Positions 1-64,000 of a stretch of DNA of 64,000 bases are shown here, in pieces (position 1 is the first letter of the stretch; the number at the start of each line of letters is the position of its first letter). This DNA comes from Terriglobia bacterium. GTDB lineage: Bacteria; Acidobacteriota; Terriglobia; JAJPHL01; JAPKYU01. The notes beneath the pieces are model-generated. The model was not told the DNA's origin. It worked only from the letters and a program-made list of their open reading frames with translations, and did not search any database. The stretch covers positions 928,001 to 992,000 of the forward strand of contig CBDCVK010000010.1 of NCBI GenBank assembly GCA_965223005.1, given 5' to 3'. The translations under genes were made by a program, and so were the position numbers.

Positions 1-785
1 GCGGGATTGGCCCGCACTGCGGTACCCGACGCCTCCCCGGCCAGCAGCCGGCGCAGGATGCCCGGCTGACGGCCTCCAGCAATTTCCACCTCCGGCACAC
101 CCTTCTCCACTGCCGTCACGGCCGAGCGCAGCTTGGCCAGCATGCCACCGCTGACCACGCCAGTGTCAATCAGCTCCCGAACGCGCGCTGGGGAGAGTTC
201 CGGAAAGACCTCACCGCTGGCGCCGTAGACGCCGTCCACGTCCGTCAGAAACACCAGCCGGTCGGCCATCCAGCCAGCAGCGCAGGCCACCGCGACTTCG
301 TCGGCGTTGACGTTCAGGATCTGGCCGCTTCGACTGACTGCTAACGGAGCCAGCAGCGGCACAAAGCCACCAGCCGCTAGGGTATCGAACAGTTGCGTAT
401 GGACATGCTCGATGCGTCCGACCAAGCCCAGATCCACGCGTTGGTTGTTGGCCGGGGTGGCCATCAGGCACCCGGCGTCCACTCCGGAAATCCCGCAGGC
501 GGGCACGCCCTCTGCGGAAAAAGCCGCCAGCAGCTGGTGGTTCACGGACCCAGCCATTACCTTCACCGCCGCATCCAGCACTTCCGGAGAGGTGACGCGG
601 CGCCCTTCGACGAACGTCGCCTCGATGCCGACTCCCTTCAGGAATGCCGTCAGTTGTGCGCCGCCACCATGCACTACCAGCAGGCGGTGGCCTGCCGCCA
701 TCGCGCTGCCAATCTGCAGCGCCAGCAGGCGCGGTGCCTCTTCGTCCTGGACCAGCGTGCCGCCGATCTTGACCACCACTCTCAT
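1..785 (-). CDS. argB: Acetylglutamate kinase (3' end runs off the window)
   Basis: Minus strand from ATG at 785 reads MRVVVKIGGTLVQD..HGGG..GRRVT..NVNAD..FLTDVDGV..GGMLAKL; ATGA overlap with the argC stop; absent from the ORF track because it is truncated. Confidence 0.93.
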   Translation of the reverse strand, partial: MRVVVKIGGTLVQDEEAPRLLALQIGSAMAAGHRLLVVHGGGAQLTAFLKGVGIEATFVEGRRVTSPEVLDAAVKVMAGSVNHQLLAAFSAEGVPACGISGVDAGCLMATPANNQRVDLGLVGRIEHVHTQLFDTLAAGGFVPLLAPLAVSRSGQILNVNADEVAVACAAGWMADRLVFLTDVDGVYGASGEVFPELSPARVRELIDTGVVSGGMLAKLRSAVTAVEKGVPEVEIAGGRQPGILRRLLAGEASGTAVRANP

Positions 786-1729
786 CGCAGCCCTCGTGAT
801 GGGTCGAACCCCAGCATCAGGTTCATGTTCTGTACCGCCTGTCCGGCTGCCCCTTTTCCCAGGTTATCAATGCAGGAGACAATGACCGCGCGCGTCCCCC
901 TCTCGTCCAGCGTCAGGTACAGGTCGCAGAAGTTCGTGCCGCGCACATCGTGCAGATTGGGCGTGCCCTGATCGCGCACCCGGATAAAACCGCCCTCGGG
1001 GTAGCGCCCGCGGTAGAGCGCCAGCAGCTCCAGGCGCGTCCACGGCCGGCGCAGCTTGACATACATGGTGGAGAGGATACCGCGGGTCACTGGTAGCAGG
1101 TGTGCCGTGAAAAAGAAATCTTCCAGTGTTACGCCCAACGCCTGAACCATTTCCGGCACATGCCGGTGCCGCAGCACGGCGTAGGCCTTGAAGTTCTCGT
1201 TGACTTCCACAAAATGTGTTGCTGCCGCGGGCCGGTGCCCGGCGCCGCTCACCCCCGACTTGGCATCGCAGATGACGCCCACCGAGGTGTCCAGTGCGCC
1301 GCAGCAGACCAGCGGGTGCAGCCCGCAGATCACCGCCGTGGGGTAACAGCCGGGGTTGGCGACCAGGCGCGCGCCCGGCACTGCCTCGCCATTCAGCTCG
1401 GTGAGGCCGTAGACGGCTTCAGGCAGCAGTTCCGGCGCAGGATGCTCCATCCCGTACCAGTCGGCGAACATCCTGGCGTCTTTGAGGCGGAATGCCCCGC
1501 TCAGGTCCACCACTTTCGCGCCCGCCCCCAGAGCCTGGGGCGCCGCTTCCAGCGACACTTCGTGAGGCGTGGCCAAGAACACCAGCACGAGGCCGTGTTG
1601 GCGCACCGCCGCGCCCATCTTGGTCGTATTTTCCAGAGCCACCGGGCGCACACCACCGTGCCAGGCGAGCAAGCTCATCAGCTCCTGCCCGCTGTAGCCC
1701 GACACTCCCAGAACTGCGACGTTCGACAC
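782..1729 (-). CDS. argC: N-acetyl-gamma-glutamyl-phosphate reductase (compact N-terminal domain)
   Basis: GVSGYSG Rossmann motif, DLSGAFRL, ANPGCYPT catalytic motif, SGVSGAG, DNLGKGAAGQAVQNMN. Confidence 0.96.
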   Translation of the reverse strand: MSNVAVLGVSGYSGQELMSLLAWHGGVRPVALENTTKMGAAVRQHGLVLVFLATPHEVSLEAAPQALGAGAKVVDLSGAFRLKDARMFADWYGMEHPAPELLPEAVYGLTELNGEAVPGARLVANPGCYPTAVICGLHPLVCCGALDTSVGVICDAKSGVSGAGHRPAAATHFVEVNENFKAYAVLRHRHVPEMVQALGVTLEDFFFTAHLLPVTRGILSTMYVKLRRPWTRLELLALYRGRYPEGGFIRVRDQGTPNLHDVRGTNFCDLYLTLDERGTRAVIVSCIDNLGKGAAGQAVQNMNLMLGFDPSRGLR

Positions 1730-1741
1730 CAGAGGGTCCCT

Positions 1742-1779
1742 TACGAATAATTATTCACTGCCATGTATATTTATACCAG
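1742..1779. promoter_or_regulatory. Tandem ARG boxes (ArgR operator)
   Basis: TACGAATAATTATTCACT (1742-1759) and CATGTATATTTATACCAG (1762-1779): AT-rich palindromes 2 bp apart, just upstream of argC, matching the TGAATA-N2-TATTCA type consensus. Confidence 0.85.
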
Positions 1780-1910
1780 AGCCCGGATCGCCGGTCAATG
1801 CGAAAATCCGACAGCGCATTGCCTCGGTTGGATCTCGACCGCGGCAGCGCTGCCAGCTTACGCCGCGCGCGGCGGCAAGAGAGAGTACGTGAGCTTGAAG
1901 CGGAACATTT

Positions 1911-1960
1911 TGGTGAGCTCGGCAGGAGTCGGACCTGCACCCTGAGGATTCAGAGTCCAG
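1911..1960 (-). pseudogene. tRNA 3'-half remnant (CTG anticodon-like loop, T-arm, acceptor 3' strand, CCA)
   Basis: Minus strand GGA-CTCTGAA-TCC..GCAGG-TCCGACT-CCTGC-CGAGCTC-A-CCA; no matching 5' acceptor strand or D-arm upstream. Confidence 0.55.
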
Positions 1961-2036
1961 GACTAGCTGCTTTAGGCTCGCGCCTGAAGTCTAGTTGCCT
2001 TTGCTGACTCCACCGCCAAAGAAGCTGGCCAGACGG

Positions 2037-5000
2037 CTACTCCACGGCGAGAATCACAGTGTTGCTGGGGATCCCGTTCTGCGTGAGGACCAGCGGGACC
2101 GCACCGCCCGGCGCAACGCCGGCCGGCACCACCACGTTCACTTGGTAGAGTCCCACGAAGCCCGGCGCCAGACCCTGGTAGGCTACCGCGGCTTCGAGCC
2201 CTCCGATGGTCACCGTCACCGGCAGTTGCACGGTGCTGAACGAGGGCGCGGGAGCTCCCGTTTCCACCTGCTCCTGCACGGCGCCCAGGCCGGTGCAGAA
2301 GATCTGTATCGTGTCTCCAGGGCCTACCGGGTTCTGCGCCGTCACCAGCAGGAACGAGGCGTCCAGGATGGCGGCGTTTTCACCCGCAATGAAGATGCCC
2401 GGCTGCACCGGAGCAATCCGGTAGTTCTGCGGTGAAGTCAGCAGGTCACCCACGTTGACGGTGACCCCAACGTCATCGCCGGGGCGGGTCTCAAACGGCA
2501 CCTGCGCGTTGATCTGCCCCGGGCCGGCGAAATACAACGGCGCATCTCGGTCGCCAATCCGTACGCTGTCCCCGGCCAGATCCCGCTCCAGCGGCAGCTG
2601 GGTGGCGAAGTTGTTCTCGGTCGCGAAGCGCGCGCCGAACAAGGAGATGATGCCACCGGGCGCCAGCGGCCGTCGCGGCGCGAAGCCGGCTCCTTCCACC
2701 ACCCCGTCGGGAAACAGCACCGGCAACTCCACGGCTCCGGGCGCCGCCGCCGTGGAAACCGTGAAGGAGCGACGCGCCGTAGCAAACGAGGGATGCAGCG
2801 CCACAAACGTCACCGTCACCTCGGTCGCCTCGCTCACCGGCGTCCAGGTGCCAGTGTAGAAACCGTCGCCCAGCGACCGCAGCGAGATATTCAACCCTTC
2901 GATGCTGGCCAGCACAGTGGCATCGCTAACGACTGTGCCGCAGGTGTCTACCGTCACCGCCGCCAGCACCCTGGGGAAAGATACCGGCAGGCTGAGGCCG
3001 TTGCCAATCGTGGTGGCCAGCAGTTGTAGCCCCGATGGAGCGCACTGGGCCGTGCGTGGCGGACCCACTGCCCGGGTCCGCAGCGCACTGCCCGGCGGCG
3101 TCACGATCAGCAACACGTCTACCTGCTGCGGCCCGCCGGAGGAGAAGGTGCCGGTGATGGTGCCCTCGTAGACGCCGGCCGCCAGCCCCGACGGGTTCAC
3201 CGAAACTTGCGTCGTGAACGGACCGCCCGACGCGGTCCCGCTCGACGGACTCACCATCAGCCAGTCCCCGCCGGAACTGGTCGCAGCCACAAAGTCTGCC
3301 GTGAGTGTTCCTCCTCCTGCGTTGCTCACGGTCAGGTCTTGCTCCGCCAGCAGCGCGCCATCCTGCTCGGCGACGAACAGCATCCCGTTGGGGCTAATGT
3401 CGGCCGTCGCGGGTGTGGCCGTCGGCGCCACCTGCAGCGTCGCCGAGAACAATTGCGGATTGTTGCTGGCCCCCGGCGCCGATACCGTCACCAGCACCTG
3501 CAAGACCCCGGCCGCCAGCCCCGACGGGTTGGCCGCCAGGGTGATCGCCGAAGCCTGGGCCGCGCCCACGCCCGCCGTCCCCGACGCCGGGGAGGCCGTC
3601 AGCCAGGAAGGCAGGCTGGAGAGGGACCAGTTCACCGCTGCGGTCCCGTTGTTCAACACCCGCAGCGTCTGCGCCGGCGGCGCGAATCCGCCTTCCGCCA
3701 CCCGGAACAGAAACGCCGTCTGGTCCAACAGCAGCTGGCCTCCCGGCGAGGTCACCACCGCCTGCAAGGGGACTGCAGCGGAAAAGCCAGTTTCCGTATC
3801 GGTCACGGTGATTACCGCCTGGAATACTCCAGCGGCCAGCGCTGCAAAGTCGACCTCGGCGGTGACGGTCGCCGGTTGCGCCAGGGTGGCGGTGCCGGAG
3901 GCAGGAGAAACAGTGAGCCAGCCGCTTCCATTCAATAGCGTCGCCGCTACGCTCCAGTTCACCGTGCCGGCGTCGCTGCCGACCTGCAAGGCCTGTTGTG
4001 CAGCGGGATCACCGACGGCCCCGGAGAAGCTCAGCGTCAAGGGCAACACGGTCAGGGCGGAAGGCTCCGGCGTTCCCGCCTGAGTTGCCGTGAAAGTTTG
4101 GCCGGCAATGGTCATCGTCCCGGTGCGTGAACTGCTGCCGGTGTTGACCGCCACCGAGTACTCTACGGTGCCATTGCCGCTGCCGCTCTCGCCTGAGGTG
4201 ATGCTGATCCAACTGTCGTTGCTCGCGGCGGTCCACATGCACCCTTCCGGCGCCATCACTGCCACGCTGCCGGTTCCTCCACTGGCCGCGAAAGATTCAC
4301 TGATCGGGGCAATGGAGAAAGTGCAGCCCACGGCCACATCGCTGATCTTGGCGATAAAAACGTCCGTGGCTCCGGCGTGATCGGCCTGAAAGGGATTCAC
4401 CGTCGGGAAGTCGCCCGAACCCGTCTGACCTGTCACGTAAGCGTTGCCAGAGGCGTCTACGGCGATGGCATAGCCAATGTCGCTACCGTTGCCGCCCAGG
4501 TAGGTGGAGTAAACCAGAGCGTTGCCGGGGGAATTCAATTTCGTCACAAAGACGTCCGAGATGCCGTCCAAGGTCGCCTGCAGTGGATTGGCCGTGGGGA
4601 AGTTGGTCGATCGCGTCAGGCCCATCACGTAGGCGTTGCCGGAGGCGTCTACGGCGATGCCGAAGGGCTCATCCCCGCCGCTGCCGCCAAGATACGTGGA
4701 GTAAACCAACACATTGCCGGCGGCGTTCAACTTCGTCACAAACGCGTCGCGGTTGCCGCCGCCGTGAGCGGCCTGGATGGGACTGGCAGTGGGGAAGTCG
4801 GTCGAATCCGTCCGGCCCGTCACGTAAGCGTTGCCGGAGCTGTCCACGGCGATGCCTACCGCGCCAAGCGAAGATTCAGCTCCGCTGCCGCCGAGATAGG
4901 TGGAGTAAACGAGAGCGCTACCGGCGGCATTCAATTTCGCCACAAACGCGTCCCAGATGCCGCCGCCGTGGGCGGGCTGGATGGGGCTGGCAGTGGGGAA

Positions 5001-6533
5001 GTCGGGAGAAAGTGTTGAACCCATCACATAGGCGCTGCCGGAGGTGTCTACGGCAATATCAAAGCCCTCATCTGCTGCGCTGCCGCCGAGGTAGGTAGAG
5101 TAAACCAGAGCGGAGCCGGCGGCATTGAGTTTCGCCACAAATACGTCAAATTGGAGGTTCTTATCGGGCTGCATAGGACTGGCAGTGGGGAAGTCGTCCG
5201 AATTTGTGCTGCCCGCCACATAGGCGTTGCCCGAGGCGTCTACGGCGATGCCGTAGCCCTCGTCCCTGTTAGTGCCGCCCAGGTAGGTGGAGTAAACGAG
5301 AGAGTTGCCGGCGGCATTCAACTTCGTCACAAACGCGTCGCGCGAGCCGCCACCGTTAGCGGCCTGGATGGGACTGGCAGTGGGGAAGTCGGTCGAATCC
5401 GTCCGGCCCGTCACGTAAGCGTTGCCGGAGCTGTCTACGGCGATCCCTACCTCGCCAAGCGAAGATTCATCGCCGCTGCCGCCAAGGTAGGTGGAATAAA
5501 CCAGAGCATTGCCGGCGGCATTCAATTTCGTCACAAACGCGTCCCAGGTGCCGCCGCTGTGGGCGGGCTGGATGGGGCTGGCAGTGGGGAAGACGCTAGA
5601 CGTTTGACCCCTCACATAGGCGTTGCCCGAGGCGTCTACGGCTATGCCCCAGCCAATGTCGCTGCCGCCGTCGCCCAGGTAGGTGGAATAGCTCAGCACC
5701 GGATCAATGATGAGGGGCTTGCTGCGATCATACGCAGCCACCTGGAAGCCGACCTCGCGCCCGCCGTTGAGCACGTAGGCCCCCGCGATTTCCCGCCGGA
5801 CGCCGTCCACTTCCTGATAGACCAGCGGCTTGTGCTGGCGAATCTCTCCGCCAGGGGTATCAAGCACGAGGTCGCCCTGAGCATCAATGCGAAGCCGCTC
5901 GACGCCCTCAAAGCTGAGCGTGATGCCGCGCGGATCGGCCCCCGGCTCAACCACCAGGTCATACTCCAGTCGGCGCTGGTTGCCGTAGTAAACCAGGTCC
6001 ACACCCGGGTAGACCTCGTCGTATTGCACTTTGGCGTAGTGAGGCACTCTTGTGCGCCACTTGGAGGGATCGTTGCCGATGAAATAGTTGTTCTTGCCAG
6101 GCAGCTCCTCCAGCCCACTCACCCGTGGCGATGGGTTGGCGCCGACCAGCTTCATGCGTACCACACTGGGCGGGGCAGCAGGAACCTGCTCCGCTTCTGC
6201 ATTGGCGTGCCTTGTGCGCCCTCTGTTGGACACGACGGGCTTGCGTAAGGCCAACACGGCCTCAGTTGGGGTTAAAAACAGAGAGTAGCCGCTGCCGCGC
6301 GACAGGAAGTTCACCCGGCCGTCAGTCTGGCCCTGATTGGCTTCAAAGCTCAGAGGCAGCTTGCCGTAGTTCTCCACAACCTGCGGCTTGTTGGCCGCTG
6401 GATATTTCGCTGCGGAGTATGGCTTAGGAGTAAGGAGTGGGCCCGGATCCAACCTCATCAGGCCGACAGCTAGCAGCCCGAGCGCTAGCAGCGCCATTCC
6501 CGGTCCTACGTTACGGATCAAGGTCCTACGCAC
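2037..6533 (-). CDS. Large exported protein: 7 SBBP beta-propeller repeats, BACON/Ig-like domains, C-terminal TIGR03437-like domain
   Basis: LPLSFEANQGQ N-domain, seven YSTYLGG..GIAVDxSGNAYV repeats, CxWTAxSNDSWI BACON motif, C-terminal PLYFAGPGQINAQVP..GLAPGFVGLYQVNV; GTG at 6533 follows a GAGGAGGAG RBS (ORF track start 6629). Confidence 0.9.
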   Translation of the reverse strand: MRRTLIRNVGPGMALLALGLLAVGLMRLDPGPLLTPKPYSAAKYPAANKPQVVENYGKLPLSFEANQGQTDGRVNFLSRGSGYSLFLTPTEAVLALRKPVVSNRGRTRHANAEAEQVPAAPPSVVRMKLVGANPSPRVSGLEELPGKNNYFIGNDPSKWRTRVPHYAKVQYDEVYPGVDLVYYGNQRRLEYDLVVEPGADPRGITLSFEGVERLRIDAQGDLVLDTPGGEIRQHKPLVYQEVDGVRREIAGAYVLNGGREVGFQVAAYDRSKPLIIDPVLSYSTYLGDGGSDIGWGIAVDASGNAYVRGQTSSVFPTASPIQPAHSGGTWDAFVTKLNAAGNALVYSTYLGGSGDESSLGEVGIAVDSSGNAYVTGRTDSTDFPTASPIQAANGGGSRDAFVTKLNAAGNSLVYSTYLGGTNRDEGYGIAVDASGNAYVAGSTNSDDFPTASPMQPDKNLQFDVFVAKLNAAGSALVYSTYLGGSAADEGFDIAVDTSGSAYVMGSTLSPDFPTASPIQPAHGGGIWDAFVAKLNAAGSALVYSTYLGGSGAESSLGAVGIAVDSSGNAYVTGRTDSTDFPTASPIQAAHGGGNRDAFVTKLNAAGNVLVYSTYLGGSGGDEPFGIAVDASGNAYVMGLTRSTNFPTANPLQATLDGISDVFVTKLNSPGNALVYSTYLGGNGSDIGYAIAVDASGNAYVTGQTGSGDFPTVNPFQADHAGATDVFIAKISDVAVGCTFSIAPISESFAASGGTGSVAVMAPEGCMWTAASNDSWISITSGESGSGNGTVEYSVAVNTGSSSRTGTMTIAGQTFTATQAGTPEPSALTVLPLTLSFSGAVGDPAAQQALQVGSDAGTVNWSVAATLLNGSGWLTVSPASGTATLAQPATVTAEVDFAALAAGVFQAVITVTDTETGFSAAVPLQAVVTSPGGQLLLDQTAFLFRVAEGGFAPPAQTLRVLNNGTAAVNWSLSSLPSWLTASPASGTAGVGAAQASAITLAANPSGLAAGVLQVLVTVSAPGASNNPQLFSATLQVAPTATPATADISPNGMLFVAEQDGALLAEQDLTVSNAGGGTLTADFVAATSSGGDWLMVSPSSGTASGGPFTTQVSVNPSGLAAGVYEGTITGTFSSGGPQQVDVLLIVTPPGSALRTRAVGPPRTAQCAPSGLQLLATTIGNGLSLPVSFPRVLAAVTVDTCGTVVSDATVLASIEGLNISLRSLGDGFYTGTWTPVSEATEVTVTFVALHPSFATARRSFTVSTAAAPGAVELPVLFPDGVVEGAGFAPRRPLAPGGIISLFGARFATENNFATQLPLERDLAGDSVRIGDRDAPLYFAGPGQINAQVPFETRPGDDVGVTVNVGDLLTSPQNYRIAPVQPGIFIAGENAAILDASFLLVTAQNPVGPGDTIQIFCTGLGAVQEQVETGAPAPSFSTVQLPVTVTIGGLEAAVAYQGLAPGFVGLYQVNVVVPAGVAPGGAVPLVLTQNGIPSNTVILAVE

Positions 6534-6715
6534 GGTTGTTCTCCTCCTCGGAAGCGAACGACCAAGGCTACACGCAGCGGGGTCGCATGTCCACTTCGCC
6601 GAGAAAATGTTCTGCGGGATGGGCCGCATTTCGCTCGCATCTACTGCATACCCAAAAAGTTTCTTAAAGCCAGGACTGAGGTACTCGTTGCCGGGCGGCC
6701 TGATAGAATTTCCCT

Positions 6716-7162
6716 ATGAGCGGTTACACCGAAGAACACGCGCGCGCGGGCATCCGGACCAAGCTGCCGGCGCTGGAAACCTGGCCCAACCAGTACGGCG
6801 GCTACACGATCACCATCGAATACCCGGAGTACACCTCGATCTGCCCCAAGACCGGCCTGCCGGATTACGCCACGATCACCATCGAATACGCGCCCGCCGA
6901 GCGGTGCGTGGAGTTGAAATCGCTGAAGATGTACCTGCTGGCCTACCGGAATCTGGGCATCTTCTACGAGAACGCGGTGAACCGGATTCTGGCGGATCTG
7001 GTGGCAGCCTGCCGGCCGGTTTCGGCCACCGTCATCGGCGAATTCACGGCGCGGGGCGGCATGCGCAGCTCTGTCGTGGCCCGCTGGCCCAGACCGGAAG
7101 GTTTAAAGTCCAAGGTCCAAAACCCAAGGTTCCAGGCCCAAGAGTCAAAGCCGAAGCGGTGA
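6716..7162 (+). CDS. queF: NADPH-dependent 7-cyano-7-deazaguanine (preQ0) reductase, unimodular type
   Basis: EYTSICPKTGLPDYA (catalytic Cys/Asp), VELKSLKMYL QueF motif, ARGGM. Confidence 0.95.
   Translation: MSGYTEEHARAGIRTKLPALETWPNQYGGYTITIEYPEYTSICPKTGLPDYATITIEYAPAERCVELKSLKMYLLAYRNLGIFYENAVNRILADLVAACRPVSATVIGEFTARGGMRSSVVARWPRPEGLKSKVQNPRFQAQESKPKR
7098..7153 (+). repeat. Degenerate heptanucleotide tandem array inside the queF 3' end
   Basis: aaggttt aaagtcc aaggtcc aaaaccc aaggttc caggccc aagagtc aaagccg. Confidence 0.55.
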
Positions 7163-10100
7163 CACTGGAGAAGCGGGCTTAGGAGACGGGCGCAGCGGGA
7201 CGGGAATCACTCAGGGTCGCGTGTCGAGGGTCGCCTCGGCGAGGATTCTGCCGACCACGCCGTTCGAAACCTTGCGCAGAATGAAGCGATAGACGTGCCC
7301 GGGCTCGATGAAATCGGCCTGCTGTTCGCCAAAGACGAATCCCGCGAAGAGCACCTCTTCGCCGCCATCTTCGGTGACGAAAACCTGCGCGGCGCTCGTG
7401 TTGGTGGTTGACCAGGTCACCAGGCCCTCGGGAGTCACGCTAATCTCCCCCGTAGACAAATCGCGGACGGGCAGGAAAGTTTGGTTGGCCGAAAGCGAGC
7501 CGACGAACACTATTACCTGAGCGTCATCGCCGTCCTCAAACAGGTTCGCAGCCACCTGCACATTAAACTGCAGCACGCCGACGAAGCCCGGAGCTAGTCC
7601 GGCAAATTGGATGGCAGCGTCTTTTTCCTGGATCGCGACGCTGGCGATGGTGCTAATCAGTGCATCCGCGGGAGAAGCTTCGCCAGTGACTGCCACCGGC
7701 AGGTCCGAGATGGTTCGCAGAACGAAACGATACAGACGCCCTGCCTGGTAGAACCCCGTTTCTTCCCCCTCCGTGCCATCCTCAAACACGGATTCCTGCC
7801 CGCCACCTACGGAAATGTGGACGCGCGCGGCCGTCACGTCGGTGGTGGACCAAGTCACCGTGCCCTCGGAGTCCACCGAAATGTCCCCGGAGGCTCCGTT
7901 GGACACCGTTACAAATGTATCCAGGGAGGCGCTGCCGAGCAGATCGCCCTGCAGGCCTTCGATGAACATCCACAGCGTGAAGTTGTAGTGGTGGCCGGGC
8001 GTGATGAAGTCTGCCTGCTTGGTGCCGGAGAGGCCCGTGGCGAATGACTCGGGCGGCGCGCCGTCCACCGAGACCAGGACGCGGGCGTCCGGGACACCAG
8101 CGGCGGACCAGGTAACCAGGCCCTCCGGGGTCACCTCAATCTGCCCGGAACCTCCGTCCGTGGCTTGCCCGCGCGTGTCCAGCACCGAGATGGCGACGAT
8201 GTCGCCCACGCCGCCGCCGTCGAACGGCCTGAGGATGAAGCGGTAGATGTGCTCGGGCGTGATGAAGTCGGCTGTTTCCGTACCCTCGGCGCCCTCGGCG
8301 AAGAACACTTCCTCGCCCCCATCGGTTGTAGCGAACACCTGGGCGCTTTCGCTGAAGGAAATGGACCAGGTCACCGCTCCGTCGGCGCTTACCCGGAGCT
8401 CGCCTCGGTCGCGGGTATCCAGGATGGCAGTAGCTAACGCGTCGCCCGGCAAGCCCAATACTTGTACGCCAGTGCCATAGAAGACGATTATCCCGCCGGG
8501 CACAAGCGGATGCTCGTCGTCCACGGGGGTGAAATCCGGGTGGAAGGCGAGCAGCCGGCCTATTCCATTTCCGGAAACAGTGAACAAGCCGGTGGTCAGT
8601 TGGTTGAGGCCGACGGGCATGGCGTTGGACAGGATCACTTCTCCTGACTCGGTGCGCTTGCGGATGACCACGCTGGCGTTTCTGCCCTCCGTCTCCCAAG
8701 GGACCTGGAAGTTGATCTGGGTTTGGGAGACAAAGAACAACGGGGCGGGCACGCTGTTGACCAGCACACTAGTGCCTGCCAATTCGCGCGGGAGGGGAAT
8801 CTGCTCAGCTACGGCCGTCTGTGGGGCAAGGTCGCGCCCGAACAGGGCGGCGATGTTGCCGGGCGTCACCTCCAGGCGGGGCCCGCCGAAGTTGATGCGG
8901 GAAATGTCCGGAAGCAAGCTGCTGATTTCCACTAGAAGGTCGGTAGGCTCACCGTTCTCGGGTGTTTCGCCTTCCTCACCTTCCTCGTCTCCCTCGGGCC
9001 CACCGAGCCCTATGGGTTGGAAGTAGACGACCTGACCGCCGGGCGAGCCGCCAACATAAGCGCGATAGTTGGTCGCGTTAGGCACTTCATCGAAGGTCAC
9101 GATCAGCTTGCTGTTCTCCGGCACCGTCACCATGACCTCTTCGGAGGGTATGCTCTCGAAAAGGAGGTCGCTGTTTTCCGCGGTCACCTTGATGTAGTAG
9201 TCGCCCGCGCCAAGGAACCCGTCGGGCTCGACCTCGACGGTGACGCCGGTGGGGCGGCCCAGGCCGTTGCCGGAAAAGCCCGCTGCGCTCAAGACAGAGC
9301 CCTGGTCGAACAGCGGCACTCCCGGCTCGAATTTCACGACGCGTCGGTTAATGCTGTCCGCTACCAGCACGCCCGACTCGGTGGCCGCCAGCGCGACGGG
9401 CAAAGCCAGCACGCCGGCGGTAACCTGATTGGGAAGATCCTCCGGGTCTAAAACACTGAAGAAATCCTTTTGTCCAAGCACCAAATCGGCCGGCGTGCCG
9501 TCGCTGGTGGGAATCTGGTTGAAGACCAGGACCCGGTTGTTGCCCGTGTCGGCAATGAACAGCCTGGTCCCATCGGTTAATGCGTAGCGCGGGAAATTCA
9601 GCGAGGCCGGGCCGGTGCCGGCCGTGTCGGTGGTGAAGTCCGGCTGCCCTACCACCACGTCGGCTGGTGCGTTGTTGCTGGTGGGAATTTGATTGTAGAT
9701 CAGCACGCGGTTGTGTCCCAGGTCGGTGACGATCAGGCGCACTCCGTCGGAGAATACCGCGGTGGGGTCGCGCAGACTGGTGTTGTTGGCCGGCTGATCT
9801 TCAGCGGAGTTGAAGTCGGCTTGCCCCAGCACTACGTCGGCTGGGACCCCACTCAAAGTGGGGACAGAGTTATAGATCAGCACGCGGTGGTTAAACGTAT
9901 CCGCCACGAACATTTGCTGCCCGTCCAGGAACACGCCGTTGGGCCCGCGCATGCTGGTCTCATCGGTATTGGCGGCTGCGCTTTCGAAATCGCTCTGGCC
10001 GACGACCACATCGGCGACGGCCCCGTTGGCCGTGGGGATGTTGTTGAACAACAGCACACGGTTGTTTCCCCAGTCAGCGACGGCTAGGTGCTGCCCGTCG

Positions 10101-10242
10101 CTGCTGATCCCCACCGGCCGGTTCAGGGAACTCTGGGAAAGCCCCGGGTCGGTCTGGCCGAAGTCCGGCTGTCCGATGACAACGCTGGCCGAAGCTCCCA
10201 GCGTCAGTTGTGAAAGGTTGTCGAAGACCAGGATTCGATTGT

Positions 10243-10808
10243 TGGTGGGCGCGGTAAACGGTAGGCTGCCATCGCACACAATCAGTCGGTCGCCGGCTAC
10301 CGCCAGGCCAGTGACCGAGCCGGCCGAATCGGCGGCAGTGCCGGGAGTGCTCGAGCTGAAATTCCTCTGGCCGATGACGGCGACGGCAGCTTGACCGGTA
10401 ACGTAGCGGCTGCTGTCGGTGGTCTGGTGGGCGCGGTAAACGGTAGGCTGCCATCGCACACAATCAGTCGGTCGCCGGCTACCGCCAGGCCAGTGACCGA
10501 GCCGGCACTGAAAAAGTCCCTGGGCGACCTCTTACGAACAAAATATAAATGAGTATAATTGTTCTCATTATGCGAGGACACGATCTGCACCAAGACGCGA
10601 TGTTCAGCTACCTGAGCCCCGAGCAACGGGTGCCCCAGGATCATCCGTTGCGGCCAGTGACCGACCGCACTGCAACGGCTTTCGCCGCGGTTCGAGCGGA
10701 TGTATGCCGAATCGGCGGCAGTGCCGGGAGTGCTCGAGCTGAAATTCCTCTGGCCGATGACGGCGACGGCAGCTTGACCGGTAACGTAGCGGCTGCTGTC
10801 GGTGGTCT
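10243..10808 (+). repeat. Direct duplication arranged A-B-A-[IS]-B
   Basis: A = 10243-10324 and 10425-10506; B = 10323-10425 and 10706-10808; copies identical by eye. Confidence 0.95.
10505..10715 (+). mobile_element. IS5-family left-end fragment with truncated transposase N-terminus
   Basis: Terminal GCACTGAAAAAG; ATG at 10570 gives MRGHDLHQDAMFSYLSPEQRVPQDHPLRP, then after a frameshift ALQRLSPRFERMYAES, typical of IS5-group transposase N-termini. Confidence 0.85.
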
Positions 10809-11173
10809 CTTGCGCCAGCACGGTCGGGGCCGGCAGAGCCGGCAAAGGCAAGGAGGCCAAGCTGAGAGCCGACAAGCCGACTACTAGGCCAACCAGGGCA
10901 AGTACGCGGGACACTAGACTGACCGTGCTCCTGGAACGAGTTGCAAAAACTACCAAGCATTACTATCTTAACGCGAACCTCTACGATCGGGGCCGGCCCG
11001 CCGCGGGTTGCGCCGCCTCTGGGAAAGGCAAAAGACAAGGCCCCAAAGGGCCAATAGCGAGGTTCACTACGAACCGAACGGCTCAAAGAAAATTCCCACA
11101 GGATAAAACGATGCCCTAGAGCGGCCGTCCCGAAAGGCCTCCATGGCAGCATGATAGAATTTCCCATCCACAT

Positions 11174-14100
11174 ATGACGGTTGTCCTACGCTGGGTCACG
11201 TGCTCTGTTCTGGTCCTGTTCCACGTCTTGGCTGGGGGCCCGGCGGCTTTCACTGCAAACGGTAGCGACGCTGCGGGAGAGCGAGGGTATCGTTGTGGCA
11301 CCAGCGACTGGGGCGTGCTGAACTCCCTGGGCCGCGAAGCGCTTCGAAAACTGCAACTGCGGCGCCAGGGGCACTTTCAGACCCTCGCTCGGCAGCAGAC
11401 GGCTTCCGCCGATGTAGGCGACATCGCAGTCCTCGACGACGATGGCACATTGCTGGTGCAGGCGAATTCGTTTGACCTGGCGAACCGCAGCATGCGGTTC
11501 ACCCCTGCCGGTGCCGGCTTCCTGGTCGCCGCTGGGGACGCAGCGCTGGATACGGCGGCAGCCGCAGCCGGCACGGTGCTCACGCTGGCCGACGATGATA
11601 CTCGCGAGATCCCCCTGGGCTTTCCCTTCACCTTCTACGGAAACACTTATGCGTCGGTCTTCGTCAACTCGGACGGCAACCTGACCTTTACCGGAGGTGA
11701 CGTGGCGACCACGCCGCGCGACCTGAGCCGTTTCCTGACGGGAGTCCCGCGTATCGCGCCATTCTTTGATGACCTGAATCCGGCCGAGGGCGGCCAAGTG
11801 ACCTATAGCGCCGAAGCGGGCCGGTTCGTGGTGAGCTGGACCGATGTCCCGGAGTGTTGCCTGCCGGCGATCACACCGAAGTCCACGTTCCAAGTGTCGC
11901 TGTTCCCGGACGGCGGTGTGGAGTTTGCTTATGGGACTGTGAGCGCCAACGATGCGGTGGTGGGCATCTCACCGGGAGCCTTCACGGGCGCCGCCGAGAT
12001 CGTGGACCTTTCCGCCACCGACGGCACCGAGACGATTGAGCTGCCAATTGCCGAAGTGTTTTCGTCCCGGACCCTGCTCAGCGAGGTGGCGGTGGCCCAC
12101 CGCTTCTATACCACCCACGAAGACGCTTACGACTTCCTGGTCATGTGGACTAACTTCCCCTCGGACCTCGGCCAGAACGTGTTTGCTTTTGCCCTGAACA
12201 TTGTCAACGGCACGTCCGGCATTGGCCGGCCCAATTTTGACTTTGCCGAAGCCCTGGGCAGCGAAGGACGCCTCTCCACCCTGGTCATGATGGGTGACCT
12301 GGACAAGTATCCGGCCGATCCAACGCAGGTGATTCAGAGTGTACCGCCGAACAACACTCTGAGCGTGCTGGGGCAGGAGGCGGGGCATCGCTGGCTGGTC
12401 CACTTCCGCTACCCTTTCCTCACGGACCCGGGCAGCACCATCCTGTTGGGTCACGACTTGGCGCACTGGAGCTTCTTCTTTAATTCAGAAGCGTCGGTGG
12501 TGGAAGGTAACGAAATCCGGGATAATGGCGACGGTACCTTCACGACCGCCGATGCTGTCCGCCGCTACGGCTCCTTTGACCAGTATGCGATGGGACTGCT
12601 TGCTGCAGGGGAAGTCCCGCCAAGCTTCGTGGTGCCGGATCCGGACCGGCCCGCTTTTGGCCATCGTCCCGAGATTGGGGTCACCTTCGGTGGCACGCGG
12701 CTGGATGTGACCGTAGAAAAGCTGATCGAGGCCAACGGCAGCCGCCTGCCGACCGCTGTTGTGGATCAGAAGAATTTTAGTTTTGCTTTCATCCTGATCA
12801 ACGCCCGAGGCAGCACGGCCACCGCTGAGCAGATCGCCAGGCTGGAGACCCATCGGCAACAGTGGGAACAGTTCTGGGCCGAAGCCACCGGCGGGCGGTC
12901 GCAGGCCAACACGCGGCTGGTGCAAGCACTTTCCTTCGGCGGGCTGCCAGCCGCTGTCGCACCCGGGGCGCAGGCCACCCTAAGCCTGCGGACCGGCAGT
13001 CCGGCGGATGAGTTGCGGACCTTCACCCTAGCCAGCTTGGCTCCCGGCGTGGCTTCCGTGCCTGCGTCGGTCACTATTCCCGCAGGCATGCGCGAAGTCG
13101 AGTTCCAGGCAATCGCTGCCGCGGCCGGGGTGGCGCGTATCACTGCCGCGGCGCCGGGCTTCGAAACCGCTGAGGGCGCCCTCTCGGTGGCCGAGCCAGC
13201 CGCGGTGGAGTTGGCCGCCATTTCCGGTGGCGGGCAGGTGGGACCCCCGAGGGCAATCCTGGCACAACCGCTGGTGGTTGAGGCGCGCGAGTCCAACGCG
13301 CTGCCGGTGGCCGGAGCCGAGGTGGGTTTCTCGGCCACCGGCGGCGCCATCGTTACACCCGCCGTGGTCACCACCGATGTCGGCGGGCGGGTGCAGACCA
13401 GTGTGACTTTAGGACCCTCGGTGGGAACCCTGACGGTCACCGCTTCCTTGGTTGGCCTCGACGAAGTGCGGGCTACGTTCACCGCGACCGCTCTCACTCA
13501 GCCGCAGGTGCCGGAAGGCTCGGCGGTGAACGGCGCCAGCTTTGCCCAAACACCCACTCCGGTCAGCCCGGGCTCCGTCATCTCTATTTTCGGCACCAGC
13601 CTTGCGCCGGAAACGCAGCAAGCCACCTCACTGCCCCTGCCCACAACGCTGGGAAACGTCACCGTGCGGATCAATGAGATTTCGGCGCCCCTGTTTTTTG
13701 TCTCGCCGGGACAGGTGAACGCACAGGTACCCTTTGCGATTTCCGGAAGTACCGCCACCGTTACGGTGGACAATGGCACCTTGCCCAGCGCCTCGATTAC
13801 GCTTGGCATCGCTCCGGCTGCACCGGGCATTTTTACACTGTCGCAAGACGGCACCGGGCCAGGCGCAGTGCTGCATCCGGACGGCTCGCTGGTCAGCGTA
13901 ACTTCACCTGCCAAGGTGGACGAAGTGGTGGCGATCTTTTGTAGTGGCCTGGGGAGTGTGACGCCAGCGGTGGAAAGCGGGCAGCCGGCCCCACTCTTCC
14001 CAGCAGCCACTACCTTAACCACGCCGCAGATCACCATTGGAGGCGAGCTGGCTGAAGTCGTGTTTTCCGGGTTGGCGCCGGGCTTTGCCGGGCTCTACCA

Positions 14101-14200
14101 AGTGAACGCCCGCGTTCCCGCTGGCCTCGAGGCCGGCGCGCAGCCGATGGTGATTACCAGCGGCCTCAGCAGCAACTCCGTGACCCTGGCGGTCGAATGA
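11174..14200 (+). CDS. Exported NIDO-like + zincin-like (QEAGH) + Ig-like + TIGR03437-like protein
   Basis: Signal peptide; IPLGFPFTFYG..VNSDGNLTF..IAPFFDDL NIDO motif; LGQEAGHRW..AHWSFF; C-terminal PLFFVSPGQVNAQVP..GLAPGFAGLYQVN. Confidence 0.88.
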   Translation: MTVVLRWVTCSVLVLFHVLAGGPAAFTANGSDAAGERGYRCGTSDWGVLNSLGREALRKLQLRRQGHFQTLARQQTASADVGDIAVLDDDGTLLVQANSFDLANRSMRFTPAGAGFLVAAGDAALDTAAAAAGTVLTLADDDTREIPLGFPFTFYGNTYASVFVNSDGNLTFTGGDVATTPRDLSRFLTGVPRIAPFFDDLNPAEGGQVTYSAEAGRFVVSWTDVPECCLPAITPKSTFQVSLFPDGGVEFAYGTVSANDAVVGISPGAFTGAAEIVDLSATDGTETIELPIAEVFSSRTLLSEVAVAHRFYTTHEDAYDFLVMWTNFPSDLGQNVFAFALNIVNGTSGIGRPNFDFAEALGSEGRLSTLVMMGDLDKYPADPTQVIQSVPPNNTLSVLGQEAGHRWLVHFRYPFLTDPGSTILLGHDLAHWSFFFNSEASVVEGNEIRDNGDGTFTTADAVRRYGSFDQYAMGLLAAGEVPPSFVVPDPDRPAFGHRPEIGVTFGGTRLDVTVEKLIEANGSRLPTAVVDQKNFSFAFILINARGSTATAEQIARLETHRQQWEQFWAEATGGRSQANTRLVQALSFGGLPAAVAPGAQATLSLRTGSPADELRTFTLASLAPGVASVPASVTIPAGMREVEFQAIAAAAGVARITAAAPGFETAEGALSVAEPAAVELAAISGGGQVGPPRAILAQPLVVEARESNALPVAGAEVGFSATGGAIVTPAVVTTDVGGRVQTSVTLGPSVGTLTVTASLVGLDEVRATFTATALTQPQVPEGSAVNGASFAQTPTPVSPGSVISIFGTSLAPETQQATSLPLPTTLGNVTVRINEISAPLFFVSPGQVNAQVPFAISGSTATVTVDNGTLPSASITLGIAPAAPGIFTLSQDGTGPGAVLHPDGSLVSVTSPAKVDEVVAIFCSGLGSVTPAVESGQPAPLFPAATTLTTPQITIGGELAEVVFSGLAPGFAGLYQVNARVPAGLEAGAQPMVITSGLSSNSVTLAVE

Positions 14201-14931
14201 ACCCGACGAAGCTCAGATTCCTGGCGATTACTGCGCATCCCGACGATGAAACCGGCTCGTTCGGCGGCACGCTGGCTCTCTATGCCGCTCGCGGGGTTGC
14301 TATAGAGGTGGTGTGCGCCACTCGCGGCGAAGCCGGGCGCAACCGAGGCTCGGCCCGTACGCGCGAAGAACTTGCCGAGATGCGAATCCGGGAGTTCCAT
14401 CAGGCCTGCGAACTGCTGGGCGTTTCCTGGCACGAGATCTGGGACTACCCCGATGGGGGGCTGAACCGCGTCGGCTTCCTCGATCTGGGTCTGCGGCTGT
14501 GCCAGGTGATCCGCCAGCGAAGGCCTGCTGTGGTGTTAACTCTGGGGCCGGAAGGCGGTTTCACCGGCCATCGGGACCACGCGGCGATTTCCCACTTTGC
14601 CATCTTCGCCTTCCATGCAGCCGGACGCCAGGAGCTTTTCCCGGAAACAGGCCGGCCGCACCAGCCTCAGCGTCTTTACTACGCCACTGGGCCCAAATCC
14701 CTCGCCGGCTATCCCCAGGTCTGTTTTTCTCCGGTGACTGTCGAGATCGATATTTCGGAAACGTTCCAGCGCAAGCTCGAAGCCTTCCAGTGCCACCACA
14801 CCCAGGCACCGCTGTTTCCCCGCTTTCGTGCAGTTGTTCAGCAGGTTGGTCCCCGGGAATGGTTCCACTTGGCGGCCGCGAATGCTGCTTTGCCGCCAGG
14901 GATGGACCGCGACTTGTCCGTCGGACTCTAG
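14197..14931 (+). CDS. PIG-L/LmbE family deacetylase
   Basis: AHPDDE, ATRGEAG, GHRDH, CHHTQ motifs; ATGA overlap with the upstream gene. Confidence 0.92.
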   Translation: MNPTKLRFLAITAHPDDETGSFGGTLALYAARGVAIEVVCATRGEAGRNRGSARTREELAEMRIREFHQACELLGVSWHEIWDYPDGGLNRVGFLDLGLRLCQVIRQRRPAVVLTLGPEGGFTGHRDHAAISHFAIFAFHAAGRQELFPETGRPHQPQRLYYATGPKSLAGYPQVCFSPVTVEIDISETFQRKLEAFQCHHTQAPLFPRFRAVVQQVGPREWFHLAAANAALPPGMDRDLSVGL

Positions 14932-14955
14932 CCAGACTCTAGCCGGAACGGGGGT

Positions 14956-16176
14956 GTGACTCCCCTGGCGCTTCCTGCTATCCTGCTACCTCTTCCTATG
15001 GCCTTCGACCCTATGGCGTTCGACAAAGTTCGGCTTGACGGACCAGAAAGGGCAAGCGGCTTGCCTGGAGTGCTCTTGTTGTTCTTGCTTCTGTTGCCCG
15101 TCGAATGGGCGGCTGGCGCGCCGGCCGCGCGGGCTGAGGACGAGGTGTATGTCTATGACTTGTTCGTCGAGGGAGCCAATTGCGGAACCGTGCTGGCTCG
15201 CTTGAAGCAACTTCCCCTGCGGCCCACGCTCATCCTGAGTGTCGAGCAAGGAAAGCGATTCTTGCTGGACGATCCCGCGGGCGATCAGCTGCTGGCCTGC
15301 GTCCTGGACCATCTGCGCGGCTCCGACCGCACGGTGAAGGCGATGCTGCTGCAGGACCCCTCGTTTACCGAGCGCACCGGGGAGGCCGTGAGGCGCGCCG
15401 CGCGGCTCGGGCAGTTCGTGAAGCGGCATCCCGGCCAGCTGGCAGGCGCGCACATAGACGTGGAGCCCTACACCACCGAAGACTGGAAATGCGGTGATGC
15501 CGAGGAGCGCGGGCGCCTGGTGCAGGAGCTGCTTCAGTTGTTGAACCTGGTTCGCCAGCAACTCCGCGGGCTGCCGCTGGGCGCGGCCGTCCCTTGGTGG
15601 TTCCCGCGGATCAGCGACGAGGTTCCCGAAGCCGCTCCCGAAGCCCTATTCAGCGTAGCGGACGAGATTTATCTAATGACCTACGGGGACAAAGGGGGAC
15701 CGGTGGTGGGCGGTACGGCTAACCGAGTGCTGCGGCGCGTGGACGCCCCGGAATTTTTCTCCGGCACCGGGCGCATGTACATCGCCCTGGCCAGTTACGA
15801 GTTTCCCTCGGCGGCCGACCTGGAGAGAACAGTGGGAACTGTACACCAGCGCCTGGACAGGCACGCGAATTTCGCCGGCACCGCCGTTTTCCACGCCGCC
15901 TCCGTCTTCAAGGCCCCTTTGCTGCGGCTGGTATCCGGCCAGGTGGTGGACGAAGCCGGAGAGGGCGTGGCTGGCGTCAACATCGATGCCGGCGAAATCC
16001 GAAAACGCTCCAACAAGTGCGGGAAGTTCGTGCTGCGTGGCGTGCCGGAGGGGCAGGCGGAGCTGATCCTGGAAAAGGAGGGCTTCCGCACTCGGAAGCT
16101 TCCCATCCGCCTTGCCGCTCCCGGCCGCATCCGAGACCTGGGAAACATCGTCCTGGAAAAGAGCCCCGGCTTTTAG
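14956..16176 (+). CDS. Exported hypothetical protein: glycoside-hydrolase-like barrel plus carboxypeptidase-regulatory-like domain
   Basis: Hydrophobic N-segment; GAHIDVEPY and ADEIYLMTYG motifs; C-terminal VSGQVVDEAGEGVAGV..GKFVLRGVPEG; start uncertain. Confidence 0.6.
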   Translation: MTPLALPAILLPLPMAFDPMAFDKVRLDGPERASGLPGVLLLFLLLLPVEWAAGAPAARAEDEVYVYDLFVEGANCGTVLARLKQLPLRPTLILSVEQGKRFLLDDPAGDQLLACVLDHLRGSDRTVKAMLLQDPSFTERTGEAVRRAARLGQFVKRHPGQLAGAHIDVEPYTTEDWKCGDAEERGRLVQELLQLLNLVRQQLRGLPLGAAVPWWFPRISDEVPEAAPEALFSVADEIYLMTYGDKGGPVVGGTANRVLRRVDAPEFFSGTGRMYIALASYEFPSAADLERTVGTVHQRLDRHANFAGTAVFHAASVFKAPLLRLVSGQVVDEAGEGVAGVNIDAGEIRKRSNKCGKFVLRGVPEGQAELILEKEGFRTRKLPIRLAAPGRIRDLGNIVLEKSPGF

Positions 16177-16277
16177 TTGATATTTGACCTGCTCTTATGC
16201 TGCTAGCAGCTTTGCGTCGGGCCGCAGGTTCCTTGAGAACCCGAGTGGCTCGGCTTGGCCGGGGCCTAACTGTCTCC

Positions 16278-17306
16278 GTGTCAGATAAACTCGCCCTTCC
16301 GGAAAACGACTCCACCTACAGGAAGCGCCTTCACAGGGAAATCGAGCGCTACAAGGCAGACGAAAACGTTCACGACCTGCCAGAAATCTTTCACTTCTGG
16401 TCGAACAAGTATATCCGACCGAAAATAGAGGAAGTTATTGGTGTGTCTGGCTTTGAAGAATTTTATGCGAAATACATCTCCCAGTATGCATCCGATCATC
16501 CGGGTGAACCCATCGAGATCGCTAGCCTCGGAGCAGGTAATGCTGACATGGAAGTCGGAATAGCGCAGGCCCTGCGAAACCGTGGCCTTATGAACTTCCG
16601 CATCCGCTGTCTGGACATTAATCCAAGCATGCTGGGCCGCGGACGGGAACTTGCATTGCAATCGCACCTTGCGGATCGATTTGAATTTCTCGAGGTCGAC
16701 CTTGCCCGCTGGCGTGCAGAGTGCCCTATGGCAGTGGTGATTGCACACCACAGTCTGCACCACATCGTAACACTGGAAGAAGTTTTCCAAAACATCCAGG
16801 AGGCAATCGGCAACAGCGGCTATTTCCTTACATGCGACATGATCGGCCGCAACGGCCACATGCGCTGGCCAGAGGCCCTAACCGTCATCCACGAGATCTG
16901 GCGGACCATGCCGGACCGATATAAATACAACCATCAGTTGCGGCGTTTTGAGACGATGTTAGACAATTGGGACTGTTCCACGGAAGGGTTTGAAGGTATT
17001 CGATCTCAAGATATTCTTCCTCTGTTGGTAAAGAAGTTTCACTTTGAGGCGTTTGTAGCGTATGGAAACTTGCCAGACATTTTCGTGGACCGCGGGTTTG
17101 GCCACAATTTCGATGTTGCAAATCCGGAAGATACTGACTTTATTGATCGTATTGGAGCATTGAACGACCGGCAGATTAGCGATGGCCTAATCAAGCCGAC
17201 ACAGATGGTTGCGGTCATGCGCGCTTGCCCAACGATGGCTGCCAGATGCTATAAGCATTGGCTCCCACAATTCTGTATCCGTCCGGTGTCGGCAATAGCA
17301 TCCTGA
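16278..17306 (+). CDS. Class I SAM-dependent methyltransferase
   Basis: IASLGAGNA motif I, CLDINP, HSLHH; more AT-rich than flanks; GTG at 16278 preferred over 16197. Confidence 0.85.
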   Translation: MSDKLALPENDSTYRKRLHREIERYKADENVHDLPEIFHFWSNKYIRPKIEEVIGVSGFEEFYAKYISQYASDHPGEPIEIASLGAGNADMEVGIAQALRNRGLMNFRIRCLDINPSMLGRGRELALQSHLADRFEFLEVDLARWRAECPMAVVIAHHSLHHIVTLEEVFQNIQEAIGNSGYFLTCDMIGRNGHMRWPEALTVIHEIWRTMPDRYKYNHQLRRFETMLDNWDCSTEGFEGIRSQDILPLLVKKFHFEAFVAYGNLPDIFVDRGFGHNFDVANPEDTDFIDRIGALNDRQISDGLIKPTQMVAVMRACPTMAARCYKHWLPQFCIRPVSAIAS

Positions 17307-17354
17307 TTGCATGCTCAGAGCGGTACTAGCGTCAAACGATGATCGCCCCGCGGT

Positions 17355-19571
17355 TCACTGCACAGCCAGCGTGACGGTGTCGCTAGTCTTTCCACCGATC
17401 TCGATTTCTAGTGGTACCTCATCACCGGCTGGCGCCGCCGCCGGTACGCGGGCGTTCACTTGGTAGAGACCCACAAAGCCCGGCGCCATGCCCGAGAAAA
17501 GCACTTCTGCCGAGGCGCCCCCGATCATAACGACTGGCGTCACTACTGTTAAATTGAGCGGAGGTGAGCTAGCTCCAGTCTGGCCCGTAGCCAGCGGCGG
17601 ATCCGTCACGCCCAGGCCAGTGGCAAAAATCTGAACCACTGAGCCCGCTACTGCCGGGTTTTCCGCTGAGTTAGGCGAAAAGTCTTCGTTTAAGATGGCA
17701 CCCGGCCCGCTCCCGCCTGGTACAGCGGTGAAGATGCCCGGAGCCGCAGGCGCAATTTGCACCATCACTTCGGGACCATGAACTCCGTCGGAGGCCACGA
17801 CTATCGGGACGGTAGTGCCAGTTACCTCGAACGGCATTTGGAAGTTGATCTGCAAAGGCGAAACAAAGAACAACGGCGCGGGCGTGTCATTGACCAGAAC
17901 CTCGGTGCCGGCCAGCGTGGTGGGGAGTGGCAACCCGGCCGCTACGTCCGTGGCCGCTGCAAGGTTCATCCCGAACAGCGATGCAATGGAACCAGGGCTG
18001 ACAAGCGCCTCGTCCGAGAAACTGGCACCGTTGACAATCCCGCCTTCGCCAATCACGGGTCCGGTCGGTACGGCCTCGGCAACCGTGAGGCGAACAGGGA
18101 CAAGTGCGAGGTTAGCGGGATCGAGCACAGGTGTAATTATGACGGTACCCAGGTAATCACCCGGTACCAGGCCCGACGCGTCCACACTCACCGTTACAGT
18201 GCCCGGAGTAAAGCCTGATTCCGGGGAAACTGACAGCCACCCTAGTCCGCCTGGCGTTGTGGTCCTCGCCGTCCAGCTCGCAATTCCGCTGACTGTATTG
18301 TCTATGGTCAACATCTCCAGCATCGGATCTGCCGCCCCGGCTGTAGCTTCAAGGTCGAGAGACGATGGCCCAACGGAAAGCTGCGGCTTTGGCTGGAAAC
18401 GCCGGACGAGGTGATTCAGGTGGTCCGCGAGCAGGAAAGCCCCTTCTCCTTCGATCGCGATGCCGGCCGGGCGATTTAGTTTTGCCGCGAACGGATTCCC
18501 CAAATCCTCAGAGAACCCAGGATCATCAGCTATGCCAGCCACTGTGGAAATGAATCCGTCCGGGTTCACACGGCGAATGATGTGGGATAGGTGTTGCGAA
18601 ATGTATAGATTGCCCGAGCCGTCGACGGCCACGTCCACCGGCAGTCTCACCGACGCGATAACGGCGAGTGTGCCATTGCCAACGTTATCCACCTCCCCAT
18701 TGCCGGCGATCGTAGTGATGGTCCCATCAGGAATGACCATCCGCACACGGTTGTTAAAGGTATCAGCGATGAAGAGGTTCCCCGACGAGTCCACAGCAAT
18801 GCCTGAGCCTTGTGTTGCCTCACGCTCCCCATCGGTAAAGGTAAATCCCCAAAGCCACAACTTCGCTGAGGTTGCCTGACCCCCATCGCCGGAAAAACCT
18901 CTCTGCCCAGTACCGGCTACCGTCGTGATGAGACCATCCGGGGTTACCTTGCGGATTTTGGCGTGACTCTGGTCGGCAATGTACAGGTTTCCGTCTGCGT
19001 CTACCGCCAAACCAGAGACGAACCCTATGGAAGCTTGGTCCGCCGGTCCACCGTCTCCGGTGGAACCAACGATCGCATTGCCGGCCACAGTGCTGATGAT
19101 TCCCTCCGGCGTAACCTTGCGTATTCTGTAATTCTCGCTGTCAGCGATGTAGAGATTCCCAGAGGCGTCAACGGCAACGCCACTCGGCGATTGCAACAGA
19201 GCGGTAATGGCCGGGCCATCTTCGAGCGGATTAAATCGCCCGCCCGGGGTGCCCGTCCCTGCCACTGTCGTAATCATCCCGTCAGGGCTCACCTTCCGGA
19301 TGCGGTGATTGGCTGTGTCGGCGATATATACGTTGCCGGATGGGTCGACGGCTACGTCGGACGGGAGATATAGGGAAGCGGCAGTCGCAGGCCCCTCATC
19401 GCCGGAAAAAGCTGCGGTGCCATTGCCGGCGACGGTGGAAATAAAATTCTGGGCAGACGCGAGAAATGGCGCCAGGAAGAAAATCAACATGACTGATCTG
19501 TGTCGCGACAATCCAACACCCCCGCCTCCAAAGATGGGGCTCAGGCTACGTTCTGACAATTGGTCTGTCAA
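17355..19571 (-). CDS. Exported NHL-repeat + BACON + TIGR03437-like protein
   Basis: Repeated ISTVAGNG..VAVDxSGNLYIAD..RIRKV; WLSVSPESG; C-terminal PLFFVSPLQINFQMP..GMAPGFVGLYQVN; true start probably further downstream. Confidence 0.9.
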   Translation of the reverse strand: MTDQLSERSLSPIFGGGGVGLSRHRSVMLIFFLAPFLASAQNFISTVAGNGTAAFSGDEGPATAASLYLPSDVAVDPSGNVYIADTANHRIRKVSPDGMITTVAGTGTPGGRFNPLEDGPAITALLQSPSGVAVDASGNLYIADSENYRIRKVTPEGIISTVAGNAIVGSTGDGGPADQASIGFVSGLAVDADGNLYIADQSHAKIRKVTPDGLITTVAGTGQRGFSGDGGQATSAKLWLWGFTFTDGEREATQGSGIAVDSSGNLFIADTFNNRVRMVIPDGTITTIAGNGEVDNVGNGTLAVIASVRLPVDVAVDGSGNLYISQHLSHIIRRVNPDGFISTVAGIADDPGFSEDLGNPFAAKLNRPAGIAIEGEGAFLLADHLNHLVRRFQPKPQLSVGPSSLDLEATAGAADPMLEMLTIDNTVSGIASWTARTTTPGGLGWLSVSPESGFTPGTVTVSVDASGLVPGDYLGTVIITPVLDPANLALVPVRLTVAEAVPTGPVIGEGGIVNGASFSDEALVSPGSIASLFGMNLAAATDVAAGLPLPTTLAGTEVLVNDTPAPLFFVSPLQINFQMPFEVTGTTVPIVVASDGVHGPEVMVQIAPAAPGIFTAVPGGSGPGAILNEDFSPNSAENPAVAGSVVQIFATGLGVTDPPLATGQTGASSPPLNLTVVTPVVMIGGASAEVLFSGMAPGFVGLYQVNARVPAAAPAGDEVPLEIEIGGKTSDTVTLAVQ

Positions 19572-19715
19572 GGGTTACTCTTGCGTTGCCTCAAAGCGTC
19601 AGGCTTGAAGCAGATTTGCGGTCCAGGGCGTGGAGGTGGTGGAACACGAACAGGGTGTGGTTCAGTCCTAGGGCTCTTTTTCAGTGCTGGGTTCTGAGAG
19701 CAACTTGAGAAGTTC

Positions 19716-24029
<4,314 letters not shown>

Positions 24030-24058
24030 GGTTCCACTACGACGGGCTCTAGGCTCTC

Positions 24059-24628
24059 CTACGAGATTACCTCGGGCGCGGGACTCTTCTTCATGAAATC
24101 CTCCGGCTCGACGCCCAACGCGTCGGCCAGCCGGGCGTAGTAGTTGAAGAAGCCGATGATGTGGACGGCGGTGAGTATCTCCTCATCCGTCCAGCCAGCC
24201 TCGCGCAGGCGGGCGACATTCTGCCCGCTCAGCTTCTGCGGCGCCTGCGTGACCTCGACGACGAAATCGAGCAGGGCGCGCGTCTTAACATCGAGCGTCG
24301 CCCGACGATAGTCGCGCTTGACCTGGGCGGCCAGCTCCTCATCGCCGGTGACTGCACGGAGATCCTCTCCGTGAGCTTCCGTTCAATAGAAGCAGTTGAG
24401 CGCACGCGAGGTCACCGTGGCGATCATCTCCCGCGTTGCGCGGGGAAGCGGCCCCGGCCCCAGCATGAGCGTCTGGTAGAGGCGAAGGGAGGCCTCCATT
24501 GCGCGCGGGTTCAGACTGGAGATGCGCACGATGTTGAACACCCGCCCGGCGCGTTTGACGGCAACATCGTACTGCTGCTTCAGTGAGCCGGTGGCTTCCT
24601 CTGGCGCAATGGTTCGTATGTAGGCCAT
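24059..24628 (-). CDS. AhpD/peroxidase-related (CMD-fold) selenoprotein, CxxU with Sec at codon 82, 189 aa
   Basis: ..REMIATVTSRALNCFY-TGA(24385-24383)-TEAHGEDLR..ALLDFVVEVT..LREAGWTDEEI..FNYYARLADALGV in one frame; hairpin CACGGAGA-GGA-TCTCCGTG starts 10 nt after the UGA. Confidence 0.88.
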
Positions 24629-24772
24629 AAGCATTCCCTGTCCAAGTGCCCCGTAACCCCCCGTGACCCATAGCCGGGGTGAAGAAGAAGAGAGAAGCTG
24701 GCGCGTCCGTGGGGATCCCTGGCCCACGCCGATGCCCTGATGGGAAACGGAGCTATCGCTTACTTCTTGACC

Positions 24773-25648
24773 TTATTTCTTGACCAGCACGTCGATCAAC
24801 CGCACGGCATAGTCACCCGGATAGCGCTCTCGATCGGTGCCCGGGTCTTCGTAGTCCCAGCTGCCGCCTCGGATGATTATCTTGCGAGCGACCGGGTCAG
24901 CCTCTCCGATCCGAAAGTAGGCTGTGTTCTCATACAATCCTCCCATTATGGGGCCCGGCCTGTAGTATCCATTGCTCATCCCATAGACAATGCTCTGCAA
25001 TTGTTCGACAAATGCTTCAGCTTCCTCGACGGATTCGAACTTTTGCTTCTCGGAAAGTGCTTTCTGGGGCCAGGCATTATGCTGTCCCTTGAGACCCTCA
25101 ATCATCTGTCGCTTGATTAATTGCCCGCGCGTATTTTTGAGGTCTTCCCCATCAGCCCACCACTCGAGGATGTTGTAGCCTGGAGTGGAGCAAGCCGAGC
25201 CCACCACCGTAACGGACACGATTGGCTTCTCTTCTACAATCGTGATGCTTCCAACATCTCCGAAGATCTCTACCCCTTTTTGACTATACTCTGACCAATG
25301 ATCTATTGTGACGTTCCGGTAATGGAAGGGGGATCTATATAAATGATGTTCTGTCTCGAACACTTCTACTTCCTGCGGCGGACCAAGCTTGCTATTGCCC
25401 TGAGGGGCCCGGTAAAGCGGCATGCTGCCTTCTTTAGGGAGAATCGTGTAGGAAGGAAGCTTTTCATCCGGTGAAGGCCACCGGAGGCTGTACCGGAACG
25501 GCTTCTTGGTCGTCGGCGGGTTTTGGGCGTTTCCTTGTTTCTCCGCCGCAACCCAAACAACTGGAACCATAATCAGCAGGGTTGAAACCATCAATAAAGC
25601 TGGTCTCAACCGTTTTCCCAATAGGAATTTAGAAATTTCCAGACGCAT
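24773..25648 (-). CDS. Exported hypothetical protein
   Basis: 291-aa ORF with signal-peptide-like N-terminus and AGGAGG RBS; AT-richer than flanks; no recognised motif. Confidence 0.7.
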   Translation of the reverse strand: MRLEISKFLLGKRLRPALLMVSTLLIMVPVVWVAAEKQGNAQNPPTTKKPFRYSLRWPSPDEKLPSYTILPKEGSMPLYRAPQGNSKLGPPQEVEVFETEHHLYRSPFHYRNVTIDHWSEYSQKGVEIFGDVGSITIVEEKPIVSVTVVGSACSTPGYNILEWWADGEDLKNTRGQLIKRQMIEGLKGQHNAWPQKALSEKQKFESVEEAEAFVEQLQSIVYGMSNGYYRPGPIMGGLYENTAYFRIGEADPVARKIIIRGGSWDYEDPGTDRERYPGDYAVRLIDVLVKK

Positions 25649-25779
25649 AGCGCCTCCTTAAATTTGAGTTTTCTCTCGCTCAGAGGTGGTCTTGCCGGGG
25701 ACACGCATGCTACGCCCCGCCTGCGGACAAGTCAACGCGGCGCCGCGGCCGGGCTCCGGTGTGGTGCCCCGAACTTCAC

Positions 25780-26235
25780 CTACTGTTTGACTGCAGTCCC
25801 CTGGACTTCGAAATGGCCTCCAAGCAGCAATGACGCCACTCCGATGAAAGCTCGCGATGGGAAATTCTTGTTGAAATATGTGCGATACACAGCGTTGAAC
25901 CTGGCGTAAAGGGAGAGGTCAGTGCAGTAGACCTGCACGGAGACGAGATTCTCCATCGTCATGTCAGCTTTAGCCAGCGTCGCTTTCATTTCATCAAGGG
26001 CGAGGCGGACCTCTTGTTCCAGGTCATCGGGGACCTTGCCAGTCTTAGGGTCGACACCGAGGGTGCCGGCAAGGTAGAGGACGTTTCCTACCAGGACGCC
26101 GTTGCTAAATGGCAATTGGTCCGTACGGTCGGGAAAATTAATGTAGCGGCGCTCAACGGTCTGAGCTTGCAGCAAGACTGTCCCGGCTAAAAGCCAGATC
26201 AAAATTCCAAGAGCAAAAACCTGCCTGGATTTCAT
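25780..26235 (-). CDS. RidA/YjgF family protein with signal peptide
   Basis: PFSNGVLVGNVLYLAG, FNAVYRTYF..PSRA..FEVQGTA; N-terminal hydrophobic segment ending LQA. Confidence 0.9.
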   Translation of the reverse strand: MKSRQVFALGILIWLLAGTVLLQAQTVERRYINFPDRTDQLPFSNGVLVGNVLYLAGTLGVDPKTGKVPDDLEQEVRLALDEMKATLAKADMTMENLVSVQVYCTDLSLYARFNAVYRTYFNKNFPSRAFIGVASLLLGGHFEVQGTAVKQ

Positions 26236-26278
26236 CGTTTCTCCTTCATGTGAAATGTTGTGCGTCTGTCGGACTTAT

Positions 26279-27337
26279 TTAGCGTGCTTCGCCAAGTGGA
26301 ATCCGGATCTTAGCCAGATAGATGCTGGTCTTGGCTTCGTGGGAGGAATAGTAGCTCATCCACAGCAGATTCTTGTGCCACACCAGTCCCGGGTAGCTGG
26401 TGTCTCCACCGCTCGGCAACGTGAGCACCGGCTCATAACTGTTGCGAGTCATTCTCGCCAAGACGGTGTTTGTTGTGCCGTCCGGGTGATACCTCCGACC
26501 CGCGGCCCAAAGACTGCCGTCGGGAAGCCGTATGAAGTTGGGGCCTCCGATGCGGAGCTTCATCTTGTGGAATGTCCACTGCTTATACGGCGGCTGACTG
26601 GTTCCGATCCACGAGGGGCGAACAAGAGCAATCAGCTCTCCGTTAGGCAGAAACCGGAGAGTCGTTTCACTGATCCGATCGACCTCAAGCTCCGTGATCC
26701 ACTGCCAGCGAAGACCATCGGTACTGGAATACAAGAATCCTCGCCTTGGTTTGCTCCCTTCGTTGAGTCTCGAGACGCTGTAGGCGACACCTTTATGCCA
26801 CGTCACCCGCCACAACCAGTGGTCTTCCGCCAGCACCCGCTGAGGACGTGTCCATTCCCGTCCGTCTCGCGAAAAAGCCACCCGTGGAGCACGTGTCTGA
26901 TACACAGTTCTGTCGTAAACGGTGCCGCCGGCAACCGTCATGAGCCGGCCGTCCGGCATGACGGAGAGTTTTGGGTCTCTCAGGTCAATCCCTTCTTCCA
27001 CGAGAAGCGCTGCGGATTCCCACTTTTCCCCATCTCTCGACGTTAGGACCCGCAACTTTCCAATTGACCTGCCGTGCGACTCTGCCTCGCGGAATATACA
27101 GTACCAGCGGTCCTGAAATCGAATCAGGTCGGTGAAGGCACTGTGCGGTGCACGGTCCCAAATTTTTCGGACGGAGATGATCTCAGGCTGATCTGTTGCC
27201 TCGGTCGCCCGAGTGCGATGACTGCCCCACAACACTACTCCTGCAAGCAGGATACCCGTCAATGCTACGAACCGAGCACGTTGGGTGCTGCTAGGAAATA
27301 TTTTCACTTCGCTTCGTCCTTTCAGCGCGTGACGCAA
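26279..27337 (-). CDS. Exported BNR/Asp-box (sialidase-like) beta-propeller protein
   Basis: HSAFTDL, SRDGEKW, SRDGREW, STDGLRW Asp-boxes, GGDTSYPG; start uncertain. Confidence 0.85.
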   Translation of the reverse strand: MRHALKGRSEVKIFPSSTQRARFVALTGILLAGVVLWGSHRTRATEATDQPEIISVRKIWDRAPHSAFTDLIRFQDRWYCIFREAESHGRSIGKLRVLTSRDGEKWESAALLVEEGIDLRDPKLSVMPDGRLMTVAGGTVYDRTVYQTRAPRVAFSRDGREWTRPQRVLAEDHWLWRVTWHKGVAYSVSRLNEGSKPRRGFLYSSTDGLRWQWITELEVDRISETTLRFLPNGELIALVRPSWIGTSQPPYKQWTFHKMKLRIGGPNFIRLPDGSLWAAGRRYHPDGTTNTVLARMTRNSYEPVLTLPSGGDTSYPGLVWHKNLLWMSYYSSHEAKTSIYLAKIRIPLGEAR

Positions 27338-27501
27338 GGGTGGCCTCTCAACCTCACACTACATCAGGATCGGGCTTCCCCAGACCCGTACGCCAGCCGC
27401 CCTGCCGACTCAAGCTCAGATCTGGAAAGCGATTCGGCCCGCGTGTTCAACGGGCAGGCTTTCAACGTCTGTGCTGAGCTGTGATGTCGAAGCGCTGCTC
27501 G

Positions 27502-27548
27502 GTGGCACAGACTTCAGTCTGTGCAGGGGTTTTTCAGCATCCTGCTAA
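27502..27548 (+). repeat. REP-like palindrome followed by an IS5-type terminal sequence overlapping a stop codon
   Basis: GTGG-CACAGACT-TC-AGTCTGTG then TTTTTCAGCATCCTGCTAA; CTA at 27545-27547 is the stop codon of the TPP-enzyme gene. Confidence 0.6.
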
Positions 27549-29215
27549 ACCTTCGGCGCCCAAGCTGGAGGTGCGATCCCCTCAATGTGCGTTTTCACGT
27601 CGATGACCGCCGGTCTGCCTGACCCTAACGCCTGATCGAGCGCCCCTGAGAATTCACTTGGCTTGTTGACGTGAATTCCGAAACATCCCATCGATTTCGC
27701 GACCTTCGCAAAGTCAGATTCTGGGAAGATCCACAACTCGTCGGACCCCGCACTCCGACCACCGTAGATCATTTCGTTAATTTCTTGCTCTTGGTTCAGC
27801 GAGTGGTTGTTGTTGACCACAGTGACCGTATGGATGCCGCAGCGAAGGGCCGTCTCCAACTCGGTGAGGTGGTACCAGATGCCCCCGTCGCCCGAGAAGC
27901 AAATGACCGGCCGGTCGGGCGCGGCGCACTTGGCGCCGATCGCGGCGGGCAAGCCCCAGCCCAGCGAGCCCGCGCAGCGGATGTAGCGTTGCGACGGGTG
28001 CTTGAGATCGATCATCGTGCCGGTCCAGATGCCCGCGTGGCCGGTGTCGGAAACAAGAATTGCATCCGCAGGCAACGAGTCCGTCATTTCCCGACAGAGC
28101 CGTTCGGGCCTCAAAGGAATCTCATCTGAGTTGACCAGCGGAGCGACCTCCTGCTTCCACTTCTTGACGAAGCCTTGCACGCGGCGAGTCCATTCGGGAT
28201 GGTCGGCGGGCTCGGCATGATCAATCATTTTGCGCAGCGAGGCTTTGGCGTCCGCCTGGAGCCCGACCGTGATCGGGAACGACCGCCCTAGCTCAGACGG
28301 GTTGATATCGAGTTGAACGACCCGTGTGCCCTCCCGCGGGATGCGCCATTCGTTTGTCACCTGGCCGCCGGTATGGCTCCCGACAAAAAAGACCAAGTCT
28401 GCTTCAGCGACCGCTTGATTCGCGCAGCTCCGTGAGTACAGTCCGCACACTCCGACACCTAGAGGATGGTCGTAGGGAAAGGTTTCTTTGGCGTTGAGGG
28501 AGGTTGCGACGGGGATCGACAACTTTTCGGCAAGTTGGACAAGTTCCGCTCCGGCGTCGGAATAGGTAACCCCGCCGCCGGCAACGATCAATGGGCGTTC
28601 GGCCTGCGCCAGTAGTTGTACGGCCTTGCGAACCGTGGCTACATCAGGTTCGGGCCGGAACGGCGGGATCTGTGTGAAGGCATCTTCGATCACGATCTCG
28701 AGATTGGCCTCTTCATCCGCGAGTTGCCCAATAAATCCTTCCAGGTCCAAGTGCACTGGCCCCGGCGTCCCCGAGACCGCTTCTCGAAAGGCCTGGCGCA
28801 AGAAGTAGGATAGTTGTGTCGCCTGACTCACGAGCACGTTGTATTTCGTAACGCCATCGAAGAATTTGACGTGGTCAACTTCCTGATATTGGTGCCGATG
28901 CTGGCTAATTTGGCTCTGGCGGCCGGTCAATGCCATGACAGGCGAGCACGCTAGGAAAGCGTCCTGCAACCCTGCTGCGAGATTCGCGGCCCCAACCGAT
29001 TGCGACATACAGATGCCGGTACTTCGGCTGACCCGGGCGTAGCCGTCGGCCATGTAGGCCGCGGCTTTTTCGCCGTGCGTCATGATGCGTTTGATGCCGA
29101 GCTTTTCCATCTCGGCCAACGCCCGGATCGCGACGACCGGCATGAAGAACACATGGCTCACACCGTAGCCCTTGAATGTTTCGGCGATGAATCTCCCCCC
29201 GGTCATCTTCGGCAT
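27545..29215 (-). CDS. Thiamine pyrophosphate-dependent enzyme (acetolactate synthase large-subunit-like)
   Basis: GVSHVF, EKAAAYMADGYAR, PGPVHLDL, GSLGWGLPAAIGA, GDGG..NN TPP-binding motif. Confidence 0.93.
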   Translation of the reverse strand: MPKMTGGRFIAETFKGYGVSHVFFMPVVAIRALAEMEKLGIKRIMTHGEKAAAYMADGYARVSRSTGICMSQSVGAANLAAGLQDAFLACSPVMALTGRQSQISQHRHQYQEVDHVKFFDGVTKYNVLVSQATQLSYFLRQAFREAVSGTPGPVHLDLEGFIGQLADEEANLEIVIEDAFTQIPPFRPEPDVATVRKAVQLLAQAERPLIVAGGGVTYSDAGAELVQLAEKLSIPVATSLNAKETFPYDHPLGVGVCGLYSRSCANQAVAEADLVFFVGSHTGGQVTNEWRIPREGTRVVQLDINPSELGRSFPITVGLQADAKASLRKMIDHAEPADHPEWTRRVQGFVKKWKQEVAPLVNSDEIPLRPERLCREMTDSLPADAILVSDTGHAGIWTGTMIDLKHPSQRYIRCAGSLGWGLPAAIGAKCAAPDRPVICFSGDGGIWYHLTELETALRCGIHTVTVVNNNHSLNQEQEINEMIYGGRSAGSDELWIFPESDFAKVAKSMGCFGIHVNKPSEFSGALDQALGSGRPAVIDVKTHIEGIAPPAWAPKV

Positions 29216-29241
29216 TCCGCTACCTGGCGAACCCTACCTAC

Positions 29242-29619
29242 TTAGTCGTCATACTCCACGACGACTTGATCGCTCTCGATCGTCACGGTGTAGGTCCGAA
29301 CGGACACCTCAGGCAGGGTCAGACAGCGGCCGGTCTTGATGTCAAACGGCCATTGATGCCAAGGGCACCGCAGGATCTCACCCTCTCGTTCAAACCGCAA
29401 TCCGTGGTTCCTGACCGTGACCGGAGCCTCCGTGACCACGGTGCCCCCGATGCTTCCTGTACACAAAGGCCCGAGTTTATGAGGACAAAGATTATGCAAT
29501 GCGTGGAACGAGCCATTGACGTTGAACACGCCGATACCTGCCTTGCCCCGGAACGGCACGACAAGCTTTCTTCCCCCCGGCGGAATCTCGCCCACCTTCG
29601 CTACGACAACGCGAGGCAC
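29242..29619 (-). CDS. Rieske [2Fe-2S] ferredoxin-like protein
   Basis: CPH..CPWH ligand motifs. Confidence 0.92.
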   Translation of the reverse strand: MPRVVVAKVGEIPPGGRKLVVPFRGKAGIGVFNVNGSFHALHNLCPHKLGPLCTGSIGGTVVTEAPVTVRNHGLRFEREGEILRCPWHQWPFDIKTGRCLTLPEVSVRTYTVTIESDQVVVEYDD

Positions 29620-29624
29620 TCAGC

Positions 29625-30289
29625 TCAACTCGCCTTCAAGCCGAACAACTCGCGAGCGTTGTCTTCAAAGACTTGCCGGCGCAACCGCTCGGGCAGCTTT
29701 GGAAATGTCGTATGGGGATCGTCCCAGTCGTAGTGCGGAAAGTCTGAGCAATAGATCAAGGTCTCTTCGGCGTAAATGGCGTCGAACATCTCCAGCAACT
29801 GCTCCTCCCTAGGCGGCTGGTGCAGGGGCTGAGATCCGACCTTCACGTGCCGACGAATGTATTCGCTCGGCAGCTTCTTCAGCCAAGGCGTCTGATCCCG
29901 CAGCATCTTCCAATCGGCATCCATGTGCCAGAGCAATCCGATCAGCCAGGACTGCTGCACCTCGATGAACGCAACCTGCAGCTTCGGATACTTCGGCGGC
30001 GCAGAAACTCGTAAGTTGAGCACGGATCGCGAGGGTCGAAGACCTTGGAATCGTCCCCGTCGGATAGGTCTCTGCGCACGGACCGGAAAGGGACGTTAAA
30101 GAAACCAGCAGTGGGAGTGATCAGACCTTGATCGAGAAAATGTTCCTGATAGGGCTTCGATAAGTACGGCAGGAGGTCTTCAGGCCTCGATATGCTTTGA
30201 TGAATGTCGCAGTCGATGATAGCAACGTCCCTTTTGGGGTCGCCGGTCCACCCGGGCGCCACTGCAGGCGTCGCGCCTACCATTTCCAC
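29625..30289 (-). pseudogene. Amidohydrolase_2-family gene with a large internal deletion and frameshift
   Basis: N-terminal IIDCDIH in one frame is joined near 29994 to KYPKLQVAFIE..LPSEYIRR..CSDFPHYD in another frame; the central part of the TIM barrel is absent. Confidence 0.85.
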
Positions 30290-30629
30290 TGGGTGTTCCT
30301 CCTCAACTTTATCTTTCGGGGAGGAATTGTAGCACACACGCCGGCCCCTTACCTGCCAAGCACCGGTTCTGATGGAGAGTGGCTAAGGACTATTTCACGC
30401 GCTCAGCACGCTAAGGACTGCATCACGGCATCTTGCCGCCCATACCTGTTAACCTCGGCCCCCTGATAATTGGCATCCTCTCACAAAGAGGCTTATCCTC
30501 TCCAGAAACAGGGCGAGAGTTCCCCATCGACTCCAGTGGGCGGAGTATAGCAGGGCTTCACTACTCTTGGCGGGATGGCTCGACGGTCGCCGCATTGGTA
30601 GAGTTCAGCCGGCATCAGCGCTGCCGCCG

Positions 30630-30659
30630 TTGACAACCCAGGCTGGCGCGACGTAGACT
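30630..30659 (+). promoter_or_regulatory. Sigma70-type promoter upstream of the structured yebC leader
   Basis: TTGACA-N18-TAGACT. Confidence 0.6.
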
Positions 30660-30665
30660 CTGCAG

Positions 30666-30915
30666 CATCTGTACATTAACCCCCTTTGGCTGCGCCACTG
30701 ATCCCCCGGTGGCGCAGCGCTTCTGAGTGTCTATCCCGTAGTGGGGTCGGTTCGGGCGGGTCCTGACACCTGGGGTTATGGGAGTTTTCCACTAACGGGC
30801 TAGTGTTTACCAATCCCGGTTTCAGTTGGGCGAATAATCGGCCTACCGGAAACTGACCCATTGCCTCCCAGTGCGATGACTTGCAGCGGGGCCGGAAGCG
30901 GTGTTATCTTTTTCT
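30666..30915 (+). ncRNA. Candidate structured leader or sRNA (family not recognised)
   Basis: 12-bp hairpin 30689-30718; TAACCCC/GGGGTTA (30677/30772); GTGTC/GACAC (30727/30765); T-rich end near 30907-30918. Confidence 0.4.
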
Positions 30916-30955
30916 TCTGCAGGGGCTTTCCGTGTAGCCGAAGGAGTCGAGCGGT

Positions 30956-31711
30956 ATGTCGGGGCATTCCAAGTGGGCCAGCATTAAGCACAAGAAGGCG
31001 CAGACGGATGCGCGCCGTGGCCGGCTGTTCTCGCAGTTGATCAAAGAGATCACGGTGGCCGCGCGGGCCGCCGGCGGCGACGCGGACTCCAATCCGCGCC
31101 TGCGCACAGCGGTGACCGCCGCCAAGGCGGCCAGCATGCCGGCCGACAACATCAAGCGGGCCATCCAGCGGGGCACCGGGGAGATTCCCGGTCTCGTGGT
31201 GGATGAGGTGACGTTTGAGGGTTATGGCCCCGGCGGAGTGGCCGTGCTGGTGGAGGTGGCCACTGACAACCGCAACCGAACGGTCAGCGAAATCCGCCAC
31301 ACCTTTTCCAAGCAAGGCGGGAACCTGGGGGAAGCCGGCAGCGTGGCCTGGATGTTCAAGAAACGCGGCTACATTGTTATTCCCAAAGCGAAGGCCAGCG
31401 AAGACCAGTTGCTGAGCATTGTACTGGATGCGGGCGGGGAGGACCTGCGGGATGACGGCTCGCAGTGGGAGGTGCTGACGGCGGTGGAGGCCTTCGAGGC
31501 GGTCTTGAACGCTTTGAAGGCCAGCCAGGTGGAAACAACCTTGGCCGAGATTTCCATGATCCCGCAGAACTACGTCAAGCTGGAGGGAAGGAACGCGCAA
31601 CAACTGATGCGCCTGCTGGAGGCGCTGGAGGACCACGACGACGTGCAGCACGTCTATTCCAACTTTGACGTGGAAGAGCGTGAGCTGCAGGCGGTGAGTG
31701 GCGGTGAGTAA
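30956..31711 (+). CDS. yebC: YebC/PmpR family protein
   Basis: MSGHSKWASIKHKK, EGYGPGGVA, TDNRNRT, DDVQHVYSN. Confidence 0.97.
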   Translation: MSGHSKWASIKHKKAQTDARRGRLFSQLIKEITVAARAAGGDADSNPRLRTAVTAAKAASMPADNIKRAIQRGTGEIPGLVVDEVTFEGYGPGGVAVLVEVATDNRNRTVSEIRHTFSKQGGNLGEAGSVAWMFKKRGYIVIPKAKASEDQLLSIVLDAGGEDLRDDGSQWEVLTAVEAFEAVLNALKASQVETTLAEISMIPQNYVKLEGRNAQQLMRLLEALEDHDDVQHVYSNFDVEERELQAVSGGE

Positions 31712-31756
31712 ATGAGGCGGACACGCGGGCACGTTTTTTCAGCAGCCTTTTAGTCA

Positions 31757-32272
31757 ATGACAATGCGAGTTCTGGGGATTGACTGCGGTTCCGAGTGCAC
31801 TGGCTACGGAATCGTGGAGAGCGACGGCCAGGGCTATCGTCTGGTGGCCGTGGGCGATATCCGACCCACCCAGGGGCTGAGCCTGCCCGAACGGCTGCTT
31901 CAAATTGCCGAAGAGCTGCGACGGCTGATTCAGGAGTATGCCCCGCAGGAAGCAGCGGTCGAAACGGTTTTCGCGGCAATCAACGTGAAGAGCGCGCTGA
32001 AGCTGGCTCAGGTGCGCGGCGTGGCCCTGCTGGAGGCGGCTCGCGCCGGTATCCCGGTCCGGGAGTATTCCCCATTGGAGGTGAAGTCCGGCGTGGTGGG
32101 GTACGGGCGCGCCGAGAAGGCGCAAGTGCAGCAGATGGTCCAAGCGATCCTTGGAACGGCGGAGCCGCTGGAGTCTGCGGACGCCGCCGACGCGCTAGCC
32201 GTCGCCATCTGTCATATCAACGTGGGATTGACCCAACAGAAACTGGCCCGAGCCGCCAGCTCCAGGGGATGA
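31757..32272 (+). CDS. ruvC: Holliday junction resolvase RuvC
   Basis: [38 protein letters not shown]. Confidence 0.96.
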
Positions 32273-32279
32273 GTTTGCG

Positions 32280-32975
32280 GTGAGGTTCCGCCTCAAGATT
32301 GGTGCCGCGGTTCTCGCCCTGCTCGCCGTGGGAGTCAGTGGCGGTGCCGCCGCATTCCAGCAAGACAAGCCGGCCTTGCCCCGAGTGGTTTTCATCAAGG
32401 AATTTCCCGGCAGCTCACCCTCCTACTACTCGATCACGGTCGTCCAGAACGGCGAAGCGGTCTACGCCACCGAACCGGATGATCCCGAGCCAGTGGGCTT
32501 CCGCCTCTCGGCACCTTTGACCGGCCGGGTGTTCCAGATTGCCGCCCGCCTCAACCACTTCCGCACGCCGTTGGAAACGCGCAAGAAGACGAGGGTTGCC
32601 TCAATGGGCAAGAAGACCTTGCGCTACGAGGCCGGCGCGCAGCGCTTCGAGACGTCGTATAACTTTACCGAGAACCCGGACGCTGCCGCTCTAACCAGAC
32701 TGTTCGAGAAGATTTCCCTCACCGAAGAGTACCTGCTCGGCCTGGAGCGGGTGGTGCGTTTCGACCGTCTGGGAGTGATGCGGCAGCTCCTGTGGATCGA
32801 GATCGCCATGAACAGGCGGGACCTGGTGGCCCCGGTCCAGTTTGTTCCCCTGCTGGAAGAGATCGTTCAGGACTCGCGCTTCCTCAACATCGCACAGGAG
32901 CTCGCTGCTCACCTGTTGAAACGCATCCGCAACGGCAAATACTCCGCAAAATTGAAACTGGGGAAGGCCCGCTAG
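32280..32975 (+). CDS. Exported hypothetical protein
   Basis: Signal peptide (AAA-FQQ); 231 aa; co-oriented 7 bp after ruvC. Confidence 0.8.
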   Translation: MRFRLKIGAAVLALLAVGVSGGAAAFQQDKPALPRVVFIKEFPGSSPSYYSITVVQNGEAVYATEPDDPEPVGFRLSAPLTGRVFQIAARLNHFRTPLETRKKTRVASMGKKTLRYEAGAQRFETSYNFTENPDAAALTRLFEKISLTEEYLLGLERVVRFDRLGVMRQLLWIEIAMNRRDLVAPVQFVPLLEEIVQDSRFLNIAQELAAHLLKRIRNGKYSAKLKLGKAR

Positions 32976-33107
32976 CGGGCGCCGTAAGGCGATCCCTTCA
33001 GGGACGGGGAGCCGTCTTTTGACGCGCGCGGCTCTGCAGGCGGAACCAGATGCCGAGCCGCGACCCTCAGGAGGCGGTCACGCCGCAGTTCTTCAGTACC
33101 CGGCTAG
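32972..33107. mobile_element. CTAG-flanked miniature element (MITE/REPIN-like) between convergent genes
   Basis: CTAG at 32972-32975 and 33104-33107 supply both stop codons; imperfect terminal IRs; inverted pair of GAGCCGCG-type repeats at 33014-33036 and 33055-33078. Confidence 0.6.
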
Positions 33108-33493
33108 GGCAGTCCGGTCCACAATTCGCACACCACGATGGCGTCCAACGGGTTCTGCGGGTCGTACTTGACGCTGGCTAGAAGGCCTTCGCTGAACTTC
33201 TCGCCCTCGGCCATGTGGCGCAACGCGGAAATGTCCTGGGCGGCAGAATAGGTCACTCCGGCGACTGAATAGTCGTAATGGAGGAGCCGGAGGCGGCGGC
33301 CGCTCTGCTCCACTTCGGTTACGTCCACGATCGTACCGTCGCAGATACGCCCGATGGCGTTAATCCGCAGGCGCCGTTCCCGTTCTCTCTCGGCAGGGCT
33401 CTTCCTGGAGCGCAAGGAAAGCCCCAGCGCGAGCGCGCCCGCCAGCAGCCCCCCTGCCATCAACCCCAAGCCGAAGAGTTGGCCTGGCCCCAT
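33104..33493 (-). CDS. Membrane-anchored hypothetical protein (DUF3592-like)
   Basis: N-terminal TM helix; GTIVD..YDYSVAGVTY..VKYDPQNP. Confidence 0.8.
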   Translation of the reverse strand: MGPGQLFGLGLMAGGLLAGALALGLSLRSRKSPAERERERRLRINAIGRICDGTIVDVTEVEQSGRRLRLLHYDYSVAGVTYSAAQDISALRHMAEGEKFSEGLLASVKYDPQNPLDAIVVCELWTGLP

Positions 33494-33573
33494 GTGCGTT
33501 TCCTCTGCGTCCCGTCTGTGGACCTCCCAATATCTCCAACGGCACCCGGCCGGGGCCCCGTTCAGGGCCTCGT

Positions 33574-34623
33574 TCAGGGTTGGACGAGAACCGTCCGGGA
33601 ACGGGCACTCTCGTTTCCCTTCCGGTCCACTGCACTCACCGCGTAGGAGTAGGTGGTGCCTGACCGGGTGGTGGCGTCCTGGAAGGTCGGTGAAACGAGC
33701 AGGTCCTTGTTGAGCTGACGGGGTGGTCCACCATTTTCGCTGCGAAACAGGTTGTAGCCGGCCAGGTCAGGCTCCAGATTGGGCTTCCAGGACAATTGCA
33801 CCACCGGCGGGGTTGTCGGCTCCAGCAAGGTCGTCAGGTCCGCCGGCACTTGCGGCGGAAACACGTCTTCCGGACGAATGAAAGCGATCGGAGAATCGAG
33901 ACTCTCGGCGCGGAACGTACCCTGGATCGTAACCGCTCGGACCAGATAGCGGTAGTCGCGGCCATAGTCGAACGGCGCATCGGCGTGGGCGGGCTGCGCG
34001 GGTTGGGCGGCCGGCTCCCATGGGCCTTCGCCCTTGGCGCGATACAGGTGATAAGCCGCGGCGCCAGGCACCGGTGGCCACTCCAGCAGGATTTCCCGCT
34101 CGGTGACCCGCAGGCGAATCTTGGCCGGGGCCGGAAGGGCCGCCAGCAAGGGAACAGCGGCAATATTGGAGAAGCCGGCGCTGTCGCTGCGCCGGTTCAG
34201 CAGTCGCACGGCGTAGGCGGCGGTGCTGCCCACCCGGCCGTCCGGCACTGGCTCGTTGTACTGCTCCTGGAGAGCGGGGAGCGACGCGACACGCGAGGCC
34301 GCCGCTTGGAACTCCTGCGGACTAACCTCGGCGCGCAAGCCCGGCAGCACCGCCCGGTATACTTCCACCTGGCCGAGCTTCTTCGGGCGCACGGTCGCGC
34401 CTTCGGTGGTGCGGGCGGGCGTCCTCCAGGCCAGCCACACGCGGTCCCCTCGCTGCATGCCGCGAATCTCGGCCGGCTGGGGAATGTCCAGCAGTGGCGG
34501 GAGCGGTGCGCCCCGCACTCCGCAGCCGGCCAGAGCACCTGCGCAGCCGCAAAGCAGGCAGAGCCGGGCGGCCCACGCGTTTCGGTCTCCCCGTGTGGTT
34601 TTCAGCACCGCGGTGAGAGGCAA
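33574..34623 (-). CDS. Lipoprotein with fibronectin type III domains
   Basis: Lipobox LAGC followed by GVRGAPLPP; LSWKPNLEPDLAGYNLFR..YSYAVSAVDRKGNES. Confidence 0.85.
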   Translation of the reverse strand: MPLTAVLKTTRGDRNAWAARLCLLCGCAGALAGCGVRGAPLPPLLDIPQPAEIRGMQRGDRVWLAWRTPARTTEGATVRPKKLGQVEVYRAVLPGLRAEVSPQEFQAAASRVASLPALQEQYNEPVPDGRVGSTAAYAVRLLNRRSDSAGFSNIAAVPLLAALPAPAKIRLRVTEREILLEWPPVPGAAAYHLYRAKGEGPWEPAAQPAQPAHADAPFDYGRDYRYLVRAVTIQGTFRAESLDSPIAFIRPEDVFPPQVPADLTTLLEPTTPPVVQLSWKPNLEPDLAGYNLFRSENGGPPRQLNKDLLVSPTFQDATTRSGTTYSYAVSAVDRKGNESARSRTVLVQP

Positions 34624-34626
34624 GGT

Positions 34627-35997
34627 CTAGAGGATGTACCGCGAGAGATCCTGGTCCTTGACAATGTCGGCCAGTTGCTTCTGCACGTAGGCAGCGTCGA
34701 TCTTGACGCTCTTCTTCTTCAGGTTGGGCCCCTCGAAGCTGATCTCATCCAGGATCCGCTCCATGATGGTGTGCAGCCGCCGGGCCCCGATATTCTCGGT
34801 CTGCTCGTTGACCTGAGCCGCGCTGCGGGCGATCTCCTCCAGCGCATCCTCGGCGAAGTGCAGCCGGATGCCCTCGGTTTCCAGCAGTGCTGCGTACTGT
34901 TTGATCAAGGCGCTTTTCGGCTCCTTCAAGATTCGGACGAAGTCCCCCAGTGTCAACGAATGCAATTCCACGCGAATGGGAAAGCGCCCCTGCAGTTCCG
35001 GGATCAGGTCCGAAGGCTTGGAGACGTGGAATGCGCCGGCGGCCATGAACAGGATGTAGTCAGTGCGCACCATGCCGTAGCGGGTGTTCACCGTGGTTCC
35101 TTCGACGATGGGCAAAATGTCGCGCTGCACCCCTTCGCGGCTGACGTCGGGGCCGTGCCCGCTCTCGCGCCCGGCGATCTTGTCCACCTCGTCCAGGAAA
35201 ATGATCCCGGACTGCTCGACGCGCTCCACTGCGGTGCGCGTCACCTGGTCCATATCAATGAGCCGCTGTTCCTCTTCCTGAATCAGGTGGTCCACGGCCT
35301 CGCCCACCCGCACCTTACGCTTCTTGGTCTTCTGGCCGAACATGCCCGGCAGCATGTCCCGGATGTTGACGCCCATCTCCTCCACGCCGGTGTTGGTGAC
35401 GATCTCGAAGGAAGGAAAGTTGCGCTCGCGGACTTCGATCTCCACGATTCGGTCGTCTAGCTTGCCGTCGCGCAGTTGCTGGCGGAACTTTTCCCGGGTG
35501 CGCTGGTAGCTCTCGCCGGAGTCGCCGTCGGTCGGCGGGGGAGGCGGCACCAGCAGGTCCAGCAGGCGCTCCTCGGCGGCCGCCTCGGACTTGTCGGCCA
35601 CCTCCTCCAATTTCTCCTGCCGCACCATCTCAATGGCGATCTCCACCAAGTCGCGGATCATAGACTCCACGTCGCGGCCGACATAGCCCACCTCGGTAAA
35701 CTTGCTGGCTTCCACCTTCAGGAACGGGGAGTTCGACAGGCGCGCCAGGCGGCGCGCGATTTCAGTTTTGCCCACCCCTGTGGGACCGATCATCAAGATG
35801 TTCTTGGGCAAGATTTCTTCGGCCAGTTCGGGCGCGAGTTTCTGTCGGCGGATGCGGTTACGCAGAGCGATGGCCACCGCGCGTTTGGCCGCCGTCTGCC
35901 CGACCACGTGTTTGTCCAGCTCGGAGACGATCTCGCGAGGCGTCAGCTCGTCCAGCGCCGGCGTCTCGTCCACGGCTCCAGGCAGATAGATTGCCAT
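34627..35997 (-). CDS. hslU: ATP-dependent protease ATPase subunit HslU
   Basis: [44 protein letters not shown]. Confidence 0.98.
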
Positions 35998-36533
35998 TAC
36001 AACTCCTCGATGGTGATGTTGCTATTGGTATAGATACAGGTCTTGCCGGCGATGTCCAGCGCTTCTTCAGCGATCCGGCGCGCCGGCAAGTCGCTATGCT
36101 TGGCCAGGGCACGCGCCGCGGCCAGGGCCACTGACCCGCCGGATCCGATAGCGGCGATGCCCTCGTCGGGCTCAATGACGTCGCCCTGCCCGCTGAGCAG
36201 GAACATGTTCTTAGCGTCGGCGACGATCAGCAGCGCCTCCAGGTGCCGCAGCACGCGGTCGGTGCGCCACTCCTTGGCCAGTTCCACTGCGGCGCGCGGC
36301 AGGTTGCCCTGGTGCTGCTCCAGCTTGGTCTCAAAGCGCGCAAACAATGAAAAGGCGTCGGCGGTGGAGCCGGCAAAGCCGGCCAGCACCTTGTCGTTGA
36401 ACAACCGCCGAATTTTCCGTGCGGTGTGCTTGATGACGGTGTCGCCCAGAGTGACCTGGCCGTCGCCAGCCATTACCACACCGCCGTCCCGGTGGACACA
36501 CAGCACCGTCGTGGAATGCATGCGGTTGTGCAC
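35997..36533 (-). CDS. hslV: ATP-dependent protease peptidase subunit HslV
   Basis: [32 protein letters not shown]; TAATG overlap with hslU; alternative ATG at 36521. Confidence 0.97.
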
Positions 36534-36742
36534 GATCGCGCCTCGTATTCCGCCTCTGGTAAGGTTGGTATTATATCAGCCCCGGCTGGAGTGGGTCACC
36601 ATCGACCCGGTCAGGCCGGCCCTAAGAACATGAGGATCGCGGAGATGGTCGAGGTGCACGTAGCTGAATTCACTGGTAGTCTGCACTCTCGCAGCAGACT
36701 CAACGGGAGATTCGAAGGTCCTGAACTCTCCGGAGGTGGTCT

Positions 36743-37213
36743 ATGGATACTCTAGCGATTTTTGGTCTGCAGTTCTTCTTGGGCCTTGTCGTGTGGGGCG
36801 TGATTGCAAAGTGGTCGTTGGGTCCCTGGCTAGAGAAAAAGTCTTCACACGAGGCTCTCTATTGGCTGACCCTGCCGCATGCATTTCGCTATATGGGAAT
36901 GGTATTCCTTGTTCCCGGAGTCGTTGCGCGACCGCTGCCAGGCGCTTTCGCTAATCCTGCCGCCTACGGAGACTTGGTGACGGGTGTGCTGGCGTTGCTG
37001 GCGCTCATCGCTCTGCGAACTGGCTGGGCCAGGGCGTTGGCGCTGGTCTGGCTGTTTAACATTGTCGGCACGGTCGACCTTCTAAATGCACTGCGCCAAG
37101 CGAATGTGGTACCGGACTTGGGAGCGGCCTGGTACATTCCGACATTCTTCGTTCCACTACTCCTGGTGACGCACTTCATGATATTTGCCCGCCTGCTCAA
37201 GCGCGGGACTTGA
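36743..37213 (+). CDS. Small multi-pass membrane hypothetical protein
   Basis: GGAGG RBS; several TM segments; PHAFRY, YGDL, IPTFFVPLL..H. Confidence 0.8.
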   Translation: MDTLAIFGLQFFLGLVVWGVIAKWSLGPWLEKKSSHEALYWLTLPHAFRYMGMVFLVPGVVARPLPGAFANPAAYGDLVTGVLALLALIALRTGWARALALVWLFNIVGTVDLLNALRQANVVPDLGAAWYIPTFFVPLLLVTHFMIFARLLKRGT

Positions 37214-37320
37214 ATCACGGGTACCCGTCATCCAAGCCGCTGCCCAAAGGCGTGCTCTCGCGTTGACCCAGCGGCTGCCGACAGCCTTGCTTGCTGGGAC
37301 CAGGGAATCTTCGTTGCTGG

Positions 37321-39483
37321 TCAGATAAACAGGGGGGCGGCGACCAGGGTAATGGTGGCGAGCAACTTGATCAGCACGTGGATGGAAGGGCCGGCGGTGT
37401 CCTTAAAGGGGTCGCCCACCGTGTCGCCGACTACGGCGGCCATATGCGCTTCCGAGCGCTTGCCGCCGTACTCGCCGGTCTCGATGAACTTCTTGGCGTT
37501 ATCCCAGGCGCCGCCGCCGTTGTTCATCAGCGTGGCCAGTAGGATGCCAGTAATGGTGGCCACCATCAACAGCGCGGCCACCGACTCGGCGCCAATCAGA
37601 TCGTCTGGGCCCCGGCTGCCGACACCGAGGTGCCTGAACGCCAAGCCCACGGCTACCGGCATGCCCACCGCCAGCAGTCCGGGTACCACCATGGCCTTCA
37701 GCGCGCCCACAGTGACAATGTCCACGCACCGCCCATAGTCCGGCCGGGCGGTACCGGCCATGATGCCCGGATTTTCGCGGAACTGGCGGCGCACTTCCTC
37801 GATAACGTAGTAGGCCGCTTTGCCCACCGCCTTGATGGCGAAGGCACTGAATAGGAACACTAGCATGGCGCCCAGCAGCGCTCCACAAAACACCGGCACC
37901 TTGCCGATGTCCACTGTGTGGAAGGGGCGCCCGGTCAGCAGGCTGACTTCATCCAGGTAGGCCGAGAACAGTAGGAAGGCGGCCAGGGCGGCACTGCCGA
38001 TCGCGTAGCCCTTAGTGAGGGCCTTGGTGGTGTTGCCCACCGAGTCCAGCCGGTCGGTCTTCGCCCGCACCTCCTCAGACTGCCCGGACATTTCGATGAT
38101 CCCGCCGGCGTTGTCGGTGATGGGCCCAAAGGTATCCATGGCCAGGATGTAGGCGGCGGTGGACAGCATACCCATCGTGGCCACCGCCGTGCCATAGAGT
38201 CCTCCGCCAGGCACAGCGCGCGTTCCCATCCAGTAGGAGAGCAGCAGGGCGGCGCAGATCGCCAACACTGGCAGCGCCGTGCACTCCAGCGCCACCGCAA
38301 AGCCAGTGATGATGTTGGTGGCCGGGCCGGTGCGGGAGGCGAGCGCGATGGATTGCACCGGACGGTAGCGGTACTCGGTGTAGTACTGCGTGATGTAGAC
38401 GAACACGAAGCTGGTCAGGATGCCTACCACTCCGGCTGCGAAGAACCACAGGTTGTTCTCCAGCAGTTGGTGCACGGCGATGTAGAAGCCAACAATGGCC
38501 AGGATCGTCGTCACGTAGTAGCCGCGGTTGAGGGCCTGCATGGGGTCAGCGTCCTCCCGCGTGCGCACCACCAGGATTCCGGCAATGGAGGCCAGCAGAC
38601 CGAAGGCGCGAGCGACCAGCGGGAACAGGATAGCTTTCAGGCCAAATTGGGGGTACAGAGCGACGCCGAGGATCATGGCGCCCACGTTTTCCGCGGCGGT
38701 GGACTCAAACAAGTCCGCACCGCGACCGGCGCAGTCGCCCACGTTATCTCCCACCAGGTCGGCAATCACCGCCGGGTTCCGCGGGTCGTCCTCGGGGATG
38801 CCCGCCTCCACCTTGCCCACCAGGTCGGCGCCCACATCGGCGCCCTTGGTGAAGATGCCGCCGCCCAACTGGGCGAACAGGGCCACGAAGCTGGCGCCAA
38901 AGCCGAAGCCGACAATCTGCAAGGGAACGGCCTTCGGCTCCTCCAGTCCGCCAAAGAAGTAGAACAGACCGCCCACCCCCAGCAGGGACATGGCGACCAC
39001 CGACAGGCCGGTCACCGCCCCCCCGCGCAGGGCGATTTGCAGGGCTCGGTTGAGGCTCGTGCGCGCCGCGCTGGCGGCGCGGATGTTGGCCCGGATGGAG
39101 ACGAACATGCCGCTGAAGCCGGCAATGGCGGAACACAGGGCGCCCACAATGAAGGCCACCGTGGTTCGCCAGGCGATGGTGAGGTCTCCTTTACCTTGCC
39201 AATACCCGAGGAAAATGATGACGGCCAACACTACGGTCAAGCCGCCAATGGTGGTGTATTGCCGCCGCAGGAACGCTTCCGCGCCTTCCTTAATGGCGTT
39301 GGAAATATCCCGCATCTGGGCGGTGCCGGTGTCCTGCCGCAGCACGTAGACCGTTAACAGGACGGCCACGCCCAGCGACAGTGCACTGAGCACGACCACA
39401 CGCAGCAGCCAACCCTGGCCATCGGTGCCGGCAGCGCCTTGCCAGAACAAAGCAAGGCCAGCCAGGTTGCAAGCAGCCAACAT
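37321..39483 (-). CDS. hppA: Membrane-bound ion-translocating pyrophosphatase, K+-independent signature
   Basis: DVGADLVGKVEAGIPEDDPRNP, DNVGD, GNTTKA (Lys variant), GGAWDNAKK, GDTVGDPFKD. Confidence 0.96.
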   Translation of the reverse strand: MLAACNLAGLALFWQGAAGTDGQGWLLRVVVLSALSLGVAVLLTVYVLRQDTGTAQMRDISNAIKEGAEAFLRRQYTTIGGLTVVLAVIIFLGYWQGKGDLTIAWRTTVAFIVGALCSAIAGFSGMFVSIRANIRAASAARTSLNRALQIALRGGAVTGLSVVAMSLLGVGGLFYFFGGLEEPKAVPLQIVGFGFGASFVALFAQLGGGIFTKGADVGADLVGKVEAGIPEDDPRNPAVIADLVGDNVGDCAGRGADLFESTAAENVGAMILGVALYPQFGLKAILFPLVARAFGLLASIAGILVVRTREDADPMQALNRGYYVTTILAIVGFYIAVHQLLENNLWFFAAGVVGILTSFVFVYITQYYTEYRYRPVQSIALASRTGPATNIITGFAVALECTALPVLAICAALLLSYWMGTRAVPGGGLYGTAVATMGMLSTAAYILAMDTFGPITDNAGGIIEMSGQSEEVRAKTDRLDSVGNTTKALTKGYAIGSAALAAFLLFSAYLDEVSLLTGRPFHTVDIGKVPVFCGALLGAMLVFLFSAFAIKAVGKAAYYVIEEVRRQFRENPGIMAGTARPDYGRCVDIVTVGALKAMVVPGLLAVGMPVAVGLAFRHLGVGSRGPDDLIGAESVAALLMVATITGILLATLMNNGGGAWDNAKKFIETGEYGGKRSEAHMAAVVGDTVGDPFKDTAGPSIHVLIKLLATITLVAAPLFI

Positions 39484-39623
39484 TCAATTTCCTCCGAGTA
39501 CAACAACGGCATGAGTCGCAACCGCTCCGGCTGCAGGCTTCGAGCGCGATCACTCCGCGCTGGCCGTCGTCACCCACGCGGTGGACCTACAGGAGGCGCG
39601 GTTTCCGTGGGGGCGAATCAGGA

Positions 39624-39653
39624 TTTATAGCATGCGATTCGAAGACTGGTCAA
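39624..39653 (-). promoter_or_regulatory. Putative sigma70 promoter of hppA
   Basis: Minus strand TTGACC-N18-TATAAA with extended -10 TGn. Confidence 0.5.
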
Positions 39654-39861
39654 GAATTGCACCGCGGACCGTTTTCCTGTGTGGGCAACAAGTGAAGCCG
39701 GACCTGCTCGAGGCAGGTTTCTCCACTGGGCAGAAGTCGGAGTCGGAGCCAAGGAGAGCAACGAGATACTCCAGGAGCGAGCCAGTCGGGATTTCAACTG
39801 TCGTCGGCTTTCCAGTATTCAAACGGGTCGTAGCGCACGATGCTGGTGAGACATGATCCCC

Positions 39862-39954
39862 TCACTCAACAGGCAAAATGGTGGAATTGCTGGCCACCCC
39901 GCCGGCTGTCACCTGCGACTCAGCATCACCACGAAGGCCGGCCCGCACCCGCAG
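39862..39954 (-). pseudogene. Orphan 3' end of a TIGR03437-like domain gene
   Basis: RVRAGLRGDAESQVTAGGVASNSTILPVE* resembles the ends of the paralogues here (GIPSNTVILAVE*, GLSSNSVTLAVE*). Confidence 0.5.
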
Positions 39955-40058
39955 CGTTTCCGTCCGAGCTCCCAGGTAACTGAAGCGGCCCTTCTGTTTC
40001 AATCCCGAGAGAAAGCCGCACAGCCACAGAGAGACAGAGACCCACTGCAATGGAGGGC

Positions 40059-41138
40059 CTAGCCCGTAAGCAGAGAGCGATAGACGTTTAGAGTGGACTG
40101 GGCGGTACGTTGCCAGGTGAACTGGCTGGCGCGAGCGCGGCCGAGCTCGCACCATTGCGCCCGCCAGGGCTCATCTTCCACCATTCGCCGCGCCGCCTCC
40201 GTCATCGCTTCAACGTCGGTGGGATCCACCAGCACCGCCGCGTCGCCCGTGATTTCCGGAAGCGAAGAGGTGTTGGAGGCGATCACGGGCAGACCACGCG
40301 CCATGGCTTCCAGAACGGGCAGTCCAAAGCCTTCTTCCAGCGAGGGGAACAGCAGCGCTGTGGCTTCCGCGTACAGTGCATCAAGCGTTGGCTCGTCGGT
40401 GTAGCCCAGCAGACGGATGCGGTCCCTCAGGCCGCGGTCGTGGATGAAATTCAGCACCTTCTGAGCGCCGTGGCCGGCGCTGCCGACGACAACCAGGCGC
40501 GCCGATGTGCTAGGCAAAAGGCGGTTGATGGACTCGACCGCCGCCAGCGTGTTCTTCCGCACCTGAATAGCGCCCACCGAGAGGAAAAACGGTCCCTCAC
40601 CAGCCAGTCGGCGCGCCCGCTGCCGGGCATCAACGGAAGGCGGCCGGAGTGCCTGCTCAACCCCATGGTGCACAACCGCGCAGGATTCTTTCCGCAGCCC
40701 CAGTAGCCGGCAGAGCTTGTCGCGAGTATAGGCAGAAACGCAAATGACGCGGTCGGCGCGCGTGACTGCATCCCTGATTGAGGCCGAGAACCGCGCCCGA
40801 AACGCCGGAGTGGAGTAGTCTTCTGCCGAAAGCGCGAACACATCGTGGACCGTCACGACTTGGTGCTGGAACTGGTAACGAGGCAGGCGCTGATTCAGCC
40901 CGTGAAACAGGTCCACCTGCCCAGGCAGGCGCCAGTTCAGCGGTTCCTGGAGCCAGCAGGAGCGGAACGGCAGCCCGTCAAAGTGGCGGCCCAGGCGCAA
41001 GACGCGCGGCCAGCGCGCGCATAGGGTGAGCCGGAGTTCGGGGACTCCGGAGAGTTCCCGGATGAGCCGGTCGGAATAGCGAGCCACTCCCGATGGATGG
41101 GGGTCCAGCGCATAGGTGGCATCCAACGCCAGGCGCAC
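40059..41138 (-). CDS. Glycosyltransferase family 4
   Basis: VVTVHD, VICVS, RKN, FPSLEEGFGLPVLEAMARG. Confidence 0.94.
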   Translation of the reverse strand: MRLALDATYALDPHPSGVARYSDRLIRELSGVPELRLTLCARWPRVLRLGRHFDGLPFRSCWLQEPLNWRLPGQVDLFHGLNQRLPRYQFQHQVVTVHDVFALSAEDYSTPAFRARFSASIRDAVTRADRVICVSAYTRDKLCRLLGLRKESCAVVHHGVEQALRPPSVDARQRARRLAGEGPFFLSVGAIQVRKNTLAAVESINRLLPSTSARLVVVGSAGHGAQKVLNFIHDRGLRDRIRLLGYTDEPTLDALYAEATALLFPSLEEGFGLPVLEAMARGLPVIASNTSSLPEITGDAAVLVDPTDVEAMTEAARRMVEDEPWRAQWCELGRARASQFTWQRTAQSTLNVYRSLLTG

Positions 41139-41224
41139 GCCTCATCTTACATCGCGATCTTCCATCGCGGTGCTGCGGGCCTTGTAGCATCCGGAATCAT
41201 GCCGGGCGCGTCAGCCAAGGCACG

Positions 41225-41848
41225 CTAGGTCGGCTGCCACAGGCGGGAGGGCTTCTCCGGGATGGTCTCCAATTCCTGTAGCAGCGCCCGAATTTCCTCG
41301 GTGAGCCGTACGATATTGGTGAAGCGGCGTGCCAGCGACGGGGGGAGTTCAGGTGACTTCAAGGCCATTTCCGCGCTGCCCAAGATGCCGGTCAGCGGGT
41401 TGTTGAGTTCGTGTCGGATGGAAAGGGCCAGGGCGCGCAACTGGTCCTGGGACTCCAGGTGCAGCGCCTGCGATTGCGTCTTCCACAAACGCGCGGACAA
41501 CAGGGCCTGTTCCAACACCGGTTCCAAAAACACCGACAAGGTCGGACCGGTGGGCACATATCCGGCGGCCCCCAGCGACAGGGCCCGGGCGGCCTGGAGC
41601 TCGGCTCCCGGTTCCACCAGCACAACGACCGCAGCTTCGGGATGGGCGCGCAACACCTCTTCCAGGGTTTCCAAACCGTAGCCATCCGATGGCCGCAGGG
41701 CCAGAATCAAGGCTGCATAGCGCCCCGAGCGCAGCCGCCAGAGCACTTCCTCGGCTCGGTGGGCCTGCTGCACATGCCAGCGTTCCCTGAGGGCATCCTC
41801 AATCGTCATGCCCTGGCGAAAATCGCTCATCGCCAGCACGGGGCGCAT
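41225..41848 (-). CDS. Atypical receiver domain + HisKA (DHp) protein lacking the HATPase domain
   Basis: Receiver-like fold with ALILAL at the phospho-Asp position; SIRHELNNPL H-box; ORF ends after the DHp helices; ATG at 41848 has a GGGGGAG RBS. Confidence 0.75.
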   Translation of the reverse strand: MRPVLAMSDFRQGMTIEDALRERWHVQQAHRAEEVLWRLRSGRYAALILALRPSDGYGLETLEEVLRAHPEAAVVVLVEPGAELQAARALSLGAAGYVPTGPTLSVFLEPVLEQALLSARLWKTQSQALHLESQDQLRALALSIRHELNNPLTGILGSAEMALKSPELPPSLARRFTNIVRLTEEIRALLQELETIPEKPSRLWQPT

Positions 41849-42088
41849 GGCTCCCCCTTCCAAACGCTTCATAGCGGCCCTTTCCAACATTGTTCGCCGA
41901 GGAAGCTGCCGCAAGAACCTTGGCGTACCTTTTCATGCAGGCACATCGACACAACCGCTCCAGATGGCCCCGAGCTTTGCTCGGATTAGCTGTCAGGAGA
42001 GCAGGCGAAGGGCCAAACTAGGTGTTAGGAGCAGAAGGAGTTAGGAGGCCAGTGACTCCCAAACCGGAAACGGAATCCCGTTTCGGAA

Positions 42089-43489
42089 TCAACGCACCCC
42101 GTACTCCTTTAGCTTCCGGTACAAGGTGGTTTTGCCGATGCCGAGCATCCGTGCGGCCAACAGCTTGTCCCCCCTCGCCTCGGTAACGGCCCGCAGGATG
42201 GTCTGCCGTTCCAGTTCGCTCAACTGAAGCACCGGCTCGCCGCCCGCAGGCACCGGCGGCGCGGCCCGCCGCGGATTCTGCAAGTTGGTGGGCAGGTCGG
42301 CGACGTGCAACACAGGGCCGGAGCCCAGGGCCACGGCCCGTTCGATGCAGTTCTCAAGCTCCCGGACGTTGCCGGGCCAGTCGTAGGCCAGCAAGCAGTT
42401 CAATGCCTCTTCCGACAGCGCCGGGCGGCGCCGTTGGCTGCCAGAAAATCTGTCCAAAAACTGATGCGCCAGCAGCGGGATGTCCGACTTGCGCTCGTGC
42501 AGCGGCGGTAGCCGCAGCATGACCACATTCAGACGAAAGTACAGGTCCTTACGAAAGACGCCCTCTTGAATAGCCGATTCCAGATCGCGGTTGCTGGCGG
42601 CGATGATGCGGGCATCGAACTTCACTGCGCGCGTGCTGCCCACTGGCTTGACTTCTCGTTCCTGCAGGGCCCGCAGAAGCCTGGACTGCAGGTCCACCGG
42701 CATTTCGGCGATCTCGTCCAGAAAGACAGTGCCTCCCTGGGCTGCTTCCAGCAATCCCTGCTTGGTGCGCAAGGCTCCGGTGAAGGCTCCGCGCACGTAG
42801 CCGAACAGCTCACTTTCGATCAGCGTGGGCACGAGGGCGCTGCAATCCACCGGCAAGAAGGGCTTTTCGCGCAGCGGCCCGCTCTGATGAATGGCTCTCG
42901 CCACCAGCTCCTTGCCTGTGCCACTCTCGCCCACAATCAGCACTGGATAGTGGCTCTGGCTGACCTTGACGATCATCTTGAACAGCTTCTGCATCGAGGG
43001 AGCCGTGCCCAACAACTCGCCGTAGCCGTTGCGGAAGCGCACCTGTTCCCGCAGCAGCCGGTTCTCACTGATCAGGTCCGCCTTGTGCACAATCCGCTCC
43101 AGCAACAGCTTGACTTCCTCAATATTGAAGGGCTTGGTGAGATAGTCGCAGGCGCCCAGCTTCATGGCCTGTACGGCGGAGGGAACACTGCCGTAGGCGG
43201 TCATGATTAGCACCTCAGTTTGCTGTGAGCGGCTCTTGACCTTCTCCAGCAGCTCCATCCCGTTCATGCCGGGCATCTTCAGGTCGGCCATGAGCACGTC
43301 CACGTGCTCACGCTCCAGCACTTCCAGTGCTTTCTCGCCGTTGGTTGCCACCGAAACGCGGTAGCCTAGAGCATCGGCAATTTCGCTGCATAGTTCGCGA
43401 ACCACTTCCTGGTCATCTACGATCAGGACGTGAACCGGAAGCTCCGAACTCTCCTTGGGTACGTCCACAACGGCAACTGAGGTACTCAC
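42089..43489 (-). CDS. Sigma54-dependent NtrC/AtoC-family response regulator
   Basis: Receiver (VDD, ADLKMPGM), GESGTGKE, ESELFG..GAFTGA, WPGNVREL, Fis-type HTH. Confidence 0.96.
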   Translation of the reverse strand: MSTSVAVVDVPKESSELPVHVLIVDDQEVVRELCSEIADALGYRVSVATNGEKALEVLEREHVDVLMADLKMPGMNGMELLEKVKSRSQQTEVLIMTAYGSVPSAVQAMKLGACDYLTKPFNIEEVKLLLERIVHKADLISENRLLREQVRFRNGYGELLGTAPSMQKLFKMIVKVSQSHYPVLIVGESGTGKELVARAIHQSGPLREKPFLPVDCSALVPTLIESELFGYVRGAFTGALRTKQGLLEAAQGGTVFLDEIAEMPVDLQSRLLRALQEREVKPVGSTRAVKFDARIIAASNRDLESAIQEGVFRKDLYFRLNVVMLRLPPLHERKSDIPLLAHQFLDRFSGSQRRRPALSEEALNCLLAYDWPGNVRELENCIERAVALGSGPVLHVADLPTNLQNPRRAAPPVPAGGEPVLQLSELERQTILRAVTEARGDKLLAARMLGIGKTTLYRKLKEYGVR

Positions 43490-43526
43490 GCCTCCCCCTA
43501 GCTATATAAACATTTTCCCCAGGCAA

Positions 43527-43543
43527 AGCAAGCCGCTTGCCGC
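43527..43543 (-). promoter_or_regulatory. Sigma54 -24/-12 promoter of the NtrC-type regulator
   Basis: Minus strand gcGGCAAG-cggc-TTGCt with GG-N10-GC spacing, about 40 bp before the start codon. Confidence 0.7.
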
Positions 43544-43681
43544 TTTTGGATTGGCTGAAAAAAAAGCAGTTAGCTACTATAGCCAGCGGGACAGGGGCCG
43601 GCAGTATCCCATTTCGGGAAAGAAAGTCCCAATTTGACCTTCCATCCCACGCCTAGCCGTTGGTGCAGGCTGGGGAGGTGC

Positions 43682-44446
43682 TTATTCGGGGACTCGCAGG
43701 GGTTGGTCAGACGCCAGGAAGTCACGAATGAAAGCGTGCTCACTATGGTGTATCTGCTCCATCGGACCGAAAAAAGCCACCTGGCCTTCGTGCAGAAACA
43801 CCACCCGGTCGGCCAGCTTGCGGGCCAGTTGGGTATCGTGGGTCACCACCACCGAGGTTAGCCGGAGTTGACCCTTCAGGCGCTGGATGAGGTCGGCGAT
43901 ATGGATGGACATCAGAGGATCCACCATCGTGGTAGGTTCGTCGTAAAGGATGGCTTCAGGCTTGGCGGCCAGGGCGCGGGCGATGGCCACCGCGCGCTTC
44001 ATTCCGGTGCTGAGCTCCGCAGGCATGCGCTCGCGCAGTTCGCCGATGTTCACTAGGTCCAACATGCCCTCCACGATCGTCTCAATGTCCTGCTCGGTCA
44101 GTTCGGCGCGCTCGCGCAGCGGGAAGGCCACATTCTCAGCCACGCTCAGCGAGTCGAACAGGGCCCCGGATTGGAACACCAGCGTCACCCGCTTGTGGAT
44201 CTCCAGCAGTTCCGGCTCGGTGGCCTCCGTGATGTCCTGGTGGGCCACAAACACCCGGCCCGCGTCCGGCCTCAGGAAACCCATGATGTGCGACAGGGCA
44301 ACGGATTTGCCGACGCCGCTGCGGCCCAAGATCACCAGGGTCTCGCCCGGATCGACCTGAAAGCTGACCTGCTCCAGCACGGGCTGGGTGTCGAAGGTTT
44401 TCGAGACCTGGCGGAACTCGATGTAGTGGGGTGTGCTTTCCTGCAT
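43682..44446 (-). CDS. ABC transporter ATP-binding protein, MlaF/Ttg2A type
   Basis: GRSGVGKS, FQSGALFDSL, MPAELSTGM, YDEPT, VVVTHD. Confidence 0.92.
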   Translation of the reverse strand: MQESTPHYIEFRQVSKTFDTQPVLEQVSFQVDPGETLVILGRSGVGKSVALSHIMGFLRPDAGRVFVAHQDITEATEPELLEIHKRVTLVFQSGALFDSLSVAENVAFPLRERAELTEQDIETIVEGMLDLVNIGELRERMPAELSTGMKRAVAIARALAAKPEAILYDEPTTMVDPLMSIHIADLIQRLKGQLRLTSVVVTHDTQLARKLADRVVFLHEGQVAFFGPMEQIHHSEHAFIRDFLASDQPLRVPE

Positions 44447-44738
44447 CGATTTGCTGGCCTGGCCGCTCGCTCAACTCAGGTGGTGGTGACCCTGCTTGCT
44501 TGGCCATCCCCATTCTTAATCACAATCCTCATTCTTGAACACAATCCTCGGCAATCCAAGGGGCAGGGTGGAACACAAGCTGCCTGGCTCCTACTCTTTG
44601 CGGACTGCAGCCGGCTGCAATTTTCTCAGGGGAAGTCGTCGAATCTCGCTGGAAAGGCACAGCGGCCTTTCATAAGTCATGTAAATTCAATCGGTTAGGA
44701 TTTAGCGTAGAATCCTAACGAAACCCTCACCGAACCTC

Positions 44739-44794
44739 TTGACAAGCGGATTCCACTTTTCTAGTATTAGCACTCTTGGCGCGCCGAGTGCCAA
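44739..44794 (+). promoter_or_regulatory. groESL sigma70 promoter with overlapping CIRCE-like operator
   Basis: TTGACA(44739)-N17-TAGTAT(44762); TTAGCACTC-N10-GAGTGCCAA at 44767-44794. Confidence 0.85.
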
Positions 44795-44907
44795 ACCGAC
44801 GTTCCACTTTACTCTGGTTTCCAGGGCCCTGGCCGGACCTGAGTGCGGCAGGGCTCACCGGCGTGAGAGCCAGCCAAACAAAACATGGGAGGAAAGGAGT
44901 TTCCGGT

Positions 44908-45225
44908 ATGAAGATTCGTCCGTTGCATGACCGCATTCTCATCAAGAGAGTTGCGGAGGAGGAAACGGTGCGCGGTGGCATCATCATTCCTGACTCGGCC
45001 AAGGAGAAGCCGCAGGAGGGAGAGGTGATCGCCGTCGGCAATGGCAAGATTCTGGAAAACGGCCAGCGCGTGGCGCTGGATGTGAAGGAAGGGGACCGAA
45101 TTCTGTTCGGCAAGTACGCGGGATCGGACATCAAGATCGAAGAACAGGAATACCTGATCCTGCGGGAAGACGAGGTTCTCGGCATACTGGCCGCCGCGGC
45201 AAAGCCGGCGGGCAAGCGGAAGTGA
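44908..45225 (+). CDS. groES: Co-chaperonin GroES
   Basis: [30 protein letters not shown]; AAGGAG RBS before ATG at 44908. Confidence 0.98.
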
Positions 45226-45238
45226 AAATTTCATCTGA

Positions 45239-46882
<1,644 letters not shown>

Positions 46883-46908
46883 ACAGGACCTAGCCTCAAA
46901 TTCCTCAC

Positions 46909-46936
46909 GGGCCGCCTTCGGGCGGCCCTTTTTTTT
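46909..46936 (+). terminator. Rho-independent terminator of groESL
   Basis: GGGCCGCC-TTCG-GGCGGCCC followed by T8. Confidence 0.93.
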
Positions 46937-46994
46937 CTGGCGCGACGGAGACTTCGGAAGCTGATCGCCGTGCGGGGAGCAGTTACTTTAGCGG

Positions 46995-47996
46995 TTACTT
47001 GTTGAGGAGGGTTTCCAAGAAGTGGCGGAGGAAGCGGTCGGCGTCCACCTCGACGGCGACCTGGATGCCGTGCTGCGCCAGCTCTTCCGGGCTATCGCGC
47101 CCGGGGACGGTGGCGCCGGCGGTAAATTCGCCCTGCGTTTCTAACTCGAGCACCATGCTCTTGAGCTGGACCAGGGAACGGTCGGCCACGACGGCGACCG
47201 CTAGTGGATCGTGCAGCACGGGCATCTGCTGCCGGTCGCCTTTCTGCCAGGCGCGGAGAAGCGCGCTGAGCAGCTTCAGCACGGGGGTGTCGCGGTTGGC
47301 CAGCGCCTCCACCTGCTCGGGCTTCATGCGGCATTTCATGGTGACGTTCAGGCCGACCATAGTGATAGGCAGGCCCGATTCGAACACCACCCGGGCCGCC
47401 TCCGGGTCCATGCGCAGGTTGTACTCGGGCTGTGGCCGGTCGAGCGTGCCCCCCATCACTACAATCTGCTTCACCGACTCTTTCAGCCGGGGCTCACGCA
47501 TCAGGGCCAGGGCAATGTTGGTCAGTTGACCGTAGGCGACCAGGGTCAGCTTTCCCGGCTGTGCCAGCACCTGCCGCGCGATCCAATCGGGGGCAAATTC
47601 GGCCGCAACGGCGCCCCGCGGCGCCGGCCAGGACTGAAGCGCCTGCATTTGCGGCCTCCTGTCGGCCCCCTCCATCGGTTGGTTTCCTTTCAGCAGCCGG
47701 TTTCGCGCTCCGCGCAGCACCGGCACGTCTTGGCGGCCCAGCAGTTCCAGGAGCTTCAGCGCTATCGGTGCGCGATGGGAGCCGCCCATGACGGTGGTAA
47801 CGCCCTGTACTTCGATCAGGGGGTGTTTGACGGCGTAGACCAGGGCCAGCGCGTCATCGATGCCGCCGCCGATATCGGTATCAAGTATGACGGGAATCTT
47901 TTCCTGCGATTTTTCTTGCCCTGCCGCTGATGTGGAAAGGGCCGCGGAGAAGGCCAGGGTAGCCACCGCCACCAGCAATGCCATTGGACCGCTCAC
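46995..47996 (-). CDS. Nucleoside hydrolase (IUNH family) with signal peptide
   Basis: ILDTDIGGGIDD, LTNIALA, MGG, EYN..DPEAA, GLNVT, LHDPLAV; start probably 47996 or 47984. Confidence 0.9.
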   Translation of the reverse strand: MSGPMALLVAVATLAFSAALSTSAAGQEKSQEKIPVILDTDIGGGIDDALALVYAVKHPLIEVQGVTTVMGGSHRAPIALKLLELLGRQDVPVLRGARNRLLKGNQPMEGADRRPQMQALQSWPAPRGAVAAEFAPDWIARQVLAQPGKLTLVAYGQLTNIALALMREPRLKESVKQIVVMGGTLDRPQPEYNLRMDPEAARVVFESGLPITMVGLNVTMKCRMKPEQVEALANRDTPVLKLLSALLRAWQKGDRQQMPVLHDPLAVAVVADRSLVQLKSMVLELETQGEFTAGATVPGRDSPEELAQHGIQVAVEVDADRFLRHFLETLLNK

Positions 47997-48120
47997 GGTT
48001 TTCCCCGTCGCTTCCTTTCCACCTTCAGGTGGGTTAGCATATCGCACTTGCTCGTCAAGGGCTTGTCCGTCAAGGGAAAGAAAGAATGAGAAGCCTGAAC
48101 GGGAAAAGGATCCCGACACA

Positions 48121-48945
48121 ATGAAACTGGCCAGCTACAGGTGGAAAGACGAAACGCACTGCGGAGTTTTCTCCGACGGGCGGCTGTACCGTCTGGGGAG
48201 CCGAATCGCCGAATTCCTCCGGGGCGCGCAGCCCCCGCAGCTTCCTGACCTCGGCTCGCTGCCGTCGGCGGCGCTGGAGGAGGTGCAGCTGCTGGCGCCG
48301 GTGCCAGATCCGGAGAAGATTATCTGCATCGGCCTGAACTACCGCGAGCACGCCCGCGAGGCGGGATTGGAAGCTCCCAAGTATCCGATGTTCTTCGCTA
48401 AGTACCGCAATGCGCTGGCCGGTCCCTATGATCCGATCGTGCTGCCGCGCGTCACCAACAAGGTGGACTATGAGGCGGAGCTGGCGGTGGTGATGGGCAA
48501 GACCGGCAAGCACATCCCCGAGGAGCGTGCATTGGAGTATGTGGCCGGCTACATGGCTTTAAACGACGTCAGCGCCCGCGACTTTCAGCGCCGCACGTCC
48601 CAGTTTCTCCAGGGCAAGACCTTCGACACCTTTGCACCCTGCGGGCCGTTCCTGGTGACGGCTGACGAAGTGCTTGACCCACACGCTCTGGCAGTGCGCC
48701 TGCGCCTGAATGGCCAACTGATGCAGGATTCCAGCACGCGCGACTTCATCTTCACGATCCCGCAGTTGATCGCCTACCTCTCTGACATCTTCACCTTTGC
48801 GCCGGGCGACATCATTTCTACCGGTACCCCGCAAGGGGTGGGCTATGTGCGCAAGCCACCGGTGTATCTGAAATCGGGGGATATGGTGGAGGTGGAAGTC
48901 GAGCAAGCGGGCACCTTGCGCAACCCGGTGGTCGCCGAAGCCTGA
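48121..48945 (+). CDS. Fumarylacetoacetate hydrolase family protein
   Basis: KIICIGLNY, DYEAEL, NDVSARD, GKTFDTF, GDIISTGTP; ATG at 48121. Confidence 0.94.
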   Translation: MKLASYRWKDETHCGVFSDGRLYRLGSRIAEFLRGAQPPQLPDLGSLPSAALEEVQLLAPVPDPEKIICIGLNYREHAREAGLEAPKYPMFFAKYRNALAGPYDPIVLPRVTNKVDYEAELAVVMGKTGKHIPEERALEYVAGYMALNDVSARDFQRRTSQFLQGKTFDTFAPCGPFLVTADEVLDPHALAVRLRLNGQLMQDSSTRDFIFTIPQLIAYLSDIFTFAPGDIISTGTPQGVGYVRKPPVYLKSGDMVEVEVEQAGTLRNPVVAEA

Positions 48946-48983
48946 GGAGCCGGACAGATTCCGCATCTAAGGAAAGAAACGAG

Positions 48984-49439
48984 ATGCTGCTGACCTTCAG
49001 TCTTTGCCTCCTGCTGGGCGGGGCTGCCGGGCTGGGCGGCGGGTTACAGCCGATGTCCGGCATACAGCCGCTGAGCCTGAAGGCTCAGCCCGCACCGGGC
49101 GGGCGCTCCCGCTTTTTCCAATCGGGCTTCTTCTGGTTCGGGTCCGGCTCGTGGCGGAGCCGACGACCCCAGCTCACGCCCGGCGTGTCCCCTCCCCTTC
49201 CGCTGCCGCCGGCGCACCTGCCGCTAGCGAATCTGCCGCCCAGACAGCTGCCACCGGAAACCCTGCTGGCGTTCAGAAATGGAAGCATTCTCGCGGTCCG
49301 CAGCTACCGCATCGAAGGGCGTTCCATCCACTACACGACGAACTATGGCGCGCAAAACCAGGCCGCGCTGGATGCCCTGGACCTGGAGCCTTCGCGCCGG
49401 CTGAATGAAGACCGCCAGGTGCCCTTCGACGTGCCTTGA
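48984..49439 (+). CDS. Exported hypothetical protein
   Basis: Signal peptide, Pro-rich linker, C-terminal LLAFRNG..Y..EG..IHY..LDL..LN domain. Confidence 0.7.
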   Translation: MLLTFSLCLLLGGAAGLGGGLQPMSGIQPLSLKAQPAPGGRSRFFQSGFFWFGSGSWRSRRPQLTPGVSPPLPLPPAHLPLANLPPRQLPPETLLAFRNGSILAVRSYRIEGRSIHYTTNYGAQNQAALDALDLEPSRRLNEDRQVPFDVP

Positions 49440-49478
49440 GCACTTTGGAAAGCCAGCTCTGCCGTCAGCACAACGCAC

Positions 49479-49503
49479 AGAGCCGCGATTTTCAGGGAGT
49501 GGT
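49479..49503 (+). repeat. REP-like AGAGCCGCG repeat between convergent genes
   Basis: AGAGCCGCGATTTTCAGGGAGTGGT resembles GAGCCGCGACCCTCAGGAGGCGGT at 33055. Confidence 0.5.
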
Positions 49504-49530
49504 CGCTGCGTGAGCGTTTCAGGCGCTTAC

Positions 49531-49812
49531 TTAAGGCTCGCAGCGCACGCTGGTGGGAGGCGTCTGGGAGCAGCGGATGCTGTCTGTCATCCCGGAGGCC
49601 AGGAACGCGCAGGCGTTGTCAGTAGCGGTCCGCTGCGCCTCTTCGCGTGTGGCCCCGGCCGCGCTGCGGCACTTGGTCTGCCTGTCGAACTCGATGCAAA
49701 CCTCGCAGGTGTACTGGCTCAAACCCATGCTGGCGTAGAGGATTAGCAGCAGGACGGCAACGCCAAAAGCGGCCGCCGCCACCTTCGCCCGGGTTCGCGC
49801 GTTCCCCGCCAT
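49531..49812 (-). CDS. Small membrane-anchored Cys-rich hypothetical protein
   Basis: TM helix followed by CEVC..C..C..C..C (six Cys). Confidence 0.8.
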   Translation of the reverse strand: MAGNARTRAKVAAAAFGVAVLLLILYASMGLSQYTCEVCIEFDRQTKCRSAAGATREEAQRTATDNACAFLASGMTDSIRCSQTPPTSVRCEP

Positions 49813-49823
49813 TGTTTCACCTT

Positions 49824-49870
49824 AGCAGAAGAACAGGCCAACGGGAGCAGAAGAACAGGCCAACGGGAGC
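49824..49870 (+). repeat. 22-bp perfect tandem duplication
   Basis: AGCAGAAGAACAGGCCAACGGG x2. Confidence 0.9.
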
Positions 49871-49944
49871 TGATGCCCGCTCGCGCTGGCCGAAACCGCC
49901 GCGGAGCAAGGGGCACGACCCTAGCGATGAGCGGAGGCGAGTGC

Positions 49945-50508
49945 TCAGACCGGTGATTCCATGTCGCTGAGGCGGTAAAGGCTGAGGGTACTGGAGCCTT
50001 GCTCGAGGACGCGAAAGCAGGCCAGGCCGGCGTAGCACGGCTCGAGCGACCAGCGACGGGCGTGCTCGGCAATCACCACGGCACCGGGACGAAGCAACGG
50101 GCTGCGGCCCAGGTACCTCAAGACACGATGGTACTCCGGCAGGGCCGCATAGGGGGGATCGAGGAATACGAAGTCAGCCGGATGCGTGGCGCCCTTGAGC
50201 GCCCGCAACACGTCCCGCTCCATTACGGCTGAGCGTTGCTTTAGTCCCAAGGCAGCAATATTGAGGCGCAGCACGCGTGCCGCCTCCCGGCGGCCCTCCA
50301 GGAACACGGCAAAGGCCGCTCCGCGGCTCAGTGCTTCCAGGCCGACCGCCCCGCTGCCGGCAAAGCAGTCGTACCAGACCGAGCCCACGACGTTGGTCCC
50401 GAGCACATTAAAAAGAGTCCCGCGGAGCTTGTCGCTGGTGGGCCGGGTTGCCTGCCCGGCAATGGTTTTCAGCCGACGGCTGCGAAATTCTCCGGCAATA
50501 ATCCGCAT
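49945..50508 (-). CDS. rsmD: 16S rRNA m2G966 methyltransferase
   Basis: MRIIAG..RPT, FAGSGAVGLEALSRGA, FLDPPY, IAEH. Confidence 0.95.
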   Translation of the reverse strand: MRIIAGEFRSRRLKTIAGQATRPTSDKLRGTLFNVLGTNVVGSVWYDCFAGSGAVGLEALSRGAAFAVFLEGRREAARVLRLNIAALGLKQRSAVMERDVLRALKGATHPADFVFLDPPYAALPEYHRVLRYLGRSPLLRPGAVVIAEHARRWSLEPCYAGLACFRVLEQGSSTLSLYRLSDMESPV

Positions 50509-50556
50509 GGGCGGACTCTAAGGTCTCCCCCAATACCTCGGGTCTTCAGTTTCCGG

Positions 50557-50592
50557 CCCCGATTGCTCAGCCCACCCCGATTGCTCAGCCCA
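50557..50592 (+). repeat. 18-bp perfect tandem duplication spanning the recG stop codon
   Basis: CCCCGATTGCTCAGCCCA x2. Confidence 0.9.
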
Positions 50593-52699
50593 CTTGGATG
50601 AGGCCATAGCGGCGCCACCAGTGCTCTCGGACGTAGTTTACCAGGGCCACAGCTTGCTCGCGCGAGGGTGGTTGCTCGATGAATTGCACAGCGTGGCGGC
50701 GAGCCAGTTCCAGGATTTCGCGGTCGCGCAGCAGATCGGCAACACGGAAGGCCGGCAGGCCCGACTGGCGTGTGCCGACAAACTCGCCCGGACCGCGGAG
50801 CGCCAAATCGGTCTCGGCAATCTCAAAGCCATCCTGCGTGCGTACCAGCACCCCGATGCGCTCCCGGGCCTCCTCGGTCAGCGGTCCGGAGCTCAGCAGG
50901 ATGCAGTAGGACTTTTCCCGGCCGCGGCCCACTCGCCCGCGCAACTGATGCAGTTGCGCCAGACCGAAGCGCTCGGCGTGCTCGATCACCATTACGGTGG
51001 CGTTGGGCACGTCCACGCCGACCTCCACCACGGTGGTGCAGACCAGCACCTGGATTCGGCCGGCCTTGAAGCCGGTCATCGCGCGTTCCTTCTCCTCGGC
51101 CGAGAGGCGACCGTGCAGCAGGCCCAGCCGCAACTCCGGGAAGACTTGGCGGGACAAGCGGTCGTACATTTCCAGCGCGCTCTTGAGGTCGGTTTTCTCC
51201 GACTCCTCCACTAGTGGGTAGACGATGTAAGCCTGACGCCCGGCGGCTGCCTCCTTTCGGACGAACTCGTAGACCTCGGCGGCGCGGCTGTCCCGAGCGT
51301 GCCGGGTCACGATCGCCCGCCGCCCTGGCGGCAGCTCGTCAATCACGGAAACGTCCAGTTCGCCGTAGAGCGTCAGAGCCAGAGTGCGCGGAATCGGGGT
51401 GGCGGTCATCACCAGCGTGTCGGGCCAGGACCCTTTCTGCATCAGGCGCAGCCGCTGCAACACTCCGAAGCGGTGCTGCTCGTCCACAATCACCAGGCCC
51501 AGAGCCGCAAACTCCACGTCCTGCTCCAGCAGGGCGTGGGTTCCGACGACGATGTGGATCAGCTTCTCGCGGATCAGGTGCTTCAGTTTGGCCTTTTCTC
51601 CCGGAGTGGCGGCGCTGGTCAGCAGCGCCACCTGGTAGCCGGCAGCGCGCAGCAGGCTGCGGAAGTAGAGGTAGTGCTGGGCTGCCAGGATTTCGGTGGG
51701 CGCCATCACCGCTACCTGGTAGCCGTTTTCGATGGCGACCACGGCGGCTTGCAGCCCCACGATGGTCTTGCCGCTGCCGACATCCCCCTGCAGCATCCGG
51801 TTCATCGGCTGGGGCGCAGCCATGTCGGCTGCGATCTCCTTTAACACGCGCTTCTGTGCCGCGGTCGGGTGGAAGGGCAGCACTGCCTTGATCTTTTCGC
51901 GGACGGTGTCGTTCAACTGGAACTGTACGCCGGACGCCTGGCGCGCCTTCCGCCGCTTGAGCGCCATGCCGGTTTCCAGGAAGAAAAATTCCTCGAAGAT
52001 CAGGCGGAACTGCCAGGGGGAGCGGAAGCGCGCCAGCGCCACCAGGTCGGCATCAGGGTCGGGGAAGTGCGCCTTGGCCAGTGCCTCCCAGCGGCGGGGA
52101 AGGCCCAGCGGCTCGCGTACCGCCGCCGGCAGCGGATCCTCCACCGTGCCCAGCTGGTCCATCACAGTGTAGATCAGGCGACGAAAGAAGCGGGAATTCA
52201 ACCGTCCGCTGCCAGCGGTTTCGTAGATGGGGACGATGCGTCCTACCTCCAGAGAGGGACCGGCCGGCTCGCCCTCGCCGTCGCCGGCCACCACCTCGTA
52301 CTGCGGGTGCATCATCTGGAGTTGGCGGCCGTGGCGGTCTGCCTCTACGCGACCGTGCACGGCCAGCACCTGGCCGGCCGTGATAATTTTCTTCAAATAG
52401 TCGGAGTTGAACCAGCGGCAGCGGAGGCGGTGGGACCCTTCTGCCAGCACCGCTTCAAAAATGCTCTGGCGGCGGCGTCGGGGCTCATAGGCGCGCGCCC
52501 CGCGCACCGCAGCCACCACAGTTGCCGTTTCGCCCGGTTGGACCTGATGGAGGGCCCGCGGATGGGTGCGATCTTCGTACCGCCGTGGAATGTAATACAG
52601 CAAGTCCTCGACGGTGACAATTCTCTTGGTTTCCAGGATGCGGGCCCGCTCCGGCCCCACCCCTTTGATGTATTTCAACTCGGTGGCCAGCGTCAGCAT
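50585..52699 (-). CDS. recG: ATP-dependent DNA helicase RecG
   Basis: IKGVGP, PRRYED, QGDVGSGKT, DEQHRFGV, MTATPIPRTL, QLHQLRGRVGRG, DGFEIAE.DL; ATG at 52699. Confidence 0.97.
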   Translation of the reverse strand: MLTLATELKYIKGVGPERARILETKRIVTVEDLLYYIPRRYEDRTHPRALHQVQPGETATVVAAVRGARAYEPRRRRQSIFEAVLAEGSHRLRCRWFNSDYLKKIITAGQVLAVHGRVEADRHGRQLQMMHPQYEVVAGDGEGEPAGPSLEVGRIVPIYETAGSGRLNSRFFRRLIYTVMDQLGTVEDPLPAAVREPLGLPRRWEALAKAHFPDPDADLVALARFRSPWQFRLIFEEFFFLETGMALKRRKARQASGVQFQLNDTVREKIKAVLPFHPTAAQKRVLKEIAADMAAPQPMNRMLQGDVGSGKTIVGLQAAVVAIENGYQVAVMAPTEILAAQHYLYFRSLLRAAGYQVALLTSAATPGEKAKLKHLIREKLIHIVVGTHALLEQDVEFAALGLVIVDEQHRFGVLQRLRLMQKGSWPDTLVMTATPIPRTLALTLYGELDVSVIDELPPGRRAIVTRHARDSRAAEVYEFVRKEAAAGRQAYIVYPLVEESEKTDLKSALEMYDRLSRQVFPELRLGLLHGRLSAEEKERAMTGFKAGRIQVLVCTTVVEVGVDVPNATVMVIEHAERFGLAQLHQLRGRVGRGREKSYCILLSSGPLTEEARERIGVLVRTQDGFEIAETDLALRGPGEFVGTRQSGLPAFRVADLLRDREILELARRHAVQFIEQPPSREQAVALVNYVREHWWRRYGLIQVG

Positions 52700-52842
52700 G
52701 AGCTGTCCGGCGCAATGCAACCGTCCACGGCCGCCATCGAGAAACAACAGCCGGTTCCTATAGTACACTTTGTTGGGAATTGAACCGGGACCGAATCCAT
52801 GGCTTATCCGACAGTTCCTACCCTCGCTGAACGCGTGCTCCG

Positions 52843-54123
52843 GTGACCCTCCCTTCAGGCAAGGTCGGTGGCTTGGCTGTCAGTTGGCGGGATCGCTACC
52901 CTCTCTACGCCGCCGCGGCTTCCTTCTACCTGCTGGCGTTGGCGAACGTGGCCGTGCTGTTCTCGATTTTCCTCAGCCAAACCCTGCTGGGGCTGGGCTT
53001 GATCGCCCTGGTGCTGGGACGCCAGAAACTCCAAGCCCCGCCAGCGATGCTCCCGCTGGGGCTGTTCGTTCTTTGGACGCTCGCCTCGCTGGCTCTTTCC
53101 CCGCAGCCGGTATTGGGCCTCCCTCAGATAAAGAAGTTTTACATCTTCCTGGTCCTGGTGGGGGCCTACAGCGCATTTCGCAATGTGGTGCAGGTCCACC
53201 GCGTCTTCCGGGCGCTGTTTGTCGCGGCTTCGGCGGCGGCCGTGCTGGCCATCGCCGAGTTCGGTCTTTACTACCAGAGCCTGCACTCAAATCGCGATTT
53301 TTACATATATTATGCGCAGTCCCGCATCACCGGCTTCATGAGTCACTGGCAGACCTTCAGCGGCGAGCAGATGCTGGTGCTGGCGGTGCTGCTGGCGTTC
53401 CTGCTGGCCTCCAGCGTGCGGCCGTGGTGGACTTGGGCAGCCGCGACCCTCATCAGCCTGTCGCTTCTGCTGGCGTTCACCCGCGGCGTCTGGCTGGGCT
53501 GCCTAGCGGCGCTGGTCTACCTGCTGTGGGACCTGCGCCGGCGCTGGTTGCCAGCGATCCCGGTGGCGCTGGTGTTGCTCTACCTGGTTTCGCCGCCCCT
53601 GGTCCAGTTGCGGGTGCGTTCATTGTTCAGCACGCAGTCGGAAGACCCCATCCGTGCGCGCGTTCTAATGACCCACACAGGCCTGAATATGATCCGGCAG
53701 CATCCGCTGTTTGGCATCGGTCCCAACCGGGTGCAGTACTGTTTCGATGAGTATCGGCCACCTCCCCTCGGCCCGAAGCCAGAAGCCTATTACGGGCACC
53801 TCCACAGCAATTACCTGCAGATCGCCGCCGAGCGCGGGTTACCGTGCCTGGCCTTTTTCCTTTGGCTGCTGCTGGCAGCTCTCCGCGACCAGCGACAGCT
53901 CGCCCCGCGTCTGGCCCCCCAATACCGCTACATCGCGCACGGGATCGGGGCCGCCGTGGTGGCGGTGCTGGTGGCGGGCGCCTTCGAGTACAACTTTGGC
54001 GATTCGGAAGTAGCTATGCTGCTGCTGTTTTACCTGAGCCATGGGTACACGGTGCGTCGCGGGTTGGAACAGGCCAGCGAGCCGCCACAGCCGGCTGAAG
54101 TGGCTGCGTTGCGGGATGGCTAG
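52843..54123 (+). CDS. O-antigen ligase (Wzy_C) family membrane protein
   Basis: Multiple TM helices; TRGVWL, HPLFGIG, HLHSNYLQIAAERG. Confidence 0.9.
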   Translation: MTLPSGKVGGLAVSWRDRYPLYAAAASFYLLALANVAVLFSIFLSQTLLGLGLIALVLGRQKLQAPPAMLPLGLFVLWTLASLALSPQPVLGLPQIKKFYIFLVLVGAYSAFRNVVQVHRVFRALFVAASAAAVLAIAEFGLYYQSLHSNRDFYIYYAQSRITGFMSHWQTFSGEQMLVLAVLLAFLLASSVRPWWTWAAATLISLSLLLAFTRGVWLGCLAALVYLLWDLRRRWLPAIPVALVLLYLVSPPLVQLRVRSLFSTQSEDPIRARVLMTHTGLNMIRQHPLFGIGPNRVQYCFDEYRPPPLGPKPEAYYGHLHSNYLQIAAERGLPCLAFFLWLLLAALRDQRQLAPRLAPQYRYIAHGIGAAVVAVLVAGAFEYNFGDSEVAMLLLFYLSHGYTVRRGLEQASEPPQPAEVAALRDG

Positions 54124-54261
54124 TGACGGAGTCCCGAGGGCATAGACAACGGACTTGAAGAAAACAGCATGGCGGTGCGTTCGGTGCTGCCTGTTCAACA
54201 CCACCGTTCAACGCCGCCGCAGCGCAACCGCGGCGCGAGAGGTTAGGAAGGTAGGTTCCAG

Positions 54262-55116
54262 ATGGCGTCCCGTTTTCTCGACGAAAAGCAGGTGGTGCGC
54301 TACCGTCAATTCCACTTCGATTTTCCTGAGCGCACTCTGGCCGGCAAGGTCGTGCTGGTCGCCGGCGGCTCGGGCGGGCTCGGCAGCGCTACCGCTGCGA
54401 TGCTGGTGAAGGAAGGGGCCACGGTCGTGCTCGGCTACCGCACTAACCGTGCGCGCTCCGAGGCGCTGGCCACAGCGCTGGCAACCTACGGCAGCGGGTG
54501 CGTACACCTGGTGGAGGGCGACCTAAGGGAAGCCTCTGCCCGCCAGCGCTATCTGGCGGCTGCCGACCAGGGGGAGCTCTACGGCCTGGTCAGTTTTGTA
54601 GGAGATCCCGCACGGCTGCCCCCTGGTGCGCCCGCCGGCGAACAAGGGCAGGAAGCTTTGCAGCAATCTCTGGAAGCCTCGTGGGGCCTGAATTTTCTCG
54701 CCCCGATCTTGCTGGCCCGCTTGGCGGGCGAACGGATGCTGTCGGCCGGCACGCCAGGCAGCATCGTGCTGTTTTCTACCATGCAAGCGGTAGGTGTCTT
54801 CGAGGGCAGTGTCTCTTACGCGGCTCCCAAGTCCGCGCTGATTCACGCAGCCAAGATCCTGGGTAAGGAATGGGGCGGGGAGGCCAACATCCGGGTGAAC
54901 GTCGTGGCGCCCGGCGCTACGATCGCTGGTATGGCGGAGGGCAGCATCCGCAGCGGCAAATACGATGTTTACGTGGAGAGAGGAATCGTCCCGCGGTTTG
55001 GCCGTCCCGAGGACATTGCCCGTGCCGTCCGGTTCCTGCTGGAGCCGGACAACTACGTCACCGGGCAGGTGCTGACGGTGGACGGCGGCCTTACGTTGCG
55101 CCGCGACCTCCGATGA
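54262..55116 (+). CDS. SDR family oxidoreductase
   Basis: AGGSGGLG, YAAPK, IRVNVVAPG, TGQVLTVDGG. Confidence 0.92.
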   Translation: MASRFLDEKQVVRYRQFHFDFPERTLAGKVVLVAGGSGGLGSATAAMLVKEGATVVLGYRTNRARSEALATALATYGSGCVHLVEGDLREASARQRYLAAADQGELYGLVSFVGDPARLPPGAPAGEQGQEALQQSLEASWGLNFLAPILLARLAGERMLSAGTPGSIVLFSTMQAVGVFEGSVSYAAPKSALIHAAKILGKEWGGEANIRVNVVAPGATIAGMAEGSIRSGKYDVYVERGIVPRFGRPEDIARAVRFLLEPDNYVTGQVLTVDGGLTLRRDLR

Positions 55117-55346
55117 ATGCTCAGCTCGGCCATCGGCTCCTTTTGCACCACAGTTCCGAACTGTGAGCGTGAGCCGTTGTCAGGCTATGGCGCTTCCTAC
55201 GCGGTGGAGGCTTTTCCGGGCGAATGACAAGAAGTGGGGATGACACGAAGAGCGAGGAAACGCGCTAACATCGCACAGCCTTGCTCTCCGCGCACCCTCT
55301 GATTCCATTTCGGGGCGGTTCAGAGAAATACCGGCCACCGACTGAG

Positions 55347-55730
55347 TCAGCGGGCCAGGCGGGAGGCCCGAGCAACATCGGAAACGCACAACACAGTGTT
55401 CACCTTCCTACCGGTTCCGCCGCTGGCGTAGGCGTAATCAATATTGATGCCGGCGACGGCCAACTTCTCGGCGACTGCGGCCAACGCCCCAGGTTTGTCC
55501 GGCAATGCGACCACCAGCACGTCCTCTTCCGTGGGGTCCAAGCCCTGGGCCTGCAAAGCCTTCTTGGCGCGGACAGGGCTATTCACCAGCAGGCGGATCG
55601 GACTTCGGTCACCGCTTCCCACACAGATCAGCCCCGTGATGTTCACCTTGCTGTCGGCCAGCGTGCGGACCACATGGGCCAATGTCCCAACAGCGTCCGG
55701 CACATAAACGGTCAGTTGCTTGGCTTTCAT
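55347..55730 (-). CDS. Tandem ACT-domain protein
   Basis: QLTVYVPDAVGTLA..VNI; LPDKPGALA..GINIDYAY; ATG at 55730. Confidence 0.9.
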   Translation of the reverse strand: MKAKQLTVYVPDAVGTLAHVVRTLADSKVNITGLICVGSGDRSPIRLLVNSPVRAKKALQAQGLDPTEEDVLVVALPDKPGALAAVAEKLAVAGINIDYAYASGGTGRKVNTVLCVSDVARASRLAR

Positions 55731-55949
55731 AGTAGCCCGAGAGTAGCACAAAGTCTGGCTGAGCAGGGATGGGTCAAGCCAATGCTTGCCCGGTTGGCGA
55801 GGCCGTTGCAGGGGCTCGGCAGCTTCACCCAAGATGCCACTTCGGGTCAGGGCGGCTCCTGAACACCATCACCTGGCCCAACTCCACGCAGGAGAACCAG
55901 CAGGCTGCTGAGACCGGCACAAACTAAGAATCTTTGCGGCTGCGCGCAT

Positions 55950-56861
55950 TCAAAAGCTGGTCAGGGCTTTGGCTTTCTCGCGGACTTGCTGTGCCCGAGC
56001 CGGTTTGCCGGCGCGGGCGAAGGCATCGGCCAGCGTCTTCAAGATGTCGGCGTTCTTCCACCCGGTGGCCTCTGCGGCCGCCGTGGCCAGCTCGACCGCG
56101 CGTTGTGGGTTTGCCAGGAGGGGGTCGGTGACGGTCAGAAACAGGCGTGCCAGGTTGTACTGTGCCATCAGCAGGTTGGGAGCTGCTTCCAGCGCTTTTT
56201 CGTAGGCGGCGATGGCCTCTGCCGGTCGTCCCATCTGTTCCCAAGTTTGGGCTTTGCCCAGCAGGCCCTCAGGATGGTTCGGCTTGAGGACGAGGGCCTG
56301 CGCGTACTGGGCGAGCGCCTCATCCCAGTCTTCAGCGCGGCGGCGGGCGTCAGCCAGGGAAAGCCGCGCGTTCCAGTCCCGGGGCGCCACCTCGACGGCT
56401 TTTGAAAAGGCGGCAATGGCCCTCGGATAATCTTTCTTTTTCATAGCCACGGCGCCCAGAGCCAAGTGGGGCTGGGGTACCCAACGGTTCTTTTCCACCG
56501 CACGGTGCGCCTGCTGTTCAGCTTCGGCCAGCCGTCCCTGCCGCAGGTAGAGCCGGGCCAGAGACACTTCCAGCAGCGAATCAGGGGCCAGAAGGCCCAT
56601 CTTCTTGTATTCGGCTTCGGCTGCCTCGAGGTCACCGGCAGCCTCGTAGGCCAGTGCCAGCGCGTAGTGGGCTTCGGCGCTGGTCGGGTCAGCCTCCACG
56701 GCCTCTTTGGCCAGTGCCAGGGCCTGCTGCCATTCCCCTTGGCCAATCAGACGCCCGGCCTCAACTGCTTTCTTGTGCGCCTGGACAGAATCGAGCGGGG
56801 GCGCAGTGTCTTGGAGCAAAAAAAGGCTCAGCAGCAGCGGAATGAGAAGCGACAGACCCAT
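55950..56861 (-). CDS. Exported tetratricopeptide repeat protein
   Basis: Signal peptide; repeated A-H-x-x-L-A/G..A..Y..A..P TPR units. Confidence 0.9.
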   Translation of the reverse strand: MGLSLLIPLLLSLFLLQDTAPPLDSVQAHKKAVEAGRLIGQGEWQQALALAKEAVEADPTSAEAHYALALAYEAAGDLEAAEAEYKKMGLLAPDSLLEVSLARLYLRQGRLAEAEQQAHRAVEKNRWVPQPHLALGAVAMKKKDYPRAIAAFSKAVEVAPRDWNARLSLADARRRAEDWDEALAQYAQALVLKPNHPEGLLGKAQTWEQMGRPAEAIAAYEKALEAAPNLLMAQYNLARLFLTVTDPLLANPQRAVELATAAAEATGWKNADILKTLADAFARAGKPARAQQVREKAKALTSF

Positions 56862-56879
56862 CGTTGTCTCTCATCATAC

Positions 56880-56960
56880 CCGACAAGGAGACCCGAAGGC
56901 CTGACAAGGAGATCCTAGGGCCTGACAAGGAGACCCGAAGGCCTGACAAGGAGATCCGAA
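56880..56960 (+). repeat. 21-bp tandem repeat, about 4 copies
   Basis: CTGACAAGGAGACCCGAAGGC alternating with CTGACAAGGAGATCC variants, with no spacers. Confidence 0.9.
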
Positions 56961-57010
56961 TGCTGCGTGCGTCGAATGAGTACTTAGGTGGTTGACCTGA
57001 GACCCGCCAG

Positions 57011-58162
57011 TTACCGCTCTGGCTGCCCGCTTTGCGCTTTGGCCTGCTGTAGCTCCGCGATTCCAGCCCGGACTTGATCGGCGTTGGGCGCCTTGGGGCT
57101 CTCTTGCAAAAAGGTGCGTAGTTGCTTTTCCGCTTCCTCCAGCTTTCCTTTCTGCCAGTAGATTTGGGCTAGCAACAGGTGGATCTGAGGCACCTGGCGG
57201 TGCTCATGCCGGTCCGCTTGCAGAGCGCTCTTTTCGGCCTCCTCCACACGGCCCAGCGACAGGTTGGCGTAGGAGCGGAAGAAATGCCCCGGGCCCAGGG
57301 TGGGATAGAGCTGCAAGATCTTGCCCGACGTTTCCAGCAACCGCTGAGGCTCAGGGATTTGCATCCAAGCCAAGTTAACGTAAGCGCTCACCCAGTTGGG
57401 GTCGGCGGCAATGGCGTGCTCGAAGGCTTTGAGCGCCTCCGTCTTCTGTTTTTTCCGTATGTAAATCGCTCCCATCTCGTTGAAGGCTTCCGCGTATTCA
57501 GGATAAATCTCGGTGGCTTTCTGAAGCCGCCGGAGAGCCTCGTCGTACTTCTTCTTTCGGCCAGCCTTTCGAGCTTTGTTAAATTCCTTCCTGGCTTTCT
57601 TGGGAACTTTGAGGCTAGCCAGGCTGACGATGGTCCCGCTCCCGGTCGTTTCGCTGTCCGCAAATAGCCCTCTTCGGACGCCACGTTCCTGGATGATGAT
57701 TGTGGCAGGGACGTTACCGAAGAAATCCACATCTTCTACATATTCCCACCCGTTGCCCAGATGCACGTGGACCTCATACCGGCGCCCGGACTGCTGCTGC
57801 TGTTGCTGCTGAAACCGGAAGGTGCCATCCGATTGGGTTACGGTGCTGTCCACGCGCATCATGTCCCGGTAAAGATCCACGCGCATGTGCAAAAGTGGAG
57901 GATCCACGATTCTGCCGGAGATGCCGCCTCCGAAGCGGCCAAACGGGTCGCGTCCGAAGGGGTCTTGCCCGGGGGGCCCGGGCCGCTCTATTCCCGGCTG
58001 CGGCCTGCCGGGCTGTGGCTCCCTTCCGGGGGAGGGTTGGGAAGGGCGCGTCGGTGGCGTCTGCCCCTGTCCTGGGGTCGGCTGCTGGGCCCAGAGCACA
58101 GAAACAGAAAGTAGCAATACTAAACCCAGGTTTCGAGCCAGAACTACGTTTCGGATTCCCAT
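57011..58162 (-). CDS. Exported protein with Pro/Gln-rich linker, beta-sandwich and TPR domains
   Basis: Signal peptide, GGISGRIV..DGTFRF, VSLASLKVPKKARKEF, TPR units; ATG at 58162. Confidence 0.85.
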   Translation of the reverse strand: MGIRNVVLARNLGLVLLLSVSVLWAQQPTPGQGQTPPTRPSQPSPGREPQPGRPQPGIERPGPPGQDPFGRDPFGRFGGGISGRIVDPPLLHMRVDLYRDMMRVDSTVTQSDGTFRFQQQQQQQSGRRYEVHVHLGNGWEYVEDVDFFGNVPATIIIQERGVRRGLFADSETTGSGTIVSLASLKVPKKARKEFNKARKAGRKKKYDEALRRLQKATEIYPEYAEAFNEMGAIYIRKKQKTEALKAFEHAIAADPNWVSAYVNLAWMQIPEPQRLLETSGKILQLYPTLGPGHFFRSYANLSLGRVEEAEKSALQADRHEHRQVPQIHLLLAQIYWQKGKLEEAEKQLRTFLQESPKAPNADQVRAGIAELQQAKAQSGQPER

Positions 58163-58257
58163 AAGAAACCTCGCCGTTGGGGGGGGGCTGCTGAGCCACA
58201 GCATACGCCCTCTTCCCTCGTGCGGCAACATCGGAATGCCCCAGTCCTCAGTCTCGG

Positions 58258-58938
58258 CTAGTGTGGAGCCGACTTGAAGATCAAGATGTACTGGTTGGGT
58301 AGTACCGTCGGCGAGGCTTCAAGCTTCCAGCCGAAACGCTGGACCTCCTTCACCACTCCATCCCGGTCCAGGCGGACGTGGTCTCGCATCTCGTCCCGCT
58401 TGAAGAAATCCACAATGGCAATGCGCCCCTCGGATTTGAGCGCCCTTCGCAGGTGGTCCAACATGGCTTTGGGAAATGCGAAGTGGTGATAGCAATCCAG
58501 CATCACTGCCAGATCCATCTCGCCGGGGGGCAAGCGCGGGTTCAGCTCGTCGCCCAGAAGCAACAGGACGTTCTCCAGTCCGAATGTCTGGACCTTTTCG
58601 CGAGCACGTTCCAGGAAATCCGGGTAGATGTCTTCGGCGTAGACCAGCCCGCCGGGGTCCACCGCCTTACTCAGGTAGGGCAGTAGAACTCCGGCGCCGG
58701 TGCCGATGTCGGCGACGCGGTCGCCCGGCTGGACGTCAAGTGCAGCGATCAGTTCGCGCGGCTTCAACCGCTCGATTCGATCTGGATTTTCCAGGTACGC
58801 GACGACCCCGGCGCGCTGCTCCGGCGTGTGGTAATGCTCGTTGGGGACCTGGACTGGTTCCGGCTTCTGTCCCCAGCCGGCACCGCCGAGCAACATCAGG
58901 GAAACAGCGAAAATTCTGGGGACGCAGCGATTCCTCAT
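58258..58938 (-). CDS. Class I SAM-dependent methyltransferase with signal peptide
   Basis: VADIGTGAG, VYAEDI, DCYHH, ALKSEGRIAIVDF; ATG at 58938. Confidence 0.9.
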   Translation of the reverse strand: MRNRCVPRIFAVSLMLLGGAGWGQKPEPVQVPNEHYHTPEQRAGVVAYLENPDRIERLKPRELIAALDVQPGDRVADIGTGAGVLLPYLSKAVDPGGLVYAEDIYPDFLERAREKVQTFGLENVLLLLGDELNPRLPPGEMDLAVMLDCYHHFAFPKAMLDHLRRALKSEGRIAIVDFFKRDEMRDHVRLDRDGVVKEVQRFGWKLEASPTVLPNQYILIFKSAPH

Positions 58939-59120
58939 ATGGAGAAACTCCGCCAGACTAGCTGATCCGCAGCAGGTTACAACGATCCGGCAGCAGGTTA
59001 CAACAAGGCACACTTGGGAGCCGATTCCCGGCGCGGAAGCTGTTTGCTAGTTTGGCGAGTGCCTTCGGAACCGGCGATGTGCCGGTCTGGGAAAGGGCCT
59101 TATTCGTATAAGCTAGCTTC

Positions 59121-60449
59121 GTGGAACCCGGCGCGCGAACTACGCTGGATCGCCGTCTTGGACCGCTCACCGCTACGTCCGTAGTGGTGGCCAACATGAT
59201 TGGAGCGGGCATATTCACCACCTCAGGCTTTATTGCCCGGGATCTGGCCGATCCGGTGGCCCTGCTGACAGTCTGGCTGGTCGGAGGCATGCTCGCGCTG
59301 GCCGGGGCGCTCTCCTATAGCGAATTGGGAGCGGCTATGCCAGAGGCGGGTGGCGAGTACGTCTACCTGCGTGAAGCCTACGGACCGCTGGTCGGGTTTC
59401 TGAGCGGATGGGTCTCATTTTTCATCGCGTTCACTGGTGGCATCGCGGCGCTGTCCCTGGCGTTTGCGCAGTACGCGGCGCACTTTTTCCCTGCCGTGAG
59501 ACCCCCGCGGGCGGCAGGGATCGCCCTGGCCATTGCGTTAGTCTGGGGACTGACCGCGGTCCATTCGCTGGGCGTGGGACCGGGCGGTCTGTTCCAACGG
59601 ATCATCACTGCTGCCAATGTGTCAGCCATTCTGGTCTTGGTCGTGGCTGGCTTCTGGCTGGGAACCGGCGACATAGCCCATTTTCGCCCCGTCGAACCGG
59701 CGATATGGAGTAATTTTCCGGTCGCGCTCGTCTTTGTAATGTTTGCCTATAGCGGGTGGAATGCCGCGGCCTACCTCGCGGGGGAAATCCCAGAGCCGGG
59801 CCGCAACCTGCCTCTAGCTCTGCTGGGAGGGACGATGCTGGTCACCGGTCTCTACCTGGCACTGAACACTTTCTATCTGTATGCGCTGCCGATCCCGGAG
59901 ATGGCCGGTGTGGAGGCCATCGCCGAGAAGGCCAGCGTGGCCGCTTTCGGGCCGGTGGCCACGCATCTGGTGACGGCGACGCTGCTGCTGGCGTTGGCCG
60001 GTTCCGCCAGTGCCATGGTCCTGGCTGGGCCGCGCGTCTATTTTGCCATGGGGCGCGATGGCGTCTTCCCCCGGGCGATTGCCACCGTGCACCCCCGTTT
60101 CCATACCCCGGCGCGGGCTATCTTCCTGCAGAGCGCTTGGAGTTCAGTATTGATCTATTTCTGGGGAAGCTTCGAACGGCTGATCGTCTACACTGGCTTC
60201 ACCCTGGTGGTGTTCTCAGCGCTTGCGGTGCTGGCCGTGCCAGTGTTGCGCCTTCGCCGTCCCGATTTACCCCGCCCCTATCGCGTTCCTGGCTATCCCG
60301 CGGTGCCCGTATTGTTTGTGCTGGTGTCGGGATGGATCGCCGTCTTCACCCTGTACGGGCGTCCCCGGGAATCCTTGCTAGGGCTGCTGACCGTGGCCGC
60401 CGGGGTGCCGTTCTACCTGCTGTTCCGCCGGTCGCGCCGGCGCGGTTAA
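59121..60449 (+). CDS. Amino acid permease (APC family)
   Basis: MIGAGIF, ELGAAMPEAGGEYVYL, FAYSGWN, RPYRVPGYP; many TM helices. Confidence 0.94.
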   Translation: MEPGARTTLDRRLGPLTATSVVVANMIGAGIFTTSGFIARDLADPVALLTVWLVGGMLALAGALSYSELGAAMPEAGGEYVYLREAYGPLVGFLSGWVSFFIAFTGGIAALSLAFAQYAAHFFPAVRPPRAAGIALAIALVWGLTAVHSLGVGPGGLFQRIITAANVSAILVLVVAGFWLGTGDIAHFRPVEPAIWSNFPVALVFVMFAYSGWNAAAYLAGEIPEPGRNLPLALLGGTMLVTGLYLALNTFYLYALPIPEMAGVEAIAEKASVAAFGPVATHLVTATLLLALAGSASAMVLAGPRVYFAMGRDGVFPRAIATVHPRFHTPARAIFLQSAWSSVLIYFWGSFERLIVYTGFTLVVFSALAVLAVPVLRLRRPDLPRPYRVPGYPAVPVLFVLVSGWIAVFTLYGRPRESLLGLLTVAAGVPFYLLFRRSRRRG

Positions 60450-60588
60450 TCCTTCATTTTTGTATTATGAGGACCGGCTGGGCCGCTGCGGCCGGTCGTT
60501 CCTCGACGAATTTTTCCACCGGATCGCCGGCAGGTGCCAGCGAGTGCGGCTCTAGGCCAAGCCAAGGATGGTGAAGTAGAATGGCGCC

Positions 60589-61332
60589 ATGGCTGCCGCG
60601 AAACACTTGCGTGCCCAGATCGTTTCCCGCCAGGACTACGCTCCCGATTTGTGGAGCATCCGCATCGCGCCGGAACAGCCCCTTTCGTTCAAGCCCGGCC
60701 AGTACGCCACTCTGGGCGTGCCAAAGGCCGGCAAGGTCATTGAGCGGCCCTATTCGATCGTCTCCAGCCCGGCCGAACCGGAAGTGGAGTTCTTTTTCGA
60801 GCTGGTACCGGAGGGAGCGCTGACCCCGCTCCTGTACCCGCTCGGAACCGGCGCCGAGCTGCTGGTGCGCCCGGCCTGCAAGGGCTTGTTCACGCTGGAC
60901 CGCAAAAGCGGCCGCACCCGGCACCTGATGGTGGCCACTGTGACCGGCGTGGCCCCTTTCGTCAGCATGGTCCGCACCATGGTCCACCAGCCGGAAGAGG
61001 GCCACCAACTGTTCGTCCTGGAGGGTGCCAGCCGCTCTTGGGAATTCGCTTACGCCCACGAACTGGAGGAGACCGCCCGCAACCACCCGTGGCTGAAATT
61101 TGTTCCCACCGTCAGCCGTAGCTGGGAAGATCCCGAGTGGCGGGGCGAGCGCGGGCGCGTAGACGACGTGCTGCGCAAGTATACCGACCAGCTGGGTCTC
61201 ACCCCTGAAACCACTACCGCCTACCTGTGCGGGCACCCGACGATGATCGCGAACGCCCACGGCATGCTCCGCCGTGCCGGGTTTCCCAAGGAGTCCGTCA
61301 AGGAAGAAGTCTACTTTGTGCTGAAGACTTAG
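60589..61332 (+). CDS. fpr: Ferredoxin/flavodoxin-NADP+ reductase
   Basis: FKPGQY, RPYSIVS, GALTP, TVTGVAPFVS, YLCGHP, EVYF. Confidence 0.9.
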   Translation: MAAAKHLRAQIVSRQDYAPDLWSIRIAPEQPLSFKPGQYATLGVPKAGKVIERPYSIVSSPAEPEVEFFFELVPEGALTPLLYPLGTGAELLVRPACKGLFTLDRKSGRTRHLMVATVTGVAPFVSMVRTMVHQPEEGHQLFVLEGASRSWEFAYAHELEETARNHPWLKFVPTVSRSWEDPEWRGERGRVDDVLRKYTDQLGLTPETTTAYLCGHPTMIANAHGMLRRAGFPKESVKEEVYFVLKT

Positions 61333-61481
61333 GGTGACTGTCGGGCCGTGGGTCCGATACGCCTTGCGGCAGATGCTTTCCGCCGCAAGTGCCAAGTGGG
61401 CCGGGTCTGGCAGTTGCAAACCCAGTAGGCAATCAGGTAACATCGGCTTGCAACTCTTTGCATTCCGCGGGGTTCGAAGTC

Positions 61482-63485
61482 ATGTCCACCCAAGCTGCTC
61501 CACGGCCCGGACTGGGAGAAAAAGTACTTCTGGTGACCCAGGACGAGGGGTTGGAGCAATTGCGTCAGTGGCTGCCCGGCGCGCGAGCGGTGAAAGAGGT
61601 CTCGATCCTTGGCCTGCAGCCGCCGACCGTCATTATCTCCGACACGCCGGCAGTGTTTTCGACCGAACTGCGCGAGGCGGTGCTAGAGGAGCAGGCGCGG
61701 CTGGTTTACGTGCTGGAAGGAGACGGCACCCTGCCCGCCGAATCTACGGGCTTCCCAATCTATTTCTTCCTGACCCGGCCGTTTCACCAGGGCGTGCTGG
61801 AAAGCACGGTGCGCGGCGCGTTGGAGAATCTGCGCCTGGCGTCGGCCAATCGCGAGCTAACGGAGTCGCTCAAGCGGGCTCACGATGAAATTGACGACTT
61901 AAACAAGATCGGCATTGCCCTTTCGGGCGAGCGCGATGTGCAACCCTTGCTGGAGCTGATCCTGGGCAAGAGCCGCGAGATCACTGGCAGCGACGCCGGT
62001 TCCCTCTACCTGGTGGAAGAGAACGAGGCTACGGGAGAAAAGGTGCTGCGCTTCACGCTGACCCAGAATGAGAGCGTGCAGGTCCCGTTCAATCAGTTCA
62101 CCATCCCCATTGATACCAGCCGGATCGCTCCCTATGTGGCGCTCAAAGGGGAGACGCTGGCTCTCATTGACGCCTACTACCTGCCGCCGGGCATGCCGTT
62201 CGGCTTCAACCGCGACTTTGACGCTCAGATCGGCTACCGCACGAAGTCCATGCTGACGGTGCCCATGAAAAACCCCGAGGGCGAAGTGGTAGGCGTCCTG
62301 CAACTGATCAATTGCAAGAGGGACCCCTAGGCCAAGGTCACCCCGGAGAACGCTGACCTGCTGGTGATGCCCTACCCGGGGCGAGTGCAGCAGTTGGTGG
62401 AATCCCTGGCCAGCCAGGCAGCGGTGGCCCTGGAAAATGCCCGGCTTTACGAGAGCATTCACGGCTTTGCTCTTCACTTGCCCCGCCTGAAAAAGAGGCC
62501 GGCCCAAAGGCCGGTTTAGAATCTGTTCGAGGGGATGGTGAAGGCTTCGGTGGTCGCCATCGAATCACGCGACCCCACTACCTTCGGCCACTCGTTCCGC
62601 GTCGAGAAGCTCACCAGCGCGCTGGCCGAGGCGGTGGACCGCGTGGACGACGGTCTTTATCGCAACGTCAGCTTCACTCCCGACCAGATGCGTGAGCTCC
62701 GCTACGCCGCGGTGCTGCACGACTTCGGCAAGGTTGGGGTGCGCGAGGAGGTGCTGGTCAAAGCCAAAAAGCTGTATCCGGCGCAGCTAGAAGTTGTGCG
62801 GGAACGGTTCAACTATGTTCGCAAGTCCATCAGAGAAGAGCACGCCGGCCACCGGCTCCAGTACCTGCTAGAAAAGGGCCGCGACGAATACCTGAAGAAG
62901 CTACCGGAATTCGACGCCGAGCTGGCCGAACGCGTGAAGGAGATGGACGGATTTTTCGAGTTCCTGTTGCAGTGCAACGAACCAACCGTGCTTCCCGAAG
63001 GCAACTTCGAACGGCTGGCCGACCTGGCCTCCCGGCGCTTCCTGGACGATTGGGCCGGCGAGGAGCGCGCCCTGCTGCAGCCCGGCGAGGTACGGCTGCT
63101 CTCCATCCCCAAGGGCAGTCTGGACGCGGCCGAGCGCGACGAGATCCAATCCCACGTTAAGCACACCGTCAATTTCCTCAACGAGATTCCGTGGACCAAA
63201 GAGATTCGCAACATCCCGTTGATCGCCCAAGCCCACCATGAGAAGCTGAACGGCAGCGGGTATCCGCGCAAGATCACCGCTCCGGACATCCCCATCCAGT
63301 CGAAAATGATGACCATCTCGGACATCTACGACGCGCTGTCGGCTTCGGACCGACCCTATAAGAAGGCGGTGCCGGTCGAGAAGGCTCTCAAAATCATCGG
63401 ATTCGAGGTCAAAGACAAGATGTTGGACGAGGAGCTGTTCCGCATCTTCCGCGAGAAGGAACTCTGGCGGCTGACGGTCAAGTAG
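61482..63485 (+). pseudogene. GAF + HD-GYP phosphodiesterase interrupted by two in-frame TAGs and a 57-bp insertion
   Basis: One reading frame: GAF (DAGSLY..GYRTKSML..GVLQLIN), TAG at 62328, SQAAVALENARLYESI, insert 62461-62517, TAG at 62517, then NLFEGMV..LHDFGK..HHEKLNGSGYP..DRPYK. Confidence 0.85.
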
Positions 63486-63553
63486 CGCGCTCGGCGCTTC
63501 CCAATCAAACCGGACAGTGTACAATGGGAGCCCCAGTAGCAGGAGGTGGCCCG

Positions 63554-63701
63554 ATGCTTTCCACCCGGCGGAACAGCATTGGAAATTTACGGCGAGCAGG
63601 AGCTCGTCAACAAGGTGGACCAGTTCTTCAACGACGCCATCTACTACACAGCGGTGGGGTACGAACGCGCCCTGGGGGTCCGTCGGGAGCGCACGGCCTA
63701 G
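63554..63701 (+). pseudogene. Internally deleted remnant of a small helical hypothetical protein
   Basis: AGGAGG RBS and MLSTR joined out of frame to ALEIYGEQELVNKVDQFFNDAIYYTAVGYE..*. Confidence 0.55.
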
Positions 63702-63826
63702 CGGTTTGCCGAGAGAGACCCCGATCACGCGCGGCTGCGGCAACCGCAACAAAGCCAGCTACGACAACTGTCAGTGAGTGGGAACAGCCCGACTCCTTCC
63801 GCAACCGCCAGGCCTTTTCGATTGTG

Positions 63827-64000
63827 TTAGCCGGTGGGGATTTCCTCGGCCGCTTCGGTGGTTTCCGCCCGGATCAGACGCGCGAGCGTTTGCACAACCA
63901 TAGGGTCAAACTGAACGCCGGAGAAGCGCTCCAGCTCCTCAAGCGCTTCGTTGAGACTGCGAGTGCGGCGATACGGGCGCTCCGAGGTGAGGGCATCGAA
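63827..64000 (-). CDS. HD-GYP domain protein, C-terminal end (partial)
   Basis: FDALTSERPYRR..ALEELERFSGVQFDP..*. Confidence 0.88.
   Translation of the reverse strand, partial: FDALTSERPYRRTRSLNEALEELERFSGVQFDPMVVQTLARLIRAETTEAAEEIPTG

Follow-up and report, generated by a model that had tools for sequence, protein, structure and literature searches.

A predicted AhpD-like CxxU selenoprotein gene in a Terriglobia bacterium, with a SECIS hairpin that may occupy two registers among its relatives

Gene structure and genomic setting

On the minus strand of the 64-kb stretch of Terriglobia DNA analysed here (hereafter the window), a predicted AhpD-like (TIGR01926) selenoprotein gene of 189 codons occupies positions 24059..24628, running from an ATG at 24628 to a TAG at 24059-24061 with only one internal stop, a TGA at codon 82 (24383..24385). 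The original prediction held that an open reading frame ends at ALNCFY-TGA and that the same frame stays open for 107 more codons, and translation of the minus strand bears this out. Here, the TGA context reads ALNCFY-TGA-TEAHGEDLR and gives the motif C79-F-Y-U82-x3-H86. Both halves show the codon-position GC pattern of a gene, with GC3 values of 0.80 and 0.82, and a Shine-Dalgarno-like AGGGA (24635..24639, minus strand), as read from the sequence, lies 6 nt before the ATG. A promoter scan gave no sigma-70-like promoter between the gene and its upstream neighbour, nor was a terminator found. Standard gene calling had been expected to split or drop such a gene; in fact, the ORF lister (table 11) ends the N-terminal half at the TGA and lists no ORF of at least 60 residues for the C-terminal half, and the gene is thus split or dropped by annotation.

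Just 29 bp past the selenoprotein stop, a gene for an Lhr-family helicase (1437 residues; 19716-24029, minus strand) begins, and the two genes may share one transcript, though this pairing does not appear in the 45 largest clusters of neighbouring genes. Moreover, these clusters revealed no conserved neighbourhood among the best 80 related loci: apart from ORFs of the gene itself, the most widely shared ones are generic (ABC ATPase at 15 loci and histidine kinase at 11), and so no partner protein is named. Upstream of the selenoprotein gene, in a stretch of lower GC (about 57%), are two ORFs of 291 and 352 residues (24773-25648 and 26279-27337, both minus strand) that have hydrophobic stretches at the N-terminus and match nothing in Pfam or NCBIfam. 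Elsewhere in the window, four large proteins with a Solibacter C-terminal domain (TIGR03437) are clustered in 18 kb (2037-19571) and suggest that the host belongs to Acidobacteriota. An amidohydrolase (Amidohydro_2) gene (29625-30337, minus strand), with a Rieske gene and a TPP enzyme downstream of it, is in two out-of-frame pieces with its middle apparently missing, being either a pseudogene or an assembly deletion. A short ORF at 41225-41914 (minus strand) carries partial receiver and HisKA domains and is perhaps a fragment of a hybrid kinase.

Family assignment, fold and active site

With U scored as C, the read-through protein gave 140.4 bits on TIGR01926, above the cut-off of 81.8, and the separate halves (44.8 and 76.5 bits) each fall below it. 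A structural counterpart, PDB ID 2pfx, is matched across residues 17-175 with an E-value of 4e-27. The solved homologues 2pfx, 3c1l, 2prr, and 6k40 align across the TGA, and in the three alignments compared a cysteine stands at this point, so that the TGA does sit where the second Cys of CxxC..H had been expected. An AlphaFold2 model built from seven sequences (pLDDT 68.8 and pTM 0.67) likewise gave, with Foldseek, TM-scores of 0.72-0.76 to 2pfx and 6k40 (2pfx at E 4.4e-9), and the modelled protein has the all-helical AhpD/CMD fold.

The five-residue relay described for PA0269, a weak peroxidase, and Mycobacterium tuberculosis AhpD in the consulted part of PMC3141380 (E, C, Y/H, C, and H at -12, 0, +2, +3, and +7) is found in the window protein as Glu67 (24428..24430; the Glu118 position in M. 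tuberculosis AhpD and Glu36 in PA0269), Cys79 (24392..24394), Tyr81 (24386..24388; His132 and Tyr50), the predicted selenocysteine 82 (24383..24385), which is the second CxxU position, and His86 (24371..24373; His137 and His55), all on the minus strand. Four of these residues (Glu67, Cys79, Tyr81, and His86) are invariant in 81/81 genes, these being the best 80 related loci and the window gene.

AhpD-like selenoproteins with a CxxU motif form a described class, as the original prediction had recognized and as PMC13188914 and PMC1088965, in the parts consulted, confirm. They were reported in 2005 from the Sargasso Sea, with 27 genes (PMC1088965), are abundant in the GOS data (299 plus 70, the label there being 'AhpD-like 1'; PMC2398784), are tabulated under TIGR01926 with MCB9421940.1 (PMC13188914), and make up a BSepDB family (PMC13326102), each in the portion of the source consulted. 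The window gene shares with this family (TIGR01926/COG2128) an above-cut-off HMM match, the CxxU motif, an in-frame UGA with a bSECIS, and widespread Cys homologues, and we observed no difference at the family level, where the comparison is one of family features and not of members' sequences. The gene is a new member of this known family, and since the family is long known, it is not itself a discovery.

The hairpin downstream of the UGA

The core of the SECIS hairpin (24355..24373, minus strand) is a perfect 8-bp stem, CACGGAGA/TCTCCGTG, at +10..+17 and +21..+28 after the UGA, which encloses a GGA loop (24363-24365) whose first G is at +18; with the A-U pair open, the loop is alternatively AGGAU. 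These features agree with what had been predicted. The core encodes His86-Gly-Glu-Asp-Leu-Arg91, and the His86 codon doubles as the outer 5' end of the stem. A predicted extension (24346..24381, minus strand), seen in both the MFE and centroid folds, adds 3 bp past a bulge and a 3-bp basal helix, though its columns are not conserved among relatives. The fold has an energy of -19.4 kcal/mol (z = -3.96), and none of 200 shuffles was equally stable.

According to the constraint model in section 5 of PMC13188914 (the part consulted), a bSECIS has a loop of 3-9 nt, a stem of 4-16 bp, a G in the first two loop positions, a spacing of 16-37 nt, and an MFE of -7.5 or lower. Our own script gave a loop of 3 (or 5) nt, a stem of 8 bp, GG, and a spacing of 17 (or 16) nt for the window hairpin, which thus falls within all four published constraints, the N1-G-G-N-N2 loop pattern included, and the earlier description of it as SECIS-like stands. 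The background is nonetheless considerable: a G-loop hairpin of at least 6 bp follows 137/1597 TGA trinucleotides in the window (at least 8 bp, 35/1597) and 2 of the 13 genuine TGA stops, and synonymous resampling with the window protein fixed produces such a hairpin 19% of the time (p about 0.19). By itself, the window hairpin is weak evidence, and it is the conservation across relatives that gives it significance.

Codon 82 among relatives

A scan of GTDB genomes, in which neither of the peptide patterns specified a stop, matched at least 579 stretches and confirmed at least 187, the best 80 of which were analysed. These loci include some near-copies, and because of kinship the counts below are not independent events. 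As labelled, they span about nine phylum-level lineages (Acidobacteriota, Gemmatimonadota, Chloroflexota, Planctomycetota, Latescibacterota, Poribacteria, Calditrichota, KSB1, and Acidimicrobiia), the closest named ones being Acidobacteriota. Two loci labelled Klebsiella and one labelled Singulisphaera (L053, L065, and L078 taken together) group tightly with Roseiflexaceae and may be mis-binned.

Codon 82 is TGA at 79/80 of these loci and TGG at the other. A TGA lies one base from the Cys codons TGC and TGT, and a one-off nonsense mutation or sequencing error would be a simple account of a single gene; that the TGA is common to nearly all of the best loci refutes it, and the possibility is negligible. 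Close homologues that never have a TGA at this position had been named as part of the outcome that would point to a nonsense mutation, and here the opposite was decisively found. In 80/81 genes, 81 codons are open upstream of the TGA (the remaining gene is truncated at a contig end), and all 81 have 98-132 open codons downstream. Moreover, pS greatly exceeds pN in each half, which indicates purifying selection, and the ratios are alike between the two halves, for example 0.07/0.53 and 0.07/0.47 for L003/L004. At one locus (L079), a partial duplicate of residues 1-92 (7017-7292), located 3 kb upstream of the full gene, keeps the TGA and terminates just past the His codon region.

Of 58 hits in the protein database, 44 extend over the site, with 35 Cys, 5 Trp, 2 Gly, 1 Ser, and 1 Leu, and the remainder are 13 half-proteins broken at or near it and one unrelated fragment. 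Four of the halves end at CxY and nine are C-terminal halves, several of which begin with Met right after the break. Such annotated halves might suggest a split gene, in which the TGA is a true stop, the C-terminal half is made by reinitiation, and the halves assemble afterwards. Against this, an ATG, GTG, or TTG occurs within codons 83-86 in only 7/81 genes (in the window, ACG stands there), every gene keeps the same spacing and frame on either side of the TGA, and a protein divided there would lose its second redox residue and have Cys79 and His86 on different pieces. We consider a split gene highly improbable, although not to the extent of a one-off mutation.

A UGA read as Cys, Trp, or Ser rather than Sec is scarcely more probable. 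The candidate readers, which we judge very unlikely even jointly, are a selC* tRNA-Cys(UCA), an acidobacterial allo-tRNA, and a variant genetic code. In the part of PMC5389517 consulted, opal-reading tRNA-Cys and acidobacterial allo-tRNAs are put forward as possible suppressors, and Trp does occur in 5 of the 44 database homologues covering the site. Yet TGA is the stop codon in 13 of the 31 window genes with a family match, and Trp is encoded by TGG (148 codons), and thus a genome-wide reassignment is excluded; selC* is reported, in the same part of PMC5389517, from other phyla and always beside a full Sec system; and SelB requires just such a conserved hairpin, with a G in its loop and at the distance of a SECIS. 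Of 43 TGA sites in the window with open flanks and a hairpin, none but that of the gene described here was convincing by eye as a read-through site.

Among full-length database proteins, the two nearest to the window protein, at 66% identity, carry Cys at the site and nest in the clade of the window gene with a support of 99. Sec-to-Cys reversions are known in other selenoprotein families, and the placement of these two proteins fits such a reversion. A second clade of Terriglobia (L019, P0006, and P0008, support 100) has CxxW or CxxS and is under purifying selection; the sequences indicate that this small clade replaced Sec with Trp or Ser. Its TGG gene (L019:10001-10606) retains a hairpin relic, the stem being kept with one central mismatch and the loop changed. 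The only database Trp checked at the DNA level is P0005, which is L019 with its TGG, and the rest may be TGA codons translated under a different code. With Cys in the closest proteins and Trp or Ser in a nearby Terriglobia clade, Sec has been lost at times in this lineage.

Conservation of the hairpin and its two registers

A consensus-type SECIS hairpin is present in 78/81 genes, as compared with 10.4 expected from synonymous resampling; L017 and L043 fail, as does L019, the gene with TGG, whose fold is unexceptional (z = 0.17). As a control, a plasmid collection gave 347 matched records, every one below 60% identity; of eight genes fetched, four lacking the CxxCxxxH motif were dropped, and none of the four distant Cys-form genes has the hairpin. 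In addition, a test based on protein residues avoids choosing gene groups by stem. Among the TGA genes chosen solely for Glu88-Asp89, 33/36 use GAG GAT (background 0.57 x 0.47), and the three exceptions are Poribacteria genes that use the second register described below. In genes with the residues typical of that register, Arg91 is encoded by CGT or CGG in 42/42 cases and never by CGC, their commonest Arg codon (0.49). These codon choices indicate that the hairpin is conserved beyond what protein coding needs.

Among the 81 genes, 29 have the hairpin in register A, as in the window, 46 have it in register B, and 6 are below both thresholds. The register A stem spans +10..+28 with an A-GGA-U loop, AGGAU being found in all 29, while the register B stem spans +19..+36 with a CG(U/G)NNN loop, 7-8 nt further out. 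The Asp89-Leu90-Arg91 codons form the 3' arm in register A, whereas in register B the Asp89-Leu90 codons form the 5' arm and the loop G falls in the Arg91 codon; the two folds are mutually exclusive, and the position of the UGA is unchanged. In the protein, the consequence is GED for register A versus AHD...EV for register B. According to PMC13188914, in the part consulted, bSECIS elements often differ between genes.

In 34 register A sequences (five below threshold included), 90.8% of the cells pair and there are seven two-sided changes at two pairs, and in 47 register B sequences (44 distinct), 96.8% pair with seven such changes at three pairs, though both tallies are biased in favour of the structures, given that stems served to define the groups and that the genes share ancestry. 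None of 500 shuffles reached either two-sided count, and slid controls pair at 19-58%.

One Poribacteria gene (L028:3881-3922) has stems for both registers, and its sisters (L030, L033, and L038) have register B only, the GAG GAT codon choice being lost. Compared with shuffled sequences, neither its fold (z = -0.19) nor that of a register B example, L051 (z = 0.22), stands out. In a tree built without residues 82-95 (quick search), the A genes scatter about the base and three changes are required for register B. The B genes alone as a clade are rejected (p-AU 0.004), a constraint that split L028 from its own clade, and B plus L028 as a single clade is not (p-AU 0.64, again by a quick tree search); one origin of register B is possible on this topology. 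Taken with the double stems of L028, the tree results are compatible with a change from A to B via a double state. We consider it probable from these patterns that the SECIS jumped register without the UGA moving, with L028 as a natural intermediate, which would make this a traceable case of SECIS turnover in a coding region. As a guess, the register may need to match the host SelB when the gene moves between phyla. We found no description of two SECIS registers or of the Trp variant in the literature searched, the coverage of which excluded most subscription papers and supplements, and the two-register SECIS is the only part of this work that may be new.

Selenium use around the gene and its relatives

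Using tblastn (with E. coli SelA, SelB, and SelD as queries against the window and the loci), ARAGORN, and Rfam, we found no selA, selB, selD, or tRNA-Sec within the 64-kb window; at gathering thresholds Rfam had no match in the window, and ARAGORN found no tRNA there and six in the best 80 loci, none for Sec. In the 1.2 Mb of flanks of these loci, selA, selB, and tRNA-Sec were likewise not found, and one SelB hit by tblastn was rejected as elongation factor 4 (LepA). Independent signs of selenium use were seen in the flanks of 3/80 loci. At L066 (60-950), a SelD gene with its 5' end cut at the locus edge precedes the AhpD-like gene by about 6 kb, though SelD alone can serve other selenium traits too (PMC1794560, part consulted). 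At L029, a TlpA/ResA-like thioredoxin-fold gene (4821-5369, minus strand) about 5 kb from the AhpD-like gene has a WUGPC motif and a 7-bp hairpin, and judging by these features it is likely a second selenoprotein. At L002, a second AhpD-like paralogue (10834-11433, minus strand), convergent with the first, shares the position of the TGA codon and carries an A-type hairpin of its own, with a GUU loop. Sec-using Acidobacteria and selenoproteins in Acidobacteria have been reported (Table 2 of PMC1794560 and Table 2 of PMC12013277, each source consulted in part).

That the Sec machinery is not seen within the window and that sister lineages show changes from Sec to Cys, Trp, or Ser are points in favour of a relic, namely a gene descended from a selenoprotein in a host that lost the Sec machinery, and now silent and truncated. 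However, the window hairpin is fully intact at 8 bp, codons 83-91 show no amino-acid change relative to 7/7 of the closest loci, and the C-terminal half is constrained as much as the N-terminal half. A relic is thus unlikely, even if it is the least improbable of the alternatives. The reading that we prefer, with a probability of about 0.92 from the comparative sequence evidence, is that the UGA at codon 82 is recoded as selenocysteine in one intact 189-residue oxidoreductase with the AhpD fold.

Predicted mechanism and related enzymes

Given the comparative evidence and the well-established SelB/SECIS route, we infer that codon 82 is translated as Sec. SelB-GTP-Sec-tRNA(Sec) would dock on the apical GG loop of the in-frame hairpin, at 16-17 nt from the UGA, and selenocysteine would be inserted at codon 82; otherwise, termination would yield an 81-residue fragment. 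In the predicted active site, Glu67, Cys79, Tyr81, Sec82, and His86 would lie on a helix-turn-helix, and the enzyme would cycle between the selenol/thiol and a Cys79-Sec82 selenosulfide. The predicted substrates are hydroperoxides, oxidised peroxiredoxin, or another protein disulfide, and re-reduction would be by a dihydrolipoamide- or thioredoxin-type donor. By analogy with AhpD-family biochemistry, a redox cycle with such substrates and such a donor seems rather likely. Sec usually occupies the nucleophile position, and as a first guess by analogy we lean slightly towards Sec82 as the attacking residue.

Among the Cys-type enzymes, 2pfx, 3c1l, 2prr, 2oyo, and DR1765 (6k40) have the same fold and the E/C/Y/C/H relay at 29-34% identity; they carry the second Cys where the window gene has TGA, and the TEAHGEDLR stretch of the window protein is shaped by the SECIS. 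Loss of DR1765 in Deinococcus radiodurans leads to higher H2O2 sensitivity, and complementation needs the cysteines (PMC8945050, part consulted). The NF041238 family (AhpD_rel_CFYUT) shares the CFYUT motif and matches the window protein over profile positions 151-342 (E 1.3e-16). Membership was rejected at 60.8 bits against a cut-off of 175; about 150 N-terminal positions of this 357-position model are absent from the window protein. M. tuberculosis AhpD (TIGR00777), which reduces AhpC, has a helix-turn-helix relay with the same spacing (PMC3141380, part consulted), and 1lw1 is a weak fold match to the window model (E 0.11). Assignment to this type was rejected, there being no TIGR00777 match at E 0.001 and Tyr81 occupying the His132 position; no ahpC was found among the scanned neighbours.

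More distantly related is the N-terminal domain of Sestrin2 (E 2.5e-5), which has a Cys-x-Tyr-x-x3-His site and alkylhydroperoxidase activity, the first Cys alone being catalytic (PMC4674687, part consulted). From this same source, the idea that sestrins keep the second Cys was rejected, since Sestrin2 has the first Cys only (CxxL), and it resembles the CxxW/S/L variants and not the Sec form. Because Sestrin2 is catalytic with its first Cys alone, either Cys79 or Sec82 may be the attacking residue. The one-Cys activity also offers a reason for the purifying selection on the CxxW/S clade after Sec loss, and this clade is possibly a one-cysteine, sestrin-like enzyme.

Implications

An intact redox enzyme is routinely split or dropped by annotation, both here and in many uncultured lineages from soil, sediment, and groundwater, and among the full-length versions found in databases, the exceptions with Cys, Trp, Ser, or Leu are over-represented. 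Should the two registers be borne out, genes with A only, B only, or both, together with the Cys and Trp forms, would make a natural series of variants in which to study the evolution of a SECIS that lies within a coding region and the limits that SelB specificity sets on gene transfer, and this same set can probe which CxxU residue is catalytic.
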